Shown here: one piece after another, positions 1 to 64,000 of the stretch
Layout: each line of letters opens with the position of its first letter
Position numbering within the stretch: position 1 is the first letter of the stretch
Made by a program: the position numbers and the translations under genes
Notes under the pieces: generated by a model
The model's database searches: none
What the model was told of the DNA's origin: nothing
Seen by the model: the letters and a program-made list of their open reading frames with translations, nothing else
From: an uncultured Victivallales bacterium
GTDB lineage: Bacteria; Verrucomicrobiota; Lentisphaeria; Victivallales; UBA1829
Length of the DNA: 64,000 bases
Direction of reading: 5' to 3'
Assembly: GCA_934661375.1 (NCBI GenBank)
Contig: CAKUJH010000011.1
Span: 24,795-88,794 of the forward strand

Positions 1-1
1 G

Positions 2-343
2 GTCGAAGGAGCCGGCGGACTGGCGGTTCCCCTGACCGAAGATCTGCTGACCGTTGATTTCGCCGCACAGCAGAACTGGCCGCTGATACTGGTTACTTCC
101 GGACGTCTCGGCAGCCTGAACCATACCATTCTTTCCATCGAAGCCGCTGTCCGCCGGAAGGTGAAACTGGCTGGAGTGGTTTACAATGAATCGCCCGCCG
201 CCGATAAAATCATCGAGGCCGATTCCGACCGGATGATTCGCAAATATCTGCTGAAATATGGACAGCCGGCGGTGCTGGTGCGTCTTCCTGCGGTCGCCGC
301 CCCGTGGCCCGATGTGGATTTTTCCGCTTTGTTCAACGCTTGA
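2..343 (+). CDS. bioD: ATP-dependent dethiobiotin synthetase BioD, 3' portion (5' end lies outside the window)
   Basis: Frame 2 translates from nt 2 as VEGAGGLAVPL...LILVTSGRLGSLNHTILSIEAA...VLVRLP, typical of the BioD C-terminal half. It is immediately followed by bioA. Confidence 0.75.
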   Translation, partial: VEGAGGLAVPLTEDLLTVDFAAQQNWPLILVTSGRLGSLNHTILSIEAAVRRKVKLAGVVYNESPAADKIIEADSDRMIRKYLLKYGQPAVLVRLPAVAAPWPDVDFSALFNA

Positions 344-358
344 AGAAAGGAGTCTGCC

Positions 359-1645
359 GTGGAACTGAATGATGAATTTGCCGGAATGCTGGATTTCGAC
401 CGCAAACATTTATGGCATCCGTATGCTTCGATGACCGAACCGCCGCCGGTGAATTTTGCCGTTTCCGGTTCGGGAAGCTCCATCCGTCTGGCGTCCGGAC
501 AGGAACTGCTGGATGGCATTTCCAGCTGGTGGTGCGTCTGTCATGGACATGGACAGCCGAAAATCATGGACGCCATCCGGGAGCAGACTGCGAAAATAGC
601 GGAAGTGATGTTTGCCGGATTCACTCACGAACCGGCCATCCGTCTGGCGCAGCTTTTGATCCGGCATACTCCGCCGGGACTGAACCGGGTGTTTTACGCG
701 GATTCGGGGTCGGTGAGCGTGGAGTGCGCCGCGAAAATGGCGATCCAGTATCAGCTGGCGTGCGGACGTTCTTCCCGGAACCGTCTGGCAACCGTCAAAG
801 GCGGGTATCATGGCGATACTGCCGGCGCAATGTCTTTGAGCGATCCGGATGGAATGCATCAGATGTTTTCGGGTATTCTGTCGAAACATTTTTTTGCGCC
901 GCGTCCGGAAATTCCGTTCGGGGGCGAATGGGATGACGCTGATTTCGCTCCAATGAAAAAGATGCTGGAAGAACACCGGCACGAAATCGCCGGAGTGATC
1001 CTGGAACCGGTGTTTCAGGGCGCAAACGGAATGCGTTTCTATCATCCGGAATATTTGAAAAAACTGCGCATGATCTGCGATGAGCTGGATCTGGTGCTGA
1101 TTTTTGATGAAGTCGCAACCGGGTTCGGACGTCTCGGAAAGTTTTTTGCTCTGGAATACGCGGAGACTGCGCCGGACGTGATGTGCGTGGGCAAAGGTCT
1201 GACCGGCGGAGCCATCACGCTGGCGGCTGTGGTTGCCTCGGAAAAAGTGGCGGATACCATTTCATCGACCGCGCCCGGCAAGTTTATGCATGGTCCCACC
1301 TTCATGGCGAATCCTGTTGCCTGTGCCGCTGGATGCGCTTCGCTGGAACTGTTCGAAGAATATGACTGGGCGGGAAAAGTCGCCGCCATTCAGGAACAGA
1401 TGCGCGCCGAGCTTGCCGGATTGAAAGGACATCCCAATGTGCTGGATGTCCGGGTACTGGGGGCTGTCGGCGTGGTGGAACTGAAACGGCTTCCCGCAGC
1501 GGAAGCGGTGCAGAAAACTGTGCTGGAAACGGGAGTATGGCTGCGTCCGTTCGGTTCCTGGCTGTATGCCATGCCGCCGTTTGTAACCACATCCGGCGAA
1601 CTGACCCGGATTACGGACGCCATGAAGCAGATTGCTTCGCTCTGA
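359..1645 (+). CDS. bioA: Adenosylmethionine-8-amino-7-oxononanoate aminotransferase BioA
   Basis: 428-aa ORF. The N-terminus has LDFDRKHLWHPY, and class-III aminotransferase PLP-fold motifs are present (DEVATGFGRLG, VMCVGKGLTGG). GTG start is preceded by an AAGGAG RBS; an alternative ATG lies at 386. Confidence 0.85.
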   Translation: MELNDEFAGMLDFDRKHLWHPYASMTEPPPVNFAVSGSGSSIRLASGQELLDGISSWWCVCHGHGQPKIMDAIREQTAKIAEVMFAGFTHEPAIRLAQLLIRHTPPGLNRVFYADSGSVSVECAAKMAIQYQLACGRSSRNRLATVKGGYHGDTAGAMSLSDPDGMHQMFSGILSKHFFAPRPEIPFGGEWDDADFAPMKKMLEEHRHEIAGVILEPVFQGANGMRFYHPEYLKKLRMICDELDLVLIFDEVATGFGRLGKFFALEYAETAPDVMCVGKGLTGGAITLAAVVASEKVADTISSTAPGKFMHGPTFMANPVACAAGCASLELFEEYDWAGKVAAIQEQMRAELAGLKGHPNVLDVRVLGAVGVVELKRLPAAEAVQKTVLETGVWLRPFGSWLYAMPPFVTTSGELTRITDAMKQIASL

Positions 1646-1713
1646 AGAGAGTACAAAGAGATAATGCCAGCCGCATATCGGAATTTCCGGTATGCGGTTT
1701 TTCTCTGCTGCGG

Positions 1714-2586
1714 TCAGTCAAAACTGGATTCCGAAGCATAATTGCGGCGGTATTGCGCCGGCGGAACTCCGTAGATTTTCTTGAAGGTACGGGAAAAATG
1801 GAAGCGGTCTTTCACCCCGACAATCTCGCAGATTTCGTCAATGGAATGCTGATCGGAATGCAGCAGTTTCGACGCCAGATTATAGCGCAGCTGCAGCAGG
1901 TACTGATAAGGGGTTACACCGGTATTTTCCCGGAACAGCCGGGAGAATGCGTTCGGGGTCATTTTGACCCGTGCCGCAAGGGTGTCCAGATTGACTTCAT
2001 TTGCCAGATGTTCCCGGAGATAGTTGCAGGTCAGTTCCATACGTCGGTCGGTTTCCGATTCCAGCAGTGCTTCGGAAGGCAGCAGGGTCAGCGCTCTGGA
2101 GCACAGGGAAATGGAAAGCAGAGAATTGCGGAGACAGTCCGGTTTGTCCCGGATCAGGGAATGTTTGAGTTCTTCCAGCACCGGCCGCATTTCCACGGTG
2201 AGCGGGATTTCATGAAACGGGAAACGCGGGTTTCCCGTACTCATGGACAATTCGAAATGAATATACAGCTGGTACGGCATCCCGGTACACCAGGTCAGCC
2301 TGTTGCAATGCGGCGGCAGAATGTAGCAGCGGTCCGGGCGGATTTCCACTTTTTCCCCGTCGGCGGTATACAACCCTGCGCCGCAGCTGTCGTGATGATA
2401 AAACCGCCAGAAAGGTCCGGACAGATGCCGCTTATGCCAGAACGATCCCAGCCGGACATATCCCGCGTAATCCATTGAAATTTGCGGGGGTTCCGGTATG
2501 GATTGTAGATTTTTATTCATATTTTTGCAGGTTTTCTTCATATAGTTTCTGTTTACAACCAAATTAAAATAGCTTGTAAATTTCAT
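1714..2586 (-). CDS. AraC family transcriptional regulator
   Basis: The C-terminal HTH_AraC signature is present (LDTLAARVKMTPNAFSRLFRENTGVTPYQYLLQLRYNLASKLL...HFSRTFKKIYGVPPAQYRR). The N-terminal domain is cupin-like. Confidence 0.8.
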   Translation of the reverse strand: MKFTSYFNLVVNRNYMKKTCKNMNKNLQSIPEPPQISMDYAGYVRLGSFWHKRHLSGPFWRFYHHDSCGAGLYTADGEKVEIRPDRCYILPPHCNRLTWCTGMPYQLYIHFELSMSTGNPRFPFHEIPLTVEMRPVLEELKHSLIRDKPDCLRNSLLSISLCSRALTLLPSEALLESETDRRMELTCNYLREHLANEVNLDTLAARVKMTPNAFSRLFRENTGVTPYQYLLQLRYNLASKLLHSDQHSIDEICEIVGVKDRFHFSRTFKKIYGVPPAQYRRNYASESSFD

Positions 2587-3222
2587 ATTTCAAATGCGGA
2601 AGAAAAATTATCAGTAAAAAAACAGAATGGGCTGGCTGGAATCCGGAACATTTTCGGAGAAATGCGGGGCTGACGGACATTCCGGGTCTGAAGAATCCGG
2701 ATAGGAAGCCGGTTTTTTTATTTTTTTTGCAAAAAAAAGCTATTTTCTTTAAAAAAGGACTTTTATTTTTTCCCGAATGCGGTATTGTTCTATACTAATG
2801 GCCCGAAATTCGTTTGCGGATGAACTGAGGGATTCACATATAAATGTCAAAATCAAATTTGGCGAACAGGTGTTATGCACCGGACCGGAAAGTTTCATGG
2901 TTTATGAAAATATTTATAAATGAAACGGGAACAGAAACTTGGAGAAGCAGAAAATGTCTCCGGGGTTCTCCGTCATTGCACGGCAGACGTTTTTGCTTTA
3001 TGAAGATTGGAGATAATTTCATGAAGGCTTCGTGTCCGGCGTTGTGATTCCGTTCGCATTTCGGCGGAGGAATGGCGCGATGAAGTATCACCGTGATGAA
3101 AACGGTATGCTGAACATGACCGGCAACTGCTTCCGGCAGGATTCCGACAATCATGTCCGGCGGTTATTTCGTACCTGCGCGGAAATTCCGTCCGCTGTTC
3201 AATCAGGGAACAGGATGCGGCA

Positions 3223-3822
3223 ATGACAAGTCTGACTCAAACTGAAAAGCAGCTTCTGCGCCGGGAGAAACTTCAAGCCAGAAGGGATCTCGCTGCGGAA
3301 TACCGGAAGTGTGCCGACGAGTTGATCCGCACCCATCTGGAAGCGTTGCCGGAATACGGGAATGCTTCCGTCATCGCGGCGTATGCCAGCGATGGAACGG
3401 AGCCGGACCTGATCCCGCTGCTCCGTAAGGCACGTATGGAAGGCAAAACTGTTTGTCTGCCCCGCTGGTGCAATGATTCCACGTATGAAATGGCTGAGCC
3501 GGATGCGGATTTCACGCTGGTGGAAGGCAAATGGAAAATGCCTGAGCCGCCGGAAAATGCGCCCGCTGTGCCGGATTTCATGCTGAAGAAGGCCTTGTGG
3601 CTGATCCCCGGAGTGGCGTTCGATGAACAATGCGGACGCCTGGGACGCGGGAAAGGGATTTATGACCGTTTCCTCGCCCGTGCCGGCGGTGTGCCGCTGG
3701 GAATTTTTTATGAATGTCAGAAGACGGCGGTCCTGCCCATGGAATCCCATGATCAGCCTTTGTATCTGGTCGTGACTGAAAAGCAGGTTTACCGCCGCCC
3801 CCAACCCGTTGAATGCAAATGA
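3223..3822 (+). CDS. 5-formyltetrahydrofolate cyclo-ligase (MTHFS/YgfA family)
   Basis: 199 aa. Contains the conserved LIPGVAFDxxGxRLGxGKGxYDRFL block and an upstream VIAAYASDGTEPDL segment. Confidence 0.75.
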   Translation: MTSLTQTEKQLLRREKLQARRDLAAEYRKCADELIRTHLEALPEYGNASVIAAYASDGTEPDLIPLLRKARMEGKTVCLPRWCNDSTYEMAEPDADFTLVEGKWKMPEPPENAPAVPDFMLKKALWLIPGVAFDEQCGRLGRGKGIYDRFLARAGGVPLGIFYECQKTAVLPMESHDQPLYLVVTEKQVYRRPQPVECK

Positions 3823-3838
3823 AAAGGAGAAAATTATC

Positions 3839-5392
3839 ATGTCTACTGTTGTTTTTATCGTCGCCGCCCTGCTGGTCGGTTTGATCCTGGGCAATCTTGT
3901 CCATTTCCTGGCGGTGCGCGCCATCGGCTCCAAAACCATGTCCGCCGCCAGCAAATTTAAAATCGACGCGGAACGCGAAGCGGAACGTCTGCTCCGTGAA
4001 GCGCGGGTTACCGCCAAGAGCGACGTCCTCAAAATCAAGGAGGACTTTGAAAATGAAATGAAGGAACGCCGCCGCGAACTTCAGGTTTCCGAACGCCGTC
4101 TGGCGCAGAAAGAAGAGAATCTGGACCGCAAAGCTGATTCTTTCGAAGCCAAAGTCCGCAACGTCGAAAAGAAAGAGCATGACATCGAGCAGATCAAGGA
4201 ACGTCTGCTTTCCAGAGAAGAGGATCTCAAAAAAGGAATTGCCCGTCAGATTGACGAACTTCAGCGCATTTCCGAACTGGACCGCGAAACTGCCACGAAC
4301 ATGCTGCTGGAAAAACTCAAAGGCGAAGTCGAAAATGAATGCGGTCTCATGATCCGCAATCAGGTCGAGGAAGCCAAGCAGAAAGTCGAACGCGAGTCCC
4401 AGCGTCTGCTCATGCTGGCGATTCAGCGTTATGCCGGCGACTGCACCTACGAACGCACCACTGCCACCATTCCGCTCCCCAGCGATGAAATGAAAGGCCG
4501 CATCATCGGACGGGAAGGACGCAACATCCGCGCTCTGGAAGCCGCCACCGGTGTCAACATCCTGATAGACGATACCCCGGAAGCCGTGGTAATTTCCTGC
4601 TTCGACCCGATCCGCAAGGAAGTCGCCCGCCGTCTGCTGGAAAAACTGATTGCCGACGGCCGCATTCATCCGACCCGTATTGAAGACCTCATCAAGAAAA
4701 TCCGCAAGGAAATCGACGAGGAAGTCTTCGATGCCGGCGAAAAGGCTGTGCTGGACTGCGGTCTGCAAGGCGTTCCCAAGCCTCTGATTACCCTGCTGGG
4801 GCGTTTGCAGTTCCGTTTCAGTTTCTCCCAGAACGTGCTGAAACATTCCATTGAGACAGCCGCGTTCATGGGAACGATTGCCGCGGAAATGGGGCTGGAC
4901 GCCCAGAAGGCGCGCCGGATCGGTCTGTTCCATGACATCGGCAAAGCGGTTGACCATGAAGTTGAAGGCACGCACGCCGCCATCGGTGCGGACATTCTCC
5001 GCAAATACAACGAAGCCAAGGATGTGGTCAATGCGGTTGCCGCGCACCATGAGGAAGTGGAAGGCACTTCACTTTATGCGTTCCTCGCCAATGCCTGTGA
5101 CGCTTTGAGCGCATCGCGTCCCGGCGCACGCAGCGAGACTACGGAACTTTATCTCAAACGTCTGGAACAGCTGGAAAGCATTGCCGGCGAATTCCCCGGT
5201 GTGGAATCCTGTTTCGCTTTGCAGGCAGGTCGCGAAATCCGGGTCGTTGTGCAGCCTGAAAAAATTTCCGAAGCCCAGGCGCAGGTCCTGAGCCGGGACA
5301 TCTGCTGCCGGATCGAAAAGGAAATGAACTATCCCGGTCAGATCAAAGTTTCGGTCATCCGCGAAACCCGTGCCGTGGAATACGCCAAGTAA
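3839..5392 (+). CDS. rny: Ribonuclease Y
   Basis: N-terminal TM helix (MSTVVFIVAALLVGLILG), a coiled-coil region, a KH domain (GRIIGREGRNIRALE), and an HD domain (GLFHDIGKAVDHEVEGTHAAIGADIL). An AAGGAG RBS sits 9 nt upstream. The first in-frame ATG at 3809 is less likely to be the start. Confidence 0.85.
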   Translation: MSTVVFIVAALLVGLILGNLVHFLAVRAIGSKTMSAASKFKIDAEREAERLLREARVTAKSDVLKIKEDFENEMKERRRELQVSERRLAQKEENLDRKADSFEAKVRNVEKKEHDIEQIKERLLSREEDLKKGIARQIDELQRISELDRETATNMLLEKLKGEVENECGLMIRNQVEEAKQKVERESQRLLMLAIQRYAGDCTYERTTATIPLPSDEMKGRIIGREGRNIRALEAATGVNILIDDTPEAVVISCFDPIRKEVARRLLEKLIADGRIHPTRIEDLIKKIRKEIDEEVFDAGEKAVLDCGLQGVPKPLITLLGRLQFRFSFSQNVLKHSIETAAFMGTIAAEMGLDAQKARRIGLFHDIGKAVDHEVEGTHAAIGADILRKYNEAKDVVNAVAAHHEEVEGTSLYAFLANACDALSASRPGARSETTELYLKRLEQLESIAGEFPGVESCFALQAGREIRVVVQPEKISEAQAQVLSRDICCRIEKEMNYPGQIKVSVIRETRAVEYAK

Positions 5393-5406
5393 GGACGCGG
5401 TTTCAG

Positions 5407-6201
5407 ATGGATGCTCTTCTGAAACAGACGCTGTCGGAACGTTTCCGGGAATATGTGCAGACTTTTGCCGTTCCCGGAAAGGAAACGCCGGGTCCCATTG
5501 TGCTGAAACAGGAGCATACTTTTGACGTATGTTCCATCATGGAGCGGATTGCGGAAAAGGAGGAACCTGATCCGCAGCGCCGGATGCTTTACTGGCTGTG
5601 CGCTCTGTTCCATGACGTTTCACGTTTTGAGCAGTACCGCGATTTCCATACGTTCAGCGATGACCGGTCCTTCGATCACGGGCAGCGGAGCGCGGAAATT
5701 TTCCTGCGTGATTTCGAGGTTCCCGGCTTGTCGGAAGCAGATCGCCGCATTGTTCATGATGCGGTTGCGTTTCACAATAAACTGCAGCTGCCGTCGGACA
5801 TGGATGCGCAGACCCTGGGACCCGCCAGAGCCATTCGCGACGCCGATAAGATTTCCATTCTGAAACTGCTGAACCGGCATTTCGCGCATTCGCTGATTTC
5901 CGAAGAGGAGACGGTGAATCTGAGCTTGCCCGATTCGCCCGGATTCACGGAGGAGCTGCGCCGGAAAGTTCTCCACGGTGAACCTGTGCTGTACCGGCTG
6001 ATGCGGAATGTCAATGATTTCAAGCTCAACATTTTCGGCTGGACTGCGGATTTCAATTACCCCGAATCCGCGCGGATTCTGCTGGAAGAAAAGATTTATG
6101 ACCGGACCCGGACTTTCCTTCCGGCGTCTCCGGAACTGGACGAAATGTGCGAAGTCTGCATGGCGCGTCTGAAAAGACTTGCCGAAGGAAAACGAGGCTG
6201 A
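5407..6201 (+). CDS. HD-domain phosphohydrolase family protein
   Basis: H..HD metal-binding signature (LYWLCALFHDVSRFEQY...FDHGQRSAEIF). Family-level call only. Confidence 0.5.
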   Translation: MDALLKQTLSERFREYVQTFAVPGKETPGPIVLKQEHTFDVCSIMERIAEKEEPDPQRRMLYWLCALFHDVSRFEQYRDFHTFSDDRSFDHGQRSAEIFLRDFEVPGLSEADRRIVHDAVAFHNKLQLPSDMDAQTLGPARAIRDADKISILKLLNRHFAHSLISEEETVNLSLPDSPGFTEELRRKVLHGEPVLYRLMRNVNDFKLNIFGWTADFNYPESARILLEEKIYDRTRTFLPASPELDEMCEVCMARLKRLAEGKRG

Positions 6202-6203
6202 TC

Positions 6204-7172
6204 ATGCCGCTGCTCCGGGTGGAACATCTGAAAAAATATTATCCGGCGCCGTCGCCTTTGTTCGGACCGAAACGTTTCGTCCGCGCTCTGGATGATGTCT
6301 CTTTTGAATTGAACGAAGGGGAAACGCTGGGGCTGGTCGGGGAGAGCGGCTGCGGGAAAAGCACGCTGGCGCGTCAGCTGATCCGTCTGGAAAATCCGAC
6401 AGACGGTCATATTTATCTGGATGATATTGATCTGGGTTCACTGCACGGCGGGAAACTGCGGAAAATGCGCGGCAGTTTCCAGATGATTTTTCAGGACCCC
6501 TATGCTTCGCTGAATCCGCGGATGAGCGTATACAGCGCGTTGGAGGAGGCGTTGAAGCTGCACACGGAGCTGGATGAGCCCGGCAGGGCGGAACGGATTG
6601 CCGAACTGCTGCGTCAAGTCGGTCTGAAACCGGAACACGCGCGGCGGTATCCGCATCAGTTCAGCGGCGGACAGCGGCAGCGGATCGGCATAGCGCGCGC
6701 GCTGGCGGTGAATCCGCGCTTCATCGTGGCGGATGAACCGGTGTCCGCGCTGGATGTCAGTGTACAGTCGCAGATCGTGAACCTGCTTCAGGATATTCAG
6801 AAGGAAACGAAAGTAGCTTTTCTGTTTATTGCGCATGATCTGGCGGTGGTGGAACATATCAGCCACCGGATCATGGTGATGTATCTGGGACGGATCGCGG
6901 AAACGGGGCCTGCCCGTGAATTGTGCGCGCATCCTGCGCATCCCTATACCCGCGCCTTGCTCTCTTCCGTCCCGACGACGCGCCCGGAAAAACGCCCGGA
7001 ACGGATTGTGCTGACCGGTGATGTGCCTTCTCCGCTAAATCCGCCGTCCGGCTGCCGTTTCCATCCGCGCTGTCCGCGCTGTCAGCCTGTATGCAGACAG
7101 GAAGAACCGCAGCTTCGTCCTGTGGGCGGCTGCACCGGACATTGCTGTGCCTGTCATTTCCCGTTTATTTGA
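6204..7172 (+). CDS. Oligopeptide/dipeptide-type ABC transporter ATP-binding protein (OppF/DppF-like); no permease or SBP gene adjacent
   Basis: Walker A (GESGCGKST), ABC signature (LSGGQRQR) and Walker B (FIVADEPVSALD) are present. The C-terminal Cys-rich tail (CRFHPRCPRCQ...) is typical of OppD/F-type ATPases. ATG at 6204 is preferred over 6147 by RBS and homology. Confidence 0.8.
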   Translation: MPLLRVEHLKKYYPAPSPLFGPKRFVRALDDVSFELNEGETLGLVGESGCGKSTLARQLIRLENPTDGHIYLDDIDLGSLHGGKLRKMRGSFQMIFQDPYASLNPRMSVYSALEEALKLHTELDEPGRAERIAELLRQVGLKPEHARRYPHQFSGGQRQRIGIARALAVNPRFIVADEPVSALDVSVQSQIVNLLQDIQKETKVAFLFIAHDLAVVEHISHRIMVMYLGRIAETGPARELCAHPAHPYTRALLSSVPTTRPEKRPERIVLTGDVPSPLNPPSGCRFHPRCPRCQPVCRQEEPQLRPVGGCTGHCCACHFPFI

Positions 7173-7247
7173 ATTTCCGTTCATAAAAAACGGACAACGG
7201 GAGATATTTCCGCGTTGTCCGTGGTGGGAAAAAGGCAGATTCAAAGA

Positions 7248-9881
7248 TTATTTCCAGCCGCCGGGATATTGATCGAGCAGATTACCGATTTTTTCCCGGA
7301 CGGATTCCAGCTGTTCCCCATTGTATTCACGGGAGACCATTTTGCCGTCGTTGCGGGTTTCCCCTGCGATGACCTGCGGGATTTCCGCTTCGGCGCGGTT
7401 CACTTCTTTCAGCCAGTTGCGGAATGCTTTTTCCGTACGCTGCGCCGCTTCCGCTTTTTTGGCATCCAGCAGCAGGAAATATTCCATGTCTTCCAGACCG
7501 TCGCGCAGAACCGCCAGGCGCAGGGAACTGTAAATTCTGCCGTTCCGGGCATCGGGGTAGACCAGATATCCGTCGCCGTTGCCGTCCTGATACTGGTTGG
7601 CGTGCCATTGAACTTCCGGCCAGACTTTGCCTGTCTGCTTGCGGGTTCTCACCGCCTGATCCCAGAAACAGACGCCCCAATAGAGAAGACCGGTGATTTT
7701 ACGGGTACGGCACCACCAGAGCAGGGCGCGGTGCGTGAAGGCTTCATGGTCGATGAACAGGTTGTAACGGTTTTTGGGGATCACGCAGACATAACACCAG
7801 GCTTCATCGCCTTTTTTCACTCGTTCGGCAGCAAAATCCGGATTGAAGTTGGCGGTGAGCGGACACCAGATATTGACCGCCTCCACGGTTTCCGGAGTCA
7901 TGCGCTGAAGTTTGTAGCCGACGGCAAGGGTTTTCAGTTCCGGAGCGAATTTCCGGCTGTCCATGTACAGACGGTTCCATTCCGGTCCGTTGGATTCATC
8001 CCAGATATAGTGGTAGGCATATTTTTCCCAGCCGTTCTTTTTGGCATTTTCCCAGGCAGCCTGCAGGAAGTCGCGGTAGATGTTCTGGAATTCCGGATGC
8101 TTCATGCTGTACGGCAGCCGTTTCGCCTTGCCGGTCTTGGGATCGGTCAGCCACATGTACCCGAAATAGCGGTCCCAGGTCGGGCTGGGGGCAACATTGT
8201 AGCCGGTTCCGTGGAATTCATCCAGAATCATCCGGGTGATTTCGTTTTCCTTGGTGAAATCAAAATGATATTTGCCCTGCGCATCTTTCGTGGCGGTCCA
8301 GTTCGGCTGAAGCCAGGTCGGACGGTGTTCCAGCATGGGCATCAGAGTCAGACGGTTTTTCGCGGAGATTTCGATGATTTTGCGGGACATGGCTTTTTCG
8401 CCCTGCCAGTCCTTGATGCCGAAATATTCCAGCATGAAAACGCGGTTCAGGAAGAAGCAGGTGCGGAACTGTGAACGTTCCGGCAGGGAAAATTTCCGGA
8501 CGGAGATGTTCAGCATCATGACTGCTTCGGTTCCCGATTCTCCGGAGATGACCAGCTTCCCGCTGTAGGTTCCGGGTTTTGTATTGCCGTCTGCTTCGAC
8601 AGTGATCCAGAGCGGCTGATTCTTTCCGTTCAGGCGGATTTCGGATTTTTCCAGCGGGAGCAGGGGATCGGGATAAGAGGCTGTGCGTTCGTTGACCTGC
8701 GGATAGGCTCTGCGGTCGGACCGGATGTAGTCGACTTTTTCGAACTTCACTTCCGGAGCCTTGCTGTCCTGTGGAATCCAGCGGATTTTCAGGGTTTCCG
8801 GTTTGTCGGTCTGCGGCAGAAGCACCAGCTGAAGGTGTTCGGCTTCGCGGCGAGCCAGCGAAAGATTCAGTTCCAGCACATCCGCGTTGTCTTTCCATTC
8901 CGGCCGGATGTCATACTCGAAAACTTTCCGCATGGTGGATTCCGGAATGACAGCGAAACTTCCGGTGCGTCCGGCGAACAGTTTTTCCCGTGCGGCATTG
9001 AAGTTGCTCCGGTTGCAGAACAGACGCAGCTGTTCATTGGTGCGGATGACGTCATAGCAGTTGACTTCGCCGAGGCTGGCGGAATGGGAGAAAATACGGA
9101 ATCCCGGATTTTCCGGAGTGCGGAACACGATATCCGCGATGGTGCGTCCCGTTTTCCCGGTCGTGCGGAAAAACAGCTGTACCACCGGATCATCCGGAGT
9201 GCCGGGCTGAACGATCAGCTTGCCGACGCCCGGTGTGACTTTGCTGGAACGGATTTTTCCGGATTTGGAGACGGTCTCAACAATGACTTCGGGCGCGGGG
9301 CAGAATTTGTCCTTGCCCATACCGGTCAGCAGTTCGACCGGCTGGTTGAAAACGCCTTGGAAAGAGATCTGCGCCGCCTGTTCAGCGTCCAGATGGACAC
9401 CGGGGAGGTTTTCCTTCTGAACGGCAATTTCTTCCGGGCTCAGCGGGTGTTCGACAAAAGTGACCGCGGCAATGCTGCCGGGTTTGCCCATGCCGTCGGT
9501 GGTCAGGTAGTCGCGGGGATGAAGCCGGTCGCGGACCAGACGAATCTGTTTCCATTCCGGAGTGGAGATCCGGCGGTACGGTGTAACATAACCGGACCGC
9601 TGAACGCCATAGATGCCCATGGTGAAGTCTCCTTTGCAGAGAGCCAGCACATCATAGGTTTTTGTGTAGTCCATCATAACGGGCTTCCGGGGTTCCAGGA
9701 ACCATTGGACACTCCAGTCCCGTCCGACTTTGGCAACTTTGCCGGATGGCGCAGTGGGGTCGTCCGCCACGGATGCGCCGCGCATGTATCGGACATTCAT
9801 CTTATCCTGAGTGAAGGTCTGGTCTCCCAGAACGGTCAGTCCGCAGAACAGTGCCGCGGCAGCTAACAGCAAATATTTCAT
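7248..9881 (-). CDS. Secreted DUF4091/GH123-like glycoside-hydrolase-family protein (877 aa)
   Basis: Signal peptide MKYLLLAAAALFCGLTVLG. The C-terminal region (WDESNGPEW...GLLYWGVCFWD...LRDGLEDMEYF) resembles DUF4091, which is found in GH123-type proteins. The family assignment is from memory and could not be verified. Confidence 0.5.
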   Translation of the reverse strand: MKYLLLAAAALFCGLTVLGDQTFTQDKMNVRYMRGASVADDPTAPSGKVAKVGRDWSVQWFLEPRKPVMMDYTKTYDVLALCKGDFTMGIYGVQRSGYVTPYRRISTPEWKQIRLVRDRLHPRDYLTTDGMGKPGSIAAVTFVEHPLSPEEIAVQKENLPGVHLDAEQAAQISFQGVFNQPVELLTGMGKDKFCPAPEVIVETVSKSGKIRSSKVTPGVGKLIVQPGTPDDPVVQLFFRTTGKTGRTIADIVFRTPENPGFRIFSHSASLGEVNCYDVIRTNEQLRLFCNRSNFNAAREKLFAGRTGSFAVIPESTMRKVFEYDIRPEWKDNADVLELNLSLARREAEHLQLVLLPQTDKPETLKIRWIPQDSKAPEVKFEKVDYIRSDRRAYPQVNERTASYPDPLLPLEKSEIRLNGKNQPLWITVEADGNTKPGTYSGKLVISGESGTEAVMMLNISVRKFSLPERSQFRTCFFLNRVFMLEYFGIKDWQGEKAMSRKIIEISAKNRLTLMPMLEHRPTWLQPNWTATKDAQGKYHFDFTKENEITRMILDEFHGTGYNVAPSPTWDRYFGYMWLTDPKTGKAKRLPYSMKHPEFQNIYRDFLQAAWENAKKNGWEKYAYHYIWDESNGPEWNRLYMDSRKFAPELKTLAVGYKLQRMTPETVEAVNIWCPLTANFNPDFAAERVKKGDEAWCYVCVIPKNRYNLFIDHEAFTHRALLWWCRTRKITGLLYWGVCFWDQAVRTRKQTGKVWPEVQWHANQYQDGNGDGYLVYPDARNGRIYSSLRLAVLRDGLEDMEYFLLLDAKKAEAAQRTEKAFRNWLKEVNRAEAEIPQVIAGETRNDGKMVSREYNGEQLESVREKIGNLLDQYPGGWK

Positions 9882-9922
9882 GACTTTTGCTTCTCCTGTT
9901 GTTTATGACAGATGTTTTCGGT

Positions 9923-10675
9923 TCAATACCAGAGATATGCACCGTTTCCTTTTACCATTGTGGGGATGAACTGCTGCGGTTTCATCAGCGATACACTTCC
10001 ATCCGCCATGGCGGTGCTTCCCGCAAAGGAATGCCGGCGGGCGGCAGTGGAGAACAGCAGCCATCTTTCATCTCCGCCTTTGACGTAGCAGAGATACCAG
10101 ATGTTTTCCACACTGTCCAGTTTGTGGATCAGCTTGTTGCTGTCCCAGTAGGATTCACGGAATTCGATGGTGCGGGAGGGTTCCTTGATGCTGGCGCGTT
10201 TTTTGTTGGATTTTGTTCCGACAGCCCATTTGGGCGTGATACCGCCGGCGAGCAGAGCATTGACCTGATAGCTCAGCAGGGTTCCGACCGGCGGACGTTT
10301 GGCGTTGGTGTCATGGAATATGTTGCTCAGGGAGGTGCTGCACGCCATGACTTTGCCGGTTACGTATTTGTTGTCGCGCAGCAGACTGAAGTAGTTGGAG
10401 TTGTCAGACCACATGCCGAGCGGGATGCGTCCCTGATAATCGTTGCTGTACATGTTGCCAGCCAGGGCGATCTGCTTTGCCTGGGAGACGCAGTTGATGC
10501 CCTGTGCTTTTTCCCGTGCAGCTTTCAGCGCAGGTAGCAGCATTCCCGCCAGAATGGCAATGATCGCAATCACCACGAGGAGTTCTATTAATGTGAACCT
10601 CAACGGTTTACGATTCAAGTATGAGGTGTGAAATATGAAATATGAAATGGATGATAATGCTTTTTGTCTGATCAT
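9923..10675 (-). CDS. Prepilin-type N-terminal cleavage/methylation domain protein (DUF1559-like pseudopilin), paralog 1
   Basis: [26 protein letters not shown] hydrophobic N-terminal helix preceded by a ~24-aa leader. The downstream region is typical of PVC DUF1559 proteins. Confidence 0.8.
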
Positions 10676-10868
10676 GATTCTGTTTCCTTTCGTTCATTTT
10701 GACGGCAATTTTGTTTGCGGCAGATTTCAAGCTGTCTCCTTTTCCTTTCGATCAAACCTCGCTTTCTTTTGCCATAGCAATTTATTGGTTGATGTTGTAA
10801 TTCTGTCGTTTTCTGTTCATTGAATATTATAATATACTTCCCTTGAAAAAAGAATAGACGGAAATGCG

Positions 10869-10989
10869 GATTATGGAATAAAAATCCAATAAAAAGTGAT
10901 ATTTTCTGAAGTGCAGTTGAAAAATGGTTTTACGGTATTATACTATGACAGAAAGCGAGGTGCGCAATGAAGGTCAAAGGGAAAGACGG
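10869..10989. repeat. 121-bp direct repeat, copy A; contains a promoter-like region and the first 8 codons of an AraC gene followed by a premature stop
   Basis: 120/121 nt identical to 12689..12809. The ATGAAGGTCAAAGGGAAAGACGG remnant runs into a stop after 12 codons. Confidence 0.85.
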
Positions 10990-11005
10990 AATCTCATACT
11001 GAAAG

Positions 11006-11998
11006 TTACAGATTCGGTATGATTTTGGGTAGATTCATGAGGTCCATGCCTGTTTTTTGAAATGCCGGATGATATGAATCAACCTGTTTTGGCAGAATTC
11101 TGTCATGATACAGGTTTTTCAGTTCGTTTTGGAAAGTCGCTTCTGATACTTCAGCAAGAGTCGGGTTGGAACAGGTTTGCCAAAGCTGTCCGAGGGAATC
11201 GTAGATGTTTGTCCATGACGCAAAAACAGGAGTATGAATATCAAAGAACTGCAGGAGTTTTTCCGGATTATTCAGATAATACTGTTTCCCTTTCGTGATG
11301 CCGTTGATTGAACGGACAAAATTACCGGCAGTCAGCTCACCCAGAACGTCCTGAATAGATTTCCAGCAGAATCCGCTGCGGTCGACAATATCCTGTATCT
11401 TGCAGGTTCCGGACGTCAGCAGAACCAGAATGGTTTCAACGCGGGCAGAAATTCCCAGAATCCCGCGCATACGGAGCAGAAGCGAAGCCGTGTTCTGCGG
11501 AAATTCCAGAGGTATTTTTCCGGAGTACCGCCGATGATTGCGCAGAAATCCGCAATGAAGTGCGAGAGGATCATTTTTCGGAATGAATTCTTCCGGCTTG
11601 TCTTCTGCATCCCGGAATAACGCAACAGGGGCAGAAATGTCTTTTGCAGTATAATCGTCTGCCGGTTTCTTCCAGCGGCCCGGGGAAGTTTCCGCTGTGA
11701 CGGCTGCCATATAACCAAGCGATGCGGAATCTTTCCATTCCGCCTTGGCATAAAGCGCTTTCAGCCGCTGGATATTGATCTGCGGAGAGTGGATTTGCAG
11801 CCAGTCCAGAATCAGATCGTAAAGCCGCTGGTCATACCGGGCAAAGCCTGCGGAGAATATGAGAAGCGCTTCCGGATCGAGGATAATTTCTGAATCCGGA
11901 ACAGTAATGTGACCTGGAATTCCAAGTGCGGTCCACTGTCTCCACAACAGATTTTGAATCGCATCAAAAAGCTGCTGTTTATATTCCTGCACTGACAT
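11006..11998 (-). CDS. Hypothetical protein (330 aa), possible wHTH near the C-terminus; partner of the NTase-like gene
   Basis: ORF with no recognisable family. Its first 20 nt overlap the upstream NTase-like ORF. GC is lower than in neighbouring genes. Confidence 0.55.
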   Translation of the reverse strand: MSVQEYKQQLFDAIQNLLWRQWTALGIPGHITVPDSEIILDPEALLIFSAGFARYDQRLYDLILDWLQIHSPQINIQRLKALYAKAEWKDSASLGYMAAVTAETSPGRWKKPADDYTAKDISAPVALFRDAEDKPEEFIPKNDPLALHCGFLRNHRRYSGKIPLEFPQNTASLLLRMRGILGISARVETILVLLTSGTCKIQDIVDRSGFCWKSIQDVLGELTAGNFVRSINGITKGKQYYLNNPEKLLQFFDIHTPVFASWTNIYDSLGQLWQTCSNPTLAEVSEATFQNELKNLYHDRILPKQVDSYHPAFQKTGMDLMNLPKIIPNL

Positions 11999-12566
11999 TT
12001 TGCCACCCCAGTTTAATGAACATGTCCTTCAGAATCTCCCGGAATTCAGGAGATATATCTTGCGTCATACACCATTTTGCCGCAGAAATGAGTTCTTCTT
12101 CTGTTGGAGAAAGCTGCTTCAAATCAGTTACGTGATATCCGCCCCGGTCTGCAGATGCAAATGTCTTGAAAAAAATCTGGTCGATACGGCTGATGTAGTA
12201 TACGGTCAGTTTTTTCCCAATAACAACGGCATGAAGTCTTTCTGCAAAACCTGCCGGCAAGCCCATTCGGAACTGGGATGCCGGTCCGTTGTTCAGCCAG
12301 TCGCCGGAAAGATTCATGATTTGGCCGACTTTTTCAGCGGCGCAGACGAGATAATCCGGAAGCGGTTCCGGATCAGCCAGGACTCCCCCCTTCATGATGG
12401 CTACAATGTCAACGTCCTGCGTAGTTCTGGGAACAAGAGACATTGCAATCAAAGCCGAGCCGCCGCAGACAACCAGTTCTGTCTGGGGTGAATCCGCCAG
12501 AATGAGCTGTTCATTCAGCAGATACAGTGCATGGTTCAGTTTTTCTATATCAATGATTTTTTTCAT
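11979..12566 (-). CDS. Minimal Pol-beta superfamily nucleotidyltransferase-like protein (AbiEii/DUF1814-like motif), 195 aa
   Basis: hG[GS]...[DE]h[DE]h pattern: VVCGGSALIAMSLVPRTTQDVDIV, followed by a C-terminal helical domain. Lower GC than flanks. Confidence 0.6.
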   Translation of the reverse strand: MKKIIDIEKLNHALYLLNEQLILADSPQTELVVCGGSALIAMSLVPRTTQDVDIVAIMKGGVLADPEPLPDYLVCAAEKVGQIMNLSGDWLNNGPASQFRMGLPAGFAERLHAVVIGKKLTVYYISRIDQIFFKTFASADRGGYHVTDLKQLSPTEEELISAAKWCMTQDISPEFREILKDMFIKLGWQNVSAGI

Positions 12567-12688
12567 GATTCATATCTTCTATGTGGGTTTTACTATAATA
12601 TAAACTGGGTTTTAATTAAATTCAATTTGAAAATGAATAAATTTCATAAAAAACAATGATTCTGGATCGTACGTTGTGACAGAAAGCA

Positions 12689-12809
12689 GATTATGGAATA
12701 AAAATCCAATAAAAAGTGATATTTTCTGAAGTGCAGTTGAAAAATGGTTTTACGGTATTATACTATGACAGAAAGCGAGGTGCACAATGAAGGTCAAAGG
12801 GAAAGACGG
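12689..12809. repeat. 121-bp direct repeat, copy B; supplies the promoter region and start codon of the intact AraC gene at 12787
   Basis: Near-identical to 10869..10989, with a single A/G difference. Confidence 0.85.
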
Positions 12810-13659
12810 TTTTTCTTTTTCCAAATATGAAATGGAGCCAAGCAAACTGTCCGTTCATACGGAAAGCTGGTTCCGGATGCACGGAAATTATCCGCTGTGG
12901 TTCGGCTGGACATTGCGTTCCATCTGTCGGAAAGGCTGGTATTTCAAACATTACAACGCGACGATCAACAGCATCGAAATACCTGTTTCCGGTACTCTGA
13001 AGGTGATGCGTCAGGACCGCGAATACATACTTCCGCCGGGACATGCGCTGATTCTGCCGGAGGGGGAGGACAATCTGCTGTCTACAGATACTTCGCTGGA
13101 TAAAATCGCTTTCGGGGTGAGCGGTTCGCTGGCAGTGCCGCTGATCCGGTCATTGTTCGGGGATTATTTCCAGATCACCGGATTGAACTGTGCAAAAATC
13201 CAGGAATATTACCGGTGGCTGGCTCCGCTGCTGCGGAAAAGTGATCCTGCGGACATTCCGAAAATCAGCGGGATCGGCATGGAACTGCTGTATTATCTGG
13301 CGTCGCACCTGGACCGGAGCATTCCCGCGGAACTGCTTCGGGCGGTGGAAATCATGAATTACAATTCCGGACGGAGAATCCGGATCAGCGACATCGCCGC
13401 GGAATGCGGTTTTTCGGATTATCAGCTGTCCCGTCTGTTCCTGAAACATTACGGGATGACCCCGAAACAGTACCTGATGCGCCAGAAAATTCAGAAATGC
13501 TGTGCCTTGCTCAAGGATTCGCAGGACCGCATCAAGGAAATCTCCGCATCCGCCGGCTATGCGGATATGCACGTTTTTTCCAAAGAATTCAAGAAACGAT
13601 GCGGCATGACGCCGCGCCAGTTCCGGAAACAGATGCGGGAAAAATCAACTCTCGGCTGA
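12787..13659 (+). CDS. AraC family transcriptional regulator
   Basis: C-terminal HTH_AraC (ISDIAAECGFSDYQLSRLFLKHYGMTPKQYLMRQKIQKCCALL...HVFSKEFKKRCGMTPRQFRK). The first 23 nt lie inside repeat copy B. Confidence 0.85.
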   Translation: MKVKGKDGFSFSKYEMEPSKLSVHTESWFRMHGNYPLWFGWTLRSICRKGWYFKHYNATINSIEIPVSGTLKVMRQDREYILPPGHALILPEGEDNLLSTDTSLDKIAFGVSGSLAVPLIRSLFGDYFQITGLNCAKIQEYYRWLAPLLRKSDPADIPKISGIGMELLYYLASHLDRSIPAELLRAVEIMNYNSGRRIRISDIAAECGFSDYQLSRLFLKHYGMTPKQYLMRQKIQKCCALLKDSQDRIKEISASAGYADMHVFSKEFKKRCGMTPRQFRKQMREKSTLG

Positions 13660-13874
13660 TTGTCCGGTTCCATTCCGGTGTTTGGTGGATGCAGAGCCCC
13701 TGTGCGTTTGTTAGATATATGAAAATAGTTAGTCGTCTCTAAAAACATTGCTTGCTTTTTCCGGATTCAGCGATATATTACCCCGACATCGGAATAAAAT
13801 GTCGGCGTGAATACATGACGCTTTTTTTTGATTCCGGTGTGTTAGGCACAGCTAATTAATGAGGAGCAAAAAAT

Positions 13875-14267
13875 ATGAATAAGACAGTGTTAGTGGTGAT
13901 TCTGCTGTTTATTGCCTGCGGAATACTGTGCGCCCGGATGATTTCCTGGACGCCGCGTCCGGATTTCATCCCCGATGAAGATGCAATCGTTGCCGTGGAA
14001 GTGATCAATGACTTTCTTGCAGCAGTGAAGAAACATGATGAAAAAACATTGAAAAAACTCTGGCATTTTGAAAATATGAAAAATGCGAAGCAGGTCATTT
14101 CCGATGTTTCCGGCGGAGACGGTGAATTTCAGCTGCAATGTGCTGTATATACCGGAAAAAAACGGGACCGGATTCTGGTAACCGGTTTGCTGCCCAACGG
14201 CAGATTTCCGGATATTGAAATGGAGAAGAACGGCGAAAGTTTCCGAATTGTCGAACTGCGTTTTTAA
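13875..14267 (+). CDS. Small secreted/lipoprotein-like hypothetical protein (130 aa)
   Basis: Signal peptide MNKTVLVVILLFIACG with a lipobox-like IAC|G. AGGAG RBS upstream. Confidence 0.5.
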   Translation: MNKTVLVVILLFIACGILCARMISWTPRPDFIPDEDAIVAVEVINDFLAAVKKHDEKTLKKLWHFENMKNAKQVISDVSGGDGEFQLQCAVYTGKKRDRILVTGLLPNGRFPDIEMEKNGESFRIVELRF

Positions 14268-14312
14268 TAAAACGGACGGTTCGGCAGAACGCTGAGCAGA
14301 AGGACATTTTTC

Positions 14313-15614
14313 ATGCGGATGCAGAATTCTTACCTTTTGGCATTGAACCGGTTCCGCCGGAAAGCGGCAGCGGCTCGGCTGCCCACAGTTCTGATGAATG
14401 CGTTCGGGGTGATGATCGCTGCTGCTGCGCTGCTGTCTGTGGCTGTCCGGTGCGGATGGTTCGGACGGAATGTTTACTGGTGTCTTCCGCTGGTTCTGGC
14501 TGCCGCAGGAGTGTTTTTTTTCTGCCGCAGCCGGCTTTCCTCGGTTCAGAGCGCCCGGCTTGCGGATCGGTTGTCCAATGCCGACCGTCGGGCGGAGAAT
14601 GCCTGGGAACTGCTGAAACGGAACGCCGAAGGTGAGTTTGCAGAATATGCCATTCAATGCGGTGTTGAAAGTCTGGATCTCGCGACCACCCGGCTGACAG
14701 GGGAAAAAATCCGCTGGCGGAATCTGGTGATTCCGGTTCTGATTCTGCTGCTGGTTCAATTGCCGGTTCCGTCCTTCCTGCATACCCGCGAAACCATATC
14801 CGGAACGGGTGCAGTTCCTTCGGACAGCAGAGCGGATTCACGCAAAGATTCGGAGCTGAATTCTCCGGAGAAACAGAACCCGACAGCAAAATCCGCAGGA
14901 TCGGAAAACAATTCCGGCAGAGGTTCCGCAGAACTTGCCGGGCGTACCGGCAAATCCGGAACTGACGGCGATCTGCAGAATGTCCGGTCCGGCAGCCGTT
15001 CCGCTATTCAGCGGGGACGGGGCGGCAGCGGCGTACCGGCAAATCCGGAATCGGAATCCGTACCGGATGAGGATACAGATTCCCGGCAGTCTGCGGAGAG
15101 CAGCGGCAGGAACACTGCCGGCGGGGCGGCTGGAAACGGTGGTCTTTCCGGAGAGGAAAACGGAACAAATCTCATAAATGTTGCCGCCGGCAGTACCGGA
15201 GACGGCAGATCCCGGAATGAACGGAAACGTCAGAAAAAAAGTGTCCGGAAAAAGATACAGGAATCGCGCGGCGGAGTTCAGCCGCTTCTGCCCGACTGCA
15301 ATCCGCCGGCGGGTCGCGAACTTTCTGAAAAAGAAGGTCATGGGGATCAGCCCGGAGACGGGCGCGGCGGAGATACCGGCGCAAAAAAATCGCGCGGCGC
15401 CGCGGCGTTTCTGCCGGTAACCCCGCAGCCGGATACGGTTGCCGGGCGTCTGGGTGTCGGAGAAGATCTCACTTCTGCCGAATCTGGACGTTCCGAAGGG
15501 GATGGGCAGCTGTCCGGAACACCTGCGGATGTACGCAGAGCCGCAGAGCCGCTGCCCCGTTTTACCGCTTTGCCGGAAACGGTCCGCAGACAAATCCGAA
15601 ACAATATGAAATAA
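14313..15614 (+). CDS. Membrane protein with long Ser/Gly/Arg/Glu-rich disordered region; first gene of the Bat/MoxR-type operon
   Basis: Two or more N-terminal TM segments, another TM near aa 140, then ~280 aa of low-complexity sequence. Tightly linked to downstream genes. Confidence 0.55.
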   Translation: MRMQNSYLLALNRFRRKAAAARLPTVLMNAFGVMIAAAALLSVAVRCGWFGRNVYWCLPLVLAAAGVFFFCRSRLSSVQSARLADRLSNADRRAENAWELLKRNAEGEFAEYAIQCGVESLDLATTRLTGEKIRWRNLVIPVLILLLVQLPVPSFLHTRETISGTGAVPSDSRADSRKDSELNSPEKQNPTAKSAGSENNSGRGSAELAGRTGKSGTDGDLQNVRSGSRSAIQRGRGGSGVPANPESESVPDEDTDSRQSAESSGRNTAGGAAGNGGLSGEENGTNLINVAAGSTGDGRSRNERKRQKKSVRKKIQESRGGVQPLLPDCNPPAGRELSEKEGHGDQPGDGRGGDTGAKKSRGAAAFLPVTPQPDTVAGRLGVGEDLTSAESGRSEGDGQLSGTPADVRRAAEPLPRFTALPETVRRQIRNNMK

Positions 15615-15630
15615 GGTATATTCAACATAA

Positions 15631-16125
15631 TTGGAGACTGCAATGAAGAAAAAAACACTGCTGCTGGCAGGTCTGCTGGCTTCGGGAATGTTTGCCGTTC
15701 TGGCGTCATCTCCGGACAAGAACACCACTGAACAGCTGCGCCGTGAGATCCGGAAAACTTATCCGAAAGCGGAAAAACTGGATTTCAGCCGTGCCGGACG
15801 GGTTTATCTGTCGGACAAGGATGGAAAGCCGCTGGGACATGTCCGCTATACGCATCCGCTGTCCGCCGGAGCCAGAGGTTTCCGCGGTCCGGTTCCGGTG
15901 ATGGTCATGCTGGATGCGTCGGGAAAAGTGCTTACGGTATCTCTGCTGTCCTGCCGCGAAGATTCATCATTCCTGCGGAAACTGTACCGTGCGGAATATT
16001 TTGACAGCTGGAGCGGATTTTCCCGTGCGGATGCGGCGGAACTGGACGTGGACGGTGTAACCGGAGCTACGTTCAGCAGCAAAGCCGCGGCGGAATCTGT
16101 GCGGTCATTGCTGCGGGAAAAATGA
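15631..16125 (+). CDS. Secreted FMN-binding domain protein
   Basis: Signal peptide. A VDGVTGATFSSKA motif matches the FMN_bind (RnfG/NosR-type) covalent FMN attachment region. Confidence 0.65.
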   Translation: METAMKKKTLLLAGLLASGMFAVLASSPDKNTTEQLRREIRKTYPKAEKLDFSRAGRVYLSDKDGKPLGHVRYTHPLSAGARGFRGPVPVMVMLDASGKVLTVSLLSCREDSSFLRKLYRAEYFDSWSGFSRADAAELDVDGVTGATFSSKAAAESVRSLLREK

Positions 16126-17138
16126 AAAGACAGGAGGTCGCAATGAATCAGAATAAAATCCAGATGCCGGAACCGGTGCGGAAATTCCGGGAATCATTTT
16201 TCCGGCTGAAAGATGAATTGTCCCGGGTTTTTGTGGGACATGATGAACTGATCACCGATCTGCTCGGAGCCGTCATGGCGGACGGGCATGTCCTGCTGGA
16301 AGGTGTTCCGGGGCTGGGGAAAACTCTGCTGGCGCGGAGTCTGGCGGGATGTCTTGACCTGAAATTTTCCCGCATACAGTTTACGCCGGATCTGATGCCT
16401 GCCGATATCACCGGCTCGCTTCAACTGCAGGAGGACGCCGCCGGAGTACCGCGTCTGACATTCCGTCCGGGGCCGCTGCTGGCGAACTTTGTGCTGGCGG
16501 ATGAAATCAACCGTGCGACGCCCCGTACGCAATCCGCCCTGCTGGAAGCGATGCAGGAACACCAGATCACAGCGGGCGACCGCACCATGAAAATTCCGGA
16601 ACCGTTCACGGTGATTGCTACGCAGAACCCGATTGAACAGGAAGGAACATATCCGCTGCCGGAAGCGGAACTGGACCGTTTTATCATCAAATTGAATCTG
16701 GGATACCCGCGCGAGGAAGAGTACAGCCGGATTCTGGACCTTACCACCGGAACCGCCGACAGCGGCGTTCATGCGGTCTGCACCGGAGAAGAAGTGCTGG
16801 AAATGCGCCGTACAGTCCGGTCTGTTCTGGCAGAGGAAAATGCGAAAAGCTATGCCGTGCATTGGGTTATGTCGACGCAGCCGGATTCGGAATACTGTCC
16901 GGCGGAATGCCGGGACATGCTGTTGCGCGGAGCCGGTCCGCGGGCGGCGCAGGGCATGATTCTGATGAGTAAAGTGTACGCGCTGCTGGACGGGCGCACC
17001 GCCATCGGTCCAGCGGATCTTGACCGTGCCGCCCTGCCGGTTCTGCGGCATCGTATTGCTCTGCGTTTCGAAGCGCAGATGTCCGGAGAAACGCCGGACT
17101 CCGTGCTGAACCGGCTTCATGAAGGTCTGCGGAAATGA
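16122..17138 (+). CDS. MoxR-family AAA+ ATPase
   Basis: Walker A (GVPGLGKT), Walker B (LADEINRA), the conserved block IATQNPIEQEGTYPLPEAELDRF, and the C-terminal MoxR lid. Confidence 0.9.
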   Translation: MKRQEVAMNQNKIQMPEPVRKFRESFFRLKDELSRVFVGHDELITDLLGAVMADGHVLLEGVPGLGKTLLARSLAGCLDLKFSRIQFTPDLMPADITGSLQLQEDAAGVPRLTFRPGPLLANFVLADEINRATPRTQSALLEAMQEHQITAGDRTMKIPEPFTVIATQNPIEQEGTYPLPEAELDRFIIKLNLGYPREEEYSRILDLTTGTADSGVHAVCTGEEVLEMRRTVRSVLAEENAKSYAVHWVMSTQPDSEYCPAECRDMLLRGAGPRAAQGMILMSKVYALLDGRTAIGPADLDRAALPVLRHRIALRFEAQMSGETPDSVLNRLHEGLRK

Positions 17139-17992
17139 ATCCTGAATCCGAACTGTTTCCTCCGGAATTGCTTCAGGCGGCGTCTTTGTGCCGTCCTGCA
17201 CCCGAAAACGGCGGCATGAATTTTTCCGCCGGGCGGCATCGTTCGCCGTATCGCGGAGACAGTGCGGAATTTCAGGATTACCGGGCGTATGTTCCCGGAG
17301 ATGATTTACGCCGGGTGGACTGGAATATATTCCGGCGTTCCCGCAAACTGCTGTTGCGTCAATATCGGAATTTCCCGCAGAAAAAACACCGGATCATTCT
17401 GGACGGTTCGGCATCGATCCGATTTCGGAACTGCCGCGTGCAGACGGTCTGGCGTCTGGCGGCTCTGCTGGGGGGTACTCTGCTCTGCAGCGGAGACGGG
17501 GTTACGCTGTCCTGTGCGGACCGGATTTATCCGTTTGCGCCGGGACGTCCTGCACTGGCAGGATTCATTTCCGCACTGCTGGAAGAATACCGGCGTCCGG
17601 CTTCCGCCGCACCGTCATTCCGTTTCCCCTCCGGTTGTCACAACTGGCTCATTTCTGATTTTATGGATCCTGCCGGGCTGGCGCATCTGAAAAAAACTTT
17701 CATGACCTGTCGCGGTTTTACACCGGTTCGGATTTTTGAACAAAGCGAACTGCATCCGGAATGGATTGGCGAAATCCGGCTGACCGATGCGGAAAGCCGG
17801 GCGGAAATTACGGTGTCCCCGGAACCTGAACAGCTGAAACGGTATCAGAAACAGCTGAAACGTTTTGAAAAAATGCTGGAAATCCCGGCACGGCGGGCGG
17901 AAAGCAGGGTACTGGCTTTTGATGCGGGGCTTCCGGTTTCAGAACTGATCTGCTGTTTTCAGCAGGAATTTTTCCCGGAGGTGCAGAAATGA
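17135..17992 (+). CDS. DUF58 protein (MoxR partner)
   Basis: YVPGDDLRRVDWNIFRRSRKLLLRQY motif. Gene overlaps and is coupled with the MoxR gene. Confidence 0.8.
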   Translation: MNPESELFPPELLQAASLCRPAPENGGMNFSAGRHRSPYRGDSAEFQDYRAYVPGDDLRRVDWNIFRRSRKLLLRQYRNFPQKKHRIILDGSASIRFRNCRVQTVWRLAALLGGTLLCSGDGVTLSCADRIYPFAPGRPALAGFISALLEEYRRPASAAPSFRFPSGCHNWLISDFMDPAGLAHLKKTFMTCRGFTPVRIFEQSELHPEWIGEIRLTDAESRAEITVSPEPEQLKRYQKQLKRFEKMLEIPARRAESRVLAFDAGLPVSELICCFQQEFFPEVQK

Positions 17993-18918
17993 TTGCGCAG
18001 GGGATTTCATGGCTGACCGCCGGATGCGCCGCGCTGGCGGCATTGGCGGCATTGCTGATTCTGCATTTTCTGCGGACACGTATTCCCGGACAGGTTGTAC
18101 CGTCCATCATGCTCTGGCTGGAAGCGGAGGCATTGCCGGTCCGGCGGATTCTGCTGGAAAAACTGTCGCGGCTGTTGAGTCTGCCGCTGCTGGCGATACT
18201 GGCGGCTCTGGCGGCATTGACGGAGCCGGTGTGGACGTCCGGGGAAAAAGTTTCGCGCATGGTGATCGCTGCCGAACCGGATTGTCTGCCGGAAGCGGAA
18301 CGGCTGTTGCGGCAGCATGATCCTTTGCAGACATCATTGATTCTGGTGTCCGGGGCAGGGGTGGTGCTTCATGATTTCGGAGAACGGAAACAGCCGGTTG
18401 TTCTGCCGGAAAAAATATTTGCGGCGGAACCGGATTCGGCGTCTGCACTGGCGGGGCGTCTGGCGGGATCGGACGGCATGGTCTGCTGGCTGGGCGCATC
18501 CGAACCGCCCTGGCTGCCGGAAAATTCTCTGTACATCCGGAAGGGATTGCCGGAAACGGAAAGTCGGAATGCCGCACTGAAAACCTGTTTCCGGAATGCG
18601 CCGGAAAAATTTATCCGCCAATGGAAAGCCGTAGACGGCGTGAAGACAGTTCCGGAAAAACAGGCGGAACTGATCCTGAACTGTACGCTGTCCGAAAATG
18701 CGTCGTCCGGCGAAATCGAAGCGGAAATGGAACGCTGTTTTGATTTGCTGATGCGTTCCGGTTTGTACGAATCCGGAGGAAAACAGCAGTATCTGTTGTC
18801 CGGAACTGCGGACGCTCCCCGTTCCGGCGCCTGGCGTCTGACCGGCTGGCTGTTCGGATTGGCATTGCTGGCTGCATTGCTGGAACTCGTTCTGTGGCAT
18901 AAACATAAAACCGTGTAG
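17989..18918 (+). CDS. BatA_N-like (aerotolerance-operon N-terminal double-TM domain) membrane protein without vWA domain
   Basis: N-terminal pattern LAALLILHFLRTR...PSIMLWL...LLAILAALAALTEPVW resembles the BatA N-terminal domain. Translationally coupled to neighbours. Confidence 0.5.
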   Translation: MIAQGISWLTAGCAALAALAALLILHFLRTRIPGQVVPSIMLWLEAEALPVRRILLEKLSRLLSLPLLAILAALAALTEPVWTSGEKVSRMVIAAEPDCLPEAERLLRQHDPLQTSLILVSGAGVVLHDFGERKQPVVLPEKIFAAEPDSASALAGRLAGSDGMVCWLGASEPPWLPENSLYIRKGLPETESRNAALKTCFRNAPEKFIRQWKAVDGVKTVPEKQAELILNCTLSENASSGEIEAEMERCFDLLMRSGLYESGGKQQYLLSGTADAPRSGAWRLTGWLFGLALLAALLELVLWHKHKTV

Positions 18919-18931
18919 GAAGGATGACGGT

Positions 18932-21900
18932 ATGCAGCTGTATTTTATGGATTTATGGAGTTTATGGTTTCTGCTTCCCGGCGCGGGATGCTTTTTCCTG
19001 CTGCGGCGACGGGGGGTACGGTTCTGGCAGGGTATGATGATTCTCTGTCTGATTCTGGCAGCGTCCGGACCGGTGCTGCGCTGGACTGGAACGGAGCCGG
19101 AAACTCTGCTGCTGACCGAACGGATACCGGGAGTGAAAACGGATATTCCGGCGGATTTGCAGCGGCGTGCCGGGGTGCGGCAGCGGGATTACACCGGAAG
19201 CACGGCGGCAGCGCTGGCGGATGCCGGAGCCGGATTCCGTTCCGGAAACGGCGGCGAAATTCATCTGTTCAGCACGTTTCATGAAACTTCCGGTTCGGTG
19301 TCCCGTTCCGCCGCGGCGCTGAACCGGCGGAACATCCGGGTTATTGCGCATTCGCAGACGCCCGAAAAAATCCGGCGTCCGGTTCTGCGCGGATTAAGCT
19401 GCAATCCAGCGGCAGGCTGCGGAGAACGGATCCGGCTTGAAGCCGAATTGGCGGTTCCGCATCCGTCCGAAACGGAGTTGAAACTGTGCCGCGCCGACGG
19501 CAGAGTCCTGACTTCCCGGCGCATTGCGTCCCGTCCGGACGGTCTGTCGCGGACAAGTCTGGAGTTTTCGCTGTCAGAACCGGGCGAATATGCCCTGCGG
19601 CTGGAGTTGGACGGTGCTGCCGCCGCGGAGATTCATCTTGCCGTATCTGCACCGTACCGTGCCGTTCTGATTTCTGCACAGCCGGAACTGGAACTGCCGG
19701 CATTGCGGGAGCTGTTCCGCGGAGCGGAAATCGAACTCCGGGAACCGTCCCGGAAATTTTCCTCCGCGGCATTGCTGGTGATCGGTGAAGGCGGCGTACG
19801 TACGTTGAAAGCGTCTGAACTGAAAGAACTTGCCGAAACGGTAAAAAACGGCGCCGGACTGCTGTACTTTGCCGGGACGGACATTCCGTTTGCGGAAGAA
19901 AAACTGCCGTCCGCGTTTCGGGAACTGCTGCCCGTCCGTTATGCCGGAAAAAATCTGAACCGGATGCCGACGACCGCGCTGGCAATCATCATTGATACAT
20001 CGGGCAGCATGAGCGGCACCCGGCTGGCATTGGCGCGGGAGACTGCGCGTCTGGCGCTGGACAAGCTCCGTGACTGCGACATGGCGGGGATCGTGGAATT
20101 TCACGGCCGCCGCCGCTGGGCGGCGCCGCTCCAGAGTGCCGCCAATCATCTGGAACTGCATCGGGCTCTCAACCGTCTGAACGCCGGCGGCGGGACGGTG
20201 ATTCTGCCAGCCTTGCAGGAGGCATTTTACGCTTTGCGCAATGCCGACGCGCGCCTGAAACATGTTCTCATCATTACCGACGGCGGCGTGGAGCAAGGCG
20301 ATTTTGAAGGTCTGCTGCGGCGCATGGCGGAGAACGATATTACCGTGTCAACCGTCATGACCGGGAGCGGACAAAGCCCGTTTCTGAGCCGTCTTGCCTG
20401 GTGGGGCGGCGGGCGTTTCTACACGGCATCCAGCCGTTTTGCTCTGCCGGAACTGGCTTTCCGGCAATCGGGCAGAGAGTCGCTTCCGCCGTTCCGTACC
20501 GGCCCGTTTTCTCCGGAAGTCCACAGCGGCTGGCAGCTGTTTTCCGGACTGTCATCTGTACCGTCTGTTCCCGGCGTGCTGGAAAATACACTGGCGTCCG
20601 GAGCGGAGGAAGCGATCCGCGCGGGACAGCAGCCGCTGATTGCTCTGCGCCGTGCGGGAGCGGGAATGGTCTGCGCGGTGAATACCGGTCTGTCCGGGGA
20701 TGTCATGCAGAACTTTTACCGTCAGCCGGCGGTTGCCGGAATGTTTTCCGCATTGGGGCGTTCTCTGCCGGATCCTGTTCGGATGCAGCCGTTTGCGGTT
20801 CGGGATTATTCCGTTCTGCAGGATATTCATTTCCGGTTTGAACGGGCTGGACAGATTCCATATCTTTATGCGGAATTGTCTGCACCGTCCGGAAAAACGG
20901 AGCGTTACCGTCTTGAACGGGCGGCGGATCAGACATTTCATTTCCGGCGTTACGGATTGCCGGAAGGAACATATCACCTGAAAATTTCAGAAACTGCGGA
21001 TATGCGCAATCCGCTCCAGTTTCCGTTTGATTCCTTCGCTGCGCCGGCGTCCGGCTGGACTGCGGAAGATCACCGGACTGCGGAAGAAATCACGCGGCGT
21101 TCGCTTCTTTTGCCGGAACCGGGAGCAGCAATACGGCAGTTTTATCTGCGTCCGGTGTTCGGCGGACTTTTCATCCTGCTGATGCTGGTGCAGCTTCTGC
21201 TGCGCCGTCTGCCGTCGCGTCTGGCTCTGACTGCCGGACTGCTTTGCGTGAGCTGTCTGGTGTTCGGCGGCGAGTATGAAACTCAGTTGAAGAACGGATT
21301 GCTGGGCCATCAGCCGGAAACGGCGTTTCGTCTGGCGGCGGAGAAGGCAAGAACTGCTTCCGATCTCCGTTTTGCTCTGCTGCTGGAATTGGAAACAGCC
21401 CGGAATCATGGACATCAGGAGGAACTGCTCCGCCGTTGGTCCGCCCTGTCTGCCATGGAACCGGAACGTCTGGAACTGCTGGTCAACGCCTGTGAAGATG
21501 CGGGACAGCCGGAACGTGCTCTGGCTGTGCTGAAACAGCATGGCGGCGGTCTGGATGGACGTTTTGCACCGACGCTGATCCGTCTGGCGGAGAAATGCGG
21601 CAGGAGTGATCTGTTGCGCACGGAGATTCAGCAGCAGCTGAAACGGAATCCGCGTTCAATGTTTCTGCTGAATGCGGCGTTCCGTCTGGAACTGCTGGCA
21701 GGACGTCGTGCGGCGGCGGAGGAATTGCTGGATCAGCGGCTGAAAACGGAGAATGACCCCGCTGTTCTGCGTCTGCTGGCAGAATCAGCGGAGAAAGCCG
21801 CGCTTTATTCCTGTGCCGAGCGTATTCTGCGGAAAGAGGAACAGGTTTCCGCGGAAGGAGTCTGGCCCGCCCGGTTCCGCCGCATGGATCTGGCTGTTCA

Positions 21901-24900
21901 CCGCGGTGATCCTGCCGGAGCCGTAAAGCTGCTGCGGAGTTTTGCCGCAGAAAAAAATCTGTCCCGTGGAATTCTGCTGAACCTTGCCGACCGCTGTGAA
22001 CAATACGGCGATTCCGTGACCGCACTGGAGCTGTACCGCCGGGCTGGCAGTGAAGACGCCCGGATTCGTGCCGCTATGCTGCTGGAAGGTCTGGGACGGA
22101 ATCCGGAAGCCGCAAAACTCTGGAATGAGGTGTTCCGCACTTCGGAAAATGAAATGCGCGCGCGTCAGGCGATGGAACGTCTGCTGGATTTGTCTGCCGC
22201 CGCCGGGAAACTGCCGGAAACCGCTGCCGCACTGGAACAGAAATTGAAGCAGAAGCCGTCATTGCGTCTTAAAACTTTTTATGCGCACGTGCTGTTCCGA
22301 GCCAATCGGCTGGATGAGCTGTTCCATTATCTGGATCTTCAGGAAAAAAACGGTGAAACCGGACTTGCCGGGCTGAAACTTTCTTTCCTGCTGTCGGCAC
22401 GCCGGTACAAAGAAGCGTCAGCTCTGCTGGAACAGAAAAAAACGGCGGATCCGGAAAAACGCGCGGAAATACTGCGTCATCAGGTTCTGATTGCCGTTGA
22501 AGCCGGTGACAAGACTTTGGCACACCGGGCAGCGGATGAGCTGCTGCGCATTGCGCCCCGCCGTGCCGACGCGCTGGAATTTGCCGCCGGGGTATATTCT
22601 CTGCTGAATGAGCCGGCGAAAGCGGTGGAAATGTATGATGAGTGCCTGAAAGAAAATCCGTCGCGGATTGAATTGTATCTGCTTCGCGCCAAAGCGCAGA
22701 AGGCTGCCGGAGCGGGCAGGCGGGCCCAGGCGTTTTTCGTGGAGAAACTGCGGGAACCGGTTTCCGCGGATTTCTTCGGAATTGCGGCGGACGGTCTGCT
22801 GGATCTGAATGTTCCGAAAGAAGTTCTGCGGCAAGTGCTGGCGGAAACCATGAAACGGCTCAACGCCGATCCGGAACTGCTGTTCTATTACCGTTTGGCG
22901 GAAGACCTGGCGGAGGAACTGGGCGACCGGGCGGTGTGGCGTCATCTTCAGCTGCTTCAGCTGGCTGCGGCACCGGAACGGCGCACTCTTCTGCTGCGCG
23001 GTTTATATGAGGATGCTGTGGTCTGCGGACGCCGGAAAGATTCGTTCCGTCTGGCGCGCCTGTTGTCCGGATGGAATGAAATCTATCCGCCGGAATTGTA
23101 CCGGTCATTGTCGGGTGAACTCACGGAAAACGGATTTTTCGCCGCGGCGGAACGTTGTGTCCGTCAGGCGGATGCAGCGGAAAACAGCAGCCGGCATCTG
23201 TTTGCCTTGACGCAGGTCTGTCTGGATGCCGGACGACCGGCGGATGCGGCACGGATTTGCCGGGAACTGCTGAGTCTGTCTCCGGACTCTCCGGAGTATC
23301 TGATCCGGTATGCCGAGGTTCTGGAAATATCCGGAGAATACCGCCGTGCCGGTGAACAGAATCTGCGTGCGTTGTCGCTGCTGGCGTCCCGTATGGTGCT
23401 GGATCAGGGGCAGGGCAAAGGGAGCAGCAGTGCCGTGTTTGAACGCCAGATCCGCCCGGTGATCTGCGCCTTTGCTAATCAGTTTGTTCTGTGTCCGGGG
23501 GTATTTGATGCAGAGCTTGCCGTTCTGGAAAAGACTGCCGGAGCCGCCGCCCGCCGCCGGGTGTGGAATCCTCTGCGGAAACGCATGAATGCACTGACCG
23601 GTTTGCCGGTTCCGTCTGCGGTCCGGAGGAATGCCGTGCCGGGCAGCCGTCCGGTTCCCGCTGATGTGCTGGCATACCGTCTGGCAGTTCTGCCGGAAAC
23701 GGAAGCCGTAAAGGAAGTGGAACAGACCTTCCGGAAATTATCCGCCGGACAGCGTTCTCCGTATTGGGAGCGGCTGGTTGGTTCGCTGTGTGCCGAGCCG
23801 CCGGCGCGCGTGTCGGCAGTACTGGAACGGGAATTGACCCGGCTGACTTTCCGGAATACCGGTATCCGCTGGCAGTTTTCCGCTTACGGGCTGGCATTGA
23901 AACGCAAGTATGCGGAACTGTTTCTGAAAAAGTTTCCGGAGTCTCTCCATGCCTTGTCCCTTGCCGCGCAAATCCGTTATCTGACCGGCGATCCTGCGGG
24001 AGCGCGTCTGCTGGCAGGGGAAGTGTATGAACGTTTTGCCGGACTTGTCGAAGTGAAGTTTCCGGAATACCGCGCCGGTTTGGAGCTAAACCGGATTTTT
24101 GCCGCAGCGGACAGCGAAGCGGAAAACGCCGGGAAACATGCCCGGAGCGAGTTGCAGGCTTCCGTGGAGTCGGACCGGAAACTGCTGGGCGATACTCCGG
24201 CGCGGACTTTGACCGCCGTGCTTCTGCTGAAAGGCGAAGGGAAATATGACGCTGCACTGGATGAGCTGTTCCGTCTCTGGAAAAACGGGGAACGCGGACT
24301 GGTGGTTTTCCGATTGTCGGAGGAACTGACCGTCCGCACTGGCCGTTACCGTGAATGGCTGGAACTGCTTTCCTCCTATGAAACCAAAGATGTTTCGGTT
24401 CGAGTGCTTGCCGCCCGGCGGCAGGTGCAGCTGTTCCGGGATGTGGGGGAATACCAGCGGGCGCGGCAGAGTCTGCCGATGCTGGCGGTTCCGCTTCAGA
24501 AAAGGGAACGGCTGCTGACGGAACGTTTTATGCTTTCACCGGAAAGATTTGCCGCAGGACTGCGTAGCTTCCTGATCGGCCAATGCCGTACCGGACAGTT
24601 CGTCGGTTTTTATGCGGACAGTTTCGGGACGGATGGTCTGACCGGTTACAGACTGCGCGGCGGACGGCGTGCGAATTTGCTGCCGGAACTGGCGGTGCGC
24701 GACCGTGCTTTGAATGATACTCTGGGCAGTCTGCTGCGCGGAACCCCTGTTGCGGAACGCGGATTCGCTGTACTGTTTGAAGCCTGGCGGAATACTCTGC
24801 CGGGAAACGGGAACCCGCATTCCGCCGGCACGGAAAAAACGGTTCCTGCTCTGCTGGCAATGCGGACCGTTTCCGGCGGATCTTATCATGCCGGAGAGAT

Positions 24901-25681
24901 TGCCATGGCGGAAAAACTGATCCGCAATTCCGCCGTTCCGGTGGAAAACGCTGTCATCTTTCTGGATATACTGCCGCGAGCCGGGCAGTCCTCTGCCGCG
25001 GCAGGTCTGGCGGAACGGGTGCTTCAGTCGCCGCAGCCGTCGAAACAGCGCGAACTCCTGGAGTCTCTGCTGAAACGGATGGAACCGCAGAAACGGCGTG
25101 CTGTCCTGCTGCGTCTGGCTTCGCTGATTCCGGAAAATGACTGTGCTCTGCGGGTTTTCTGGCTCGGCATGACACGCACTTATGAACCGTCCCTGCTGCC
25201 GGAAATGCGCGGTCTGCTGTGCCGTCCGGCTGTTTTTCCTGCGGATACGGAATTGTATCTGCTGTATGGACAAGGTTCTGCACAGGAACGGATTCTACGT
25301 TTTCTGACGGTTGCGGAACGTTATCCGGACTGGCAGATTCTGTTCCTGATTCCGGATGAAACGGAAAAACAGTCTCTGGCGGATGCCGCGGAAAAAGCTC
25401 TGGAAACTGCTTTGCGCCGGGGGCTGCTGCCCGAAGATGAACTGGTTCGGCATTATGTCCTGCTGTCTGTTGCAGACCCCGTCCGGAAAGCATACTGGCA
25501 GACCCGTGCCGCCTTGCATGACCGTCAGCCGGGGGAAAGTTCCCTGTGGCGTCTGGACAGTCTGGAAAATCCGGCGGAACGTGCCGCTTTGCTGAAAAAA
25601 TTATCTTCTGCCGGACGGCTTCCGCCGCAGCGCAGAAATACAAACCAAAACCCTGTTACAGGAAAGGAATCCCTGCAATGA
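18932..25681 (+). CDS. Giant (2249 aa) BatA/BatB-like protein: N-terminal double-TM domain, vWA domain with MIDAS, internal TM segment, ~1400-aa TPR/alpha-solenoid array
   Basis: vWA: IIIDTSGSMSG...TVILPALQEAFYAL...HVLIITDGG. TM near aa 745-785. Long Leu/Ala/Arg-rich helical repeats follow. A single uninterrupted ORF. Confidence 0.8.
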   Translation: MQLYFMDLWSLWFLLPGAGCFFLLRRRGVRFWQGMMILCLILAASGPVLRWTGTEPETLLLTERIPGVKTDIPADLQRRAGVRQRDYTGSTAAALADAGAGFRSGNGGEIHLFSTFHETSGSVSRSAAALNRRNIRVIAHSQTPEKIRRPVLRGLSCNPAAGCGERIRLEAELAVPHPSETELKLCRADGRVLTSRRIASRPDGLSRTSLEFSLSEPGEYALRLELDGAAAAEIHLAVSAPYRAVLISAQPELELPALRELFRGAEIELREPSRKFSSAALLVIGEGGVRTLKASELKELAETVKNGAGLLYFAGTDIPFAEEKLPSAFRELLPVRYAGKNLNRMPTTALAIIIDTSGSMSGTRLALARETARLALDKLRDCDMAGIVEFHGRRRWAAPLQSAANHLELHRALNRLNAGGGTVILPALQEAFYALRNADARLKHVLIITDGGVEQGDFEGLLRRMAENDITVSTVMTGSGQSPFLSRLAWWGGGRFYTASSRFALPELAFRQSGRESLPPFRTGPFSPEVHSGWQLFSGLSSVPSVPGVLENTLASGAEEAIRAGQQPLIALRRAGAGMVCAVNTGLSGDVMQNFYRQPAVAGMFSALGRSLPDPVRMQPFAVRDYSVLQDIHFRFERAGQIPYLYAELSAPSGKTERYRLERAADQTFHFRRYGLPEGTYHLKISETADMRNPLQFPFDSFAAPASGWTAEDHRTAEEITRRSLLLPEPGAAIRQFYLRPVFGGLFILLMLVQLLLRRLPSRLALTAGLLCVSCLVFGGEYETQLKNGLLGHQPETAFRLAAEKARTASDLRFALLLELETARNHGHQEELLRRWSALSAMEPERLELLVNACEDAGQPERALAVLKQHGGGLDGRFAPTLIRLAEKCGRSDLLRTEIQQQLKRNPRSMFLLNAAFRLELLAGRRAAAEELLDQRLKTENDPAVLRLLAESAEKAALYSCAERILRKEEQVSAEGVWPARFRRMDLAVHRGDPAGAVKLLRSFAAEKNLSRGILLNLADRCEQYGDSVTALELYRRAGSEDARIRAAMLLEGLGRNPEAAKLWNEVFRTSENEMRARQAMERLLDLSAAAGKLPETAAALEQKLKQKPSLRLKTFYAHVLFRANRLDELFHYLDLQEKNGETGLAGLKLSFLLSARRYKEASALLEQKKTADPEKRAEILRHQVLIAVEAGDKTLAHRAADELLRIAPRRADALEFAAGVYSLLNEPAKAVEMYDECLKENPSRIELYLLRAKAQKAAGAGRRAQAFFVEKLREPVSADFFGIAADGLLDLNVPKEVLRQVLAETMKRLNADPELLFYYRLAEDLAEELGDRAVWRHLQLLQLAAAPERRTLLLRGLYEDAVVCGRRKDSFRLARLLSGWNEIYPPELYRSLSGELTENGFFAAAERCVRQADAAENSSRHLFALTQVCLDAGRPADAARICRELLSLSPDSPEYLIRYAEVLEISGEYRRAGEQNLRALSLLASRMVLDQGQGKGSSSAVFERQIRPVICAFANQFVLCPGVFDAELAVLEKTAGAAARRRVWNPLRKRMNALTGLPVPSAVRRNAVPGSRPVPADVLAYRLAVLPETEAVKEVEQTFRKLSAGQRSPYWERLVGSLCAEPPARVSAVLERELTRLTFRNTGIRWQFSAYGLALKRKYAELFLKKFPESLHALSLAAQIRYLTGDPAGARLLAGEVYERFAGLVEVKFPEYRAGLELNRIFAAADSEAENAGKHARSELQASVESDRKLLGDTPARTLTAVLLLKGEGKYDAALDELFRLWKNGERGLVVFRLSEELTVRTGRYREWLELLSSYETKDVSVRVLAARRQVQLFRDVGEYQRARQSLPMLAVPLQKRERLLTERFMLSPERFAAGLRSFLIGQCRTGQFVGFYADSFGTDGLTGYRLRGGRRANLLPELAVRDRALNDTLGSLLRGTPVAERGFAVLFEAWRNTLPGNGNPHSAGTEKTVPALLAMRTVSGGSYHAGEIAMAEKLIRNSAVPVENAVIFLDILPRAGQSSAAAGLAERVLQSPQPSKQRELLESLLKRMEPQKRRAVLLRLASLIPENDCALRVFWLGMTRTYEPSLLPEMRGLLCRPAVFPADTELYLLYGQGSAQERILRFLTVAERYPDWQILFLIPDETEKQSLADAAEKALETALRRGLLPEDELVRHYVLLSVADPVRKAYWQTRAALHDRQPGESSLWRLDSLENPAERAALLKKLSSAGRLPPQRRNTNQNPVTGKESLQ

Positions 25682-26502
25682 GAATCCCGTTGTTGACCGC
25701 CGCCGTACTGCTCGCCGCCGTAACGGCATTCGCCCATGGACCCGCCCAGCCGCCGCTGAAATCTCCGGCGGCAGCCGCTCTCCGCAAAGGAGATCTGGAA
25801 ACGGCTCTGACTCTGTTTGAATCCGAAATCAAAGCCTCTCCGGATGAGCCCCGGCTGAAACAGCATTATGCAGAACTGAAGACTCATCTGCGGCGTGAAA
25901 AAATGTTTGCCGCGGAACAGAATCCGGAAATGAAAACCCGGATCGGGCGTCAGCTCCGGCGTTTCTATTACAAGTGCGGAATGTTCGGCAAAGCAGAACA
26001 GACCGACCGCGCCGTTTATGCGGCGGATGCCTCCGAAGCCAATGCCGTCAGCTTGGGCGTTACTCTGCTGAATACCGGTAAAAATCAGGAAGCGGCGGAA
26101 CTGTTCCGCAAGGTGAATCTGGACAAAGCCAAGCCCGGCGTGGTGCTTTGTGCCGCTCTCGCAGAAGCGCGTACCGGCAGCAAGGAAAATTCCGTAAAAC
26201 TGTTGAGCCGTTTCTCCGTGGAAAAAATGGATGCCAACAGCCTTCAATTGTATGCCCGCTGTGCCGCGCTCAACGGCGATGCCGCTGGAACTGCCGCCGC
26301 AGTCCGCCGTATTCTGGAACAGACCAAAGCCAAACAGCATCCGTCTCTGAAAAAACATCTGTTCAGCACTCCGGATTTCCGGAATGTGGCGGAACAGGAA
26401 AGTTTCAAGGCTGCATTGAATACTGAATCCAAAGTGAAGGATAATTGCGATACTTGTCCTAAACGCGGAACCGCGGAATGCGAGGATAATCAGAAACACT
26501 GA
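25678..26502 (+). CDS. Secreted TPR-like protein with C-terminal Cys cluster (BatE-like position)
   Basis: Start overlaps the stop of the giant ORF (ATGA). Signal peptide MRIPLLTAAVLLAAVTAFA. Helical repeats. C-terminal CDTCPKRGTAEC. Confidence 0.65.
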   Translation: MRIPLLTAAVLLAAVTAFAHGPAQPPLKSPAAAALRKGDLETALTLFESEIKASPDEPRLKQHYAELKTHLRREKMFAAEQNPEMKTRIGRQLRRFYYKCGMFGKAEQTDRAVYAADASEANAVSLGVTLLNTGKNQEAAELFRKVNLDKAKPGVVLCAALAEARTGSKENSVKLLSRFSVEKMDANSLQLYARCAALNGDAAGTAAAVRRILEQTKAKQHPSLKKHLFSTPDFRNVAEQESFKAALNTESKVKDNCDTCPKRGTAECEDNQKH

Positions 26503-26523
26503 TATTGTTCTGTTTTTTCTGAA

Positions 26524-26568
26524 TCTGGACTTTATGTCTTTCGGGTCATATCGTCCAGATTTTTTTTA
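26524..26568. terminator. Bidirectional rho-independent terminator between convergent genes
   Basis: TCTGGAC...GTCCAGA stem followed by a T8 run. Coordinates approximate (+/-2). Confidence 0.55.
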
Positions 26569-27468
26569 TTGCGGCAAAGAGCCGAATTTATCCTGAACCG
26601 TATCCAGAAAAATTTCAGCGGCTTTGCTGAATACCTGATATTTTTTCCAGACAATGTTCAGTCCGGATTCCAGCCGCGGAGTCAGCGGACGGAAACACAG
26701 ATTGTGATGTTCTCCCGCTATGAGCATGTGGTCAAGGGAAAGAGCGCAGCCGATTCCCGCTTCCACCATCAGCGCGGCATTGTAGAACAGGTTGTAAGTG
26801 GCAACCACATTCAGTTTTTCAAAGCGGCTGCCGAACCATGCGGCGAACGGGTTGCGCACCGGGGACTGTTCTTCATTCATTCTGGAACAGATCAGCGGCT
26901 GATGAAGCAGATCGTCCGGATTCAATTCTTTTTTCTTCGCCAGCGGATGGTCTTTCCGCATGACCACTCCCCAGATATTTTTAGCCGGAAGCGTAACATA
27001 ATCATACTTGGAAATATCGACTGGCTGGATGAGGACGCCGAAATCCAGAATGCCTTTGTCCAGCCGTTCCATGACATCGGCGGCATTTCCGCTGAAAATA
27101 TGGTATTTGATTTCCGGGTAAATTCCCCGCAGTTCCCGAATGATTTCAGCGATCAGCATCATGGCGTTGGTTTCGCCGCCGCCGATGTAGACTTTGCCGC
27201 TGATGAAATTGCCCATTGCGCTGAAATCGGCTTCGGTACGTTTGACCATTTCCACGATTTCTTCGGCGCGTTTGCGCAGAAACATGCCTTCAGGGGTGAG
27301 CGTGATGTTCCGGTTGCTCCGGATAAACAGCTGCTGTCCCAGTTCATCTTCCAGTTCCTGCAGCTGCCGGGAAAGAGTCGGCTGGGTAACGTGCAGAAAT
27401 TCTGCCGCCCGGACAATTGTTCCTTCTCGTGCGACTGCGAGAAAATAACGCAATACTCTGAGTTCCAT
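26566..27468 (-). CDS. LysR family transcriptional regulator
   Basis: N-terminal HTH MELRVLRYFLAVAREGTIVRAAEFLHVTQPTLSRQLQELEDELG, plus LysR substrate-binding domain. Confidence 0.9.
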   Translation of the reverse strand: MELRVLRYFLAVAREGTIVRAAEFLHVTQPTLSRQLQELEDELGQQLFIRSNRNITLTPEGMFLRKRAEEIVEMVKRTEADFSAMGNFISGKVYIGGGETNAMMLIAEIIRELRGIYPEIKYHIFSGNAADVMERLDKGILDFGVLIQPVDISKYDYVTLPAKNIWGVVMRKDHPLAKKKELNPDDLLHQPLICSRMNEEQSPVRNPFAAWFGSRFEKLNVVATYNLFYNAALMVEAGIGCALSLDHMLIAGEHHNLCFRPLTPRLESGLNIVWKKYQVFSKAAEIFLDTVQDKFGSLPQ

Positions 27469-27482
27469 GAAGATACTCCGTT

Positions 27483-27959
27483 TTATTCCTGCGGGGTGAT
27501 TCCCGGTTCCGTCTGGATTTTCAAAGCAGTTTTCGGATTGTAGCGGTCTGTGTCGCCGGACGCCAGAAGTTTCTTGTAATAATCCTTTTTATATTTCAGA
27601 ATGTTCATCTGTTTCCGGAGATTTTTCATCTGTTCACGCAGAATTTTTTCCTGCTGGAAAATCAGTTCAGCTCGTTCGGGAATGGTGGAATCGCCGCGCT
27701 GACACATGTCGATATAACTTTTCACTCCTTCGATGGAGAGTCCGGTGGAACGCAGACAATGAATGAGTTTCAGCCAGCTGACATTGTAATCAGAAAACAG
27801 CCGGGCGTTTCCTTCCGAGCGGTCGACATCAGGAATCAGTCCGATGTTGTCGTAATAACGGACGGTATACGGAGAAAGTTCCATCATTTCGGCGACCTGC
27901 CGGACGGAATATTTCGGAGTGCGGTCGTGCAGAAAACTGAATGATTTGTTTTTGGACAT
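27483..27959 (-). CDS. MerR family transcriptional regulator
   Basis: YSVRQVAEMMELSPYTVRYYDNIGLIP HTH followed by a coiled-coil dimerisation helix. Confidence 0.85.
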   Translation of the reverse strand: MSKNKSFSFLHDRTPKYSVRQVAEMMELSPYTVRYYDNIGLIPDVDRSEGNARLFSDYNVSWLKLIHCLRSTGLSIEGVKSYIDMCQRGDSTIPERAELIFQQEKILREQMKNLRKQMNILKYKKDYYKKLLASGDTDRYNPKTALKIQTEPGITPQE

Positions 27960-28063
27960 GACGATTTTCTTTCATGGTTTGAAAACTTAGAGCAACTTTA
28001 ATATATCGGCGGCATTTTCATTTGTCAAGCATATCGGGAGAAAAATTTTTTCTGAAAATGATT

Positions 28064-28100
28064 TGACTTAGAGCTGCTGTAAGGTTTATGGTATCAGCAT
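28064..28100 (+). promoter_or_regulatory. Candidate MerR-type promoter/operator (TTGACT, ~18-19 bp spacer with CTTA...TAAG inverted repeat, TATGGT) driving the divergent redox operon
   Basis: Sequence-level motif search by eye; coordinates approximate. Confidence 0.35.
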
Positions 28101-28194
28101 GGAGGTGCGGAATGGAACGGGGAGTCTATGCTTGAAAGGCATATGCTGGTATAGAAAAGAAATATTTGCTATTCGTTGAAATCCGAATTATAGT

Positions 28195-28473
28195 ATGGCT
28201 GTGATCGGAAGAAACGGAGGTGCAGATTTGGAGGAAACTTCATTGAATCAGACGGAGTTTCTGTTGAAACGCAATCTGAAGGATGCGGGATTCGGACCGA
28301 AACAGACGGAACGGTTCCTGCAGCTCCGGATGGAAGGCAGAAACCGGGAACTGGAGTTGATGCTGGCGGAACTGCGGGTGTCGCTCCTGAAAAAAGTGCA
28401 TGAAAACCAGAAACGGATCGATTGTCTGGACTATTTGAAAAATAAAATCAAACAGAAGGAAACGGAATCATGA
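28195..28473 (+). CDS. Small hypothetical helical protein (92 aa), first gene of MerR-divergent operon
   Basis: ORF with its stop overlapping the flavodoxin start (ATGA). No family recognised. Confidence 0.4.
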   Translation: MAVIGRNGGADLEETSLNQTEFLLKRNLKDAGFGPKQTERFLQLRMEGRNRELELMLAELRVSLLKKVHENQKRIDCLDYLKNKIKQKETES

Positions 28474-29054
28474 AAAACAAAATGTCAGCTCTTGCCATGG
28501 CCGCCGCAATGTTCACTGTCGGCGGATGCGCCCAGGAAACCGTCGCCGCGGAAAAAGCATCTGCGGAACCGGGAAAAATTCTGATCGCGTATTACTCGTA
28601 CAGCGGCAACACGAAATTCGCGGCGGAAGTGATTCAGAAAGCCACTGGGGGAACGCTGTTCGAAATTGTGCCGGTCAAAGCGTATTCCGCCAATTACAAT
28701 GAATGTGTGGCGCAGGCGAAAAAAGAAATCCGCGCCGGATTCAAACCGGAACTCAAAGCCAATGCGGCAGATTTTGCCAAATATGAGGTGATTTTCGTCG
28801 GTACGCCGAACTGGTGGAGCACCATGGCGCCGCCGGTGCTGACTTTCCTGGCATCGAACAATTTTACCGGAAAGACAGTCATACCGTTTGCAACTCATGG
28901 CGGCGGGGGAATGGCGGACTGCGAAAGCGACATGCACAAGGCTCTGCCGAATGCGAAGTTCGCGAAAGGCGGCGCATTTTCCGGCAGCCGTGTGCGCAGT
29001 TCCGAAGCCGCAATCCGTGATTGGGTGAACAGCGTCGTGGAAATCAAAAAATGA
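28470..29054 (+). CDS. Flavodoxin-family lipoprotein
   Basis: Lipoprotein signal (MAAAMFTVGGC). ILIAYYSYSGNTKFAAEV and FVGTPNWW...ATHGGGG match the flavodoxin fold. Confidence 0.8.
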   Translation: MKNKMSALAMAAAMFTVGGCAQETVAAEKASAEPGKILIAYYSYSGNTKFAAEVIQKATGGTLFEIVPVKAYSANYNECVAQAKKEIRAGFKPELKANAADFAKYEVIFVGTPNWWSTMAPPVLTFLASNNFTGKTVIPFATHGGGGMADCESDMHKALPNAKFAKGGAFSGSRVRSSEAAIRDWVNSVVEIKK

Positions 29055-29062
29055 GGTGAGAC

Positions 29063-30115
29063 ATGAAAACTGTTTTTCTGGGATTCATCCTGTCGGTTTT
29101 CTGTTTCATTCAGATAGAGGCAAAAGAAATGAAAGCATTGAACAGCAAAGAACAGAACATTGTCGTCATTGCCGCAGATACGGCACGCGGCGATATGGAT
29201 GGACTGAAAGCCGCCCTGAACAAAGGTCTGGACGAAGGACTTTCCGTCAATGAAATCAAAGAGATCCTGATCCAGCTGTACGCCTATTGCGGATTCCCGC
29301 GCAGTCTGAACGCCCTCGGCAATTTCATGACTGTGGTGCAGGAACGGGCGGCGAAAGGGATCAAGGATATTCCGGGAAAACTGCCGGGCCCGGCACCCGC
29401 CGGAAAGAGCATTGAGTTCGGAACTGCCAATCAGACCAAACTCTGCGGACGTCCGGTCAAAGGCGCATTGTTCGATTTCGCTCCGGCGATTGATGAATAT
29501 CTGAAAGCGCATCTGTTCGGAGATATTTTCCGTCGTGACAATCTGGACTGGAAGACCCGTGAAATCGCCACCATCGCCGCATTGTCGGTTCTGCCGGGAG
29601 CGGACAGCCAGCTCCAAGCCCACATCGGCATTGGCAAAAACAACGGCGTAACCGATGAACAGGTTGCGGAAATTCTTGCGCTGACAACCGGAAATGAATA
29701 TGGTGTGCCGCGGATCAGTGATTTCCCGGTCGGACAGGAAAACACCGCATATGCCAAGTATTTCAGCGGCAAGTCCTATCTGGCGCGTCTGACCAAAGAT
29801 GACCGTCTGAACGTGCCGGTGGCGAATGTAACGTTTGAGCCGGGCTGCCGCAACAACTGGCACAGTCACACGGGCGGACAGCTGCTGATTGCAGTCGGCG
29901 GCGTCGGGTATTATCAGGAACGCGGCAAGGCGGCGCGCAAGCTGCTGCCGGGCGACGTGGTGGAAATCCCGCCGAATACGGATCACTGGCACGGCGCGGC
30001 GCCGGACAAATGGTTCTCGCATCTGGCGATTGAATGCAATCCGCAGACCAATAAAAACACCTGGCTGGAACCGGTGAGCGACGCCGATTACCAGGCGGCA
30101 ACCCAGGGAAAATAA
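29063..30115 (+). CDS. Secreted carboxymuconolactone decarboxylase (AhpD-like) family protein with C-terminal cupin domain
   Basis: Signal peptide. CMD motif EILIQLYAYCGFPRSLNA. C-terminal cupin with HSHTGGQ...HWHGA. Confidence 0.75.
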   Translation: MKTVFLGFILSVFCFIQIEAKEMKALNSKEQNIVVIAADTARGDMDGLKAALNKGLDEGLSVNEIKEILIQLYAYCGFPRSLNALGNFMTVVQERAAKGIKDIPGKLPGPAPAGKSIEFGTANQTKLCGRPVKGALFDFAPAIDEYLKAHLFGDIFRRDNLDWKTREIATIAALSVLPGADSQLQAHIGIGKNNGVTDEQVAEILALTTGNEYGVPRISDFPVGQENTAYAKYFSGKSYLARLTKDDRLNVPVANVTFEPGCRNNWHSHTGGQLLIAVGGVGYYQERGKAARKLLPGDVVEIPPNTDHWHGAAPDKWFSHLAIECNPQTNKNTWLEPVSDADYQAATQGK

Positions 30116-30119
30116 AATC

Positions 30120-30779
30120 ATGAACCGTCGGGAATTCATCAAATCTTCACTGATCGTTTCCGTCGTGGCGGGAACCGCTGCTGTCGGCGGTTCTCTCCTG
30201 AACGCATTTGCCGCTGAACCTGTGCCGCAGAAAAGGAGAAATGGAAAAATGAAAATTCTGGTGCTTACGGGCAGTCCCCGTAAAAACGGCAATTCCAGTA
30301 CCCTCGCTTCGGAGTTCATCCGCGGCGCGGAGGAAGCCGGACATGAAGTCGTGCGTTTCGACGCTGCGTTCAAAAAAGTGCATCCGTGCATTGCCTGCAA
30401 CCAGTGCGGCATGAACGGTCCGTGTGTATTCAAAGATGACTTTGAATTCGTCCGCAAACACATTGTCGATGCGGACTGCGTGGTGTTTGCGACTCCGATG
30501 TACTATTTTGGAATCTCCGCCCAGCTCAAAGCGGTGATAGACCGTTTTTACGCAATCAACGGCGAGATACACCGTCCGAAGAAAGCCGTGCTGCTGATGA
30601 CGTATGCCAATACCGCGGTTTCGGAAGCGGACCCGATCCGTTCGCATTATGATGTTCTGCTGAAATATCTCGGCTGGAGCGATGCCGGACGGGTGATTGC
30701 GCGGGGTGTCTGGCCGGTCGGCGCAGTCAACCGAACAAAATATCCGGCGCAGGCGTACCAGCTCGGAAAAAATATCTGA
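30120..30779 (+). CDS. Tat-signal flavodoxin-like fold NAD(P)H-dependent FMN reductase / iron-sulfur flavoprotein
   Basis: Twin-arginine motif (MNRREFIKSSLIV...AFA). MKILVLTGSPRKNGNSS and CIACNQCGMNGPC. Confidence 0.75.
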   Translation: MNRREFIKSSLIVSVVAGTAAVGGSLLNAFAAEPVPQKRRNGKMKILVLTGSPRKNGNSSTLASEFIRGAEEAGHEVVRFDAAFKKVHPCIACNQCGMNGPCVFKDDFEFVRKHIVDADCVVFATPMYYFGISAQLKAVIDRFYAINGEIHRPKKAVLLMTYANTAVSEADPIRSHYDVLLKYLGWSDAGRVIARGVWPVGAVNRTKYPAQAYQLGKNI

Positions 30780-30811
30780 AAACATTTTCCGGAGATTTTT
30801 TTCAAGTCGGC

Positions 30812-30841
30812 TTGACTTACAGTAACTTGAATGTGTATATT
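30812..30841 (+). promoter_or_regulatory. Sigma70-like promoter (TTGACT, 18 nt, TATATT) upstream of the DXS-like gene
   Basis: Near-consensus hexamers with 18-nt spacing; coordinates approximate. Confidence 0.45.
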
Positions 30842-30881
30842 GCCTGAATGAAACAGAAAACACAGTGAAAGGAAAGAAAAT

Positions 30882-32627
30882 ATGAACGTGATGGATATAA
30901 AAGGTCCGGAGGATCTGAAAAAGATGGATCGTTCCGAATTTCCGGCACTGGCGCAGGAAATGCGCCGGATGCTGATTGAAAAACTGCACGCGCACGGCGG
31001 ACATGCCGGACCGAACTTCGGTTTTGTGGAGGCAACCATTGCGCTGCATACGGTGTTCAATTCTCCGGTGGATAAATTTGTGTTTGATGTTTCGCATCAG
31101 ACATATCCGCACAAAATGCTGACCGGACGCATGGAAGCGTTTGCCGATCCTGCACATTATGATGATGTTTCCGGATATTCCGAACCCGGTGAATCGCCGC
31201 ACGACCATTTCATTATCGGGCATACTTCGACCAGTATTTCGCTGGCGGCGGGTCTTGCCAAGGCACGGGATCTGCGCAACGAAAAATTCAATGTGATTGC
31301 GGTCATCGGCGACGGCTCGCTGTCCGGCGGGGAAGCGTTTGAAGGTCTGGACAATGTGGCGGAACAGGGAACGAACATGATTATCGTGTTCAATGACAAC
31401 CAGATGTCGATAGCGGAAAACCACGGCGGACTGTACCGGAGTCTGGCGGAACTCCGCCGCACCAACGGAACTTCCCCCTGCAATTATTTCAAGGCGCTCG
31501 GTCTGGATTACCGTTACGTGGCGGAAGGAAACAACGTGGAAAAACTGATTGCCGCGTTTGAGGAAGTCAAGGACATTGACCACCCGGTGGTGGTGCATGT
31601 CAACACCATCAAAGGTTTCGGCTATGCTCCGGCGGTTGCGGACAAGGAAGCGTGGCACTGGACTACGCCCGGATTTGACATTGCGACGGGAAAACGCGAG
31701 GGCGGTGAATGGCTCGGAACCAGAGTGGCGGATCATCTGCTGAAAAAAATGAAGGAAATGCCGGAACTGGTGGTCATCAACGCCGCTGTGCCGTCGATGT
31801 GCGGATTTGACAGAACCCGCCGCGCGCTGGCGGGGAAACAGTTTGTGGACGTCGGCATCTGTGAACCTCATGCCTGCGCGTTTGCCTCCGGCATAGCCAA
31901 AGGCGGCGGACGCCCGGTCTGGAGTGTGATTTCCACATTCATTCAGCGCACATACGATCAGTTGAGTCAGGATCTCTGCATCAACAGCAATCCCGCCGTG
32001 ATTCTGGTTACGACCGGGTCGCTGCTGGGAATGAATGATGTAACGCATCTGGGCTGGTTCGACATTCCGCTGCTGTCCAATATTCCGAACCTGACGTATC
32101 TCTGCCCGACCAGCGAAAAGGAATATTTTGCCATGATGGACTGGGCAATCGCGCAGACCCGTCAGCCGGTGGCGATCCGTCAGCCGGAAAACGGAGTGGC
32201 GGAAAATGAAGTTGCCATTCTGAAGGATTATACCGGCTGCGGCTATGAAATCACCCGTGCCGGCAAAGATGTGGCGGTATTGGGACTTGGCAATTTCCAC
32301 AAGCTCGGCTCCGAACTGCTGGATGCCCTGGCGGCAAAAGGAATCCGCGGAACGCTGGTCAATCCGCGCGGGGCAACGGTTCTGGATGCGGACGTGCTGG
32401 AAAACCTGAAAAAAGAACACCGGCTGACAGTTACGCTGGAAGACGGCGTGATTGACGGCGGATTCGGTGAAAAAATTGCGCGTTATTACGGGACATCCGG
32501 CATGAAGGTTCTGGTCAAAGGTGCGCCGAAACAGTTTGCGGACCGTTATGACTATGACCGCTTCCTGCGTGACTGCGGTTTGACTGTCGGGCAGATGGCG
32601 GATGAAATTGCCGCTGTTCTGGGGTGA
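30882..32627 (+). CDS. dxs: 1-deoxy-D-xylulose-5-phosphate synthase-like (DXS/transketolase family) protein, divergent paralog
   Basis: N-terminus aligns to DXS (GGHAGPNFGFVEATIALHTVFNSPVDKFVFDVSHQTYPHKMLTGR versus the canonical [41 protein letters not shown]). TPP-binding GDGSLSGGEAFEGLDN. 581 aa, shorter than typical DXS. Confidence 0.7.
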   Translation: MNVMDIKGPEDLKKMDRSEFPALAQEMRRMLIEKLHAHGGHAGPNFGFVEATIALHTVFNSPVDKFVFDVSHQTYPHKMLTGRMEAFADPAHYDDVSGYSEPGESPHDHFIIGHTSTSISLAAGLAKARDLRNEKFNVIAVIGDGSLSGGEAFEGLDNVAEQGTNMIIVFNDNQMSIAENHGGLYRSLAELRRTNGTSPCNYFKALGLDYRYVAEGNNVEKLIAAFEEVKDIDHPVVVHVNTIKGFGYAPAVADKEAWHWTTPGFDIATGKREGGEWLGTRVADHLLKKMKEMPELVVINAAVPSMCGFDRTRRALAGKQFVDVGICEPHACAFASGIAKGGGRPVWSVISTFIQRTYDQLSQDLCINSNPAVILVTTGSLLGMNDVTHLGWFDIPLLSNIPNLTYLCPTSEKEYFAMMDWAIAQTRQPVAIRQPENGVAENEVAILKDYTGCGYEITRAGKDVAVLGLGNFHKLGSELLDALAAKGIRGTLVNPRGATVLDADVLENLKKEHRLTVTLEDGVIDGGFGEKIARYYGTSGMKVLVKGAPKQFADRYDYDRFLRDCGLTVGQMADEIAAVLG

Positions 32628-32746
32628 GTTTCCGGCTGAACGTATCTTTTTTTGGAAAAAATACATTTTTTTCTGAAAAAAGAATTGGCATCACGCAACA
32701 GCAAGGAGTAAATTGCAGTCTGTAAAATAAACGACAGAGGGAAGTC

Positions 32747-34075
32747 ATGAAAAAAGGCAGAATATTCGGCTGGAAAACGGGGCGCATTGCCGCCGCGGCG
32801 GTTTTTCTGCTGCTGTATGGTCTGGCGTTTTCCGGGATGTGCGCTGCCGCGGCACCGCTGCTTCATGCACAGTTCGGACCCGCATTGATGCGTTGTCTTG
32901 CGGCGTTTTCCCTGGGGGCGCTGGGGACGGTTCTGGGGATAGTGCTGTTCACTGTTCTGTTCGGACGTTTTTACTGCTCGGTATTCTGTCCATTCGGCAT
33001 ACTGCAGGATGTGATCATCTTTCTGTCGCGGCGGAAAGCGGTGTCTGTGCCGAATCTGCCGGGACTGCGTTATGCGGTTGCGGGCGTGATGCTCGGACTG
33101 CTTTTCTGCGGCTGGAGTGCCGGATTCCTCCTGCTGGATCCGTATACGAATGCAGGCCGCATTACCGGTGCGTTTGCTGCCGGCGGCTTTGTTCCGCTGC
33201 TGGTGATTGCCGCGCTGGCGGTCTGGAAAAAACGGATTTTCTGTACGGCGGTTTGTCCGGTCGGAACTCTGCTGGGGTTGTCTGCCCGGTTCGGCGTGTT
33301 CCGTCTGGCGATCAAGGGACGCTGCGTGAAATGCGGCAAATGTGCCCGGAGCTGTCCGGCAGGCTGTATTGATCCCGCTTCGGGACGGATTGACAACGAA
33401 CGCTGTATCCGCTGCATGAACTGCATCGCGGCATGTCCGTTGGACAGTATCGGATTTGTGCTGCCGGAACACAAGGAAATTCCGGTCAATGAATCCCGGC
33501 GTGCTTTTCTGATAAACGGAGGACTTCTGCTGGCTGGAGCCGCCGCCGGTGCGGCATTGGCGAAAGCGGGTCTCGGCAAGCTGGAAGAATTTGCCCGGAA
33601 TTGGAAAATCCTGCCGCCGGGTGCCGGGAATGCGGAACGTTTTGTTTCCAGATGCACGGGCTGCCAGCTCTGCACGCAGAATTGTCCGGCGAAAATCATT
33701 GTTCCCGCAAAGGGCGGCGGTCCGGTCTCGCTGGATCTGAGCCGCGGACATTGTCATTTCGACTGCAACAGATGCTCGCAGGTGTGTCCGACCGGTGCGA
33801 TCCGTCCGCTGACTTTGGCGGCGAAACAGAAAACCAAAATAGCGGAAGCGCATTTCAATCCGCAGAAGTGCATAGTGTTTCAGAACGACGAAAAATGCGG
33901 ACGCTGTGCGGCGGTCTGTCCGGTTCATGCGGTGCTGCTGCGGAAAAACGGTACACCGCGTCCGGTGAAAACGGATCTCTGCATCGGCTGCGGCGCGTGC
34001 ATGGAAATCTGTCCTGCGCCGGAAAAAGCGATGACCGTTCATGCCATCGAAAAACAGATTCATACGGAGGCGTAA
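32747..34075 (+). CDS. Membrane-bound polyferredoxin (multiple 4Fe-4S clusters; NapH/MauN-like)
   Basis: Several TM helices. Repeated CxxCxxCxxxCP motifs (CVKCGKCARSCP, CIRCMNCIAACP, CTGCQLCTQNCP, CNRCSQVCP, CGRCAAVCP, CIGCGACMEICP). Confidence 0.75.
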   Translation: MKKGRIFGWKTGRIAAAAVFLLLYGLAFSGMCAAAAPLLHAQFGPALMRCLAAFSLGALGTVLGIVLFTVLFGRFYCSVFCPFGILQDVIIFLSRRKAVSVPNLPGLRYAVAGVMLGLLFCGWSAGFLLLDPYTNAGRITGAFAAGGFVPLLVIAALAVWKKRIFCTAVCPVGTLLGLSARFGVFRLAIKGRCVKCGKCARSCPAGCIDPASGRIDNERCIRCMNCIAACPLDSIGFVLPEHKEIPVNESRRAFLINGGLLLAGAAAGAALAKAGLGKLEEFARNWKILPPGAGNAERFVSRCTGCQLCTQNCPAKIIVPAKGGGPVSLDLSRGHCHFDCNRCSQVCPTGAIRPLTLAAKQKTKIAEAHFNPQKCIVFQNDEKCGRCAAVCPVHAVLLRKNGTPRPVKTDLCIGCGACMEICPAPEKAMTVHAIEKQIHTEA

Positions 34076-34081
34076 GCGAAG

Positions 34082-34765
34082 ATGGAGCAGTATAAGGATC
34101 TGGGCTTTGCCAAACTGGATATGACCCGCCGCAGCCGGACCGGTCTGGAGGAGACGGTTTACGGACCGGGCAAAACCTGTGAACAGCTGAAAGCGATACT
34201 GGAAGCGTTCCGGCAGGAAAATACCCCGGTGCTGACCACGAAATGTTCGCCGGAACAGGCGGAATATGTATGCGGCGGTGAGCTGCCGCTGGAATACGAC
34301 CCGGTGTCGCGGACTCTGATTTCGCTGTGGGGTCCGGCACGGAAACTCCATGGCAGAGTGGCGATCTGCACCGGCGGAACCGCGGACATCCCTGTTGCGG
34401 AGGAAGCGGCGCGCACGGCATTGTTTTTCGGTGCGGAAGTCGGACGTTATTATGATGTCGGAGTGGCGGGTCTGCACCGGCTGATGGCGAAGATCGAGGA
34501 AATCCGTCAGGCGGATGTGGTGATTGCCGCTGCCGGAATGGAAGGTGCGCTGGGCAGTGTGCTGGCGGGTCTGGTGGAAGCTCCGCTGATAGCCGTGCCG
34601 ACATCTGTCGGGTACGGAGCCAGTTTCGGCGGAATCGCGCCGCTGCTTGCCATGCTCAATTCCTGTGCGGAAGGCATGAGTGTGGTGAACATAGACAACG
34701 GATTCGGCGCCGGAGTGTTTGCCTGCCGCATGATCCGCATAATGGAAAGGAAAAGCGGGAAATGA
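34082..34765 (+). CDS. larB: LarB, nickel-pincer nucleotide cofactor biosynthesis carboxylase/hydrolase (PurE-like)
   Basis: N-terminal YKDLGFAKLDMTRRSRTGLEE and the PurE-like core VAICTGGTADIPVAEEA...AGMEGALGSVLAGL...VPTSVGYG. Confidence 0.8.
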   Translation: MEQYKDLGFAKLDMTRRSRTGLEETVYGPGKTCEQLKAILEAFRQENTPVLTTKCSPEQAEYVCGGELPLEYDPVSRTLISLWGPARKLHGRVAICTGGTADIPVAEEAARTALFFGAEVGRYYDVGVAGLHRLMAKIEEIRQADVVIAAAGMEGALGSVLAGLVEAPLIAVPTSVGYGASFGGIAPLLAMLNSCAEGMSVVNIDNGFGAGVFACRMIRIMERKSGK

Positions 34766-35958
34766 ACGGGAATATGCTGTATCTGGAAGGAGCGTCCGGG
34801 ATTTCCGGCGATATGACCGTGGCGGCTCTGCTGGATCTGGGCGGCAGCCGGGAAAAACTGGATGCCGTGCTGAAAAGCATGAACCTTGCCGGTTTTGATT
34901 ATGAGATTTCGCGCGGCAACTCGTACGGTATTGCCGGATGCTGTTTCAATGTGAACTTGCATGAAGAACATCATCATACCGTGCACGGACATACCCACGA
35001 ACACCGCAATCTGGCGGCGGTGTACGCAGTGATCGACCGCGGCGAAATGTCTGTACGGGCGCGGGCGCTGGCGAAGAAAATTTTCCGCGCCGTTGCCGAA
35101 GCGGAAGCACAAGCCCATGGCGTTCCTCTGGAACAGGTGCATTTTCATGAAGTCGGGGCGGTCGATTCCATTGTGGATATTGTGGCTGCCGCCGTGCTGG
35201 CGGATGATCTGAACATTACAGAATGTGTGGTCAGCGGTTTGACGGAAGGACAGGGAACGGTGCATTGTCAGCACGGAGATTTGCCCGTGCCGGTTCCGGC
35301 AGTGCTGAATATCGCACAGAAATATGGTATAGCCCTGCGTCCGTCGCCGGTCAGCGGGGAAATGGTAACGCCGACCGGCATAGCCATTGCCGCCGCACTC
35401 CGGACACGCCGGAGTCTGCCGTCCAGCTGCCGGATCGTGAAAACCGGAATCGGGATCGGCAAACGGGATTTCGGTCATGCGAACATTCTCCGGGTCATGC
35501 TGATTGAGGAAGAAACGGTTCCGGAGCAGGTTTATGTTCTGGAAACCAATATTGACGACGCCGCCGGTGAAACTCTGGGGCTTGCCATGGACAGACTGAT
35601 GGCGGCGGGAGCGTCCGATGTTCATTTTATTCCGTGTTTCATGAAGAAGAACCGTCCGGCTTATATCCTGCGGGTCATCGCCGCGGCGTCGGATATTCCT
35701 GCGCTGGAACGGATCATCTTTGAATCGACCACCACGATCGGAATACGGAAACTGCCAGTCGACCGCACCTGCATGGAACGGGAGACCCTGGAAGTTGCAT
35801 TGCCGTACGGCACGGTGTCGGTGAAACGCTGCACGTGGAACGGATTGACCCGGAACTATCCGGAATATGAAAGCGTGAAGGCTTTGGCGGAAAGCACCGG
35901 CAAAGATTTTCAGCTGGTTTTTGCCGCGGCGAAATTGGCGGCGGAGGAACTGAAATGA
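34762..35958 (+). CDS. larC: LarC, nickel insertion (DUF111) protein
   Basis: MLYLEGASGISGDMTVAALLDLG N-terminus, a His-rich EEHHHTVHGHTHEHR segment, and the DUF111 C-terminal domain. Confidence 0.8.
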   Translation: MNGNMLYLEGASGISGDMTVAALLDLGGSREKLDAVLKSMNLAGFDYEISRGNSYGIAGCCFNVNLHEEHHHTVHGHTHEHRNLAAVYAVIDRGEMSVRARALAKKIFRAVAEAEAQAHGVPLEQVHFHEVGAVDSIVDIVAAAVLADDLNITECVVSGLTEGQGTVHCQHGDLPVPVPAVLNIAQKYGIALRPSPVSGEMVTPTGIAIAAALRTRRSLPSSCRIVKTGIGIGKRDFGHANILRVMLIEEETVPEQVYVLETNIDDAAGETLGLAMDRLMAAGASDVHFIPCFMKKNRPAYILRVIAAASDIPALERIIFESTTTIGIRKLPVDRTCMERETLEVALPYGTVSVKRCTWNGLTRNYPEYESVKALAESTGKDFQLVFAAAKLAAEELK

Positions 35959-36785
35959 ACCGTCTGCCGGAAATTCAGCAATATCTGCGGACATTGGCTC
36001 CGGATGGAATTGCGCTGGCATTTTCCGGCGGGGTGGACAGTTCTTTTCTGCTTGCATTGCTGAAAGAGTTGCATCAGGAAAATCCTTTTCCGCTTTTTGC
36101 CCTTACTATGCAAACGGTGTTTCAGTCAGACGAGGAAATTCGCGAAACGCGGGAATTGTCCCGTGAATCCGGCGTTCCGCTGAAACTGTTTTCTTGCGAT
36201 CCGCTGTCGCTTCCGGAAATCCGGAACAATCCGCCGGACCGCTGCTACTGGTGCAAACGATTCATCTTCAAGCAGTTCTTCGCCTTCTGCCGGGAACACA
36301 ACATCCGGAATCTGCTGGACGGAACCAATGCCGATGATCTGCATGTGTACCGTCCCGGACGGCGGGCGCTGGCGGAACTGGGGGTGATTTCTCCGCTGGC
36401 GGAATTCGGTTTCACCAAGGCGGAGATCCGCAAATGTGCTGCGGAACGCGGCCTGCACTGTCATGCCAAACCTTCGATGCCGTGTCTGGCGACCCGTTTT
36501 GAGTATGGGGTCCGCCTGACCCCGGAACGGATCGCACAGGCGGGGAAGGGCGAGGCTCTGCTCCGGAAATATGTGCCGGAAACAGCGGACGTGCGCTTGC
36601 GGGTTCATGGAAAAATGGCACGGATCGAGGTTTCGACGGAAGCATTGGCAGGGGTTCTGGAAAAACGGAAACAGATTGCCGCGGAACTGCATCTGCTCGG
36701 ATTTGAATTCGTTACGCTGGATCTGGAAGGATACCGGTCCGGCTGTTTTGATCAAGGAAAAACATTTACCGAAACGGAGGTTTGA
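35955..36785 (+). CDS. larE: LarE, ATP-dependent sulfur transferase (PP-loop ATPase)
   Basis: PP-loop LAFSGGVDSSFLLAL and the conserved Cys-containing segment CYWCKRFIF. Confidence 0.8.
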   Translation: MNRLPEIQQYLRTLAPDGIALAFSGGVDSSFLLALLKELHQENPFPLFALTMQTVFQSDEEIRETRELSRESGVPLKLFSCDPLSLPEIRNNPPDRCYWCKRFIFKQFFAFCREHNIRNLLDGTNADDLHVYRPGRRALAELGVISPLAEFGFTKAEIRKCAAERGLHCHAKPSMPCLATRFEYGVRLTPERIAQAGKGEALLRKYVPETADVRLRVHGKMARIEVSTEALAGVLEKRKQIAAELHLLGFEFVTLDLEGYRSGCFDQGKTFTETEV

Positions 36786-36786
36786 C

Positions 36787-37002
36787 ATGTCCATTGGTTT
36801 TACGGAAATCATTCTGATTGTGCTGTTTGTGCTGATCGTATTCGGGGCGAAACGCATTCCGGAGCTGGCGCGTGCTTTGGGACGTGCCTCGTATGAGTTC
36901 AAGAAAGCGAAGAATGCGCTGGAAACCGAAGGGCGCGAATTGACGGAAGCCGCAGAAAAAGCGGCGGAAAATGAGGATAAAAAAGAAGAAAAGAAATCCT
37001 GA
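36787..37002 (+). CDS. tatA: Twin-arginine translocase TatA/E
   Basis: MSIGFTEIILIVLFVLIVFGAKRIPELARALGRASYEFKKA. The start coordinate is derived from the stop by protein length. Confidence 0.85.
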   Translation: MSIGFTEIILIVLFVLIVFGAKRIPELARALGRASYEFKKAKNALETEGRELTEAAEKAAENEDKKEEKKS

Positions 37003-37730
37003 TGCCGGAAGAAAACGAAAACTCGCTGGTCTCTCATCTGGAGGCTTTGCGTCGGATGCTGCTGCGGATTGTCATTGTCACAGCTCTGCTGTATCCGGCA
37101 GGCTATGTGCTGGCGCCGTACGCCATTGACGCACTGGTCTGCTGGTGCTGTCCGCCGGAAATCGGCAGACTGCATTATTTTGCGCCGATGGAAGTGTTCT
37201 TTGTGCAGCTGAAACTGGCATTGGTTTTCGCTCTGGCGCTGGCATATCCGTGGAACATGGCGCAAATCTGGGATTTTCTGCGTCCGGCGCTGTATCCGAA
37301 GGAACGCAAGGCGCTGGGGTGGTGGATAGCCGCATCTTCTGTGCTGTTTTTCGGCGGCATGGCATTCTGTGTGGGATTGATTCTGCCGATGCTGATGTCC
37401 TTTTCGGGAGGTTTTGCTTCGGCGGAATTGCAGCCGATGCTGGGATTGGCGAATTTCCTGAATCTGGCGGGCTGGCTGATGCTGGCATTCGGAGTGATGT
37501 TCCAGGCGCCGGTCGTGGTTCTGCTGCTGGTGCGGTTCGGGGTGATTTCTGCGGAATCTCTCCGGAAGAAACGTCCGTACGTCATGACGGTCATTCTGAT
37601 CGTCGCCGCCATTCTGACGCCGCCGGACATCGTGAGCCAGATCATGCTGGCGGTTCCCACCTGGCTGCTGTTTGAAGCCGGTCTTTTCCTTGCAAAACGA
37701 ATGGAGGATAAACAAAATGAACAGACGTGA
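37002..37730 (+). CDS. tatC: Twin-arginine translocase TatC
   Basis: Six-TM protein with the SHLEALRRMLLR N-terminal TatC motif. Confidence 0.9.
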   Translation: MPEENENSLVSHLEALRRMLLRIVIVTALLYPAGYVLAPYAIDALVCWCCPPEIGRLHYFAPMEVFFVQLKLALVFALALAYPWNMAQIWDFLRPALYPKERKALGWWIAASSVLFFGGMAFCVGLILPMLMSFSGGFASAELQPMLGLANFLNLAGWLMLAFGVMFQAPVVVLLLVRFGVISAESLRKKRPYVMTVILIVAAILTPPDIVSQIMLAVPTWLLFEAGLFLAKRMEDKQNEQT

Positions 37731-39009
37731 ATTTCTGAAAAGCGCACTGACCATGGCGGCTCTTGCCCCGGTAACCCGTCTTGCCGCAAAAGCCGGACCG
37801 GACGGTGACAAGGCGTCCGACCTGAAATCCGGATTGCAGATAACGCGCCGCCGTTACAAAAATACCGGCATGACCGTGCCGCTGCTCGGTTTCGGGTGCA
37901 TGAGATTGGCGCGTATTTCGCCGGATAATCCGGCCATCGACTATCCGACGGTGCGCAAAATGATTGCCCGCGCCATGAATGCCGGCTGCAATTACTTTGA
38001 CACCGCTTACATGTACCACGGCGGAGAAAGTGAAAAATGTCTCGGCGAACTGCTGAAGGAATATCCGCGCGATTCCTATTATCTGACGGATAAGATGCCG
38101 GTCTGGTTTGCAAAGAAGGAATCGGATGTCGAGCGGATTTTCAAGGAACAGCTGGCTCGCTGCAAGACCGGTTATTTTGATTTTTACATGCTGCATTCTC
38201 TGAATGCCGCCAACTGGAAACTTGCGCAGAAATTCCATGCGTACGAATTTCTTGCCCGAATGAAGAAAGAAGGCAGGATCCGCAAACTCGGATTCTCGTT
38301 CCATGACACGCCGGAAGTGCTTAAAACCATCGTCAGGGCGCAGCCGTGGGATTTCGCGCAGATTCAGCTGAATTATCTGGACTGGGAACTGTACCGTTCC
38401 CGTGAACAGTATGAGATCCTGACTCAGGCGGAAATCCCGGTCATTGTCATGGAACCGCTGCGCGGCGGAGCGCTGGCGTCGCTGTCTCCGGACGCAACGG
38501 AAATTCTCCGCAGGTCCGATCCGGATTCCAGCAATGCAGCCTGGGCGTTCCGGTATGCCGCCAGCCTGCCGAATGTGCTGTGCGTGCTTTCCGGCATGAC
38601 TTTGCCGGAACACCTGGAAGACAACATCAAGACGTTTTCGCCGTTGAAGCCGCTGAGCGACGGAGAACGCGCCGTGCTGGATGCGGCGTTGAAAGCCCAC
38701 CGCAAGCATCTGACGGTTCCCTGCACGGCGTGCCGTTACTGCCTGCCGTGTCCGGTCGGCGTGGAAATTCCGAAAATCTTCGGAATCTACAATCAATACA
38801 AAATTTCCGGCAACCGCCGGCTGTTCAACAACAATTACCGTGCCATTCCGGAAGAATCCCGCGCGGATGCCTGCGTCAACTGCAAACGCTGTGTGCAGCA
38901 CTGTCCGCAGAAAATTCAGATTCCCGATGAACTGAAGAAGATCGACGCCGAAATGAACGGCGCAAAACTGTCTGCGCTTCAGATGCACGAAACCAAACCC
39001 TATGTCTGA
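37717..39009 (+). CDS. Tat-exported aldo/keto reductase family oxidoreductase with C-terminal 4Fe-4S ferredoxin-like domain
   Basis: Tat signal MNRREFLKSALTMAALAP. AKR core (GFGCMRL..., YFDTAYMYHGGESE). C-terminal CTACRYCLPCP and CVNCKRCVQHCP. GGAGG RBS upstream; start overlaps the end of tatC. Confidence 0.8.
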   Translation: MNRREFLKSALTMAALAPVTRLAAKAGPDGDKASDLKSGLQITRRRYKNTGMTVPLLGFGCMRLARISPDNPAIDYPTVRKMIARAMNAGCNYFDTAYMYHGGESEKCLGELLKEYPRDSYYLTDKMPVWFAKKESDVERIFKEQLARCKTGYFDFYMLHSLNAANWKLAQKFHAYEFLARMKKEGRIRKLGFSFHDTPEVLKTIVRAQPWDFAQIQLNYLDWELYRSREQYEILTQAEIPVIVMEPLRGGALASLSPDATEILRRSDPDSSNAAWAFRYAASLPNVLCVLSGMTLPEHLEDNIKTFSPLKPLSDGERAVLDAALKAHRKHLTVPCTACRYCLPCPVGVEIPKIFGIYNQYKISGNRRLFNNNYRAIPEESRADACVNCKRCVQHCPQKIQIPDELKKIDAEMNGAKLSALQMHETKPYV

Positions 39010-39426
39010 TAAGACGCATCGCCGCATCCGGCCGCGTTCATGGTGAAACATTCCGTTATTTCCGGATGACACGTAAAACGCGGTTTTTGCAGGGAAAAGA
39101 ATAAAAAAGCCGGTTTTTTCTGTCATGGCGACTTGAAAAAGAAAACTTCAAATGCTTTTTTATAGGACGGGAGATCTCATTCGGAGGTTTTCCGGCGGGA
39201 ACGAACGGAATTTCCGGTTCCCCTGAGTTTTGACTTGACCATTTCATAAAACAGAAGCCTGTTGTGATCGGCGGGGAGGTTTATGGACTGAAACATGATT
39301 TTTCGTGACTTTTTCAAAAAGGTCACTGCTGCCGCGTCAGAAGAAGAATTGAGGCGGGAAAAGACAAGTTTTTAAGAAAAGGGCCATAATATTTTGAAAC
39401 AGGCTCTGCGTGAAAGGTTTTTTATT

Positions 39427-40413
39427 ATGCACATGGCTGATGCTTTGCTGTCGCCTGCCGTAAGCGGTACAATGCTGGTTGTTTCCGCTGGTGTGCTGGC
39501 TTGTTCGATCCGGGATATCCGGAAAAATTTTCAGGAGAAACGCATACCCCTGATGGGAGTCGCAGGAGCATTTGTTTTCGCCGCTCAGATGATCAACTTC
39601 GCCATACCGGGGACGGGTTCCAGCGGGCATATCGGCGGAGCGGTTCTGCTGGCGGCTTTGCTGGGGCCGTCGCCGGCTTTTCTGGTGCTGGCGGGAGTCC
39701 TGCTGATACAGGCGCTTTTTTTTGCGGACGGCGGACTGCTGGCGTGGGGATGCAATTTGTTCAACATGGGATTCGTCGGCTGTTTTCTGGCATATCCGTA
39801 TATATTCCGTCCGCTGGCAGGAAAGCAGATGACCCGGAAACGGATCGTGCTGGCTTCTCTGGCGGCGTGCTGTGTGTCGCTGGTGCTGGGCGCGCTGGCG
39901 GTAACGCTGGAAACGCTGGTTTCCGGAATAACGGAATTGCCGTTCCGTGTTTTTGCCGGAGCCATGCTGCCGATTCATCTGGCAATCGGTGTCGGGGAAG
40001 GACTTGCCACGGCGGCGGTTCTGGTGTTCGTGCGGAAAAACCTGCCCGATTGTGAATCCTTGCGGCTGGAAGAGGAAAAACTTTCCCCGGTTCGGCTGTC
40101 CTGCGTGCTGGGACTTGCCGCGCTGGTGCTGGGCGGCGGATTTTCTCTGCTGGCGTCCAGCCGTCCGGATGGTTTGGAATGGGCTTTGGAAAAAACGGCG
40201 GGGACTGCCGAACTGGAGCATTCCGGTGCCATTCATGAATGGTTTGCACGTCTTGCCGAAAAAATTGCACTGCTGCCGGATTATGCGTTCCCGGCGGGAG
40301 AATCATGGTTCGGGACTTCCTTCTCCGGGATCGCGGGGGCGGTGATCTGTGCCGTCGCGCTGATTGCCGCCGGATGGCTGATCTGTCATCGCCGGAAGGT
40401 TTTTGCCGAATGA
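39427..40413 (+). CDS. cbiM: ECF transporter substrate-specific component CbiM/NikM with C-terminal NikN/CbiN-like extension (NikMN-type fusion)
   Basis: Starts MHMADALLSP, as CbiM/NikM proteins do (MHIxDG). Multiple TM helices. An extra ~110-aa C-terminal TM region carries PDGLEW. Confidence 0.75.
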   Translation: MHMADALLSPAVSGTMLVVSAGVLACSIRDIRKNFQEKRIPLMGVAGAFVFAAQMINFAIPGTGSSGHIGGAVLLAALLGPSPAFLVLAGVLLIQALFFADGGLLAWGCNLFNMGFVGCFLAYPYIFRPLAGKQMTRKRIVLASLAACCVSLVLGALAVTLETLVSGITELPFRVFAGAMLPIHLAIGVGEGLATAAVLVFVRKNLPDCESLRLEEEKLSPVRLSCVLGLAALVLGGGFSLLASSRPDGLEWALEKTAGTAELEHSGAIHEWFARLAEKIALLPDYAFPAGESWFGTSFSGIAGAVICAVALIAAGWLICHRRKVFAE

Positions 40414-41165
40414 ATCTGTCATTGCAGGGACTTCAGCAGATGCGCCATACGGCGGCGGACAGTCCGTTTTGCCGGATTGCGCCGCTGCCGAAGGTCTGTT
40501 TCGTGCTGGGTTTTCTGCTGTTGACCGTTTCTTTCGGTCATTATTCCCTGGCGGGCGCTGTGCTGTTCGCCCTGACGCCGTTTCTTCTGGCTGTGCGGGG
40601 CGGGGTTCCGGCCGGCACGCTGTTCCGCCGTGCGCTGACGGCATTGCCGTTTGTGCTGTGTGCGGGAATCGCCAATCTGTTCTTCGACCGTCTGCCGGTT
40701 TCGTTTTACGGACTGGCGGTTCCCGGCGGACTGCTGTCCCTGCTGGTCCTGACCGCCAAAACGCTGGCGTCTGTCGGGATGGTTCTGCTGCTTGCCGCGA
40801 CAACGTCCATGCAGGATATCGCGGGATCGCTGACCCGTCTGCATGTGCCTTGTCTGCTGATTCTGGTGCTGCAGCTGCTGTACCGTTATCTGTTTCTGCT
40901 GGCGGAGGAGGCGGTCAACCTGCGCAACGCCTATTTTCTGCGGAATCCGGGCTGCCGGGTGATTCCGGTCCGGGAATGGGGGACGCTTACGGGACGTCTT
41001 TTCATCAAAAGTGTGGAGCGTGCGGATGCCGTTTATGCCGCCATGCAGTGCCGGCTGTTCCGGGCTGGAGCGCCGCTGCGGGCAGGCAGACAGGGCAGCC
41101 GGAGTGAATGGGCGGGATTTGTGCTGTTGTTTGGAGTATTCTGTTTTTTGAGGATTGTCTTATGA
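40410..41165 (+). CDS. cbiQ: ECF transporter transmembrane (T) component CbiQ/NikQ
   Basis: Start ATGA overlaps the cbiM stop. Polytopic membrane protein in the expected M-Q-O order. Confidence 0.7.
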   Translation: MNLSLQGLQQMRHTAADSPFCRIAPLPKVCFVLGFLLLTVSFGHYSLAGAVLFALTPFLLAVRGGVPAGTLFRRALTALPFVLCAGIANLFFDRLPVSFYGLAVPGGLLSLLVLTAKTLASVGMVLLLAATTSMQDIAGSLTRLHVPCLLILVLQLLYRYLFLLAEEAVNLRNAYFLRNPGCRVIPVREWGTLTGRLFIKSVERADAVYAAMQCRLFRAGAPLRAGRQGSRSEWAGFVLLFGVFCFLRIVL

Positions 41166-41869
41166 GGATCGAACTTCGTGAGCTGGTGCTGGAACGGCCC
41201 GGCGGAATTCGCGCGGTGGACGGCGTATCGCATATATTTGATTCGGAACGCTGCCGGAGTGTGGCTCTGCTGGGGGCGAACGGCGCGGGGAAATCCTCTC
41301 TGCTGGAATGTATTCCCGGTTTGATTCCGGTTCATTCCGGCAGTGTGCTGGTGGACGGCATGGAGGTGGAAAAGAAAAACCTGACCGCAATCCGGCGGAA
41401 AGTCGGCATGGTGTTCCAGAATTCCGACAATCAGCTTTTTTCCCAGACAGTGGAGGAAGACATAGCGTTCGGTCCCGCGAATCTGGGGCTGACGGATGCG
41501 GAAATCCGTGTCCGGGTGCAGGATGCTTTGCGGCAGATGGATATAACCGGCCTGGCTGGGCGGGATGTGACCCGTCTTTCCGGCGGAGAAAAACGACGTG
41601 CCGCGCTTGCCGGCGTGCTGGCGATGTCGCCCGGAGCGATACTGCTGGATGAACCCACTTCCATGCTGGACCCGCGATCCTGCCGGGAGCTTGCCGTTCT
41701 GCTGGACCGGCTTCCCATGCTGAAAATCATGGCGACTCATGACCTGGCATTCGCCCGCCGCGTCTGTCCGGAATGTCTGATCCTCCGGCGCGGAAAAATC
41801 ATTGCCGCGGGGGCGACTGCCGAACTGCTGGAGCGTCACGACCTGCTTCTGGAATGCGGGCTGGAATAA
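41162..41869 (+). CDS. cbiO: ECF transporter ATPase CbiO/NikO
   Basis: Walker A GANGAGKSS, signature LSGGEKRR, Walker B ILLDEPTSMLD. Start overlaps the cbiQ stop. Confidence 0.85.
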   Translation: MRIELRELVLERPGGIRAVDGVSHIFDSERCRSVALLGANGAGKSSLLECIPGLIPVHSGSVLVDGMEVEKKNLTAIRRKVGMVFQNSDNQLFSQTVEEDIAFGPANLGLTDAEIRVRVQDALRQMDITGLAGRDVTRLSGGEKRRAALAGVLAMSPGAILLDEPTSMLDPRSCRELAVLLDRLPMLKIMATHDLAFARRVCPECLILRRGKIIAAGATAELLERHDLLLECGLE

Positions 41870-41887
41870 CTCCGTCCGGAATTCCGT

Positions 41888-42556
41888 TTACTCCAGCATA
41901 TAGCCGAATCCGCGGACCGTGCGGATCATTTTCTTTTCATAGGGCTTGTCGATTTTTTCGCGCAGACGGAAAATGCAGGCTTCCACGATGTTGCTCTGGG
42001 TGTCGAAGTGGTATTCCCAGACATGTTCCAGAATGGTGGTCTTGGAAATGACCCTGCCGCGGTTGCGCATCATATATTCCAGAAGCTGGAATTCCAGCGG
42101 CTGCAAATCAATCGGGTCGCCCGCACGGGTCACCTTCCGGCGCAGCAGATCCAGGGTCAGATCCCCCGCGGAAAGACTGGTCGGCTCTGCGGAATGGGAG
42201 ACCCGGCGCAGCAGAGCCTGAATCCGTGCCAGCAGTTCCCCGAAGGAAAACGGTTTGGCAAGGTAGTCATCCGCGCCGCATTCCAGTCCCTGAATTTTAT
42301 TCTCCACGGAATCTTTTGCGCTCAGTACCAGCAGGGGCATGTCGATTTTCGCCGCCCGGATTTTACGGATTACGGATAAACCGTCCAGACGCGGCAGCAT
42401 GATGTCCAGCACTGCCAGGTCGAACGGTTCGGTCCGGGCTTTGGACAAACCGGTCTCGCCGTCTTCCGCCAGACAAACCCGGATTCCGGCTTCCTGAAGC
42501 CCTTTGGCAATGAAGGCGGCAGTCGCCTTGTCATCTTCAACGATCAGAATCCTCAT
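41888..42556 (-). CDS. OmpR-family response regulator (orphan; no adjacent histidine kinase)
   Basis: Receiver domain (MRILIVEDD...DLAVLDIMLP...SAKD) plus a winged-helix trans_reg_C (GFGYMLE at the C-terminus). Confidence 0.9.
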   Translation of the reverse strand: MRILIVEDDKATAAFIAKGLQEAGIRVCLAEDGETGLSKARTEPFDLAVLDIMLPRLDGLSVIRKIRAAKIDMPLLVLSAKDSVENKIQGLECGADDYLAKPFSFGELLARIQALLRRVSHSAEPTSLSAGDLTLDLLRRKVTRAGDPIDLQPLEFQLLEYMMRNRGRVISKTTILEHVWEYHFDTQSNIVEACIFRLREKIDKPYEKKMIRTVRGFGYMLE

Positions 42557-42761
42557 AAAAATACCTCGCAGTGTCGTTTCTGTAATATAGTCCGCAGATG
42601 GATTTTTTCAAATACCGCCGTTCCGGGGCTCCTGAAAAATTAACAGAAACGAAACATTCTCCGCATTTTTTTCTGTTTTTTTGTTTGACCCCCTTGACAA
42701 ATTTGAATTTTTGATTATAATTAATAATAGAAGGGAAACATGTTAACCTGAAAGACAGATT

Positions 42762-43820
42762 ATGATAAAACAAAGCGTCAACATTCGGGAAATAGCAAAA
42801 ATAGCGGGAGTTTCCGTGGCATCCGTGTCGCGTGCGCTCAAAAGCGAACCTTCCGCCAAATTGTCTGAAAAACAGCGGAAACATATTCTGGAAATCTGCA
42901 CAAAACTGCATTACTGTCCCAATGAACATACCCGCCGCATGTTTTCCCGGCGCGCCAATACGGCAGCCATCTTCTTCCCGCCGTTCGGGAAAATATCCGA
43001 GGACACGGTGGAAGATTATATCGACATGAACTTTGGAACCTGTCTCATGGGGGCGCAATCCTTCCTGCGCGAACACGGCATTGACCTGTTGCTGACGGAA
43101 ATCACGCCGGATTTTCTGGAAGGAAAACGGTATCTGAATATGATCCGCGGCAAGCTGATTGACGGCATCCTGCTGTGGGGCGCACTGGAAAAAGATGAAT
43201 ATCTGTATGAACTGCAGCAGGAAGGCATCCCCGCGGTTCAGCTCCAGACCCGCAAGCATGACTGCGGAATTTCCGCTGTGGCTGCGGACGATTTTACCGG
43301 CATGAGTCAGCTGGCGGAAAAAGTGATTGCGGCGGGACATACCCGGATTGCCGTTGCCGCGCCGCCGGAAGAATCCTCCACCGGAAAAGAACGCATCGCC
43401 GGAATCCGGGACACTCTGCTGAAACATGGCATTCAGCCGTATTTCACCCGGCAGTCCGGATACGGATATCTGTTCGGACGTCATGCCGCGCAGGAAATAC
43501 TTTCGGAGTTTCCTGATGTTACCTGCATCATGAATTCCAACGACATGGCGGCATTCGGCTGCATCGATGAATTGAAACAGCGCGGGCTTGCCGTGCCGCG
43601 CGATATTTCCGTAACAGGCGCGGACGGTTTGAAACTGCCCGGACGGGATCAGGTCATAGACTCGTATTTTTCTCCGGCATTCGAAATCGGCCGTCAGGGC
43701 GCAGAAGTTCTGCTGCATCTGATCGGCGGCGGCAAGCCGGAACAGCGGGAACTGAAAATCACTCCGGTGGAAGGCTCCACCATCCGTAATATTCACGAAA
43801 TCAACAGGACAGAAAAATGA
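42762..43820 (+). CDS. LacI family transcriptional regulator
   Basis: N-terminal HTH IREIAKIAGVSVASVSRALK and a periplasmic-binding-protein-like sugar-binding domain. Confidence 0.85.
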   Translation: MIKQSVNIREIAKIAGVSVASVSRALKSEPSAKLSEKQRKHILEICTKLHYCPNEHTRRMFSRRANTAAIFFPPFGKISEDTVEDYIDMNFGTCLMGAQSFLREHGIDLLLTEITPDFLEGKRYLNMIRGKLIDGILLWGALEKDEYLYELQQEGIPAVQLQTRKHDCGISAVAADDFTGMSQLAEKVIAAGHTRIAVAAPPEESSTGKERIAGIRDTLLKHGIQPYFTRQSGYGYLFGRHAAQEILSEFPDVTCIMNSNDMAAFGCIDELKQRGLAVPRDISVTGADGLKLPGRDQVIDSYFSPAFEIGRQGAEVLLHLIGGGKPEQRELKITPVEGSTIRNIHEINRTEK

Positions 43821-45307
43821 CAGCGTATCAGGACAAAGTATATGGTTGCTGGCTGGGCAAGTGTCTCGGCGGCGCCATCGGCATGGCGTATGAAGGTGTT
43901 CCCTTTCAGCCGGAACTTACGGAACGGGACATTGCATTGCAGGATGTGCCGAATGACGATCTGGAACTGCAGCTGGTCTGGCTCATGGTGCTGAAAAAAC
44001 ACGGGCTGGGACTCGATCACCGGAAACTCGGTCAGATCTGGCTGGATCACATCCCGCACGGCGTCGATGAATATTCCTTCGCCTTGCGCAATCTGAAATG
44101 CGGAATCATGCCGCCCGCCAGCGGCTGGAAGGATAATTTTTTCACTGACGGCATGGGCGCAGCCATCCGGTCGGAAATCTGGGCGGCGGTTTTTGCCGGA
44201 CGTCCCGACGCCGCCGGGTATTTTGCCGCGCTGGATGCATCCGTCGATCACTGGGGCGATGGCGTCCGGGCGGAAGTCTACATGGCAACGGCGGAATGTC
44301 TTGCCTTTGAAAATCCCGACTGCGCGGCAACTCTGAAACAGGCTTTGGAAATTCTGCCGGACTGCCGTCTGAAACGGACGCTGTGCAAGGTGCATGAACT
44401 GCATGAATCCGGTATGTCCGATGATGCCATGCGGGATTACTTGCTGCGGCATTATCAGCACCACAATTTCACTGACTGCGTCATGAATCTGGCATCCATG
44501 ACATTCGCACTGCTCCGCGGCGGCGGAGATTTCCTGAAAACCATTCTGTTGGCGGTCAACATGGGACGCGATACCGACTGCACGGCGGCTTCCGCCGGAG
44601 CGTATCTGGGCATTGCCGCCGGCAGCGAAGTCATCCCGGAACAGCTGCGCGGAAAAGTGCGCAATGAATTGACTCTCAGCGATTTCGTGCGGATTATTCC
44701 GGATGTTCCGCTCACATTGAACGATACTGTCGCCGCCACACTGGAACTGCATGACACTCTGACTCTGCCGGAACAGAAATATCCGGCATACACGCCTTAT
44801 GTGCCGACCGGCAGCGAACCTTCGCTGGATTGTTCGCGCTGGCTGGCGGTGATGGAATCGGACTGCGACATTGCCGCTCTGGAAAAGACGCTGGCGGAAA
44901 CCGGAAAAGTTCCTGCTGAACTGCAGAACCGGGTGGTTGCGTTCGACGGTCTGACCATGGATCTGGAACCTTATGCGGAATTGGGCGGCAATCTGCATCT
45001 GTTCAGTTTTCTGGAGGTGAAACATCCCGGACTGGACGGGGATGATGTTTATCTTTCCGCCACGGCGGATACCGGACTGACGCTCTGGCTGGATGGACGG
45101 AAAGAATTTGACCAGTTCTCGCGCGCTCTGATGATTCCGTCGTTTCACCGTGCGGAAGGCGGCATGTGTTACCGTTGTCCCATGCACGACGGCGAACGAC
45201 ATCTGGTGCATCTGCGGCTGTATTCCTGCATCCGTCCGCTGCGCTGTACATTCATGTTCGGCAACGGAATGCGCGATCATCTGGACGGTTTCCAATTGAG
45301 CATATGA
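43817..45307 (+). CDS. ADP-ribosylglycohydrolase (ARH/DraG) family protein with C-terminal extension (496 aa)
   Basis: [20 protein letters not shown]-terminal motif and the [18 protein letters not shown] Mg-binding region. Start overlaps the lacI stop. Confidence 0.7.
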
Positions 45308-45395
45308 ATATGAAAAAAGGAGGAAGGGAAATTTGAAACCAGAGAAAAATCAAATCCAGAACTGCCTGAAAAAGAACAGGAAGGAGAACCAGACC

Positions 45396-46202
45396 ATGAA
45401 CAACCAACAGTCATTGTCATCCATTTCAGATTTGAAGCGTAACCCGTTGCGGTTTACACTGATAGAACTCCTCGTCGTGATTGCGGTCATCGCTATTCTG
45501 GCAGGAATGCTGCTGCCGGCGCTGAACTCCGCACGGCTTATGGCGAAAGGTGCGGCATGTCAGAGCAATCTGAGAAGTCTTGCGCTCGCCGCAAATCTGT
45601 ACACCGATGATTACAATGAATACGTCCTCGGCACCGCCAGAGAATCCGACGGCACTCAACTGAAAATATGGGCGGAAGTACTGTTCCCGTATATGAAAAA
45701 CCGCGGAGTATTCAAATGTCCGCTGGATACCGCGCCGCGTTATCTGGACTATGCGCCGCTGTCCTACGGCCTCAATGAATATTATGAAAACGGACAATAC
45801 AATGCCAATATGAAAAATCCGGCATGGGCATGGTATTACTGGTGGATCGGCGGCAGAAAAGTCAACTTCGCCAAAAACACCGCCAGCGCTTTGTTTGTCT
45901 GCACTGTCAACACGGGAAAAATCAGCGAAGCCGATCAGGCGCTGCTCTGCCGGAAAGACCTCAACTCTGCCTCCGCCTGGTCGCAGGGCGAAATGATGCG
46001 CGCGTACCCCGGCGCACATTATCCGCCCAGTCTGGAAGACAACAAGGGACATTCCGGCGGCACCAATTTTGCTTCGCTGGACGGTTCGGGACGGCATCAT
46101 AAATACAACAAGTATGCACCGTATTTTGCCTCGCCCGCCGGATTCAAAAACAAGGAAGACTGCAAACAGATCTGGTCTCCCCAACCGGATCAGATCAACT
46201 GA
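45396..46202 (+). CDS. Prepilin-type N-terminal cleavage/methylation domain protein (DUF1559-like pseudopilin), paralog 2
   Basis: [52 protein letters not shown]. Confidence 0.85.
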
Positions 46203-46228
46203 CAACCTCAAAATGAAAGGATATAAAA

Positions 46229-47167
46229 ATGAACAGCAAATTCTTTGGCGCAGTCATTCTGGGCTGCGCTCTCTCGGCATCGGCACTGGCACAGATTCAA
46301 CTGGAATTCAATCAGAAAAGCAAAATCCTGCCGCTGAAAAAAACAACCGGAGAACTGACTTTCTCCGCCCGTTTCGACAAGGATCAGCGCGACTGCTGGT
46401 ACTGGATCAATTTTCTCAAAGCGGACGGCAAACCGGCGATTTCCGTGCGCATTGACCCGGACAAACTGATTTATTACACAGCGGAAAAGAAGGACGGTCC
46501 GTTCGCCGCCAGCACCGCTTATTCCTATAAAAATCCGCTGAAAATGCGGGAGTATATGAATGTAACGGTCAAAGCAATTGACGGACGTTTCTATCAGACT
46601 TCCATCAACGGACAGGATTTGCCGAATGTTACTGCGGGCAGCGGAGACATCACCGGCGTTCAGCTTGCCGCCCATAACTGCAAAATCACTTACGATAAAC
46701 TGAAATGGACCGAACAGGAAAGCCTTCCGCTGAACCTGCAGCTTTTCGGCAACACCGGTATTCACAGTCAGAAGTATCTGGAACTGCCGAAAGGTGATTT
46801 CGAGCTGAGCTTCCGTTTTCGGGCGGAATTCCGCGGCGGAGACCGGACGCATTACGGAGTCGAAATCGAACCTGCCGACGGCAATATGCAGGAACGGGTT
46901 CAGCTGGTTTTCTGGGACAACGGTTTCCAGATGATTCAGGGCAAAAACAGCAAATGGCTCGGCAATTTCAACAAAGAGGAATTCAACGGGAAAGAACATG
47001 AATTCCGGCTCAAACGCAGCGACGCCGATTTCTACGAAGTCCATATTGACGGCAAGCTGGTCAACAATTTTGAAGCGCTTGTTCCCGCGGACAGCCAGTT
47101 CAAATTCTGGTCCTACGGCAAATGGTTCGTGGAACTGAACGGCATTACGCTGAAATCTGAAAAATAA
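46229..47167 (+). CDS. Secreted beta-sandwich (ConA/lectin-like) hypothetical protein
   Basis: Signal peptide MNSKFFGAVILGCALSASALA. Beta-rich composition. Family uncertain. Confidence 0.5.
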   Translation: MNSKFFGAVILGCALSASALAQIQLEFNQKSKILPLKKTTGELTFSARFDKDQRDCWYWINFLKADGKPAISVRIDPDKLIYYTAEKKDGPFAASTAYSYKNPLKMREYMNVTVKAIDGRFYQTSINGQDLPNVTAGSGDITGVQLAAHNCKITYDKLKWTEQESLPLNLQLFGNTGIHSQKYLELPKGDFELSFRFRAEFRGGDRTHYGVEIEPADGNMQERVQLVFWDNGFQMIQGKNSKWLGNFNKEEFNGKEHEFRLKRSDADFYEVHIDGKLVNNFEALVPADSQFKFWSYGKWFVELNGITLKSEK

Positions 47168-47179
47168 ACCGGAGCCGCC

Positions 47180-50100
47180 ATGAAGAAACTCCTTTTTACT
47201 CTGACTGTTCCGCTGCTGCCGGTATTCGGTATGCAGGCCGCTGAAATCCCGGACTTTCATCTGTCTTTTGACAATACGGCGGATGCCCGTCTGCCGCAGA
47301 AAACGGAATCTCCGGAAGTAAAAGGGAGATTGGTTTATGTTCCCGGCATACGCGGTCAGGCTCTGGAAATCACGGATGCACTCCAGACTGTTCTGTGTTA
47401 TCCGTCCAATGGTCTGATCGGCGAAAAAGGCACGATCTCCATGTGGGTGAAGCCTTACTGGAACGGACTGCCGGAAACCAGTCATTACTATCTGTTTCAA
47501 ACGCAGAAGGACAACGGACAAAAAGATTTCCGGTTCTGGTTCTGGACCTGGCTGCGCGGAGATGTGCCGCTGAAAAACGGCGGCGGCATCATCGAACTCA
47601 AAGGCGGAACCCGCGACAGTGTCACCAGAAACGACTGGCTGCATGTCGCAATGGTCTGGAACCGCCGCAACTGGTCGAAAATCTATGTCAACGGGGAAGA
47701 AGTCGCCGCCAGCCGGTTCACCGGCATTGACCTGGAAATGATCCGCCGTTTTTCCATCGGCAGCGCAATTTCCGGAGAAGGCAGATTCAACGGTGCCGTC
47801 GACGAAGTCAAGATTTTCAGAAAACCGCTGTCCAGCCGGGAAATCCGCGCGGAATACCGTTCCAGCGCATTGTTTGACCTGACCATGGACGAAACATTCG
47901 TCAATTCCGGAAAAAACATTGTTCTGGAAGTTTCCGCGGCACCTCAGGGAACCCGGACGGGCAATGCGCTGGATAAAGACACGGAAAAATCCGCTTCCGC
48001 GGCTATGTCCATGCTGCTTTTCGATTCTGCGGAAAAATGTATCGGCCAGCAGGATTTCGGCACGATCCGGCTTCACGGTCCGCAGACTCTTCCGTTCCAG
48101 GCCGGAACTCTTGCGCCGGGACATTACCGGCTCGAAGTTTCCATGCGGGACGGAGACCGCTCCATTGTCCGCACCTTCAAAATTTCCGTGACGGATGTAA
48201 AACCCGAAAACGCCCCGGACGGACCAATTGTCTGCGGGGAATCGTTTTTCCGGAAACAGTATGATTCGCTTCTGGGCAGTGAAATCACCGGAACCCTGAA
48301 CGGCAGGAAATACCGGGAAGCTGCGTCGGAAAAAATGAGCCGCATTTACTGTGAAGTTCCCATCCCGGAACAATACCGGAACGGGGAGCTGCTGATGCTG
48401 GAACTGGAATGGCCGGACGACAAACCGCGCATGGCGGCATTTTATCTGCACTCCGGCAAAGGCTCGCAATCCATCATACGGGACCGTCTGGGGCAGGGGC
48501 TTATTTCCGGCGGAGCATATCCGCTTTCCGGAAAAATGCAGAAAGTCCGTTACTTCTTTTATGCCGGACTGCCCGAATATCTTTTCGAAGCCAGGACCAT
48601 GGCTACCGGCAAGCCTGCCGCCATCGCCTCCATCCGTCTGAGCCGGGTGAAGGAACCTTTGCCTGCGCTGAAAATCAATCTGCCGCCCAATATGCGCGGA
48701 CGCTCCATCGGGCATCTGGACGAGGATCAGTCCTTCGAATACAATCTGGACTGGGACAACACCCGCCCGAAAATGTCCCGGCTGGATGTCGAAACAAAAT
48801 TTCTCCGCAAGCTCTGCGAATACTTTGCCTACACGGGACAGAACTATTTTTCGCTTCCGCTGCTGCGCTATGATTTCACCGCATACGAGCGGACTACGGT
48901 TCCCGGATTCCGCGGCAACATTCCGTTCATGCCCGGCTCCATTCCCTTCTGGATGAAGAGTCTGCATGAAAACGGCATTGAGTTTACCGCCATCATCAAT
49001 CTGTGGGCTCCTCCGGAAATGACTCTCCCCGATCAGAAAAGCCGCTTCATACTGGAAAATTATTATTCCAGGGACAAGGACGGGGCAGTGCTGGAAAAAT
49101 CCTGCAATCCGCTGCATCCGGAAGTCCGGAAACTGCTGGAACGCAATATCGAAGACTTTGCCAGCCGCTTCGCCGCCCGGAAGGGATTGACCGGAATTGA
49201 TCTCTGGCTGGAATGGGACAGCTTCGGTTTCCGCAATCTTGATAACGGCTATGATGATGAAAGTGTCGGGCGTTTCAGCCGCGAAACCGGTCTGAAGATT
49301 CCGGCTTTTGCGGAGCAGAAATATCAGCGGCGTCATCAGTTCCTTACCACTGGCGAAAACCGGAAACGCTGGGTTGCCTGGCGTGCGGAACAGACCACGC
49401 AGCAGATCCGCCGGGTCCGGGAAATCATCAACCGGTACAATCCCGCTCTGCCGCTGTATGTTACAGTTTCCGGATTCCCGATGCGGGGCGATCAGGCAGC
49501 CCGGACGCCCGATACCGTGGATTTCCGCAAAAACATTCTCGAAGAACAGTGTCTGGATATAGATGCGGTGAATGCCATTCCGAATGTTTATGTTACGCCG
49601 ATGCGGTTCTGCACGGATCAGTACTGGATTGAACACTGGTCCGGCGGCTATGCCTCCACCGAAGAACTTCTGCTGAATCCGGCGGTGTCCGCCATATTCA
49701 GAAATCCCCGCGGAAATTATGTCAGCAGTTATCGGGAATATTTTGAAACATTCAGCAAATCTCCGCTCGAAAGTAAATTTCCGGCGTATTTTCAGAATGC
49801 CGACCTGAAACCCCATGGACGCTTCTTCCTGAAGGAACTGGCTTACAGTCTTGCCATGACCGATGCCCAGCGAATCGCTTTCGGTGCACAGCCGCTTGCA
49901 GCTCTCGGCTTTGAGGAACTGGTCCGCGAATTTGTCCGCGCCTACCGCGCATTGCCGGACCGTCCGTTTCAGGACGCTGCCGGAGCCGGCGACCCGGTTA
50001 CAGTCCGCTTCCTGCAAACGGAAAACGGAACATATCTGTATGCTGTAAACCTGATTCATTGTCCCGGCGAGGTGATTCTGCAGCTGCCCGGCGCATCCGG

Positions 50101-50968
50101 GGCGGAAGATCTTTCATCCGGACAGAAGCTCCCGGTTCAGAATGGACGGCTGACTGTTTCCCTGAAACCGTTTGAACTCCGTTCCTTCCTGATTCCGGGC
50201 AAGACAGTTCCTGCTCTGGAAAAAGTTCTGGTGCCGCAGGATTTCCGGAATGAGACGGAAAAGCGTTTCAAGGATTTCGAATACGCCGAACGCGAACTTG
50301 CCGCCGCCGGAATCCGCGACAAAGCATTGAAAGACTGCATGGAAAAATGTCGGAAAGCATATTCGGAAGGCCGTTTCGCGGAACTGTACCGTCTGTTCAA
50401 CAGCAAACTGATGGGGGAACTGAGTCAGAAAATCAGTATGCTGAAAAACGGTTTTCTTTCCCGTGAAGTCCGGATGCTGGAAGAATCACATTTTGCTGTC
50501 AACTGCGGCAGTTCTGAATATCTGCTGAGCGGAGACACGCTGTTTCTGCCGGATATGAAATGGGAAGATGGGACCACGAACTACGGCTACACCGGCAAAG
50601 GAACGCTGGTAGCCCGCAATACGGAAAAAATGCCGGAATCTCCTCTGCGTCCCCTGTTTCAGACAGAACGCTATGACATCAGCGGATATCGTTTCAAGGT
50701 TAAAGACGGCAAATACACTCTGAAAGCCAGTATGCGGGTCGGGTATGAACCGGCACGGAAAAACGGCATTTTTGTAGTGGATGCCGCCGTGAACGGAAAA
50801 ACCGTGGAAAAGGCGTTTGACCTGTTTCAGCGGGAAGGGAAATACGGTTATGCCCAGATCATTGTCCGGGACATCAGACCGCAGAACGGAATTATCTCGT
50901 TTGAGCTGACAACCCAGGAAAGCTCCACTGTGCGTCTGCTGAACGCCATCGAAATAATTCCGCAGTGA
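47180..50968 (+). CDS. Large secreted protein (1262 aa) with N-terminal LamG/ConA-like lectin domain
   Basis: Signal peptide. LamG-like segment (ISMWVKPYWNG...WLHVAMVWNRRNWSKIYVNGEEVAASRF...GAVDEVKIFRKPLSSREI). The remainder is unassigned. Confidence 0.6.
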   Translation: MKKLLFTLTVPLLPVFGMQAAEIPDFHLSFDNTADARLPQKTESPEVKGRLVYVPGIRGQALEITDALQTVLCYPSNGLIGEKGTISMWVKPYWNGLPETSHYYLFQTQKDNGQKDFRFWFWTWLRGDVPLKNGGGIIELKGGTRDSVTRNDWLHVAMVWNRRNWSKIYVNGEEVAASRFTGIDLEMIRRFSIGSAISGEGRFNGAVDEVKIFRKPLSSREIRAEYRSSALFDLTMDETFVNSGKNIVLEVSAAPQGTRTGNALDKDTEKSASAAMSMLLFDSAEKCIGQQDFGTIRLHGPQTLPFQAGTLAPGHYRLEVSMRDGDRSIVRTFKISVTDVKPENAPDGPIVCGESFFRKQYDSLLGSEITGTLNGRKYREAASEKMSRIYCEVPIPEQYRNGELLMLELEWPDDKPRMAAFYLHSGKGSQSIIRDRLGQGLISGGAYPLSGKMQKVRYFFYAGLPEYLFEARTMATGKPAAIASIRLSRVKEPLPALKINLPPNMRGRSIGHLDEDQSFEYNLDWDNTRPKMSRLDVETKFLRKLCEYFAYTGQNYFSLPLLRYDFTAYERTTVPGFRGNIPFMPGSIPFWMKSLHENGIEFTAIINLWAPPEMTLPDQKSRFILENYYSRDKDGAVLEKSCNPLHPEVRKLLERNIEDFASRFAARKGLTGIDLWLEWDSFGFRNLDNGYDDESVGRFSRETGLKIPAFAEQKYQRRHQFLTTGENRKRWVAWRAEQTTQQIRRVREIINRYNPALPLYVTVSGFPMRGDQAARTPDTVDFRKNILEEQCLDIDAVNAIPNVYVTPMRFCTDQYWIEHWSGGYASTEELLLNPAVSAIFRNPRGNYVSSYREYFETFSKSPLESKFPAYFQNADLKPHGRFFLKELAYSLAMTDAQRIAFGAQPLAALGFEELVREFVRAYRALPDRPFQDAAGAGDPVTVRFLQTENGTYLYAVNLIHCPGEVILQLPGASGAEDLSSGQKLPVQNGRLTVSLKPFELRSFLIPGKTVPALEKVLVPQDFRNETEKRFKDFEYAERELAAAGIRDKALKDCMEKCRKAYSEGRFAELYRLFNSKLMGELSQKISMLKNGFLSREVRMLEESHFAVNCGSSEYLLSGDTLFLPDMKWEDGTTNYGYTGKGTLVARNTEKMPESPLRPLFQTERYDISGYRFKVKDGKYTLKASMRVGYEPARKNGIFVVDAAVNGKTVEKAFDLFQREGKYGYAQIIVRDIRPQNGIISFELTTQESSTVRLLNAIEIIPQ

Positions 50969-50984
50969 AATATTGATACTCCGG

Positions 50985-51036
50985 AAAGCACAGCCGGCTG
51001 TCTCCCGACGGAGGTTCAGCGGGGCTGTGCTTTTTT
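50985..51036. terminator. Candidate bidirectional terminator hairpin (AAGCACAGCC...GGCTGTGCTT followed by a T-run) overlapping the 3' end of the ftsB-like gene
   Basis: 10-bp perfect inverted repeat with a T6 tail on the + strand. Coordinates approximate. Confidence 0.45.
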
Positions 51037-51330
51037 ATCGGCAGGCGTTCTGTAAATCAGAACTTCTTCGCCTTCCCGGCAGTACTTGAACTTTTCCCGC
51101 GCGATCCGTTCCGCCGCCAAGGCGCTGTGTTCAAGGTCATGCACCTCAAGAATCAAAGAACGGCATTCTTCCTGCGCCTGCCGCAATTCCTGCTCCAGAT
51201 CAGAGACTTTGCGCTGCATGTCTGTGTATTTGCGGTAAACCGGCATCACCAGAATTACCGCAAATCCCAGAAAAACAGCCAGGAGGATATACAGCGAACC
51301 GGAAAGCATTTTCTGAACTTTACTGCCCAT
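51016..51330 (-). CDS. ftsB: Septum formation initiator family protein (FtsB/DivIC-like)
   Basis: 104 aa. An N-terminal TM helix followed by a coiled coil (DLEQELRQAQEECRSLILEVHDLEHS...). GGAGA RBS. Confidence 0.6.
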   Translation of the reverse strand: MGSKVQKMLSGSLYILLAVFLGFAVILVMPVYRKYTDMQRKVSDLEQELRQAQEECRSLILEVHDLEHSALAAERIAREKFKYCREGEEVLIYRTPADKKAQPR

Positions 51331-51399
51331 GACATATAATCTCCATCCGGCGGCAGGGAAACGATGCCCGCTGTCCGCCGGGCTTGTTCCGGAAGAACC

Positions 51400-53517
51400 T
51401 TACACCTGAAGGGTCATCAGGAATTCGGCGTTGGTTTTCATTTTCTTCAGCTTGCCGATCAGCAGCTCCATCGCTTCCACCGGCGGCACACCGTTCATCG
51501 CCTTGCGGAGAGTCCAGACACGCTGGAGTTCATCCGGATGCAGGAGCAGTTCCTCTTTACGGGTACCGCTGCGCTCGATGTTGATGGCAGGATAGACACG
51601 GCGGTCGACCAGATAACGGTCAAGGTGCAGTTCCATGTTGCCGGTGCCTTTGAACTCTTCAAAGATGACTTCGTCCATACGGCTGCCGGTGTCGATCAGC
51701 GCGGTGGCGATGATGGTCAGACTTCCTTTGCCGTCGATATTGCGGGCTGCGCCGAAGAAACGTTTCGGTTTGTGCAGTGCGTTGGCGTCCACACCGCCGG
51801 TGAGAATCTTGCCGCTGTGCGGCTGAAGGGTGTTGTAGGCGCGGGCAAGACGCGTAATGGAGTCCAGCAGGATCACTACATCTTTGCCGTATTCCACCAT
51901 GCGTTTGGCTTTTTCGATCACCATTTCGGCAACCTGAACATGGCGTTCCGGCGGTTCGTCGAAAGTGGAGCTGACCACTTCCGCTTTGACCGAACGCTGC
52001 ATGTCCGTAACTTCTTCCGGGCGTTCGTCAATCAGCAGAATGATGAGTTCCACATCCGGATTGTTTTTGCTGATGGCGTTTGCCATTTTCTGCATCAGAA
52101 CCGTTTTACCGGTACGCGGCGGCGCTACAATCAGACCGCGCTGTCCCATACCGATCGGCGTCACCAGGTCGACCACACGGGTGGACAGTTCTTCCGGAGA
52201 ATTTTCCAGAATCAGACGCTGTGTCGGAAAGTACGGAGTCAGATCACTGAACGGAATGATGGTGCGTTTGCGGTCCGGAGACTCGTGGTTGATGGTTTCC
52301 ACTTTGAGCATGGCGAAGAAACGCTCTTTTTCGCGCGGAGGACGGATCTGTCCCGTAATGAAGTCGCCGGTCTTGACCGAGAAACGCCGGATCTGCGACG
52401 GACTCAGGTAAATATCTTCCGATGAGGGCAGGTAGCTGTACGCGGGGGAACGCAGAAAACCGAAACCGTCCGGCAGAATTTCCAGGAATCCGCTGCCGTA
52501 CATGATGCCGTTGCGTTCGGCATTGACCCGCAGAATTTCAAACACCAGTTTGGATTTTTCCAGCGCACCGACACCTTCAATGCCCATTTCACGCGCCATC
52601 ACGCTCAATCTTTCCATCGACATTTCCTGAAGTTCGGAAATGTTCACGCTGGGAACCGGAGTTTTGGGCGCATTGGGATCAGCCGGAACTGCCGGAGCCT
52701 GCGCTGCATTCTCCATCGGCTGAACCGGCTGCTGCATCTGCGGCTGCGGACGCGAAAGCTGGGAATAATTGTTGTTGGAATTGTATTCCTGGCTGTAATC
52801 ATTGCCGTAGCCGTAGGAATTCCGGTTGTAATCGTTCTGGTAGTTCCCGTGGTTCTGACGGCTGCCGTTCTGGTTGTTGTGGTAGAAGCGGCGCTGTCCG
52901 TCCAGATAATCGTCATCATACCGGTTGTTGTTCTGCGGCTGATAACGGCGGCGCTGATTGTTGTTATTGTTGTTATTATTGTTGTTGCCGCGGCGGTTGT
53001 TGTAATCCTGACGCTGCTGCATCCGGTCGCCGTTGCGGCGCTGATTGTTGTTCTGCATCCGCTGCTGCATCATGGGGTTGCGGCGCTGCTGAACCGGCGC
53101 ACTTTCCGTATCCCGGTAATTGTCATAATCATCGGTGTCCGTCGGGATCGGGGCGGCAGGTTCGGTGTAGGTCGCACTGATGGGTTCCGGAGCAGGGACA
53201 TAGCCGTCGTCGTCATCTTCCGGCGGACCGAAGGAAACGGCATTGACGGGTTCTGTCGGAACAACCAGCAGGTCCGGCTGGGCGTTGGCGAAGTATTCCG
53301 GTTCTTCTGCTTCCGATTTTTTCGGTGCCGGTGCCGGAGCCGGAGCAGAAGCCGGGGCAGAAACCTGAACAGCCGGTGCGGGTTCCGCCGGACGCTGACG
53401 CGGCGGACGTCCGCGTCTTTTCGGTGCCGGAGCCGGAGCTGCGGCTTCTGCGGGTTGAGCGGGAACCGGATTGTTTTCCGGTGCGGGAACGGATGACAAG
53501 TTGTTTTCCTGATCCAT
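51400..53517 (-). CDS. rho: Transcription termination factor Rho with ~285-aa N-terminal low-complexity (Pro/Ala then Asn/Gln/Arg/Tyr-rich) extension
   Basis: Rho core: [19 protein letters not shown] Walker A, RNA-binding CSD, and the C-terminal RecA-like domain. The N-terminal extension includes an N9 homopolymer. AGGAGA RBS. Confidence 0.9.
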
Positions 53518-53537
53518 CGGGTTGTTTCTCCTGTTTT

Positions 53538-54143
53538 TTATTTATTGAAAAACTGTTTGATTTCCTGATCCAGCCGGCGGCATTGTTCGCGCAGCATATC
53601 GAGCGAGCCTCGGTTGATGATTCCGTAATCCGCCAATTCCAGTTTCCGGGCGGCGGAAAATTGTGCAGACATGCGTTCCTCCGCATGTTCACGTGTCCAG
53701 TTCCGGGACAGCAGACGCGTCATCTGTATTTCCGGCGGCGACCAGACGGCAATCGTTTTATCCATGTGCGGACTCCATTTGGTTTCGAACAGCAGCGGAA
53801 CTTCCACCAGCACAAACCTGGCTTCTAAACGGACTGCCTGGTCTTCCAGACGCCGCAGAATTTCCGGGTGCAGAACGGAATTGAGCCACTGGCGTTCCGT
53901 CTCATCGCCGAAAACTTTTTCCGCAATGAACTTGCGATCCGGCAGTGCATCCGCACCGATCACCGCTCGACCCCAGCGTTCCTCCAGCAAATGTGTGAAC
54001 AGCGAATCCGCTTCCGAGTAAATCTCGTGGCAAATCCGGTCTGCATCCAGACAATGCCAATCCTGAAACGTGCTGAAAATCCTGCCGACTTCCGATTTGC
54101 CGCATCCCGGTCCGCCGGTCAGACCTATCCGTATGAAACTCAA
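53538..54143 (-). CDS. coaE: Dephospho-CoA kinase
   Basis: [15 protein letters not shown]-loop at the N-terminus. A probable TTG start with AGGAGA RBS gives ~201 aa; the longer ATG-initiated ORF (to 54248) is less likely. Confidence 0.8.
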
Positions 54144-54361
54144 AAAATATCTCCTGAAAATTCCGTTATCATTTTTCCTTGTGAACAAAATCCGGAAACA
54201 GTTCATACTGCGCTGATTGCCATTCTGGGGAAAAATGCCGTTTCGCAAAAAAATTATGGAAAACGGATAAAATCATGCAAATGATACTGTACTTTATCAC
54301 TTTTTGCGCTATATTCAAGTGTAAATTCATTTTTTTTTGGCAGGAAAGGAATATTTTCAGC

Positions 54362-54913
54362 ATGAAAAGAGTCAGCAGCAAAGAGGTCGCAGCCGGAAAA
54401 TGGCTTGCCCTTAATGAAATTGAGTACATCGACAACAAAGGTGTCCGGCGTATCTGGGAATCCGTTTCCCGCAAACGTTCCGCCGGAGCCGTCGCCATTA
54501 TCTGCACCCTCAAACCTTCCGGACGCCTGATCCTGGTCCGGCAGTACCGTCCCCCCGCGGACAGCATGGTCATCGAGTTTCCCGCCGGACTGGTCAATCC
54601 CGGTGAATCGCCGGAAGTTACGGCAGTCCGCGAACTGCGGGAAGAAACCGGATATCAGGGACGTCTCATCCGCATGATTCCCGATACCTTCAGCTCGCCC
54701 GGACTCAGTTCCGAGCTCGTGCGCCTGGCGGTCATGGAAGCCGATGACACTCCCGCTGAACAGCTGGTCACGGATTTTGATGATACGGAGGATATCGAAA
54801 CTCTGCTGGTGGACCGTTCCCGTCTGGAAGAGTTTCTGTTTGAAGCGGCGCAGCGCGGCGATCAGGTCGATGGCCGCGTCTGCGCTTTTGCGGTCGGCAT
54901 GTCCTTGAAATAA
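54362..54913 (+). CDS. Nudix hydrolase (ADP-ribose pyrophosphatase-like)
   Basis: Nudix box GLVNPGESPEVTAVRELREETGY. RBS-supported ATG at 54362. Confidence 0.85.
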   Translation: MKRVSSKEVAAGKWLALNEIEYIDNKGVRRIWESVSRKRSAGAVAIICTLKPSGRLILVRQYRPPADSMVIEFPAGLVNPGESPEVTAVRELREETGYQGRLIRMIPDTFSSPGLSSELVRLAVMEADDTPAEQLVTDFDDTEDIETLLVDRSRLEEFLFEAAQRGDQVDGRVCAFAVGMSLK

Positions 54914-54921
54914 AACCGGCT

Positions 54922-55245
54922 TTATTCCGTCCGCATTTTCCCGTTGAAACAGATGTGGATCCGCTGGGAACTGATTCCGTATCCGGCAAGCAGACCGCAA
55001 TAGGCTGCACTCAGCCGGTCACACTTTTCCTGTGAAAGCGATTCGCCGCTGATCACTGCGGCAAATGCGGACGGCGCAAGGAAGTTTCCGCCGGACGCTA
55101 CAACGGTATCGTCGTTGACGACCACCTGGATTTCCTGCAGGACTCCGGCAAATTCATCCGCGGTGAGACCGGACACTTTGACCGCCAGGTCCTCCTTCTG
55201 CGTGCGATCCAGTTTCTGCGAGACAGTCAGTTTGACAGTTAACAT
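54922..55245 (-). CDS. MIF/tautomerase-superfamily-like small protein (no Pro1)
   Basis: Pattern similarity to macrophage migration inhibitory factor (V..D..FGG...SIG.I...N...LC.LL...L.I...R.YI.F.DM). GGGGAGGA RBS before MLTVKL. The catalytic Pro1 is absent. Confidence 0.45.
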   Translation of the reverse strand: MLTVKLTVSQKLDRTQKEDLAVKVSGLTADEFAGVLQEIQVVVNDDTVVASGGNFLAPSAFAAVISGESLSQEKCDRLSAAYCGLLAGYGISSQRIHICFNGKMRTE

Positions 55246-55338
55246 AGTCCTCCCCTTTTTTTGCGGAATCCCGACAGGCGGGATTCCTGTTGCAGGCACA
55301 TTCCCGGATCCCCTTGATCCGGGAACGGCATTTTTTTG

Positions 55339-56898
55339 TCAGCCTTGCGGCGCAGCGGCGTTTTTCCGTGCAGCCGGATCCTTGACTGTGCCAAGGTATG
55401 CGGGCAGCTCGACGCCAGCCATGCCAGCGACGTCATGCAGCGGCGGCAGACTCTGCATCATACCGCTGAGAAAATTCGCCGTGGCGTTTTTGCCTTCGGG
55501 ATTCTTGCCGCCATCCCAGACCGTAACCTTGTCGATCTTGATATTGCGGATCGCTTCGGTCTGGAGCTTGACAATTTCCTCCAGTTTTTCGATCAGCAGC
55601 ATCTTGGAGGCAGAATCGGCATTGTTTCCGCAGGCGGCGATGATCTGATTGTAACCTTCGCCTTTGGCTTTCAGGATCTCGAAATTGCCGCGGGCCTCCG
55701 CTTCCAGTTTGGCGTAAATGGCATCCGCCTGACCTTTGGCTTCGCGGCGCAGTTTTTCGGCTTCGGCTTCCGCCTTGATCACCAGTTGCTGTCTTTCAAT
55801 TTCAGCATGAACGATGGTGTCGGCTTTCTGCTTTTCCATTTCCATGTTGGCGCGGGCGACCTGAGCAGTCTGTTCCGCTTCATAATCCGCCTGTTTGATT
55901 TTGGCTTCGGCGACCCGCTTGGCGGCTTCCGCCAGACGGTAGGCTTCGGCTTCTTTTTCGATACGGGCGGCATTGGACTGGGCTATTTCGATGGCGGAAA
56001 CGTTTTCTCCTTCGATGGCTGCGGCCTCGGCTTTCTTGGTCTCGATACGGCGCTGCTTGTCGGCGTCCGCTTCCCCGATGATGGCTTCGGCTTCCGCCTG
56101 CTTGATGGCAATGCGGCGGAGTTTGTCGGCATTGGCTTCTCCGGACTGGGCGTCCGCTTCCGCCTGAGACACGGCGATTCGCTGTGCCTTGCGCGCGTCC
56201 GCTTCACCGATCCCGCCCTTGCGCTCTTCTTCGGCAACTTCAATTCGCGCCTTGTTGATGGCTTCCGCCGCCGCCCGTTTGCCGATGGCGTTGATGTAAC
56301 CGCTTTCGTCCGTGATGTCGGTAATGTTCACGTTCAGAAGCAGCAGCCCGATCTTGTTGAGTTCTTCCGCCACGTTCTGTTCAATGCTGCGCAGAAATGT
56401 TTCACGGTCGGAGTTGATCTGCTCGATCGTCATGGAGGCGATCACCAGACGCAGCTGTCCGAATATAATGTCTTTCGCCAGCTCTCCGATGGCTTCCGGC
56501 GTCAAGCCCAGCAGACGGTTCGCCGCGTTCCCCATCAGGGCTTCATCCGTGCTGACGCCCACCGTGAAGACCGACGGGACGTTGATGCGGATATTCTGTT
56601 TGCACAGCGCGTTTTTCAGGTTGACTTCCAGCTGGATCGGACGCAGCGAAAGGAAGCCGTAGTCCTGAATCACCGGCCAGATGAACGCGGTCCCGCCGTG
56701 AATGCAGCGGGCAGCATGGGTCGCAGTCCGGTGATGAAACAGCACTGAACCGTAAATGACCATCACGCGGTCGGACGGACATTTCTTGATGCGGGCAAGA
56801 ATGCCCAATGCCACGGCAAAGATGACAAACAGGCCGATGGCAATCAGCAGTACGGTCCCGCCGGAAACCGGCGCAGCGATGACGGGTGAAATGAACAT
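55339..56898 (-). CDS. Flotillin / SPFH (band 7) family protein (YqiK/FloT-like)
   Basis: N-terminal TM helix, SPFH domain, long Ala/Glu-rich coiled coil (EAEAIIGEADADKQRRIE...), and the C-terminal flotillin tail. Confidence 0.85.
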   Translation of the reverse strand: MFISPVIAAPVSGGTVLLIAIGLFVIFAVALGILARIKKCPSDRVMVIYGSVLFHHRTATHAARCIHGGTAFIWPVIQDYGFLSLRPIQLEVNLKNALCKQNIRINVPSVFTVGVSTDEALMGNAANRLLGLTPEAIGELAKDIIFGQLRLVIASMTIEQINSDRETFLRSIEQNVAEELNKIGLLLLNVNITDITDESGYINAIGKRAAAEAINKARIEVAEEERKGGIGEADARKAQRIAVSQAEADAQSGEANADKLRRIAIKQAEAEAIIGEADADKQRRIETKKAEAAAIEGENVSAIEIAQSNAARIEKEAEAYRLAEAAKRVAEAKIKQADYEAEQTAQVARANMEMEKQKADTIVHAEIERQQLVIKAEAEAEKLRREAKGQADAIYAKLEAEARGNFEILKAKGEGYNQIIAACGNNADSASKMLLIEKLEEIVKLQTEAIRNIKIDKVTVWDGGKNPEGKNATANFLSGMMQSLPPLHDVAGMAGVELPAYLGTVKDPAARKNAAAPQG

Positions 56899-56937
56899 GG
56901 GGTGGGGTTCTCCTTGGGTTGTATATTTGATTTTTAT

Positions 56938-57528
56938 TCAGGAAATTTTGCGAACCAGAAAACGGGAATCATCCAGCAGTGCGACAATCGTTACCGTGCT
57001 GCCGGTCGGAATGGCATCTTCGGCAACGGCTTTCAATTCATGCGTGGCTCCGTTCAGCGAAACCGTGATTTTGCCGACTTTCTCCCGTCCGCCGGGAATG
57101 CCGAGATACACAGAACCGTTTTTCCCAATGAAACTCTTGTTGGAAAAAGTTCCCGAATACTGCAGTTTGAGCATCCCCCAGATCATCAGGGCGGTAACCA
57201 CCATCGTGGCGAATCCGGCGGCAAACGCGCCGAGGAATCCTCCCAGTCCGTAACGTCCCCAGATCACACCGCCCCAGCCGAACACCGTCAGAAATGCCAG
57301 AATCGACCGGATGGAAAACAGTTTGAAATCCAATGCTCCGGTATCCAGATGATCCAGCGCGGCGCCGTCGGTATCAAAATCCGGTCCGTCCAGTCCGCCG
57401 AATCCGAACAGTGCCATCAGACAGGTCAGCGCAAAGAAAAAACTCCCGAAAATTGCCAATCCCCAATACACCGCCAGCACTCTGCCGTCCGACAGAAACG
57501 CTCCAATATTACCTATCCAGGATTCCAT
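56938..57528 (-). CDS. NfeD-like (YqiJ/YuaF-type) membrane protein, flotillin partner
   Basis: Gly-rich TM helices followed by a C-terminal OB-fold-like beta domain. Gene sits immediately upstream of flotillin. Confidence 0.7.
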   Translation of the reverse strand: MESWIGNIGAFLSDGRVLAVYWGLAIFGSFFFALTCLMALFGFGGLDGPDFDTDGAALDHLDTGALDFKLFSIRSILAFLTVFGWGGVIWGRYGLGGFLGAFAAGFATMVVTALMIWGMLKLQYSGTFSNKSFIGKNGSVYLGIPGGREKVGKITVSLNGATHELKAVAEDAIPTGSTVTIVALLDDSRFLVRKIS

Positions 57529-57782
57529 ATCGGCAACACTCCTTTCGTTTGTTTTTCATTACATTGATAAACAGATAATCGTTCTGTTTCATTTTTCAAG
57601 AGATAAAACTGTTTTTTTTGAGATTTTTTCTTTATTCCGCCCGGATTTTTTGTGTAGAGACCGTTCCAGGTCTGCATTTCACAGAATAAGAATATAAGCC
57701 TTGTATTTTCTTGCCGCAGCTTGACAAATGACAGGGTGATGGTATTTTATGGAACCGTTATTTATAACTGAAGGAATGTATT

Positions 57783-58172
57783 ATGCTCCGTCCAGTGAAA
57801 ATATTGATTTATTTTATCATGGGTGTCGTTTTTATTTTTGTGATGATCGAAATGGCATTCTTTTACCATTATCGGAATCTGTCTGAAATCAATATGACAT
57901 ATATTGAGCGGGAGCCTGTCTCCATGAAACTTGCCGTCCGGAAAGCACAAAGAATGGAATATTCCGCAATGAATATTTCTTTTTACGCTAAAGAAGGACC
58001 GTTCTGGTTTTCTGTAAGTAAAGACTTTACGGATCTGCGGATCTGTTCCTGCCGCAACACCAGCGTAATGGTCGTCTATTCCTGCTATGATATTTCCTCT
58101 GGAACTGAAAAAACAAAACTCCTGGATTTACTGAAATTGAAATATCTGCAAAATATGGGAACAGCGGAGTGA
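57783..58172 (+). CDS. Hypothetical small membrane protein in low-GC islet
   Basis: N-terminal TM helix. AT-rich codon usage unlike the surrounding genes. Confidence 0.45.
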   Translation: MLRPVKILIYFIMGVVFIFVMIEMAFFYHYRNLSEINMTYIEREPVSMKLAVRKAQRMEYSAMNISFYAKEGPFWFSVSKDFTDLRICSCRNTSVMVVYSCYDISSGTEKTKLLDLLKLKYLQNMGTAE

Positions 58173-58173
58173 A

Positions 58174-59196
58174 ATGATGAAACCATTTTTATGCAGTATT
58201 GGAAGAATAGCCGGCACGGTCTGTGCAATTCTTCTGATTGCGGTCTTTTCCTATATCATATGGCAGCCGGGCAGGGAGCTGCCCGAAGATATATTGTCCA
58301 ATGATCTGAAAAACGGAATCTGGCTGAGCCACGGATGGTTTGCGGATGATGCGTATTTGCAGAGAAACCGTAAAAATCCGTCTGAATTCCGGGATGCGGA
58401 AAATTTGACAGCTCTTTTCGAAAAATTGAAAACGCACGGGATTCATTATGTTTTTCCGCATCTTTGCCCTGTCCAAGAGGACGGCAATCTGCCCGGACAT
58501 GATGACCGGCAGATCGAAAAATTTCTGGATGCCGCACAGAAATATGATATGGAAGTGATCCTTTGGTCCGGCGGCATACTGGATGAATCGGCTTTGATTC
58601 ACAGTTCCGCCTGGCGGAAAAATTTCACCGGTTCGCTGAATCAGTTTCTGCTGAAACACCCGCGCATAGCCGGAATTCAGCTGAATGTGGAGCCGCTGCC
58701 GGACGGAGATCCGGCGTTTCTGCTGCTCCTGGATGAAATCAGGAACAGGATCGGTTCCGGAAAAATTCTTTCGGTGGCGGCATATCCGCCTCCGACCCGC
58801 TGGCAGCCGAACGCGCATGTTCATTGGAGTTTGCCGTATCTTCGCCAGGTCGCAGCAAGGACGGATCTTTTATGTGTGATGATGTATGATACCGGAATCC
58901 GTTATGAAAAATTTTATACGTCGCTGATGTGTTCCTGGACGGAAGAACTGCTGTCTGTCTGCAATGGTTTATCCTGTAAGTTATTGTGTGGAATTCCAGC
59001 TTATGAAGACGCAGGAGTCTCCTATCATAATCCGCGGGTTGAAAATCTGAGTTCCGCCCTTTCCGGAATCGCAGCGGGTTTGCATCAAGCATCCGACAAA
59101 AGGAGTTTTACGGGTTTTGCCATTTACAGTGATTGGGAAATGACCGCAGAAAAATGGAAAATCTGGGATTCCTTTACAAGAAAAGTTGAAAAATAA
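58174..59196 (+). CDS. Hypothetical membrane-anchored protein, possibly TIM-barrel glycoside-hydrolase-like
   Basis: N-terminal TM anchor. An alternating beta/alpha pattern (GIHYVFPH..., VILWSGG, GIQLNVEP) suggests a GH-like barrel. Family not resolved. Confidence 0.45.
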   Translation: MMKPFLCSIGRIAGTVCAILLIAVFSYIIWQPGRELPEDILSNDLKNGIWLSHGWFADDAYLQRNRKNPSEFRDAENLTALFEKLKTHGIHYVFPHLCPVQEDGNLPGHDDRQIEKFLDAAQKYDMEVILWSGGILDESALIHSSAWRKNFTGSLNQFLLKHPRIAGIQLNVEPLPDGDPAFLLLLDEIRNRIGSGKILSVAAYPPPTRWQPNAHVHWSLPYLRQVAARTDLLCVMMYDTGIRYEKFYTSLMCSWTEELLSVCNGLSCKLLCGIPAYEDAGVSYHNPRVENLSSALSGIAAGLHQASDKRSFTGFAIYSDWEMTAEKWKIWDSFTRKVEK

Positions 59197-59213
59197 TTCT
59201 TCATCACCGCGGG

Positions 59214-60269
59214 TTATGCGGGCGCGGGGGGACGGCGGATTTTGTCCAGGTTGAGAAGACGCGGCTCCACTGCGTGGCGCAACGGTTTCTCCGGAATGCC
59301 GTTCCGGATCATGTTCAATAACTGGTCCGCCGCAATGTAGCCCATTTCCCGGAGGCGGATGTCCACACTCGGCAGATTGAAGCGTTTACAGAGATGCGGC
59401 AGACCACCGAAGCCGGTAACCTGAATGCGCCGCAGCAGTGCCGGGTCAAAAAGCGCAATTTCCTGTATCATGGCAGCGGCATCATTGTCGTTTTCCGTGG
59501 CAATCAGCGTGACGTCCGGATATTTCTGCAGGATGTCCTGCAAAACCTCTTTGGCACTGTCCGGTTCGCCGTTCTTGCCGTAGAAACAGCGCGCGAGAGC
59601 ATCGGAACAGCCGTGCTCACGCATGGCACGGATGAAGCCGCGTTTGGGTGAACTCAAATGCAGCTGGGCAAGATCGGTAAGAAAAAGCGCGATCTTCCGG
59701 TGTCCGGCATCGTAAACGGCATTCATCAGCTGGTAGGCTCCTTCGAACGAGTTGCCGTTGACCGCGTGATGCACGGTGTCCACTGGGGAAAAATCCTGGT
59801 CCACATGAATCAGCGGAATCCCTTTCGGCGCCGTCAGCGCACCGTAGGACATGGTCAATATTCCCTGAAACGGCGTACTGTGAAAATCATCCAGATACTC
59901 CTGCAGATGACAGGGTTCCGGCGTGATCAGGGTCAGCAGATATCTGGAACGCAGCAGCCGTTCCACTGCGCCGCTGACGACTATGGATGTATGATGTGCC
60001 GGCAGAGCCGTGAAGAAGGCGATCTGCCCGGCTGGGAAAATTTCTTCGCGCAGAACCCGTGTGCCGCTGCCGCGGACGCCGCGTTCCAGCAGTCCCAGAT
60101 TCACCAGCTGAGTTACCGCCCGGTTGGCAGTGGTCTTGTTGATGCCGAACCGTTCCGCCAGTTCATATTCCGAAGGAAATTTTGTGCCGCGCGGATATTG
60201 ACCATTGGCGAGTTCCAGCTTCAGAGTCTCAGTCAGCCGCGCAACCGTCATGCGATATTCCGACTCCAT
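59214..60269 (-). CDS. GntR-family HTH regulator with LacI/PBP-type sugar-binding domain
   Basis: GntR wHTH (PSEYELAERFGINKTTANRAVTQLVNLGLLERGVRGSGTRV) plus a periplasmic-binding-protein-like C-terminal domain. Confidence 0.75.
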   Translation of the reverse strand: MESEYRMTVARLTETLKLELANGQYPRGTKFPSEYELAERFGINKTTANRAVTQLVNLGLLERGVRGSGTRVLREEIFPAGQIAFFTALPAHHTSIVVSGAVERLLRSRYLLTLITPEPCHLQEYLDDFHSTPFQGILTMSYGALTAPKGIPLIHVDQDFSPVDTVHHAVNGNSFEGAYQLMNAVYDAGHRKIALFLTDLAQLHLSSPKRGFIRAMREHGCSDALARCFYGKNGEPDSAKEVLQDILQKYPDVTLIATENDNDAAAMIQEIALFDPALLRRIQVTGFGGLPHLCKRFNLPSVDIRLREMGYIAADQLLNMIRNGIPEKPLRHAVEPRLLNLDKIRRPPAPA

Positions 60270-60575
60270 GATTTCCTCCGTTTTTCTGTTTATTTCCGCA
60301 ATATAACCTGTCCTTCCGGAATGTCAACTGCGTTTTGAAGAAAAAAGCACATGATTTACAATAATGGAAAAATATTTCTTCAAACGGGTTGACAAATCCC
60401 ATTTTTTCGTTATAATTTAGTAAAACAGGATTTTATGTATGGAAAAAGCGAATGATTCACACCCGTTGAACATAAGAATCAGGAGAAAAGACAGAATATA
60501 AAAACGAAGACGCATAATTTCATATTACAAAATGATGTCATAGTCAGGAACAAAACCAGAAAGGGGAACCAGATC

Positions 60576-61367
60576 ATGAACCACCGGCAGCCGTTATCAT
60601 CCATTCCGTATTTCATGCATTATATTTCGCATTCGAAGCGTAAGTCGTTGCGGTTTACATTGATAGAACTCCTCGTGGTGATTGCTGTTATTGCAATTCT
60701 GGCGGGAATGCTGCTCCCGGCTCTGAGCGCGGCAAAAAAGAAGGCGCAGGCGATCAGCTGCATCGGTCAGCTCAAACAGCTCGGCACAGCCATGGCGCTG
60801 TACCGCGGCGACAATCAGGAATACTGGACGATCAGCCGTTTGGGTACGGACAGCAGCGGCAGTGTGCTTTACTGGGTGAATTCCTATGCGCCGTACTTCA
60901 ATTACAAAGAAACGATTTACACTTACGGTACGTGGTCTCCGAAATGGCTGCTTTGTCCTTCCATGATCGGCAGAAGCAGCGATACACTGGCGTTCGGGTG
61001 TTCCTATCCTTACAACTCCGGCTGTTTCGGCGAATCGGATTACTCCAAACTGCGGAAATCGCTGAAACAGCCCAGCAAGGTTCTGGTTCACGGCGACGGC
61101 TGGTATCACCCGAAGGTGGCGGAATACCGGAAGCTCGGTCATATTGAATTCCTCGCCGCTGAACCGAAGTATCAGGTGTGTTACCGTCACAGCCGGCGCA
61201 GCAATATTCTCTATGCCGACTCCCATATCAACCCGGAACCCCCGCAGATGCTGAATTTCAATTACTATAATTACGGCTGGTATCCGTGGTTCAACCGGAC
61301 GCAGGAACAGGAATCCGGCAGTCCGCCGATTGCGCCGTATCTGGACGGATACGCCCCTTACAACTGA
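60576..61367 (+). CDS. Prepilin-type N-terminal cleavage/methylation domain protein (DUF1559-like pseudopilin), paralog 3
   Basis: [50 protein letters not shown]. Confidence 0.85.
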
Positions 61368-61414
61368 CCGTGAACTTGTAAAACACAACCATATAAAGAC
61401 AGGAAAGGCATTCA

Positions 61415-63952
61415 ATGAATCCGAAACATCTCATTCTTCTGTTTGCCGGCAGTCTCATGACTGGAGTTCTGGGGGCGTATGACCTCAAAACCCCGGAACT
61501 GACTCCGGTCAAATTCGAAACGGCGGGAAAACATGCCGCATTGCCGCTGGTGTCCGGCGGGAAACTGAACTTTGCCATCGCCGCCGATCTTCAGGCGGAA
61601 AACCGCATGAGCGGAAAAAACCGCACGGAAAAGAGCATAGCCCCGGCAATCCGGATTCTGTCGGAAGCAATTGAAAGATGCACCGGAGTTCAGCCGCGGG
61701 TCATAGACGTCAAGGACGCCGCGAAGGAAAAATACCTGATTGTGGTCGGGGACTGTTCACTGGCACGGGAAAACGGTGTGGATGTTTCCAAACTGCCGCC
61801 GCAGGGTTTCGCCGTGAAAACATTTGACCGCGGCGTCATCATCGCCGGCAGCGATTCATCCCTGATTGCCGGTTACAACATGAAACCGCTGGAAGGCCGC
61901 GGTTCCTCCACCGGAACCAAGTACGGAGCCTATGATTTTGCGGAACGTTTTCTGGGGGTCCGTTATTACTTCCCCGGAGAGTACGGCACGCTGTGGCCGA
62001 AAATTACGGAACTTGCCGTTCAGCCGGCAAGCTATACGGATGCTCCGTATTTCGATACCCGCGGCGGACAGTTTTATCTCGGCAACACGATCCATTCCGC
62101 GGAGTCGAAAAAATTCTGGGAACCGTATCTGGGCAAACTGACCGCGGAAGATGTGCGGTTCTGGGACCGCTGGCGCATGGGCAGCACTCTGCCGTCCGGC
62201 GGTACACATTGTCCGCGTCCCGAATGGATTGCCAAAGCCTATCCGGAGCGTCTGCGCACGATTTTCTACACATCACCTTCCGGCAATTTCTGGTATAATC
62301 CGAAAGCGCACATCGGCAATTATTTTGATGTGGTGAATCTGGAATTTGCCGATCTTCTGTTCGAATCACTCAAAAAATATTACGACAGCAACGGAAAAAT
62401 TGATGAGGGCGGTTACCGAGATCAGGGCTGCAACACCACCTATTTTTCCTTCGGCATGTGCGATACGCTGATGACCGACCCGGAAGTGGTCAACAATCCG
62501 ACAGTCCGCCGGCTGGGGCTGATGACGGAAAAAGACATGGCGCGCGGGACGAATGCCGGCATGGCGAACATCTACGCTCGTTTCCATCAGTATCTGGCGA
62601 ACCGGATTGCCAAAGAGTATCCGGGCATGAAACTGTACATCATGGCGTATTACAATGTTCAGTACGCCGGAACGGATCCGCGGTGGAAACTGCCGCCGAA
62701 CACCGAAGTGAATCTCTGTCTCGGCGGTCTGCCGAACAAGGTGCATAATGCGGCGCAGCGTGCGGACATGCTGAAAATCGCGCGGGAATGGTATGAATCG
62801 CTGGGAAACCGTCCGATTCAGAAACTCTGGCTGTATTCGGGAACCAATCCGTTCGTGCTGGCGGTCAACGGCGAATTTGTCGGCGATATTCCGAAAATGT
62901 TCGGCAAATATCTGGGACGCACCAGCCTGTTCCATGACCACTGTGAAACGGAGCCGGGCGTTACCTGGTTCTTCTATCCTTCGTATTACGCCGCCTACCG
63001 CAGCATGTGGAATCCCGACTGGAATGCCGCCAAAGCCATTGATTCCCATTGGGATGCGTTCTACGGGAAGGAAACGGGCAAATATCTGCGCGAATTTCAT
63101 CAGCTGCTGCGTGAATGCTACCGCAAATATGCGCTTGACAGCGAATCCTCCCAGAACAGTGTTCTGTATCCGGCGGCGGAACTCGCCAAAATGGAAAAAC
63201 TGCTGAAGCAGGCAAAGGCATCTGTCAAACCCGGAACCATTGAGGAAAAACGGCTGAATCTGTTCCTTGCCCCCTGGCCGAAAGCAATTGCGTCGATCCG
63301 CAACCAGCTTTCATATGAACGCCCCGTCCACGGCGTTTACCAGCTGCTCGGCAGCGAGAAAGTTACGCTCGACGGCAAAGGCGATGAAGCGTTCTGGGCA
63401 AAAGTCAAACCCATGCCGCTGATTGACCCGAAGGGATCCGGCGCCAAACCCAAATATCCCGCATCCCTCAAACTGGCATGGGACAAAACCGGTATCTACG
63501 GTCTGTTCCAGACGCCGTACGCTCCTGCTGCGGACAAGAACAAGGATCTGTGGTTCAATGACAGCTACGAGATTCTGTTTTCGCCGGGACTCAAAAAAGA
63601 AGTGGAATACCAGTTTGCCTTCGACCCGCTGAAGAACTGTTTCTTCGGAACTCAGCGGCATCTGCCGATTCCCCAGCCGTTCGACAGCAATTGGAAGGTG
63701 AAGGGTTTCCAGCTGGAATCCCGTTATGATTCCAAAGGCTGGACCGCTGAATTCTACATTCCGTTCAGCGTGTTTGAAGGCGGAGCCCCGCAGGTTTACG
63801 ACAGCTGGTTCTGCAACGTCGTCCGCAATAAAATGGGCGGCGAAAAAGAATACAGCGGAACCTCCATGACGCTTGGCAACAATCATAATATGTCCATGTT
63901 CGGCATCATTAAATTTTCAGGAAAAGGAGATGGTATGATAAAAGAGATGTGA
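61415..63952 (+). CDS. Secreted DUF4838-like (GH67 N-terminal-like) protein, 845 aa
   Basis: Signal peptide. The YGAYDFAERFLGVRYYFPGEYGTLWP segment is characteristic of the DUF4838 family as I recall it. No catalytic assignment. Confidence 0.55.
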   Translation: MNPKHLILLFAGSLMTGVLGAYDLKTPELTPVKFETAGKHAALPLVSGGKLNFAIAADLQAENRMSGKNRTEKSIAPAIRILSEAIERCTGVQPRVIDVKDAAKEKYLIVVGDCSLARENGVDVSKLPPQGFAVKTFDRGVIIAGSDSSLIAGYNMKPLEGRGSSTGTKYGAYDFAERFLGVRYYFPGEYGTLWPKITELAVQPASYTDAPYFDTRGGQFYLGNTIHSAESKKFWEPYLGKLTAEDVRFWDRWRMGSTLPSGGTHCPRPEWIAKAYPERLRTIFYTSPSGNFWYNPKAHIGNYFDVVNLEFADLLFESLKKYYDSNGKIDEGGYRDQGCNTTYFSFGMCDTLMTDPEVVNNPTVRRLGLMTEKDMARGTNAGMANIYARFHQYLANRIAKEYPGMKLYIMAYYNVQYAGTDPRWKLPPNTEVNLCLGGLPNKVHNAAQRADMLKIAREWYESLGNRPIQKLWLYSGTNPFVLAVNGEFVGDIPKMFGKYLGRTSLFHDHCETEPGVTWFFYPSYYAAYRSMWNPDWNAAKAIDSHWDAFYGKETGKYLREFHQLLRECYRKYALDSESSQNSVLYPAAELAKMEKLLKQAKASVKPGTIEEKRLNLFLAPWPKAIASIRNQLSYERPVHGVYQLLGSEKVTLDGKGDEAFWAKVKPMPLIDPKGSGAKPKYPASLKLAWDKTGIYGLFQTPYAPAADKNKDLWFNDSYEILFSPGLKKEVEYQFAFDPLKNCFFGTQRHLPIPQPFDSNWKVKGFQLESRYDSKGWTAEFYIPFSVFEGGAPQVYDSWFCNVVRNKMGGEKEYSGTSMTLGNNHNMSMFGIIKFSGKGDGMIKEM

Positions 63953-64000
63953 GTAGCGACATCTGCGTTGAAGATGTAAATTATGAAATAATGATTTACT

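Follow-up and report, generated by a model that had tools for sequence, protein, structure and literature searches.

Type IV pilins and T2SS pseudopilins (GspG/H-type) carry Phe at +1, Thr at +2, Glu at +5 and a hydrophobic helix of ca. 20 residues, and fold into a long N-terminal helix followed by an α/β head. We describe here three pilin-like proteins, P1, P2 and P3, encoded in a 64-kb stretch of DNA (hereafter, the window), which share these sequence traits and, according to a model of P1, the arrangement of helix and head; their HMM matches are confined to the N-terminus, and they depart from the known proteins in having a long leader and an unconstrained position −1, with neither Gly nor Ala. 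Furthermore, whereas pilus and T2SS genes are clustered, the Lentisphaeria genes are scattered singly in enzyme operons. In type IVb prepilins, Gly is retained at −1 and the residue at +1 is variable. Those of CofA and TcpA also combine a long leader with a larger head domain, and pilins of this type gave our best, albeit weak, structural match; in contrast, F+1 is invariant in the proteins studied here, the leader is Gly-free and sequence similarity does not extend beyond the helix.

The hugely expanded DUF1559/H-X9-DG families of the PVC superphylum likewise combine a prepilin-type N-terminus with a variable domain of ca. 200 aa and a C-terminal H-x9-DG motif. Nevertheless, members of the Planctomycete and Verrucomicrobia types retain Gly or Ala at −1 and are often arranged in tandem pilin arrays, and the window proteins fall below the Pfam cut-off and have no listed match to TIGR04294 at E ≤ 0.01. 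Pilin genes adjoining CAZyme genes occur in the fibre degraders Caldicellulosiruptor and Ruminococcus, where type IV pili are encoded beside glycan-degradation loci; these are complete pilus operons serving many enzymes, as opposed to the single pilin-like gene per enzyme operon, many times per genome, reported here. Searches of the literature on DUF1559, H-X9-DG, pilins of Victivallis or Lentisphaerae and pseudopilins together with CAZymes yielded no description of this architecture or of the leader.

Three pilin-like genes and their operons

P1 (positions 9923–10675, minus strand) codes for 250 aa, comprising a 26-aa leader, an FTLIELL TM helix, an α/β domain and an H-x9-DG motif; P2 (45396–46202, plus strand) codes for 268 aa, with a 19-aa leader (45396–45452), and P3 (60576–61367, plus strand) for 263 aa, with a 26-aa leader (60576–60653) and the motif in the form H-x9-DS. 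No other FTLIELL-type N-terminus appeared in a six-frame translation of the window. These are the ORFs located in an earlier reading of the DNA made without database searches (the sequence-only reading), and the common long leader that it described ahead of FTLIELL was confirmed, with L-R directly before F in each protein; the leader measures 19 to 26 aa and contains no Gly. The leader of P2 is a short form, lacking 21 nt (exactly three heptads) with respect to P1-type leaders. A GGA-type SD lies 8–10 nt ahead of the ATG of the three genes; the more extended RBS string attributed to them, GGAACCAGA[TC]CATGAAC, is exact in P3 and has one mismatch in P2, but P1 contains no match within three mismatches (overall, 3 matches versus 0.39 expected by chance).

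Each of P1, P2 and P3 heads a small operon adjoining a regulator gene, and is followed in it by one or more genes for glycan-active enzymes that bear a Sec signal. P1 is followed after 41 nt by the gene for a GH123-like secreted protein of 877 aa (7248–9881, minus strand; GH123_cat, formerly DUF4091), and P3, after 47 nt, by the gene for a secreted DUF4838 + CBM9 protein of 845 aa (61415–63952, plus strand). The sequence-only reading had every pilin-like gene immediately followed by a protein of 845–1262 aa, which holds for these two but not for P2, where a gene for a 312-aa signal-bearing protein without Pfam family (46229–47167, plus strand) precedes the third gene of the operon, coding for a secreted LamG/GHL10/Malectin protein of 1262 aa (47180–50968, plus strand). 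The three large proteins are encoded in the orientation of their pilin and have hydrophobic, signal-like N-termini, and no terminator-like site was found on the coding strand between pilin and enzyme, including the gap between P1 and the GH123 gene. Immediately 5′ of P2 there are genes for a LacI-type (Peripla_BP) regulator and an ADP-ribosylglycohydrolase (42816–45307, plus strand), a synteny kept in a diverged orthologous locus (L216), whereas a gene for a GntR-HTH/periplasmic-binding-type regulator (59214–60269, minus strand) is divergent from P3. Between the latter two, a sigma-70-like promoter, TTGACA-16-TATAAT (60389–60416, plus strand), ca. 160 nt before the ATG of P3, and a divergent promoter-like site directed toward the regulator gene (60327–60300) were recognized as consensus matches only. 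The 64-kb window contains no gene for a prepilin peptidase or for T2SS components.

P1–P3 are ordinary members of a very large type IV pilin/pseudopilin-like family of Lentisphaeria (Victivallales, gut): the window pilins have 7992 relatives which, where named, are from Victivallales/Lentisphaeria, and in a representative search (330,785 proteins at E ≤ 0.001) the leader was covered in 116 of the best 150. An AF2 model of P1 comprises a helix (residues 29–79) and a globular domain, with medium confidence (pLDDT 72), and a Foldseek search of the PDB indicated weak similarity to type IVb pilins, the best match being 9iuf_A (E = 0.096, TM 0.30–0.35). The label DUF1559 used in the sequence-only reading is sub-threshold, since P1 and P2 score 20.9 and 23.0 bits with PF07596 (DUF1559, SBP_bac_10; cut-off 23.3), over profile positions 2–64 of 268 only, and P3 gave no match in the profile search; many relatives carry precomputed PF07596 matches. 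The H-x9-D[GS] motif is present in the three proteins, with H215 invariant and D225 at least 90 % conserved in an alignment of 100 sequences, despite which TIGR04294 is not among the matches listed for them. The GspH model TIGR01708 reaches 22–25 bits, versus 80 required, and its match is confined to the N-terminal 30 residues. NCBI names cluster members as GspH-type T2SS minor pseudopilins.

Pairing with secreted CAZymes

Pairing was evaluated in 179 pilin-like genes of three classes, from ca. 2 Mb of related loci, by asking for a next co-directional gene at no more than 130 nt, of at least 500 aa and with a hydrophobic N-terminus. Such a large secreted neighbour was found 3′ of 12 of the 17 genes with the long leader and of 36 of the 95 other genes lacking Gly or Ala at −1 (Lentisphaeria-type), versus 5 of the 67 Gly/Ala-type pilins (Fisher p = 2e-7 and 7e-6, respectively). 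Likewise, in called-gene tables, products of at least 500 aa were encoded by five of the six genes 3′ of a pilin and by 10 of 80 other genes (p = 5e-4). The partners are mostly CAZymes, and the pair of a P1-type pilin and a GH123 protein recurs at 75 and 34 % pilin identity. The association of pilins and secreted glycan-active proteins noticed in the sequence-only reading is thus borne out by the enrichment, which goes against the possibility, raised in the same reading, of adjacency expected by chance: pilin-CAZyme pairing is a strong, general pattern in Lentisphaeria that the abundance of the genes does not account for.

The residue at −1

P1–P3 contain Arg at −1, where class III signals have Gly or, rarely, Ala, together with Phe+1, Glu+5, the hydrophobic helix and a (near-)invariant N-terminal TM motif. 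All three exceed the cut-off of TIGR02532 (20.7–22.0 bits versus 16.3), and with PF07963 (N_methyl) P1 is above the cut-off (21.6 versus 21.2) and P2 and P3 are below it (19.7 and 19.6). The lack of Gly at −1 was presented in the sequence-only reading as a special trait of the long leader; the absence is real, but it extends to the whole lineage. In an unbiased scan, only 5 of 65 Lentisphaeria-type pilin genes had G at −1, a position occupied by 16 different residues, whereas 73 of 79 genes of other pilin types had G or A; these counts do not come from the genome scan, in which the number of R at −1 was inflated because one of the scan patterns was RFTLIELLV. Similarly, among taxon-labelled contigs, G was found at −1 in 6 of 94 Lentisphaeria genes, and G or A in 23 of 23 from Verrucomicrobia. 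RRR|F and KRR|F occur, too, in the minor-pseudopilin cassette of a Victivallis genome. From these comparisons, Gly at −1 appears to be dispensable throughout Lentisphaeria.

Nucleotide-level conservation of the leader

Translation reads the long leader in frame with the pilin, starting at an SD-linked ATG: 27 of 28 leader-type genes have such a codon in frame with Phe+1, with leaders of 18–54 codons (p = 2e-12). Within it, entropy is alike at the three codon positions (1.32/1.22/1.31), as opposed to the TM segment (0.12/0.03/0.93), and autocorrelation peaks at lags of 7, 14 and 21 nt (0.47, 0.43 and 0.37, over a background of ca. 0.25–0.3); the frame in which one 14-nt unit is read varies, giving SYFI or SHISY. 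The conserved element has two parts. One is a G-free tract, made up of about four imperfect NNNTCAT heptads, which is pyrimidine-rich on the sense strand in all 28 genes. The other, ...TGAAGCGTAAA, is the 5′ arm of a hairpin spanning the leader/mature junction, whose 3′ arm is made of codons −1, +1 (Phe) and +2 (Thr) plus the first base of +3. In P1, the leader-coding segment (10598–10675, minus strand) includes the G-free heptad tract (10617–10659) and a degenerate junction hairpin (ca. 10592–10612), and carries the longest G-free run of the window (43 nt in 64 kb).

The hairpin has a mean MFE of −11.3, compared with −5.96 ± 0.53 under synonymous recoding, and 88 % of its cells are paired, versus 29–45 % in slid controls. 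Double changes affect 19 cells, versus 8.9 ± 1.8 in shuffles (0/500), a comparison that is not corrected for shared ancestry. RNAalifold predicted nine pairs from an ungapped subset and none from the gapped MAFFT alignment of the 28 sequences. Among 116 distinct leaders, T after KRK is accompanied by R at −1 in 48 of 55 cases, and M by H in 12 of 13 (Fisher p = 5e-12, from counts that ignore shared ancestry); the codons concerned pair with each other, ACG (T) with CGT (R) and ATG (M) with CAT (H), indicating that the residue at −1 is dictated by the hairpin. Mismatches consist of 17 G·U versus 3 A·C, which points to sense-strand RNA. Taken together, these patterns show a leader that is apparently conserved as a sense-strand nucleic-acid element and not as a peptide, and in this leader family base pairing, rather than a peptidase rule, probably sets Arg or His at −1 and Cys at −2.

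The element is poorly kept in the window itself. The junction hairpins are degenerate in all three copies, with MFEs of −6.2 (P1), −9.5 and −6.9, not significant versus synonymous recoding, and the heptad tract is best preserved in P1, its G-free character being partly lost in P2 and P3, so that this genome may be losing the element or may be able to do without it. Searches with Rfam 15 gave no match at the gathering score in the window, and no relevant match at E ≤ 1 with the eight loci having the best-kept element. Sequestration of the SD by the CU-rich tract was considered and discarded, because in single-sequence folds GAAAGG pairs with CUUUC in some genes but inconsistently.

Pyrimidine-rich, non-triplet coding repeats are known in leader-peptide regions, such as the CTCTT repeats of Neisseria opa genes. 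The heptad tract resembles these in being G-poor, pyrimidine-rich, of non-triplet period and situated in the signal-coding part of a surface-protein gene; it differs in its approximately four imperfect units and in the lack of copy-number polymorphism. Periodic single-strand RNA-binding sites include the NAG-N4 repeats of HutP, the heptamers of cold-shock proteins and the YC-rich rut sites of Rho, and the 7-nt period found here would suit a putative oligomeric or tandem single-strand binder.

Exchange of the 5′ module

The 5′ module, consisting of promoter/UTR, leader and the first ca. 15 mature codons, is exchanged between paralogues and strains, with the crossover in the near-invariant TM-coding segment. 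Orthologues of P1 at ca. 80 % identity carry MRI|F leaders, and clusters of P2 and P3 at 90 % identity or higher include members with unrelated leaders, having P, F, A, R or K at −1. The clearest case is strain L215, where the mature part of P3 and its DUF4838 partner are 99 % identical to those of the window, whereas the leader and the promoter/intergenic region are unrelated and the divergent regulator, a paralogue replacing the GntR-type gene, is only 45 % identical. Here the crossover is located inside the TM-coding segment, ca. 45 nt 3′ of the hairpin, as expected from ordinary homologous exchange.

Leader differences within clusters are whole-leader replacements, not changes in repeat number. 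Phase variation by heptad slippage was rejected because no leader-length polymorphism occurs in the clusters (250, 268 and 263 aa are kept), as was an inverton or long inverted repeat, because a significant reverse-complement copy of the tract exists upstream in only ca. 4 of 28 loci, likely as debris of pilin 5′ ends.

Possible role of the pilin-like genes and their leader

We favour an explanation, with a probability of roughly 0.6 for the whole of it, in which these are pilins of enzyme operons that bear a translated, swappable leader element working at the RNA level, the mRNA being controlled through it and the pilin serving the enzyme. The leader element would act on the mRNA to place the pilin-enzyme operons under shared post-transcriptional control. 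In the version that we prefer, the G-free, YC-rich tract would be a platform for Rho or a single-strand RNA-binding protein, accessible whenever ribosomes are not translating the leader, with the hairpin modulating the effect; the leader peptide would be a by-product, removed or tolerated. The pilin-like protein could be handled by the T2SS/T4P-type machinery of the lineage despite the lack of Gly at −1, and would serve the co-encoded enzyme, whether as an adaptor for secretion or surface display or as a partner that binds glycans.

If this is correct, the rule of Gly at −1 in prepilin processing, regarded as near-universal, would be broken in a whole bacterial class, implying either a changed peptidase specificity or pilin-like proteins that work unprocessed in Lentisphaeria. 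A conserved "signal-peptide motif" would be in fact an RNA element hitch-hiking in codons whose peptide is irrelevant, advising caution in motif-based annotation, and the element would be a candidate new cis-regulatory RNA of gut Victivallales. Operons with one pilin per enzyme would also offer a testable handle on the function of DUF1559/H-X9-DG proteins in the PVC superphylum, and the module swap at 99 % identity would show glycan-degradation cassettes being re-wired to new regulators in gut populations. A bolder and rather doubtful extension is a PUL-like glycan system of Lentisphaeria, in which hundreds of "prepilins" independent of Gly at −1 would each partner one secreted CAZyme as its secretion or display adaptor, UCAU heptads and junction hairpin in dispensable leader codons would put all the operons under one control at the post-transcriptional level, and the near-invariant 5′ segment of the pilin gene would be a portable homology region that re-wires enzyme cassettes to other regulators or promoters.

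Alternative explanations

Two other explanations concern the leader as a coding sequence. The sequence-only reading pointed to the LSSI leader as an extended signal peptide of class III with a specialised function, which would define a pseudopilin subfamily recognised by its own Gly-independent peptidase or sorting system. Although the leader is present in the three window genes and recurs in more than 100 protein clusters, with a length (19–26 aa) like that of type IVb prepilins, whose pilins are also the best fold matches, we consider this very improbable: the motif resolves into a nucleotide heptad repeat and a hairpin, with no codon-level constraint and one unit read in two frames, the coupling of M with H and of T with R obeys base pairing, unrelated leaders precede orthologues and ≥ 90 %-identical alleles of one and the same pilin, and residues other than Gly at −1 are equally common in short-leader Lentisphaeria pilins. 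The same reading conceded that the start codon might be miscalled, in which case the conserved tract would be 5′ UTR and initiation would occur near the junction, at the TTG or CTG of ...YLKRK, at the TTG that the window copies have ahead of RF, or at the ATG of KRK-M...H variants. There are indications in this direction, since the L codon ahead of KRK is TTG or CTG in 19 of 23 genes, in locus L169 the upstream ATG is replaced by ATT and an in-frame ATG lies within the stem, NCBI annotation begins one P3 relative at Met14, and the short leaders usual in the lineage resemble MK[KR]xx|F. Even so, it is quite improbable: the well-spaced GGA-type SD and its ATG stay in frame in 27 of 28 genes despite many indels, where a separate uORF would predict one third, length changes in stem and loop are all multiples of three, the internal candidates have no SD because the tract is G-free, and the L position is TCG in P3 and TTT in locus L018.

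An action on DNA, as a recombination or inversion site for module swapping or phase variation, through heptad slippage like that of the Neisseria opa repeats or as an operator for a global LacI-type repressor, is improbable, in spite of swap breakpoints adjoining the element, incomplete copies of the tract or of pilin 5′ ends in inverted orientation 200–500 nt upstream in loci L114, L148, L089 and L214, 20 proteins with more than one FTLIELL module, the difference of exactly three heptads between P2- and P1-type leaders, and the hairpin arm GTAAAACG/CGTTTTAC, which resembles LacI-family half-sites. Both the excess of G·U over A·C mismatches and the constant pyrimidine-rich sense strand favour RNA over DNA, upstream inverted copies are significant in few loci, the crossover in L215 falls past the hairpin, the heptads are few and imperfect, and leader length is constant among the 23–50 members of each cluster, whole-leader replacements aside. 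Finally, the pairing on which the favoured RNA-level explanation draws could be attributed to chance, as pilin-like genes and CAZymes are both very abundant in these genomes and CAZymes are frequent in the examined loci. Besides, the similarity of pilin C-domains tracks that of the partner enzymes weakly, a modest though significant signal of co-evolution (2/2000 permutations) that rests on a few recent duplicates, one of them being the same locus sampled twice. We regard chance adjacency as extremely improbable in view of the enrichment in both data sets and of the short intergenic gaps between co-directional genes; moreover, the pair is kept at 34 % pilin identity and has moved as one unit between strains.

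Three pilin-like genes from a large family

The three paralogous genes proposed by the sequence-only reading are present at 9923-10675 (-) (P1), 45396-46202 (+) (P2) and 60576-61367 (+) (P3), and theirs are the only FTLIELL-type N-termini found in any frame of the window. Alignment of their products shows M..Q.LSSI in common, followed by a 7-residue indel, [KN]R[KN].LR and an invariant stretch; the C-terminal two thirds align poorly, overall identity is 35-41%, and an H-x9-D[GS] motif lies close to each C-terminus. An alignment of 100 sequences shows (near-)invariance of H215 and D225. Pfam and NCBIfam recognised the prepilin-type N-terminus alone, with TIGR02532 scoring above its cut-off in all three proteins and N_methyl in P1 only; the label DUF1559 was too generous, P1 and P2 falling just below the cut-off and P3 giving no match. 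The protein family is already known (prepilin N-terminus plus DUF1559/H-X9-DG), the members in the window missing some of its formal thresholds. An AlphaFold model of P1 (pLDDT 72) has a helix (residues 29-79) and an a/b head; its best matches among solved structures are type IVb pilins, but these are weak (E=0.096).

Many gut-metagenome contigs carry identical proteins, the relatives that bear names are from Victivallales or Lentisphaeria, and a search with an N-terminal profile retrieved 330,785 cluster representatives at E<=0.001. P1-P3 are therefore one corner of a giant expansion of pilin-like proteins in the PVC group. No T2SS, T4P or prepilin-peptidase genes occur in the window.

Residue at position -1

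As had been claimed, Gly is missing at -1, the last residue before the Phe that starts the conserved TM segment (F+1), and indeed from the entire leaders of P1, P2 and P3. Among the 120 closest proteins this position is occupied by R (70), G (16), H (9), I (7) and others. A metagenome scan, unbiased for this residue because its pattern lies downstream of the Phe codon, found Gly in 5/65 pilins with a Lentisphaeria-type TM tail, which use 16 different residues, and Gly or Ala in 73/79 of all other pilin types. Likewise, on taxon-labelled genome contigs, where the count of R is inflated by one scan pattern, G occurs in 6/94 Lentisphaeria versus G/A in 23/23 Verrucomicrobia. The absence of Gly thus characterises the lineage rather than the LSSI leader. 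Since F+1 and E+5 remain invariant, the machinery of the lineage would probably still handle these pilin-like proteins. An unconstrained -1 position across a lineage appears not to be described in the searchable literature or Rfam.

A Verru_Chthon-type minor-pseudopilin cassette from a Victivallis genome (locus L037, 13469-19278, +; D, a PilV-like gene, C and a 1113-aa A/GspK-like gene) has RRR/F and KRR/F junctions (the slash separates leader and mature part), its pseudopilin-like members having Arg, not Gly, at -1. The P1 residue itself (window 10598-10600) is polymorphic within its cluster of at least 90% identity (members P0121-P0133), Arg and Lys alleles both being common.

The leader is conserved as nucleotide sequence

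The relatives' leaders follow the consensus ...S(S/Y)(L/F)I(S/F/P)H(I/T/L)SYLKRKxxxR/F, with 116 distinct leaders of the LSSI/SYLKRK kind among 307 proteins. In their DNA, NNNTCAT heptads make up a tract without G, and NNNTGAAGCGTAAA comes behind it, as in CTCATAT TTCATAT CTCATAT TTCATAT TTGAAACG and ACCTCAT CTCTCAT ACCTCAT CTCTCAT ACCTGAAGCG; the LSSI of the window leaders (TTATCATCCATT) is part of this tract, and the P1 leader holds the longest G-free run in the window (43 nt). Entropy by codon position is flat in the leader (1.32/1.22/1.31) and shows the classic coding pattern in the adjoining TM segment (0.12/0.03/0.93), self-similarity of the leader peaks at lags 7, 14 and 21, and one 14-nt unit occurs in two frames, encoding SYFI and SHISY. 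Conservation therefore acts at the nucleotide level, and the idea of the LSSI leader as a specialised protein signal is not supported.

The leader is nevertheless translated. In 27/28 genes (p=2e-12) Phe+1 shares its frame with an ATG that has a well-spaced SD before it, the sole exception (L169) having ATT in its place, and this frame is kept over leader lengths of 18-54 codons despite structured in-frame insertions, which argues against a miscalled start and use of a shorter in-frame one. P1, P2 and P3 have a GGA-type SD 8-10 nt 5' of the ATG; the common RBS string described for them is exact in P3 and has one mismatch in P2, and P1 has no match within three mismatches. Leaders from five loci (L076, L099, L106, L150, L186) contain an in-frame insertion of ca. 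36 nt encoding LSSIARRAEEDH, with its own strong hairpin (TCCTCC..GCTC gca GAGC..GGAGGA), and a second insert module, SDQ(Q/S)SV(F/I)SNQ, was seen in L168 and L173 as well as in several proteins.

A hairpin spans the leader/mature junction

The 5' arm, GCGTAAA(N3-5), covers codons R-K-T/M/P/S, and its reverse complement is the 3' arm, (N3-5)TTTACGC, which comprises the -1, Phe and Thr codons plus the first base of Leu; examples are GTAAAACGGC gt GCCGTTTTAC, GCGTAAAATGCC tc GGCATTTTACGC and GCGTAAACCG ttg CGGTTTACGC. Mean stem stability is -11.3, versus -5.96+-0.53 for synonymous recodings of the identical peptides; standard pairs fill 88% of pair cells versus 29-45% in slid controls, and double-sided changes in the stem exceed those in all 500 shuffles. 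RNAalifold recovered 9 pairs from the ungapped subset and none from the gapped alignment. The pairing leaves a trace in the protein (T...R in 48/55, M...H in 12/13; Fisher p=5e-12) and accounts for the frequent Cys at -2. Mismatches are G.U (17) more often than A.C (3), which points to sense-strand RNA. The stems of P1, P2 and P3 are weak versions, individually not significant. No Rfam family matches the leader element, and a leader-encoded combination of heptads and hairpin also appears to be new to the searchable literature.

Leaders are exchanged as modules

Orthologues of P1 with ca. 80% identity have MRI/F leaders, and the P2 and P3 clusters (at least 90% identity) include alleles with unrelated leaders (MSKKSRKSFICQKCDF/F, MKITQDYKRKMFRKP/F, MAGTRR/F, ...GTMKA/F). 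A strain with a copy of the P3 operon (L215) matches the window at 99% identity in the mature pilin part and the DUF4838 enzyme. Its regulator is a paralogue with 45% identity, its intergenic region and leader are not related to those of the window, and the identity starts within the TM-coding segment. Some genes are preceded by partial or inverted pilin 5' fragments, and some ORFs have two or three N-terminal modules, which look like debris of leader-module exchange or recombination; the upstream fragments are significant in only about 4/28 loci. Such remnants lie 200-500 nt before intact leader-type genes and are either shortened pilin 5' ends (e.g., MKTWSAAAPMDTVRDRRD/FTLIELLAG...) or heptad tracts in reverse complement; they occur in L114 (1062-1187, -; 1047-1090, +), L148 (ca. 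720-765) and L214 (ca. 5830-5886).

Operons with secreted enzymes and a possible role of the leader

Direct adjacency to a large secreted protein was confirmed for P1, followed by a GH123_cat (former DUF4091) protein of 877 aa, and P3, followed by a DUF4838+CBM9 protein of 845 aa. P2 does not adjoin its LamG/GHL10/Malectin protein (1262 aa) because a gene for a 312-aa protein intervenes, conserved in this place even in the diverged locus L216. The downstream genes start 26-47 nt behind the preceding gene, and all their products have hydrophobic signal-like N-termini. The 312-aa protein (46229-47167, +) matches no Pfam or NCBIfam family, and its N-terminus (..VILGCALSASALA) is that of a signal-bearing protein or possibly of a lipoprotein.

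Called-gene tables show a recurring layout of regulator (AraC, GntR/LacI-PBP), pilin-like gene, large secreted protein and sometimes further GH genes. Among 41 scanned partner proteins the commonest family is DUF4838 (10), then GH5 (4), LamG, CBM9 and GH42 (3 each), GH67N and GH2 (2 each), and PL8, GH109, GH123, GH71, GH99, GH20 and GH39 (1 each). For Gly/Ala-type pilins of other phyla, the next gene is another pilin in 15/67 cases. On the coding strand, pilin and enzyme have no terminator-like site between them, and a consensus sigma-70-like promoter lies ca. 160 nt upstream of P3. Operons pairing one pilin with one CAZyme, with re-wiring of the regulator, seem likewise absent from the searchable literature and Rfam. 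The operon's 3' border differs among strains: immediately behind the GH123 gene, L002 (13895-18275) has a 731-aa gene plus the restriction-modification genes RE_MjaI and N6_N4 methyltransferase, and other strains have ABC/HD/RNase Y genes (cf. L001, 13504 onward).

We infer that the leader element could be a cis-acting mRNA signal common to these operons. In the version that we prefer, the tract would offer Rho or an RNA-binding protein a single-stranded platform, accessible while no translation of the leader takes place, and the hairpin would modulate this putative binding. The leader peptide would be irrelevant, and the pilin-like protein may serve the adjoining enzyme.

Other features of the window

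The product of the rho gene (51400-53517, -) is unusually long (705-710 aa) and has Rho_N, Rho_RNA_bind and ATP-synt_ab domains; it is of interest because the leader tracts are G-free and C/U-rich. Upstream of the P1 region lies a Bat-like cluster (16122-25681, +) with MoxR-type AAA, DUF58, 311-aa and 2249-aa VWA/TPR genes. On the strand opposite real genes, very long ORFs without stops occur at 46208-50059 (-), 43793-45295 (-), 30147-32666 (-) and 7215-8474 (+); one of 1283 aa is antisense to the LamG gene (1262 aa) and one of 500 aa to an ADP-ribosylglycohydrolase gene (496 aa). These ORFs are probably an effect of codon usage.

Follow-up and report, generated by a model that had tools for sequence, protein, structure and literature searches.

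A foreign two-gene cassette between 121-bp copies of an AraC promoter region: a probable integrase-independent insertion with long target duplication in a gut Lentisphaeria species

The window, a 64,000-nucleotide stretch of DNA from an uncultured human-gut Lentisphaeria species, contains two direct repeats of 121 bp that bracket a pair of genes upstream of an AraC-family regulator gene. The features of the locus are as follows, with positions counted from the first nucleotide of the window.

9923..10675, minus strand: prepilin-type (N_methyl/DUF1559-like) gene, 250 aa; left neighbour, divergent from AraC in the empty site
10856..10868, plus strand: AGACGGAAATGCG, adjoining the left repeat copy; loosely like the internal motif TGACAGAAAGCG; from the 133-bp gapped extension of the repeat
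10869..10989, plus strand: left copy of the 121-bp target duplication; AraC promoter, 5′UTR and first 8 codons
10917..10944, plus strand: sigma-70-like promoter of the left copy, TTGAAA-16-TATACT; 10/12 consensus match
10967..11002, plus strand: truncated relic ORF, MKVKGKDGISY*; 8 AraC codons, 3 cassette-derived codons and a stop
10990..12688, minus strand: inserted DNA, 1699 bp, GC 46.0%, GC3 0.49; missing in L042, L047/L050, L051 and L052
11006..11998, minus strand: gene for a 330-aa protein; no Pfam family; predicted to be all-helical with a central MarR-like winged helix (∼residues 160-270)
11979..12566, minus strand: DUF6036 nucleotidyltransferase gene, 195 aa; GGSAL...DVD motif; 20-nt overlap with the downstream gene
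12584..12625, minus strand: cassette promoter, TTGAAT-17-TATATT, that contains the AAAACCCA box twice; conservation extends to the homologous cassettes of L022, L025 and L026
12667..12688, plus strand: junction filler, 22 bp, outside the 121-bp repeat; no homology to the upstream regions of related cassettes
12689..12809, plus strand: right copy of the 121-bp duplication; working AraC promoter (12737-12764), 5′UTR and first 8 codons
12787..13659, plus strand: AraC-family regulator gene, intact, 290 aa

The two copies of the repeat are identical at 120 of 121 positions, in agreement with the initial annotation, and the single G/A difference that it described falls at 10964/12784. A weaker similarity reaches 10857/12678 if one gap is allowed (133 bp). 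The pair is the sole long near-identical repeat within the 64 kb; a 51-nt piece of it occurs exactly twice in the window, with 0 occurrences expected in shuffles, and a 26-mer from its interior matches this locus only, in three contigs, in a scan of metagenome contigs. The search for other copies that had been proposed finds none dispersed in the 64-kb window or the metagenome-contig scan, and a dispersed repeat (REP/MITE) or IS fragment is ruled out because the repeat is unique to the locus. The filled structure is present in 21 independent metagenome contigs from many samples and many assemblers and is therefore no assembly artefact.

Each repeat copy holds the AraC promoter, the 5′UTR and the first eight codons, and AraC is therefore intact. 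The insertion had been placed at the 5′ end of AraC; the site is right and the duplicated segment preserves the gene, but AraC itself is uninterrupted, and the insert lies between two promoter/5′-end copies. As first read, the intact 290-aa gene starts at 12787 in the right copy, and the eight AraC codons of the left copy run from their ATG into an early TGA. The left copy now reads antisense into the cassette. When the AraC protein was compared with genome contigs, the sole match was a spurious one to Caldithrix.

The insert is poorer in GC than its surroundings, at 46.0% against the ∼45% first reported; the surroundings are not at ∼60%, with 54.1% for the window and 51.7-55.6% for the neighbouring genes. 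The suggested check of codon usage gives a GC3 of 0.49 in both cassette genes versus 0.64-0.68 in the pilin-like, AraC and GH123 genes. The cassette DNA is foreign by composition.

The first cassette gene encodes a nucleotidyltransferase of Pfam family DUF6036 (E 2.6e-9), on which a literature search found no paper. Its matches to the PADLOC AbiEii models are sub-threshold (E 0.03-0.06 over ∼40 residues), and the best Foldseek matches of its AF2 model (pLDDT 81) are weak ones to MenT1 (8an5_B, E 0.057, TM 0.44-0.46). The 330-aa protein belongs to a family found only in Lentisphaerota; its AF2 model matches MarR-type winged helices, and outside the winged helix it matches nothing solved. On the basis of this predicted fold, the protein is a putative antitoxin/autorepressor. 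The AAAACCCA boxes of the cassette promoter read TGGGTTTT on the plus strand at 12584-12591 and 12606-12613, and these conserved repeated boxes, together with the modelled winged-helix partner, suggest autoregulation.

The description of a two-gene cassette with no integrase inside agrees with the products, a nucleotidyltransferase and a winged-helix protein, whose AF2 models show no recombinase fold. Searches of Pfam, NCBIfam, PADLOC and PHROGs recover no recombinase and no methyltransferase or nuclease domain, only DUF6036 and weak winged-helix/AbiEii matches; PHROGs has no match for either protein, and the matches in NCBIfam and PADLOC are sub-threshold only. The pairing of the two genes is kept in all six distinct contigs examined, which cover three contexts. 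As judged from sequence and predicted structure, the cassette is probably a toxin-antitoxin module, and the DUF6036 nucleotidyltransferase with its 330-aa winged-helix partner is a widespread Lentisphaerota pair that is a candidate toxin-antitoxin or defence system.

The closest relatives of the cassette (80-88% at the amino acid level) lie in unrelated mobile-element contexts. One is carried on an IMG/VR contig with genes for a DUF3987 primase, Bro-N and a ParB-methylase (L022/L054), another lies beside RelB/YafQ (L025), and a third, part of an integrative element, has a Fic gene on one side and a tyrosine integrase on the other (L026-28). Homology to the related cassettes begins at the stop codon of the 330-aa gene and ends ∼100 bp before the ATG of the nucleotidyltransferase gene. 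No bracketing direct repeats surround the homologous cassettes of L022, L025 and L026, and no ends that resemble the 121-bp repeat or bear its motif occur in these three other contexts.

An empty site with one repeat copy directly upstream of AraC had been named as a check on the insertion, and such sites exist in L042, L047/L050, L051 and L052. In these contigs, of which the last three belong to a lineage of the same species, a single copy lies directly between the pilin-like gene and AraC, and the start of the pilin-like gene is 292 bp from the AraC ATG. L047/L050 is a SPAdes contig of 23.3 kb listed for three samples, and L051 is a MEGAHIT contig of 7.2 kb from a different sample. The remaining two are Logan contigs without a break: L052, which passes from the left flank across the repeat and on into AraC, and L042. 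The Logan contigs of filled strains (L004, L006, L037, L038) end 30 nt before the first copy-distinguishing SNP, as expected for 31-mers, and a Logan contig that continues past this point is therefore a sign of a single copy. L042, L047/L050, L051 and L052 are the basis of the empty-site claim; three short empty contigs (L008-L010), the flanks of which are identical to the filled window lineage, are set aside as either a repeat-repeat deletion or an assembler skip.

Contigs of a distant relative (L044, L045) encode an AraC ortholog with 58% amino acid identity and a pilin-like gene directly upstream, with no cassette. Because of the single-copy empty sites, the cassette-free distant relative and the unrelated mobile contexts of the closest cassettes, the cassette at the AraC locus is an insertion. 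The left flank of the empty L047 lineage is nearest to L013/L034 (3/1469 SNPs), and on the right all filled strains are equally distant from it (15-17/3391). The empty state of this lineage may reflect either loss or ancestral absence.

The repeat copies differ by 1-9 nt in 20 of the 21 contigs that carry both, and in the remaining one (L015) a 1-nt indel offsets the copy-to-copy comparison. Right copies with partial tracts of the left-copy haplotype occur in L030, L032, L033 and L035, and full conversion is found in L001, L031 and the window lineage. The copies recombine, and their mosaic tracts represent gene conversion. L042 is a mosaic that is 99-100% identical to the window up to ∼13056 and 75-88% identical thereafter; cross-lineage recombination therefore happens at the locus. 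Among 50 loci, no contig with a cassette-repeat-cassette junction (circle or tandem array) is seen.

Five SNPs clustered within 20 bp distinguish the two copies in most lineages, and both alleles of this cluster exist as empty sites (type 2 in L042, type 1 in L047). A simple one-template duplication does not predict this cluster, which may derive from later recombinational import from strains with the other allele or from an origin in two genomes.

The junction filler consists of TCGTACGTTG followed by TGACAGAAAGCA. The first 11 nt of TGACAGAAAGCA are an exact copy of the repeat-internal 10946-10956, and the 12th base, at 12688, is A in the window and G in several other strains, where it matches 10957. 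The initial annotation had reported a recurrent motif, TGACAGAAAGC, at 10949, 12679 and 12769, which is corrected here to 10946, 12677 and 12766, and had considered it a recombination core. The motif occurs only at the right junction (12677-12687, abutting the right copy), where it is identical to a stretch inside the repeat, and is missing at the left junction; therefore, a short templated junction insertion fits better than an att core. The microhomology GACG/CGTC at the left junction is derived from an 80%-related cassette and not from the true donor, which was not found.

The 12-nt motif beside the right copy is also readable as an att-like core, an observation that counts against the explanation favoured below.

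Several classes of element are ruled out. The insert has no terminal inverted repeats, the nearest inverted pair lying 78 and 110 bp inside its ends; this, together with the lack of a transposase and a duplication of 121 bp where 2-14 bp is expected, rules out a transposon or IS. Shuffled sequence folds as well as the DNA of the repeat region (z = 0.18), which forms no stable hairpin, and an Rfam search of 10400-13000 returned no match at E ≤ 1; these null results rule out an RNA element and any structured site of the att or attC-like kind. The lack of an attC hairpin and the conserved promoter owned by the cassette rule out an integron gene cassette.

The best explanation, held with moderate confidence, is the integrase-independent insertion of a horizontally acquired two-gene cassette with a long target duplication. 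A 1.7-kb operon, most likely an addiction module of the toxin-antitoxin or abortive-infection type with relatives that ride on viral-like and integrative elements, would have entered the divergent pilin-AraC intergenic region once; it encodes a DUF6036/MenT-like nucleotidyltransferase and a winged-helix partner of 330 aa. For the joining, we infer that both ends of the insert were attached illegitimately, at the level of microhomology and without an integrase, to target positions 121 bp apart. Such joins could stem from a staggered break that was filled in, from the use of two templates (sister or fork), or from template switching, and would duplicate the AraC promoter, 5′UTR and first eight codons. 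Since the duplicated block covers both promoter and start codon, neither AraC nor the region upstream of the pilin-like gene would be disrupted; the insertion would therefore be tolerated, and it is now in most sampled lineages. The repeat copies would then act as substrates for homologous recombination, with gene conversion shuffling their SNPs, and a crossover between them would excise the cassette precisely and restore the single-copy empty site. Here, as for the published cases of long target duplication, ‘illegitimate joining’ is more a description of the event than an explanation of its mechanism.

An unlikely alternative is a homologous event between two genomes, in which the structure arose or spread through a 1.82-kb circle (Campbell-type RecA recombination) or through homology-facilitated illegitimate recombination. 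A circle of the cassette and one repeat copy would integrate into an empty site, or DNA would arrive from a strain already holding the cassette beside an AraC promoter. The demonstrable recombination of the repeats and the cross-lineage mosaic of L042 agree with such an event, as do the different five-SNP alleles of the left and right copies, both present in empty-site strains. However, it accounts for spread and not for origin, and an earlier illegitimate event beside the 121-bp segment is still required. Moreover, 121 bp is short as a RecA substrate, and the circle-junction or tandem-array contig is not seen among the loci.

Site-specific integration, the reading to which the initial annotation leaned, is quite unlikely. 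An element would have carried a copy of the AraC promoter and 5′ end, with its integrase lost or supplied in trans, and would have left a CIME-like attL/attR remnant with an addiction module. The direct repeats and single-copy empty site are consistent with this history, but the insert has no integrase in or beside it, the neighbours being the pilin-like gene and AraC. The two copies are of different haplotypes in most lineages, as if one had arrived with the element, and the cassette of L026-28 sits beside a tyrosine integrase in an integrative element; yet related cassettes lack any repeat-like sequence. The motif-like sequence that abuts the right copy resembles the sequence abutting the left copy, but the motif itself is present at one junction only, no short core is common to both junctions and to related elements, and the 121-bp identity block is long for an att core. 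Only 16 bp separate the last stop codon of the cassette from the left repeat, and ∼22 bp separate its conserved promoter region from the right repeat, so that two precise internal deletions would be required to strip an element so closely. The one-junction motif, the repeat-free cassettes in three other contexts and the lack of a linked recombinase speak against this reading, and a decayed or trans-mobilised integrative element is possible.

An ancestral cassette, with repeats made by local duplication and with empty sites that are secondary deletions or assembly skips, is very improbable and largely refuted: every locus-covering contig above 25 kb is filled (at 23.3 and 7.2 kb, the longest empty-site contigs fall short of this), the flanks of L008-L010 match the filled window lineage as assembler skips could, and most flank SNPs of the empty L047 lineage are common to filled strains, but the distant relative has pilin and AraC genes adjacent without a cassette, the GC3 of 0.49 departs from the 0.64-0.68 of the neighbours, the closest homologs are in unrelated mobile contexts, several samples yield empty contigs of multiple kb and Logan contigs without a break, which exclude a pure artefact, and it is unparsimonious that 121 bp should be copied to a place precisely 1.7 kb off that directly abuts a foreign operon. 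The lack of any empty site and a genome-wide repeat, named at the outset as signs of an ancestral segment, are not found; empty sites exist and the repeat is not dispersed.

SXT/R391 (5′ end of prfC) and phage 21 and e14 (icd) are integrative elements that replace the end of the gene they enter. They carry a tyrosine integrase gene, and their recombination takes place at a short, defined core. The locus resembles them in its flanking direct repeats, of which the gene-side copy restores the promoter and coding sequence and the displaced copy is a relic. Unlike these elements, it has no integrase and no core common to both junctions, and the unit is only 1.7 kb.

Homology-facilitated illegitimate recombination reportedly occurs in transformable bacteria, as de Vries and Wackernagel and Prudhomme and colleagues are said to have described in 2002; a literature search on the process returned nothing usable. 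It requires a homologous anchor on the incoming DNA, and no donor with such an anchor was found here. The likeness lies in joins of foreign DNA at microhomology of a few bp that need no recombinase and may duplicate or delete sequence locally.

Among nucleotidyltransferase toxin-antitoxin systems, the comparison set is MenAT/AbiE (PMC7450476, PMC10435456). The cassette resembles them in its overlapping two-gene operon, its G[GS]...DxD signature, a partner with a predicted winged helix, conserved repeated promoter boxes and its carriage on mobile elements; the nucleotidyltransferase also has a weak match to MenT1 in predicted structure and weak AbiEii profile matches. In contrast with these systems, the nucleotidyltransferase is DUF6036 and not DUF1814, is smaller (195 aa) and is encoded first and not second, and its 330-aa partner falls into no sequence family.

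Insertion with long target duplication has been described for restriction-modification genes (Nobusato et al., Gene 2000; Furuta, Abe & Kobayashi, NAR 2010, PMC2853133). The criteria of Furuta et al. 2010 are inserts <20 kb, duplications >30 bp, no mobility genes and an empty site that aligns to one repeat; a translation start or stop frequently falls inside the repeat, so that the target gene survives whole, and for the restriction-modification cases the common cause put forward was breakage of DNA by the restriction enzyme (PMC2853133). Here, the direct repeats are 121 bp and align to one empty-site copy, the insert comprises 1699 bp and two genes without a mobility gene, the repeat is unique to the locus in the 64-kb window and the metagenome-contig scan, and the GC content is deviant. 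As in the published cases, the repeat spans a translation start, the target gene survives, and the cargo is a selfish ‘addiction’ module, in this case a predicted one. Restriction-modification cargo is absent, which is a property of the published survey and not of the mechanism; the cargo is instead a nucleotidyltransferase/winged-helix pair with no nuclease, in a host from the Lentisphaerota. Beyond the published cases, population data reveal gene conversion between the copies and a 12-nt junction insertion that appears templated.

A broader joint reading, decidedly doubtful, is that addiction modules generally share with restriction-modification systems a dedicated integrase-independent entry with long target duplication. 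If so, the repeats would allow a unit of 1.82 kb, made up of the cassette and a single repeat copy, to loop out, to be amplified and to enter empty sites in other strains again, and the left promoter copy, now displaced, would link AraC-type regulation to antisense transcripts that run across the toxin operon. [quoted passage not shown] The case extends such insertions from restriction-modification systems to a nuclease-free, toxin-antitoxin-like module and into Lentisphaerota, which weakens the case for cargo-inflicted DNA breaks as their cause. The locus is exceptionally well resolved in populations, with filled and empty alleles, two repeat haplotypes, mosaic tracts and the templated-looking 12-nt junction insertion, and these population-level features could help to work out the mechanism.

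Two copies of a 121-bp direct repeat (10869-10989 and 12689-12809) bracket the insert and differ solely at 10964 (G) versus 12784 (A), as the initial annotation described. When one gap is allowed, weaker similarity extends 12 nt further left, reaching 10857/12678. A 51-nt segment of the repeat occurs exactly twice in the 64 kb, where shuffles predict 0 occurrences, and no other long near-identical repeats were found in the 64-kb window; a generic dispersed repeat is not seen, the repeat being unique within the window. The suggestion that the insertion lies within the 5' end of an AraC gene requires amendment, as the gene is not split. The left copy retains a truncated reading frame, MKVKGKDGISY*, and the intact gene begins in the right copy.

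Features of the locus
10917-10944 (left repeat copy) and 12737-12764 (right copy): near-consensus sigma-70-type promoter, TTGAAA-16-TATACT
Both repeat copies: short leader that includes GAGGTG
Both repeat copies: first 8 codons of the AraC-family gene
10990-12688: insert between the repeat copies, with two overlapping minus-strand genes
12625-12597, minus strand: cassette promoter, TTGAAT-17-TATATT
12584-12591 and 12606-12613, minus strand: two AAAACCCA boxes, 22 bp apart, flanking the -10 element of the cassette promoter
12787-13659: intact AraC-family regulator, 290 aa, with its start within the right repeat copy

The empty site anticipated in the initial annotation, one repeat copy directly upstream of AraC, is present in L047/L050, L051, L052, and L042. 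One AraC variant (P0010) is encoded on a 23-kb SPAdes contig listed for three samples (L047, the same as L050), on a 7.2-kb MEGAHIT contig from a different sample (L051), and on a Logan contig (L052); each carries contiguous GH123, the pilin-like gene, 292 bp with a single repeat copy, and AraC. The Logan contig L042 also has a single copy. Logan contigs of filled strains, in which the cassette lies between two copies (L004, L006, L037, L038), break 30 nt before the first SNP separating the copies, the expectation for 31-mer assembly, and therefore a Logan contig that crosses the repeat from left flank to AraC without a break points to a single copy. The pilin-like gene is also directly upstream of a distant AraC ortholog (58% aa identity, beginning MRIKGNDGYSFSEF; L044, L045). 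Three short contigs with the empty configuration (L008-L010) have flanks matching the filled window lineage; each could reflect a deletion or a skip by the assembler, and they are left out of the empty-site evidence. The two junctions are the same in each of the 21 contigs spanning both, which points to one insertion event, present today in most sampled lineages.

Several observations concern the flanks. L042 (SRR22974112, 1-2183) is a mosaic: between the pilin-like gene and ~13056, within AraC, it is 99-100% identical to the window, and further downstream only 75-88% (AraC overall, 92% aa); it reflects either recombination with a sister lineage inside AraC or a chimeric contig. In one strain (L010:1-540), a 4-bp deletion in the pilin-like gene (window 10534-10537) would shift the frame. 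The 5' end of this gene, the prepilin N-terminal methylation region (10468-10690), recurs at 45423-45536 and 60561-60783 with 72-85% identity, in paralogs (type II secretion or pseudopilin-like genes) of a kind typical for the phylum. Immediately downstream of AraC (13600-14400), a 130-aa ORF (13875-14267) has a cassette-like low GC (45%) and GC3 (0.49). The short contigs L008-L010 stop at 13964-13972, and the L007 scaffold diverges from ~13874 onward, with Ns; a further variable or foreign segment may lie here.

The first cassette gene encodes a 195-aa nucleotidyltransferase of Pfam DUF6036 (E 2.6e-9) with the signature GGSAL...DVD. Its AlphaFold model is fair (pLDDT 81), with a weak best structural match to the Mycobacterium tuberculosis toxin MenT1 (E 0.057, TM 0.44-0.46), and matches to AbiEii profiles are short and weak (E about 0.03). 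The second, a 330-aa protein, has no family in Pfam, PHROGs, or PADLOC; its confident model (pLDDT 91.7) shows an all-helical fold built around a central MarR-like winged helix, outside which no match was found among solved structures. The AAAACCCA boxes are kept in homologous cassettes of only 61-80% protein identity and are likely an operator for the winged-helix partner. Based on these fold and profile matches and on the cassette's own promoter with conserved boxes, the pair most plausibly represents a putative toxin-antitoxin or abortive-infection module resembling MenAT/AbiE. The left promoter copy faces the cassette 3' end and could thereby give rise to antisense RNA spanning these genes, and cassette transcription would continue toward the pilin-like gene on the same strand.

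The contigs close to the window are all human-gut metagenome assemblies, and the NCBI source of the AraC protein is a Lentisphaeria bacterium MAG. Among 194 matches to the 330-aa family, named sources are exclusively Lentisphaerota (Victivallales, Oligosphaeraceae, Victivallis). The two genes are paired in six distinct contigs examined, representing three contexts with unrelated surroundings.

Contexts of cassette homologs
L022/L054 (IMG/VR viral contig): 80% and 88% aa identity, with DUF3987 primase, Bro-N, and ParB-methylase
L025: adjoining a RelB/YafQ pair
L026:3920-8575 (context L026-28; another Lentisphaerota lineage): between a Fic-domain gene and a tyrosine integrase, on an element also carrying a D5_N primase

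The L026 context shows that the module travels on integrase-bearing elements. No direct repeats bracket the homologous cassettes in any of the three contexts. Related cassettes align at the nucleotide level only between the stop codon of the 330-aa gene and a point near 12666, ~100 bp upstream of where the nucleotidyltransferase starts. GC3 is 0.49 in both cassette genes versus 0.64-0.68 in the pilin-like, AraC, and GH123 genes. The low GC of the insert is confirmed (46.0%), with a background lower than the ~60% first reported (window mean 54.1%; neighboring genes 52-56%). The GC3, the unrelated contexts, and the restricted homology argue that the cassette is a minimal operon acquired horizontally. 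Upstream of the closest homolog, L022:4725-5287 (UViG 3300001598_003161) contains a 51-bp iteron-like tandem array with units beginning TCGTACGCTG/TCGTACACTA.

At the left junction, 16 bp separate the repeat from the last stop codon of the cassette, and comparison with the 80%-related L022 cassette, a distant relative, suggests 4-5 nt of microhomology (GATTyCGTC versus target CCGTC). At the right junction, neither the conserved promoter region nor the repeat accounts for the 22 bp that lie between them. These begin with TCGTACGTTG (12667-12676), which matches the start of the L022 iteron units (TCGTACGCTG) at 9/10 positions. Next comes TGACAGAAAGC(A/G), which copies repeat-internal 10946-10957; in strains with G last, all 12 nt agree. 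The length of the whole window predicts ~0.03 exact copies of the 11-mer, and its presence in this precise position is not chance. Its 3' GCG matches the GCG preceding the repeat at 10866-10868. The motif had been proposed as a recombination core at 10949, 12679, and 12769; the positions are 10946, 12677, and 12766, and the core is disfavored since only one of the two junctions has the motif. It looks less like an att core and more like a short templated insertion from microhomology-driven joining or template switching.

The left and right copies differ by 1-9 nt in 20 of the 21 filled contigs; in L015, a 1-nt indel throws off the ungapped comparison. A five-SNP cluster within 20 bp (type 2) is found in most left copies and the alternative (type 1) in most right copies. 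The window lineage has type 1 in both copies, L001 and L031 have type 2 in both, and mosaic right copies contain only the last two (L030, L033, L035) or the first three (L032) type-2 SNPs. These matched and mosaic copies are the signature of gene conversion between copies. Empty-site strains have type 2 (L042) or type 1 (L047). The single copy of the L047 lineage reads T, as in left copies, at repeat position 18, followed by type 1 and by A at position 96, the arrangement that a left-by-right crossover would produce; flank SNPs are compatible with this lineage being ancestral or derived. In L048 (OQVO01011631.1, 1-1637), 120 nt unrelated to the window precede the left flank, one type-2 copy, and AraC nt 1-113 (window 10660-10989, 12810-12899), joined straight to the cassette interior (11144-12242) at CCGCTGTG|ATACTTCAGC with few bases shared. 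The contig may be chimeric, or the junction may mark a second rearrangement or an amplification of the cassette.

The structural reading of the initial annotation is largely upheld, and the best explanation, a reasonably probable one, is that one illegitimate insertion took place without an integrase and duplicated the target over a 121-bp stagger. The structure would then have been retained since AraC and the divergent regulatory region were left intact and the cargo probably has addictive properties. A two-genome homologous event, Campbell-type or homology-facilitated, fits the two-haplotype pattern of the copies but leaves the origin of the structure unexplained, and is unlikely. A decayed or trans-mobilized integrative element is quite unlikely here; the insert has no mobility gene or terminal inverted repeats, the locus has no hairpin or RNA family match, and the reported absence of an integrase inside holds, neither cassette protein being a recombinase. 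Ancestral presence of the cassette is very improbable.

The feature is real and cleanly resolved, and it belongs to a known insertion class rather than a new type of mobile element. In 'insertion with long target duplication' (Nobusato et al. 2000; Furuta et al. 2010, PMC2853133), target duplications of 46 to >400 bp surround restriction-modification genes, repeats across a start or stop keep the target gene intact, and long target repeats are proposed to permit amplification (PMC2853133). The published hallmarks are all found here: no mobility gene, a unique repeat, an empty site with one copy, deviant GC, and a repeat over the translation start (PMC2853133). In contrast with the published cases and their restriction-modification cargo, the cargo here is a toxin-antitoxin-like pair without a nuclease, in a different phylum.

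Follow-up and report, generated by a model that had tools for sequence, protein, structure and literature searches.

Nucleotidyltransferase (NTase) toxins, AbiEii and MenT among them, are being actively studied, with work on tRNA 3′-end modification and antitoxin-induced auto-phosphorylation. To our knowledge, all the characterised NTase toxins (AbiEii, MenT) are DUF1814 proteins encoded downstream of their antitoxins. In the canonical order, the regulator or antitoxin gene precedes the NTase toxin gene (PMC3985639, PMC7450476). AbiE, the nearest characterised relative of the locus described here, is an abortive-infection system (PMC3985639), and MenT1 (Rv0078A) has been called a COG4849 NTase (bioRxiv 10.64898/2026.01.19.700257). 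In MNT-HEPN operons, MNT adenylylates the toxin (PMC7641770).

Here we analysed a pair of overlapping genes in a 64-kb stretch of DNA from a gut Victivallales bacterium, hereafter the window. The pair showed general organisational traits of toxin-antitoxin systems, namely a compact operon, a conserved overlap and promoter block, a patchy distribution and presence/absence polymorphism. On comparative evidence, we think it probable that the two genes form a compact, horizontally mobile toxin-antitoxin cassette of the abortive-infection type, of the AbiE/MenAT kind. The initial annotation of this DNA had proposed a plausible toxin-antitoxin or abortive-infection module that might fall outside the described families, and the linkage of the genes, the winged helix of the second protein and the genomic context lend support to that suggestion. 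It had also named membership of housekeeping families or a lack of co-conservation as contrary outcomes, and neither was found.

Structure, linkage and families of the two genes

Both genes lie on the minus strand. The NTase gene (11979-12566, 195 aa, ATG start) belongs to the DUF6036 family and encodes the putative toxin, while the partner gene (11006-11998, 330 aa, ATG start) belongs to an unnamed family and encodes the putative antitoxin and autorepressor. The 3′ end of the former overlaps the 5′ end of the latter by 20 nt (11979-11998, minus strand), an arrangement that suggests translational coupling. These two minus-strand ORFs, their sizes and their overlap were already in the initial annotation and their positions were confirmed. 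Close relatives were recovered for the partner (n=194) and for the NTase (n=1,388), showing that both ORFs are real genes.

Related loci were searched for using partner alignment A1 as the anchor, since the broad partner alignment was too divergent for that use. When the NTase was used as the anchor, the partner lay directly downstream of and overlapping it in 78/78 loci with room, which was the condition for counting a locus for linkage, and two of these carried a C-terminally truncated partner copy. The pair was thus strictly linked across phyla, and it was found in Lentisphaerota, Verrucomicrobiota, Spirochaetota, Kiritimatiellota, Planctomycetota, Acidobacteriota, Desulfobacterota and Clostridia, including poorly studied gut and environmental groups (Victivallales, Akkermansia, Spirochaetota, Acidobacteriota). 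In Lentisphaerota and Akkermansia the overlap was 20 nt long, in distant phyla 26 nt, and it was still present at loci in which the interior of the NTase had been deleted. The NTase was the more conserved of the two proteins in 114/114 loci, with a median of 51% versus 31% for the partner. In the window, as in all the related loci that were examined, the NTase gene preceded the partner gene. The annotated reversal of the AbiEi-AbiEii order therefore holds, and the order is also the reverse of COG4861-COG4849 (PMC3985639, PMC7450476). We counted this NTase-first order, opposite to that of all characterised NTase toxin-antitoxin pairs, against the toxin-antitoxin explanation (PMC3985639, PMC7450476).

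The window NTase matched Pfam DUF6036 (PF19502) with 37.5 bits (E 2.6e-9; gathering threshold 23.6 bits), as did 28 of 29 members of the NTase family (best E 1.4e-10), and a 70% identical homologue from Victivallis sp. Marseille-Q1083 is named 'DUF6036 family nucleotidyltransferase' by NCBI. A search with the NTase profile recovered the same close relatives and added little. DUF6036 was not mentioned in the literature searched, and its Pfam entry is a domain definition without an attached function. The catalytic core, CGGSALIAMSLVPRTTQDVD (residues 34-53; 12408-12467, minus strand), located from the translation and the invariant columns, holds an hG[GS]x13DhD motif and the series R47-x-T49-x-D51-x-D53. 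With C34-G35-G36-S37 followed by 13 residues and D51-V52-D53, a further acidic residue (D129 invariant in the family, D148 nearly so) and a predicted fold matching NTases, the protein is a minimal NTase of the Pol-beta superfamily, which is defined by this motif, a third acidic residue and an alpha-beta-alpha-beta-alpha-beta core. The motif had first been written as GGSAL-x11-RTTQDVDIV, which is incorrect in that the spacer has 7 residues; the Pol-beta signature itself stands, because 13 residues between S37 and D51 still fit hG[GS]x9-13DhD. T49 was likewise invariant in the family.

The relationship to AbiEii was remote. Matches of the window NTase to the PADLOC AbiEii profiles reached E 0.03-0.06 over ~35-44 residues, and there was no match to PF08843 (AbiEii/DUF1814) at E≤1. 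Family-wide, weak AbiEii matches appeared in 21/29 members with PADLOC (best E 4.5e-5) and in 9/29 with Pfam PF08843 (best E 2.5e-4); these AbiEii-type matches were below threshold and confined to the N-terminal core. Compared by motif and not by alignment, using the definitions in PMC3985639, the NTase showed motifs I and II, with R47, and approximated motif III by K134-[LT]-x-A137-x-x-x-R141 with the aromatic residue absent, while motif IV (+DxxD) was not recognised. An AlphaFold2 model built from a shallow alignment (A4) had a pLDDT of 89 and a predicted fold matching NTases, the closest being the MenT4, MenT1 and MenT3 toxins; HMMER detected no similarity between the NTase and the solved MenT proteins, even at E≤10. 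Judging from these profiles, the NTase is a remote relative of AbiEii and not a family member.

The partner had been described as an orphan with no recognisable family. This is true in that it has no dedicated family in Pfam, NCBIfam or PADLOC, but its profile matched 1,876 cluster representatives from many phyla (50% identity clusters, E≤1e-3), so that it belongs to a large conserved family. Its AlphaFold2 model (pLDDT 92, pTM 0.92) contains a MarR-type winged helix-turn-helix at about residues 170-245 (11264-11491, minus strand), in which SIQDVLGELTAGNFVRSINGITKGKQYYL, residues 213-241 of 330, forms the recognition helix and wing. The winged helix noticed at the outset is therefore present, although it is central and not C-terminal. 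It is preceded by an N-terminal domain of ~150 residues, strongly conserved with invariant Arg, Asp and Trp, for which no Pfam, PADLOC or PDB match was obtained, and a PDB fold search with the partner matched nothing apart from winged-helix proteins. None of 57 partner-family members matched the AbiEi families (AbiEi_1-4 of Pfam or AbiEi of PADLOC) at E≤0.1, and the partner matched none of the described antitoxin families. PADLOC matches to Csa3, CARF and PDC-M05A in some relatives were driven by the winged helix, and other relatives were fused to Schlafen/AlbA_2 and DUF5677. The want of a known antitoxin family for the partner, and of a known fold relative for its N-terminal domain, was likewise counted against the toxin-antitoxin explanation.

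A MarR-type domain beside an NTase could instead denote a resistance operon, in which a small-molecule- or antibiotic-modifying enzyme (ANT/Lnu-like) is accompanied by a MarR-type transcriptional regulator and no toxin-antitoxin function exists. We consider this quite unlikely. One would not expect a resistance enzyme to be tied strictly to a single 330-aa partner across phyla by a conserved 20-26-nt overlap, nor to be deleted repeatedly with its regulator kept. Moreover, a MarR regulator has less than half the size of the partner, which carries an extra conserved domain. In addition, the neighbourhood of hsdM/hsdS and integrase genes and the MenT-type R-x-T-x-D-x-D loop point towards a toxin family.

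Promoter block and asymmetric decay of the NTase gene

A promoter and putative operator (12584-12632, minus strand) were located upstream of the NTase gene by a promoter scan and by conservation. The scan placed the -35 box (TTGAAT) at 12625-12620 and the -10 box (TATATT) at 12602-12597. Two TAAAACCCA repeats occupy 12606-12614 and 12584-12592, the first of them within the imperfect palindrome TAAAACCCAGTTTATA. The 9-mer TAAAACCCA occurred only at these two sites in the 64 kb and was also found upstream of the NTase in related loci. Moreover, a promoter block of ~45 nt was kept in relatives whose proteins were only 55-80% identical, while the sequence farther upstream was not conserved. This pattern suggests that the operon may be autoregulated through the promoter block.

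The two genes decayed asymmetrically. In 11 of ~77 partner-anchored loci, a dead or deleted NTase stood beside an intact partner, whereas no intact NTase without a partner was found among the loci examined. Five of the 11 decayed loci (L017, L036, L044, L063 and L065) carried internal NTase deletions that left the promoter, the 5-24 initial codons and the overlapping end in place, so that the coupled start was preserved. Loss of the NTase with retention of the partner is what one would predict were the NTase the harmful member of the pair. The five deletion loci would constitute natural 'toxin knock-outs' in which translational coupling is preserved, and thus offer a ready experimental handle.

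The decay also bears on the possibility that the roles are reversed, as in type VII HEPN/MNT-style systems, with the NTase acting as an antitoxin that chemically modifies a toxic partner. The NTase-first order and the overlapping genes do recall MNT-HEPN operons (PMC7641770), and the partner is large, with an uncharacterised N-terminal domain whose invariant Arg, Asp and Trp are strongly conserved. However, 11 independent lineages broke or lost the NTase with the partner intact, and the loss of an antitoxin would be lethal or strongly counter-selected. Besides, the partner lacks a conserved His and the HEPN Rx4-6H motif (a single member out of 57 matched HEPN, with E 0.016), the sole domain that can be recognised in it is a DNA-binding winged helix, and the NTase is more like the toxins MenT and AbiEii than like MNT antitoxins. 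Such a reversal is, in our judgement, very unlikely.

The obligate linkage, the NTase-specific decay and the faster evolution of the partner give indirect support to a toxin-antitoxin function. Under the toxin-antitoxin explanation, the upstream gene would produce a minimal Pol-beta-fold NTase (DUF6036) as the toxin, which, by analogy with MenT1, MenT3 and AbiEii, would most likely add nucleotides to tRNA acceptor ends and block translation. The downstream, translationally coupled gene would then yield the 330-aa antitoxin, whose central MarR-type winged helix may bind the TAAAACCCA repeats of the promoter to repress the operon, while its family-specific N-terminal domain would bind and neutralise the NTase. 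Neutralisation could possibly proceed through auto-phosphorylation of T49, an invariant residue, triggered by the antitoxin in the way that MenA and AbiEi act on their toxins. With this residue, one could ask directly whether control by auto-phosphorylation also operates outside DUF1814.

Cassette boundaries and genomic neighbourhood

The cassette interior spans 1,693 nt (10990-12682, minus strand) and comprises the promoter, both genes and 16 nt. It is bounded by two direct repeats of 127 nt, copy 1 at 10863-10989 and copy 2 at 12683-12809. Copy 2 is attached to an intact AraC-like gene (12787-13659, plus strand), and copy 1 duplicates the promoter and first 8 codons of this gene. The copies are 98% identical, are spaced 1,820 nt apart and were the only two found in the window by a repeat search. 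The GC content is 0.46 in the cassette versus 0.56 in its flanks. Three metagenome contigs (L101, L102 and L103) carry the empty site, in which 10325-10989 is joined directly to 12810 onward, with flanks 99.8% identical to the window. At the empty site, the repeat is a hybrid that matches copy 1 on the left and copy 2 on the right. Within the window species, the cassette is therefore present in some strains and absent in others. The mobile-looking context initially reported needs correction, in that the surroundings are not visibly mobile and no integrase or transposase was found within ~5 kb of the window cassette. Mobility is nevertheless indicated by the low GC, the 127-nt direct repeats and the absence from some strains.

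Direct duplications of host sequence, variable in length (44-190 nt) and often including flanking gene ends, also bracketed the cassette in several unrelated genomes. Flanking repeats were strongly enriched relative to arbitrary-geometry controls (10/48 loci versus 0/146), and in a second set the difference was weak (2/31 versus 1/22). Against matched gene-pair controls, the difference was not significant (11/77 versus 1/35, p=0.10), and for this reason the enrichment of flanking repeats around cassettes is suggestive only. Two identities of the repeats were considered and rejected. Integron attC sites did not fit, because the repeats are not palindromic, differ wholly between genomes and contain coding ends of host genes, and element-borne sequences (LTR, att site or non-coding RNA) did not fit either, as there was no cross-locus similarity except among close Akkermansia genomes. 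The repeats of these Akkermansia genomes resemble REP-type hairpin arrays. Rfam gave no RNA family in 10500-13000.

These duplications raise the idea that the NTase and the partner, with its unique N-terminal domain, constitute a minimal self-propagating element that aids its own insertion or excision. This would explain both the long, variable duplications of host sequence and the fact that the empty sites of the window species are clean. We grant it a slender chance, and this includes a second version in which the unmatched domain of the partner would define a new NTase-control mechanism or a novel sensor linked to type I restriction-modification.

Neighbouring genes were annotated by clustering followed by Pfam annotation of the representatives. 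At least 12 loci from Verrucomicrobiota, Spirochaetota, Acidobacteriota and Desulfobacterota showed the arrangement hsdM-NTase-partner-hsdS(-hsdR), with gaps of 0-13 nt. An integrase lay 149 nt upstream in six loci, and Fic genes adjoined some loci. A check for defence context, as first suggested, thus showed that a fraction of loci are embedded in type I restriction-modification operons or adjoin integrase or Fic genes. Ordinary metabolic genes surround many of the loci, and this holds for the window. The pair was almost absent from plasmid and viral collections, the sole plasmid match (Bdellovibrio) having 25% identity and a different partner. In PADLOC v2.0, no catalogued system model was matched, and the NTase gave only sub-threshold AbiEii matches. 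The metabolic surroundings, the near-absence from plasmids and viruses and the lack of a PADLOC model were also counted against the toxin-antitoxin explanation.

The restriction-modification loci suggest a further reading, in which the partner senses foreign DNA or the loss of methylation and releases the NTase, so that the selected function would be defence, possibly against phages, and not classical addiction. The recurrent placement between hsdM and hsdS in several phyla, the Schlafen/AlbA_2 and DUF5677 fusions of the partner and the abortive-infection function of AbiE (PMC3985639) speak for it. Nevertheless, ~90% of the sampled loci, the window included, were outside restriction-modification operons, and we regard this reading as unlikely. 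It does not compete with the toxin-antitoxin explanation, with which it is compatible. Another experimental handle lies in the position of loci between hsdM and hsdS.

Comparison with AbiE, MenAT and HEPN/MNT systems

The pair resembles HEPN/MNT (HepT-MntA, type VII) in that a minimal NTase is encoded upstream of and overlapping its partner; those systems are very abundant and often lie in defence islands. In HEPN/MNT, however, the NTase is the antitoxin and its partner an HEPN RNase, whereas the partner in the window pair has a winged helix and no HEPN features, and the NTase is the component that is repeatedly lost. A further difference concerns DUF6036 (PF19502) as described, in that no described family includes the obligate partner of 330 aa.

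The likeness to AbiE (AbiEi-AbiEii, type IV, COG5340-COG2253) lies in the bicistronic organisation, with an NTase of Pol-beta fold as the toxin and a winged-helix protein as the antitoxin and autorepressor (putative roles in the window pair), in the motif I/II pattern hG[GS]x9-13DhD with a preceding Arg, and in the occurrence on mobile DNA and in defence loci. On the other hand, AbiEii has ~290 aa compared with 195 aa for the window NTase, in which no +DxxD motif IV is evident, the window pair is ordered NTase then regulator, and no AbiEi profile matches the partner. The winged helix is N-terminal in AbiEi (COG5340), where it is joined to the AbiEi C-terminal domain, and central (~170-245) in the partner, and while the Streptococcus agalactiae AbiEi operator has two inverted repeats, the putative operator here consists of direct repeats and a palindrome overlapping the -10 box.

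Among MenAT systems, the solved MenT1 chain has 195 residues, as does the window NTase, and the conserved T-x-D, the catalytic Lys and the distal Asp of MenT1 (T39/D41/K137/D152) occupy positions nearly identical to T49/D51/K134/D148, a correspondence by position and not by alignment (PMC11375011). On the same positional basis, the T49-x-D51 spacing equals that of MenT1 T39/D41, and T49 may also be likened to MenT3 S78 (PMC11375011). Motif III of the NTase, K-[LT]-x-A-x-x-x-R, resembles the COG4849 motif KLxAaxxR (PMC3985639). In MenAT2 (Rv0837c/Rv0836c, COG4861 antitoxin), the antitoxin far exceeds the toxin in size and is predicted to be a regulator (PMC7450476), as here, and COG4861 antitoxins, compared by description only, share with the partner a size above that of the toxin and a winged helix (PMC7450476; bioRxiv 10.64898/2026.01.19.700257). 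MenA1, by contrast, is a peptide of 7 kDa, and in MenA3 and MenA4, which belong to COG5340, the winged helix is N-terminal, whereas that of the partner is central, after a ~150-residue domain without known relatives. The window NTase belongs to DUF6036 and not to DUF1814, and its gene comes first. Altogether, the cassette differs from AbiE and MenAT in NTase family, antitoxin family and gene order. If the toxin-antitoxin explanation is correct, it would represent a third, widespread branch of NTase toxins (1,876 clusters at 50% identity), set apart by DUF6036 as its NTase family, by the new architecture of its antitoxin and by a reversed gene order.

The overlapping gene pair and its proteins

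Both reading frames of the initial annotation were present exactly as claimed on the minus strand, namely the 195-aa nucleotidyltransferase (NTase; 11979-12566) and the downstream 330-aa partner (11006-11998), sharing a 20-nt overlap. The length of this overlap was kept in relatives, being 20 nt in Lentisphaerota and Akkermansia and 26 nt elsewhere. We collected 80 genome loci anchored on the partner, from Lentisphaerota, Akkermansia and other Verrucomicrobiota, Spirochaetota, Kiritimatiellota, Planctomycetota, Elusimicrobia, Acidobacteriota, Desulfobacterota and Clostridia, and 64-65 of them carried an intact NTase directly upstream. Conversely, among 81 metagenome and viral loci anchored on the NTase, the partner followed in all 78 that had room downstream (two copies were C-terminally truncated). 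The NTase was the better conserved protein in 114 out of 114 loci, with a median identity to the window proteins of 51% versus 31% for the partner.

The window NTase belonged to Pfam DUF6036 (37.5 bits, cut-off 23.6), which matched 28 out of 29 NTase family members from many phyla, while no NCBIfam model matched it and no mention of DUF6036/PF19502 was found in the literature searched. Weak but recurrent AbiEii-type matches (PADLOC AbiEii, 21/29 members, best E 4.5e-5; Pfam PF08843, 9/29, best E 2.5e-4) were confined to the N-terminal core. The catalytic core C34-G35-G36-S37...R47-T48-T49-Q50-D51-V52-D53 satisfied the hG[GS]x9-13DhD signature, although the spacer after GGSAL was of seven residues rather than the eleven first proposed. 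Across phyla, G35, G36, T49, D51, D53, R127 and D129 were invariant and K134, D140, H145 and D148 nearly so. The partner had no dedicated family in Pfam, NCBIfam or PADLOC, in agreement with the initial description, but it was not an orphan: an exhaustive profile search matched 1,876 representatives of 50%-identity clusters (1,325 of them with E<=1e-10). With few exceptions, these relatives measured 320-360 aa and were covered by the match for almost their full length. Close relatives numbered 194, from Victivallales and other Lentisphaerota. The predicted model was confident (pLDDT 92, pTM 0.92). In it, the string suspected to be a winged helix, which is central (residues 213-241) and not C-terminal, indeed formed the recognition helix and the wing of a predicted winged-helix domain. 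The N-terminal ~150 residues were helical and carried W19, W22, G26, D41-P-E43, R54, R58, D61 and R78; neither this region nor the C-terminal helices had a PDB match (Foldseek, E<=1e-3). Rare relatives bore a C-terminal Schlafen/AlbA_2 or DUF5677 domain (P0290, 780 aa, at locus L006; P0291, 666 aa), and at L006 the fused partner lay downstream of a short DUF6036 NTase, but without overlap.

Promoter and asymmetric decay of the NTase gene

A sigma-70-like promoter (TTGAAT, 17 nt, TATATT; 12625-12597, minus strand) was located inside the cassette-specific 116 nt 5′ of the NTase. The ~45-nt block bearing it was kept in relatives whose proteins were just 55-80% identical, whereas sequences farther 5′ were unrelated. 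The TAAAACCCA repeat occurred twice in this block, at a distance of 22 nt, its first copy within the imperfect palindrome TAAAACCCAGTTTATA. The 64-kb window held no further copy of this 9-mer, and its core was also found 5′ of the NTase in related loci. We infer that the block is a putative operator bound by the winged helix of the partner.

In 11 partner-anchored loci the partner was intact while the NTase was inactivated or missing, through remnants or internal deletions (L011, L071, L084 and L040), a frameshift or premature stop (L057 and L014) or the lack of a detectable NTase (L017, L036, L044, L063 and L065). The last five, from independent lineages, were internal deletions of the NTase gene and not simple absences: in each, the promoter survived, together with the initial 5-24 NTase codons and the final 8-14, where the gene overlaps the partner start. 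L017 had lost 519 nt within the NTase gene when compared to its 90-92% identical relative L019 (L017:5930-6010, compare L019:5430-6020), and the other four deletions lay just 5′ of the partner start. Translation of the mini-ORF left behind should remain coupled to that of the partner, and these loci are independent "toxin knock-outs" retaining the expression signals of the partner. No intact NTase without a partner was found among the loci examined. Loss of the NTase with the partner kept, and never the converse, is the pattern expected if an unopposed NTase is harmful and the partner is its antidote; the same asymmetry argues against the opposite assignment, with the NTase as antitoxin.

Flanking repeats, polymorphism and genomic neighbourhood

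The cassette interior (10990-12682) had a GC content of 0.46, against ~0.56 in the flanks, and was bracketed by two 98% identical direct repeats of 127 nt (10863-10989 and 12683-12809), which held the promoter of an AraC-like gene together with its first 8 codons. The copy 3′ of the partner duplicated this strong promoter (TTGAAA, 16 nt, TATACT; 10/12 matches; 10917-10944, plus strand), directed antisense into the partner 3′ end. About 23 same-species metagenome contigs carried the cassette at the same site, while three short ones from independent samples (L101, L102 and L103) joined 10325-10989 straight to 12810-13972, with a single hybrid repeat copy, flanks 99.8% identical and a 1,820-nt unit missing. 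One of these came from a MEGAHIT assembly with k=141, a k-mer that exceeds the repeat in length and speaks against assembly collapse. Presence or absence of the unit thus represents a true insertion/deletion polymorphism, whose empty allele may be ancestral or deleted through repeat recombination. Direct repeats of 44-470 nt and mutually unrelated sequence also bracketed the pair in several unrelated genomes (L051:5202-5325/7108-7231; L054:5294-5344/7005-7055; L068:4269-4312/6095-6138; also L050, L086, L047, L014, L018, L029-L032 and L035). Those of L051, L054 and L068 took in 3′ ends of flanking host genes, the L054 repeat overlapping that of the partner itself, and those of Akkermansia and Oligosphaera were arrays of REP-like hairpins repeating every ~170 nt. 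Set against arbitrary controls, the enrichment was strong; set against matched gene pairs, it did not reach significance (p=0.10).

The window neighbours were an AraC-family regulator, a prepilin-type protein, a GH123 glycosidase, an ABC transporter and a MoxR/DUF58 cluster, with no mobile-element gene, recombinase included, near the pair. The 250-aa neighbour (9923-10675, minus strand) had an N-terminal prepilin-type cleavage/methylation signal, and its 5′ region had paralogous copies (76-84% identity) at 45426-45536 and 60594-60764, typical of expanded DUF1559-like families in PVC bacteria. At no fewer than 12 loci elsewhere, from Acidobacteriota, Verrucomicrobiota, Spirochaetota and Desulfobacterota, the pair was embedded in type I restriction-modification operons in the order hsdM-NTase-partner-hsdS(-hsdR), with gaps of 0-13 nt (L060:3862-11478; L043, L045, L046, L052, L066, L069, L080, L163 and others). 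The L060 assignments were confirmed (N6_Mtase/HsdM_N, Methylase_S, HSDR_N/SWI2_SNF2), and a half-size hsdS-like gene often preceded hsdM at such loci. At six loci (L072, L149, L154, L155, L167 and L169) a tyrosine-recombinase (Phage_integrase-family) gene ended exactly 149 nt 5′ of the NTase, a constant spacing suggesting that, in this sub-lineage, the three genes form a conserved integrative unit. Further loci had Fic/DOC or integrase/AAA_25 neighbours, and others housekeeping genes. The pair was almost absent from IMG/VR (one match) and from the 72,556 plasmids searched. The sole plasmid match (L186; Bdellovibrio sp. HM001 plasmid pBdHM1, 4079-5195) was a distant DUF6036-like NTase (25% identity), with an unrelated 229-aa protein encoded after it. 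The partners of DUF6036 NTases may therefore come from more than one family.

Comparison with characterised NTase toxins

No solved structure related to the NTase was detectable by sequence; matches to its predicted structure comprised the toxins MenT4 (8.0), MenT1 (7.6) and TglT/MenT3 (6.7), the NTase-like protein 5uvd (7.8) and ANT(2″) (7.2). MenT1, whose solved chain is of similar length, conserves T39, the auto-phosphorylation site, D41, K137 and D152 (PMC11375011), which correspond by position, not by alignment, to T49, D51, K134 and D148. MenT1 has been classed as a COG4849 member (bioRxiv 10.64898/2026.01.19.700257). In the characterised NTase toxin-antitoxin systems, AbiE (COG5340-COG2253) and MenAT1-4, the NTase is a DUF1814 protein and its gene is preceded by that of the antitoxin (PMC3985639, PMC7450476, bioRxiv 10.64898/2026.01.19.700257). 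On every comparative criterion the pair would work like AbiE/MenAT, yet it departs from them on three points: its NTase is a DUF6036 protein with sub-threshold AbiEii matches, the NTase gene comes first, and the partner has no profile match to AbiEi and a different domain order. The comparative evidence backs the toxin-antitoxin or abortive-infection reading first put forward, and we consider a toxin-antitoxin mechanism moderately probable. This widespread, uncharacterised pair, not categorically new but of value to the toxin-antitoxin and defence field, would be best classed with toxin-antitoxin/abortive-infection systems of the NTase-toxin kind.
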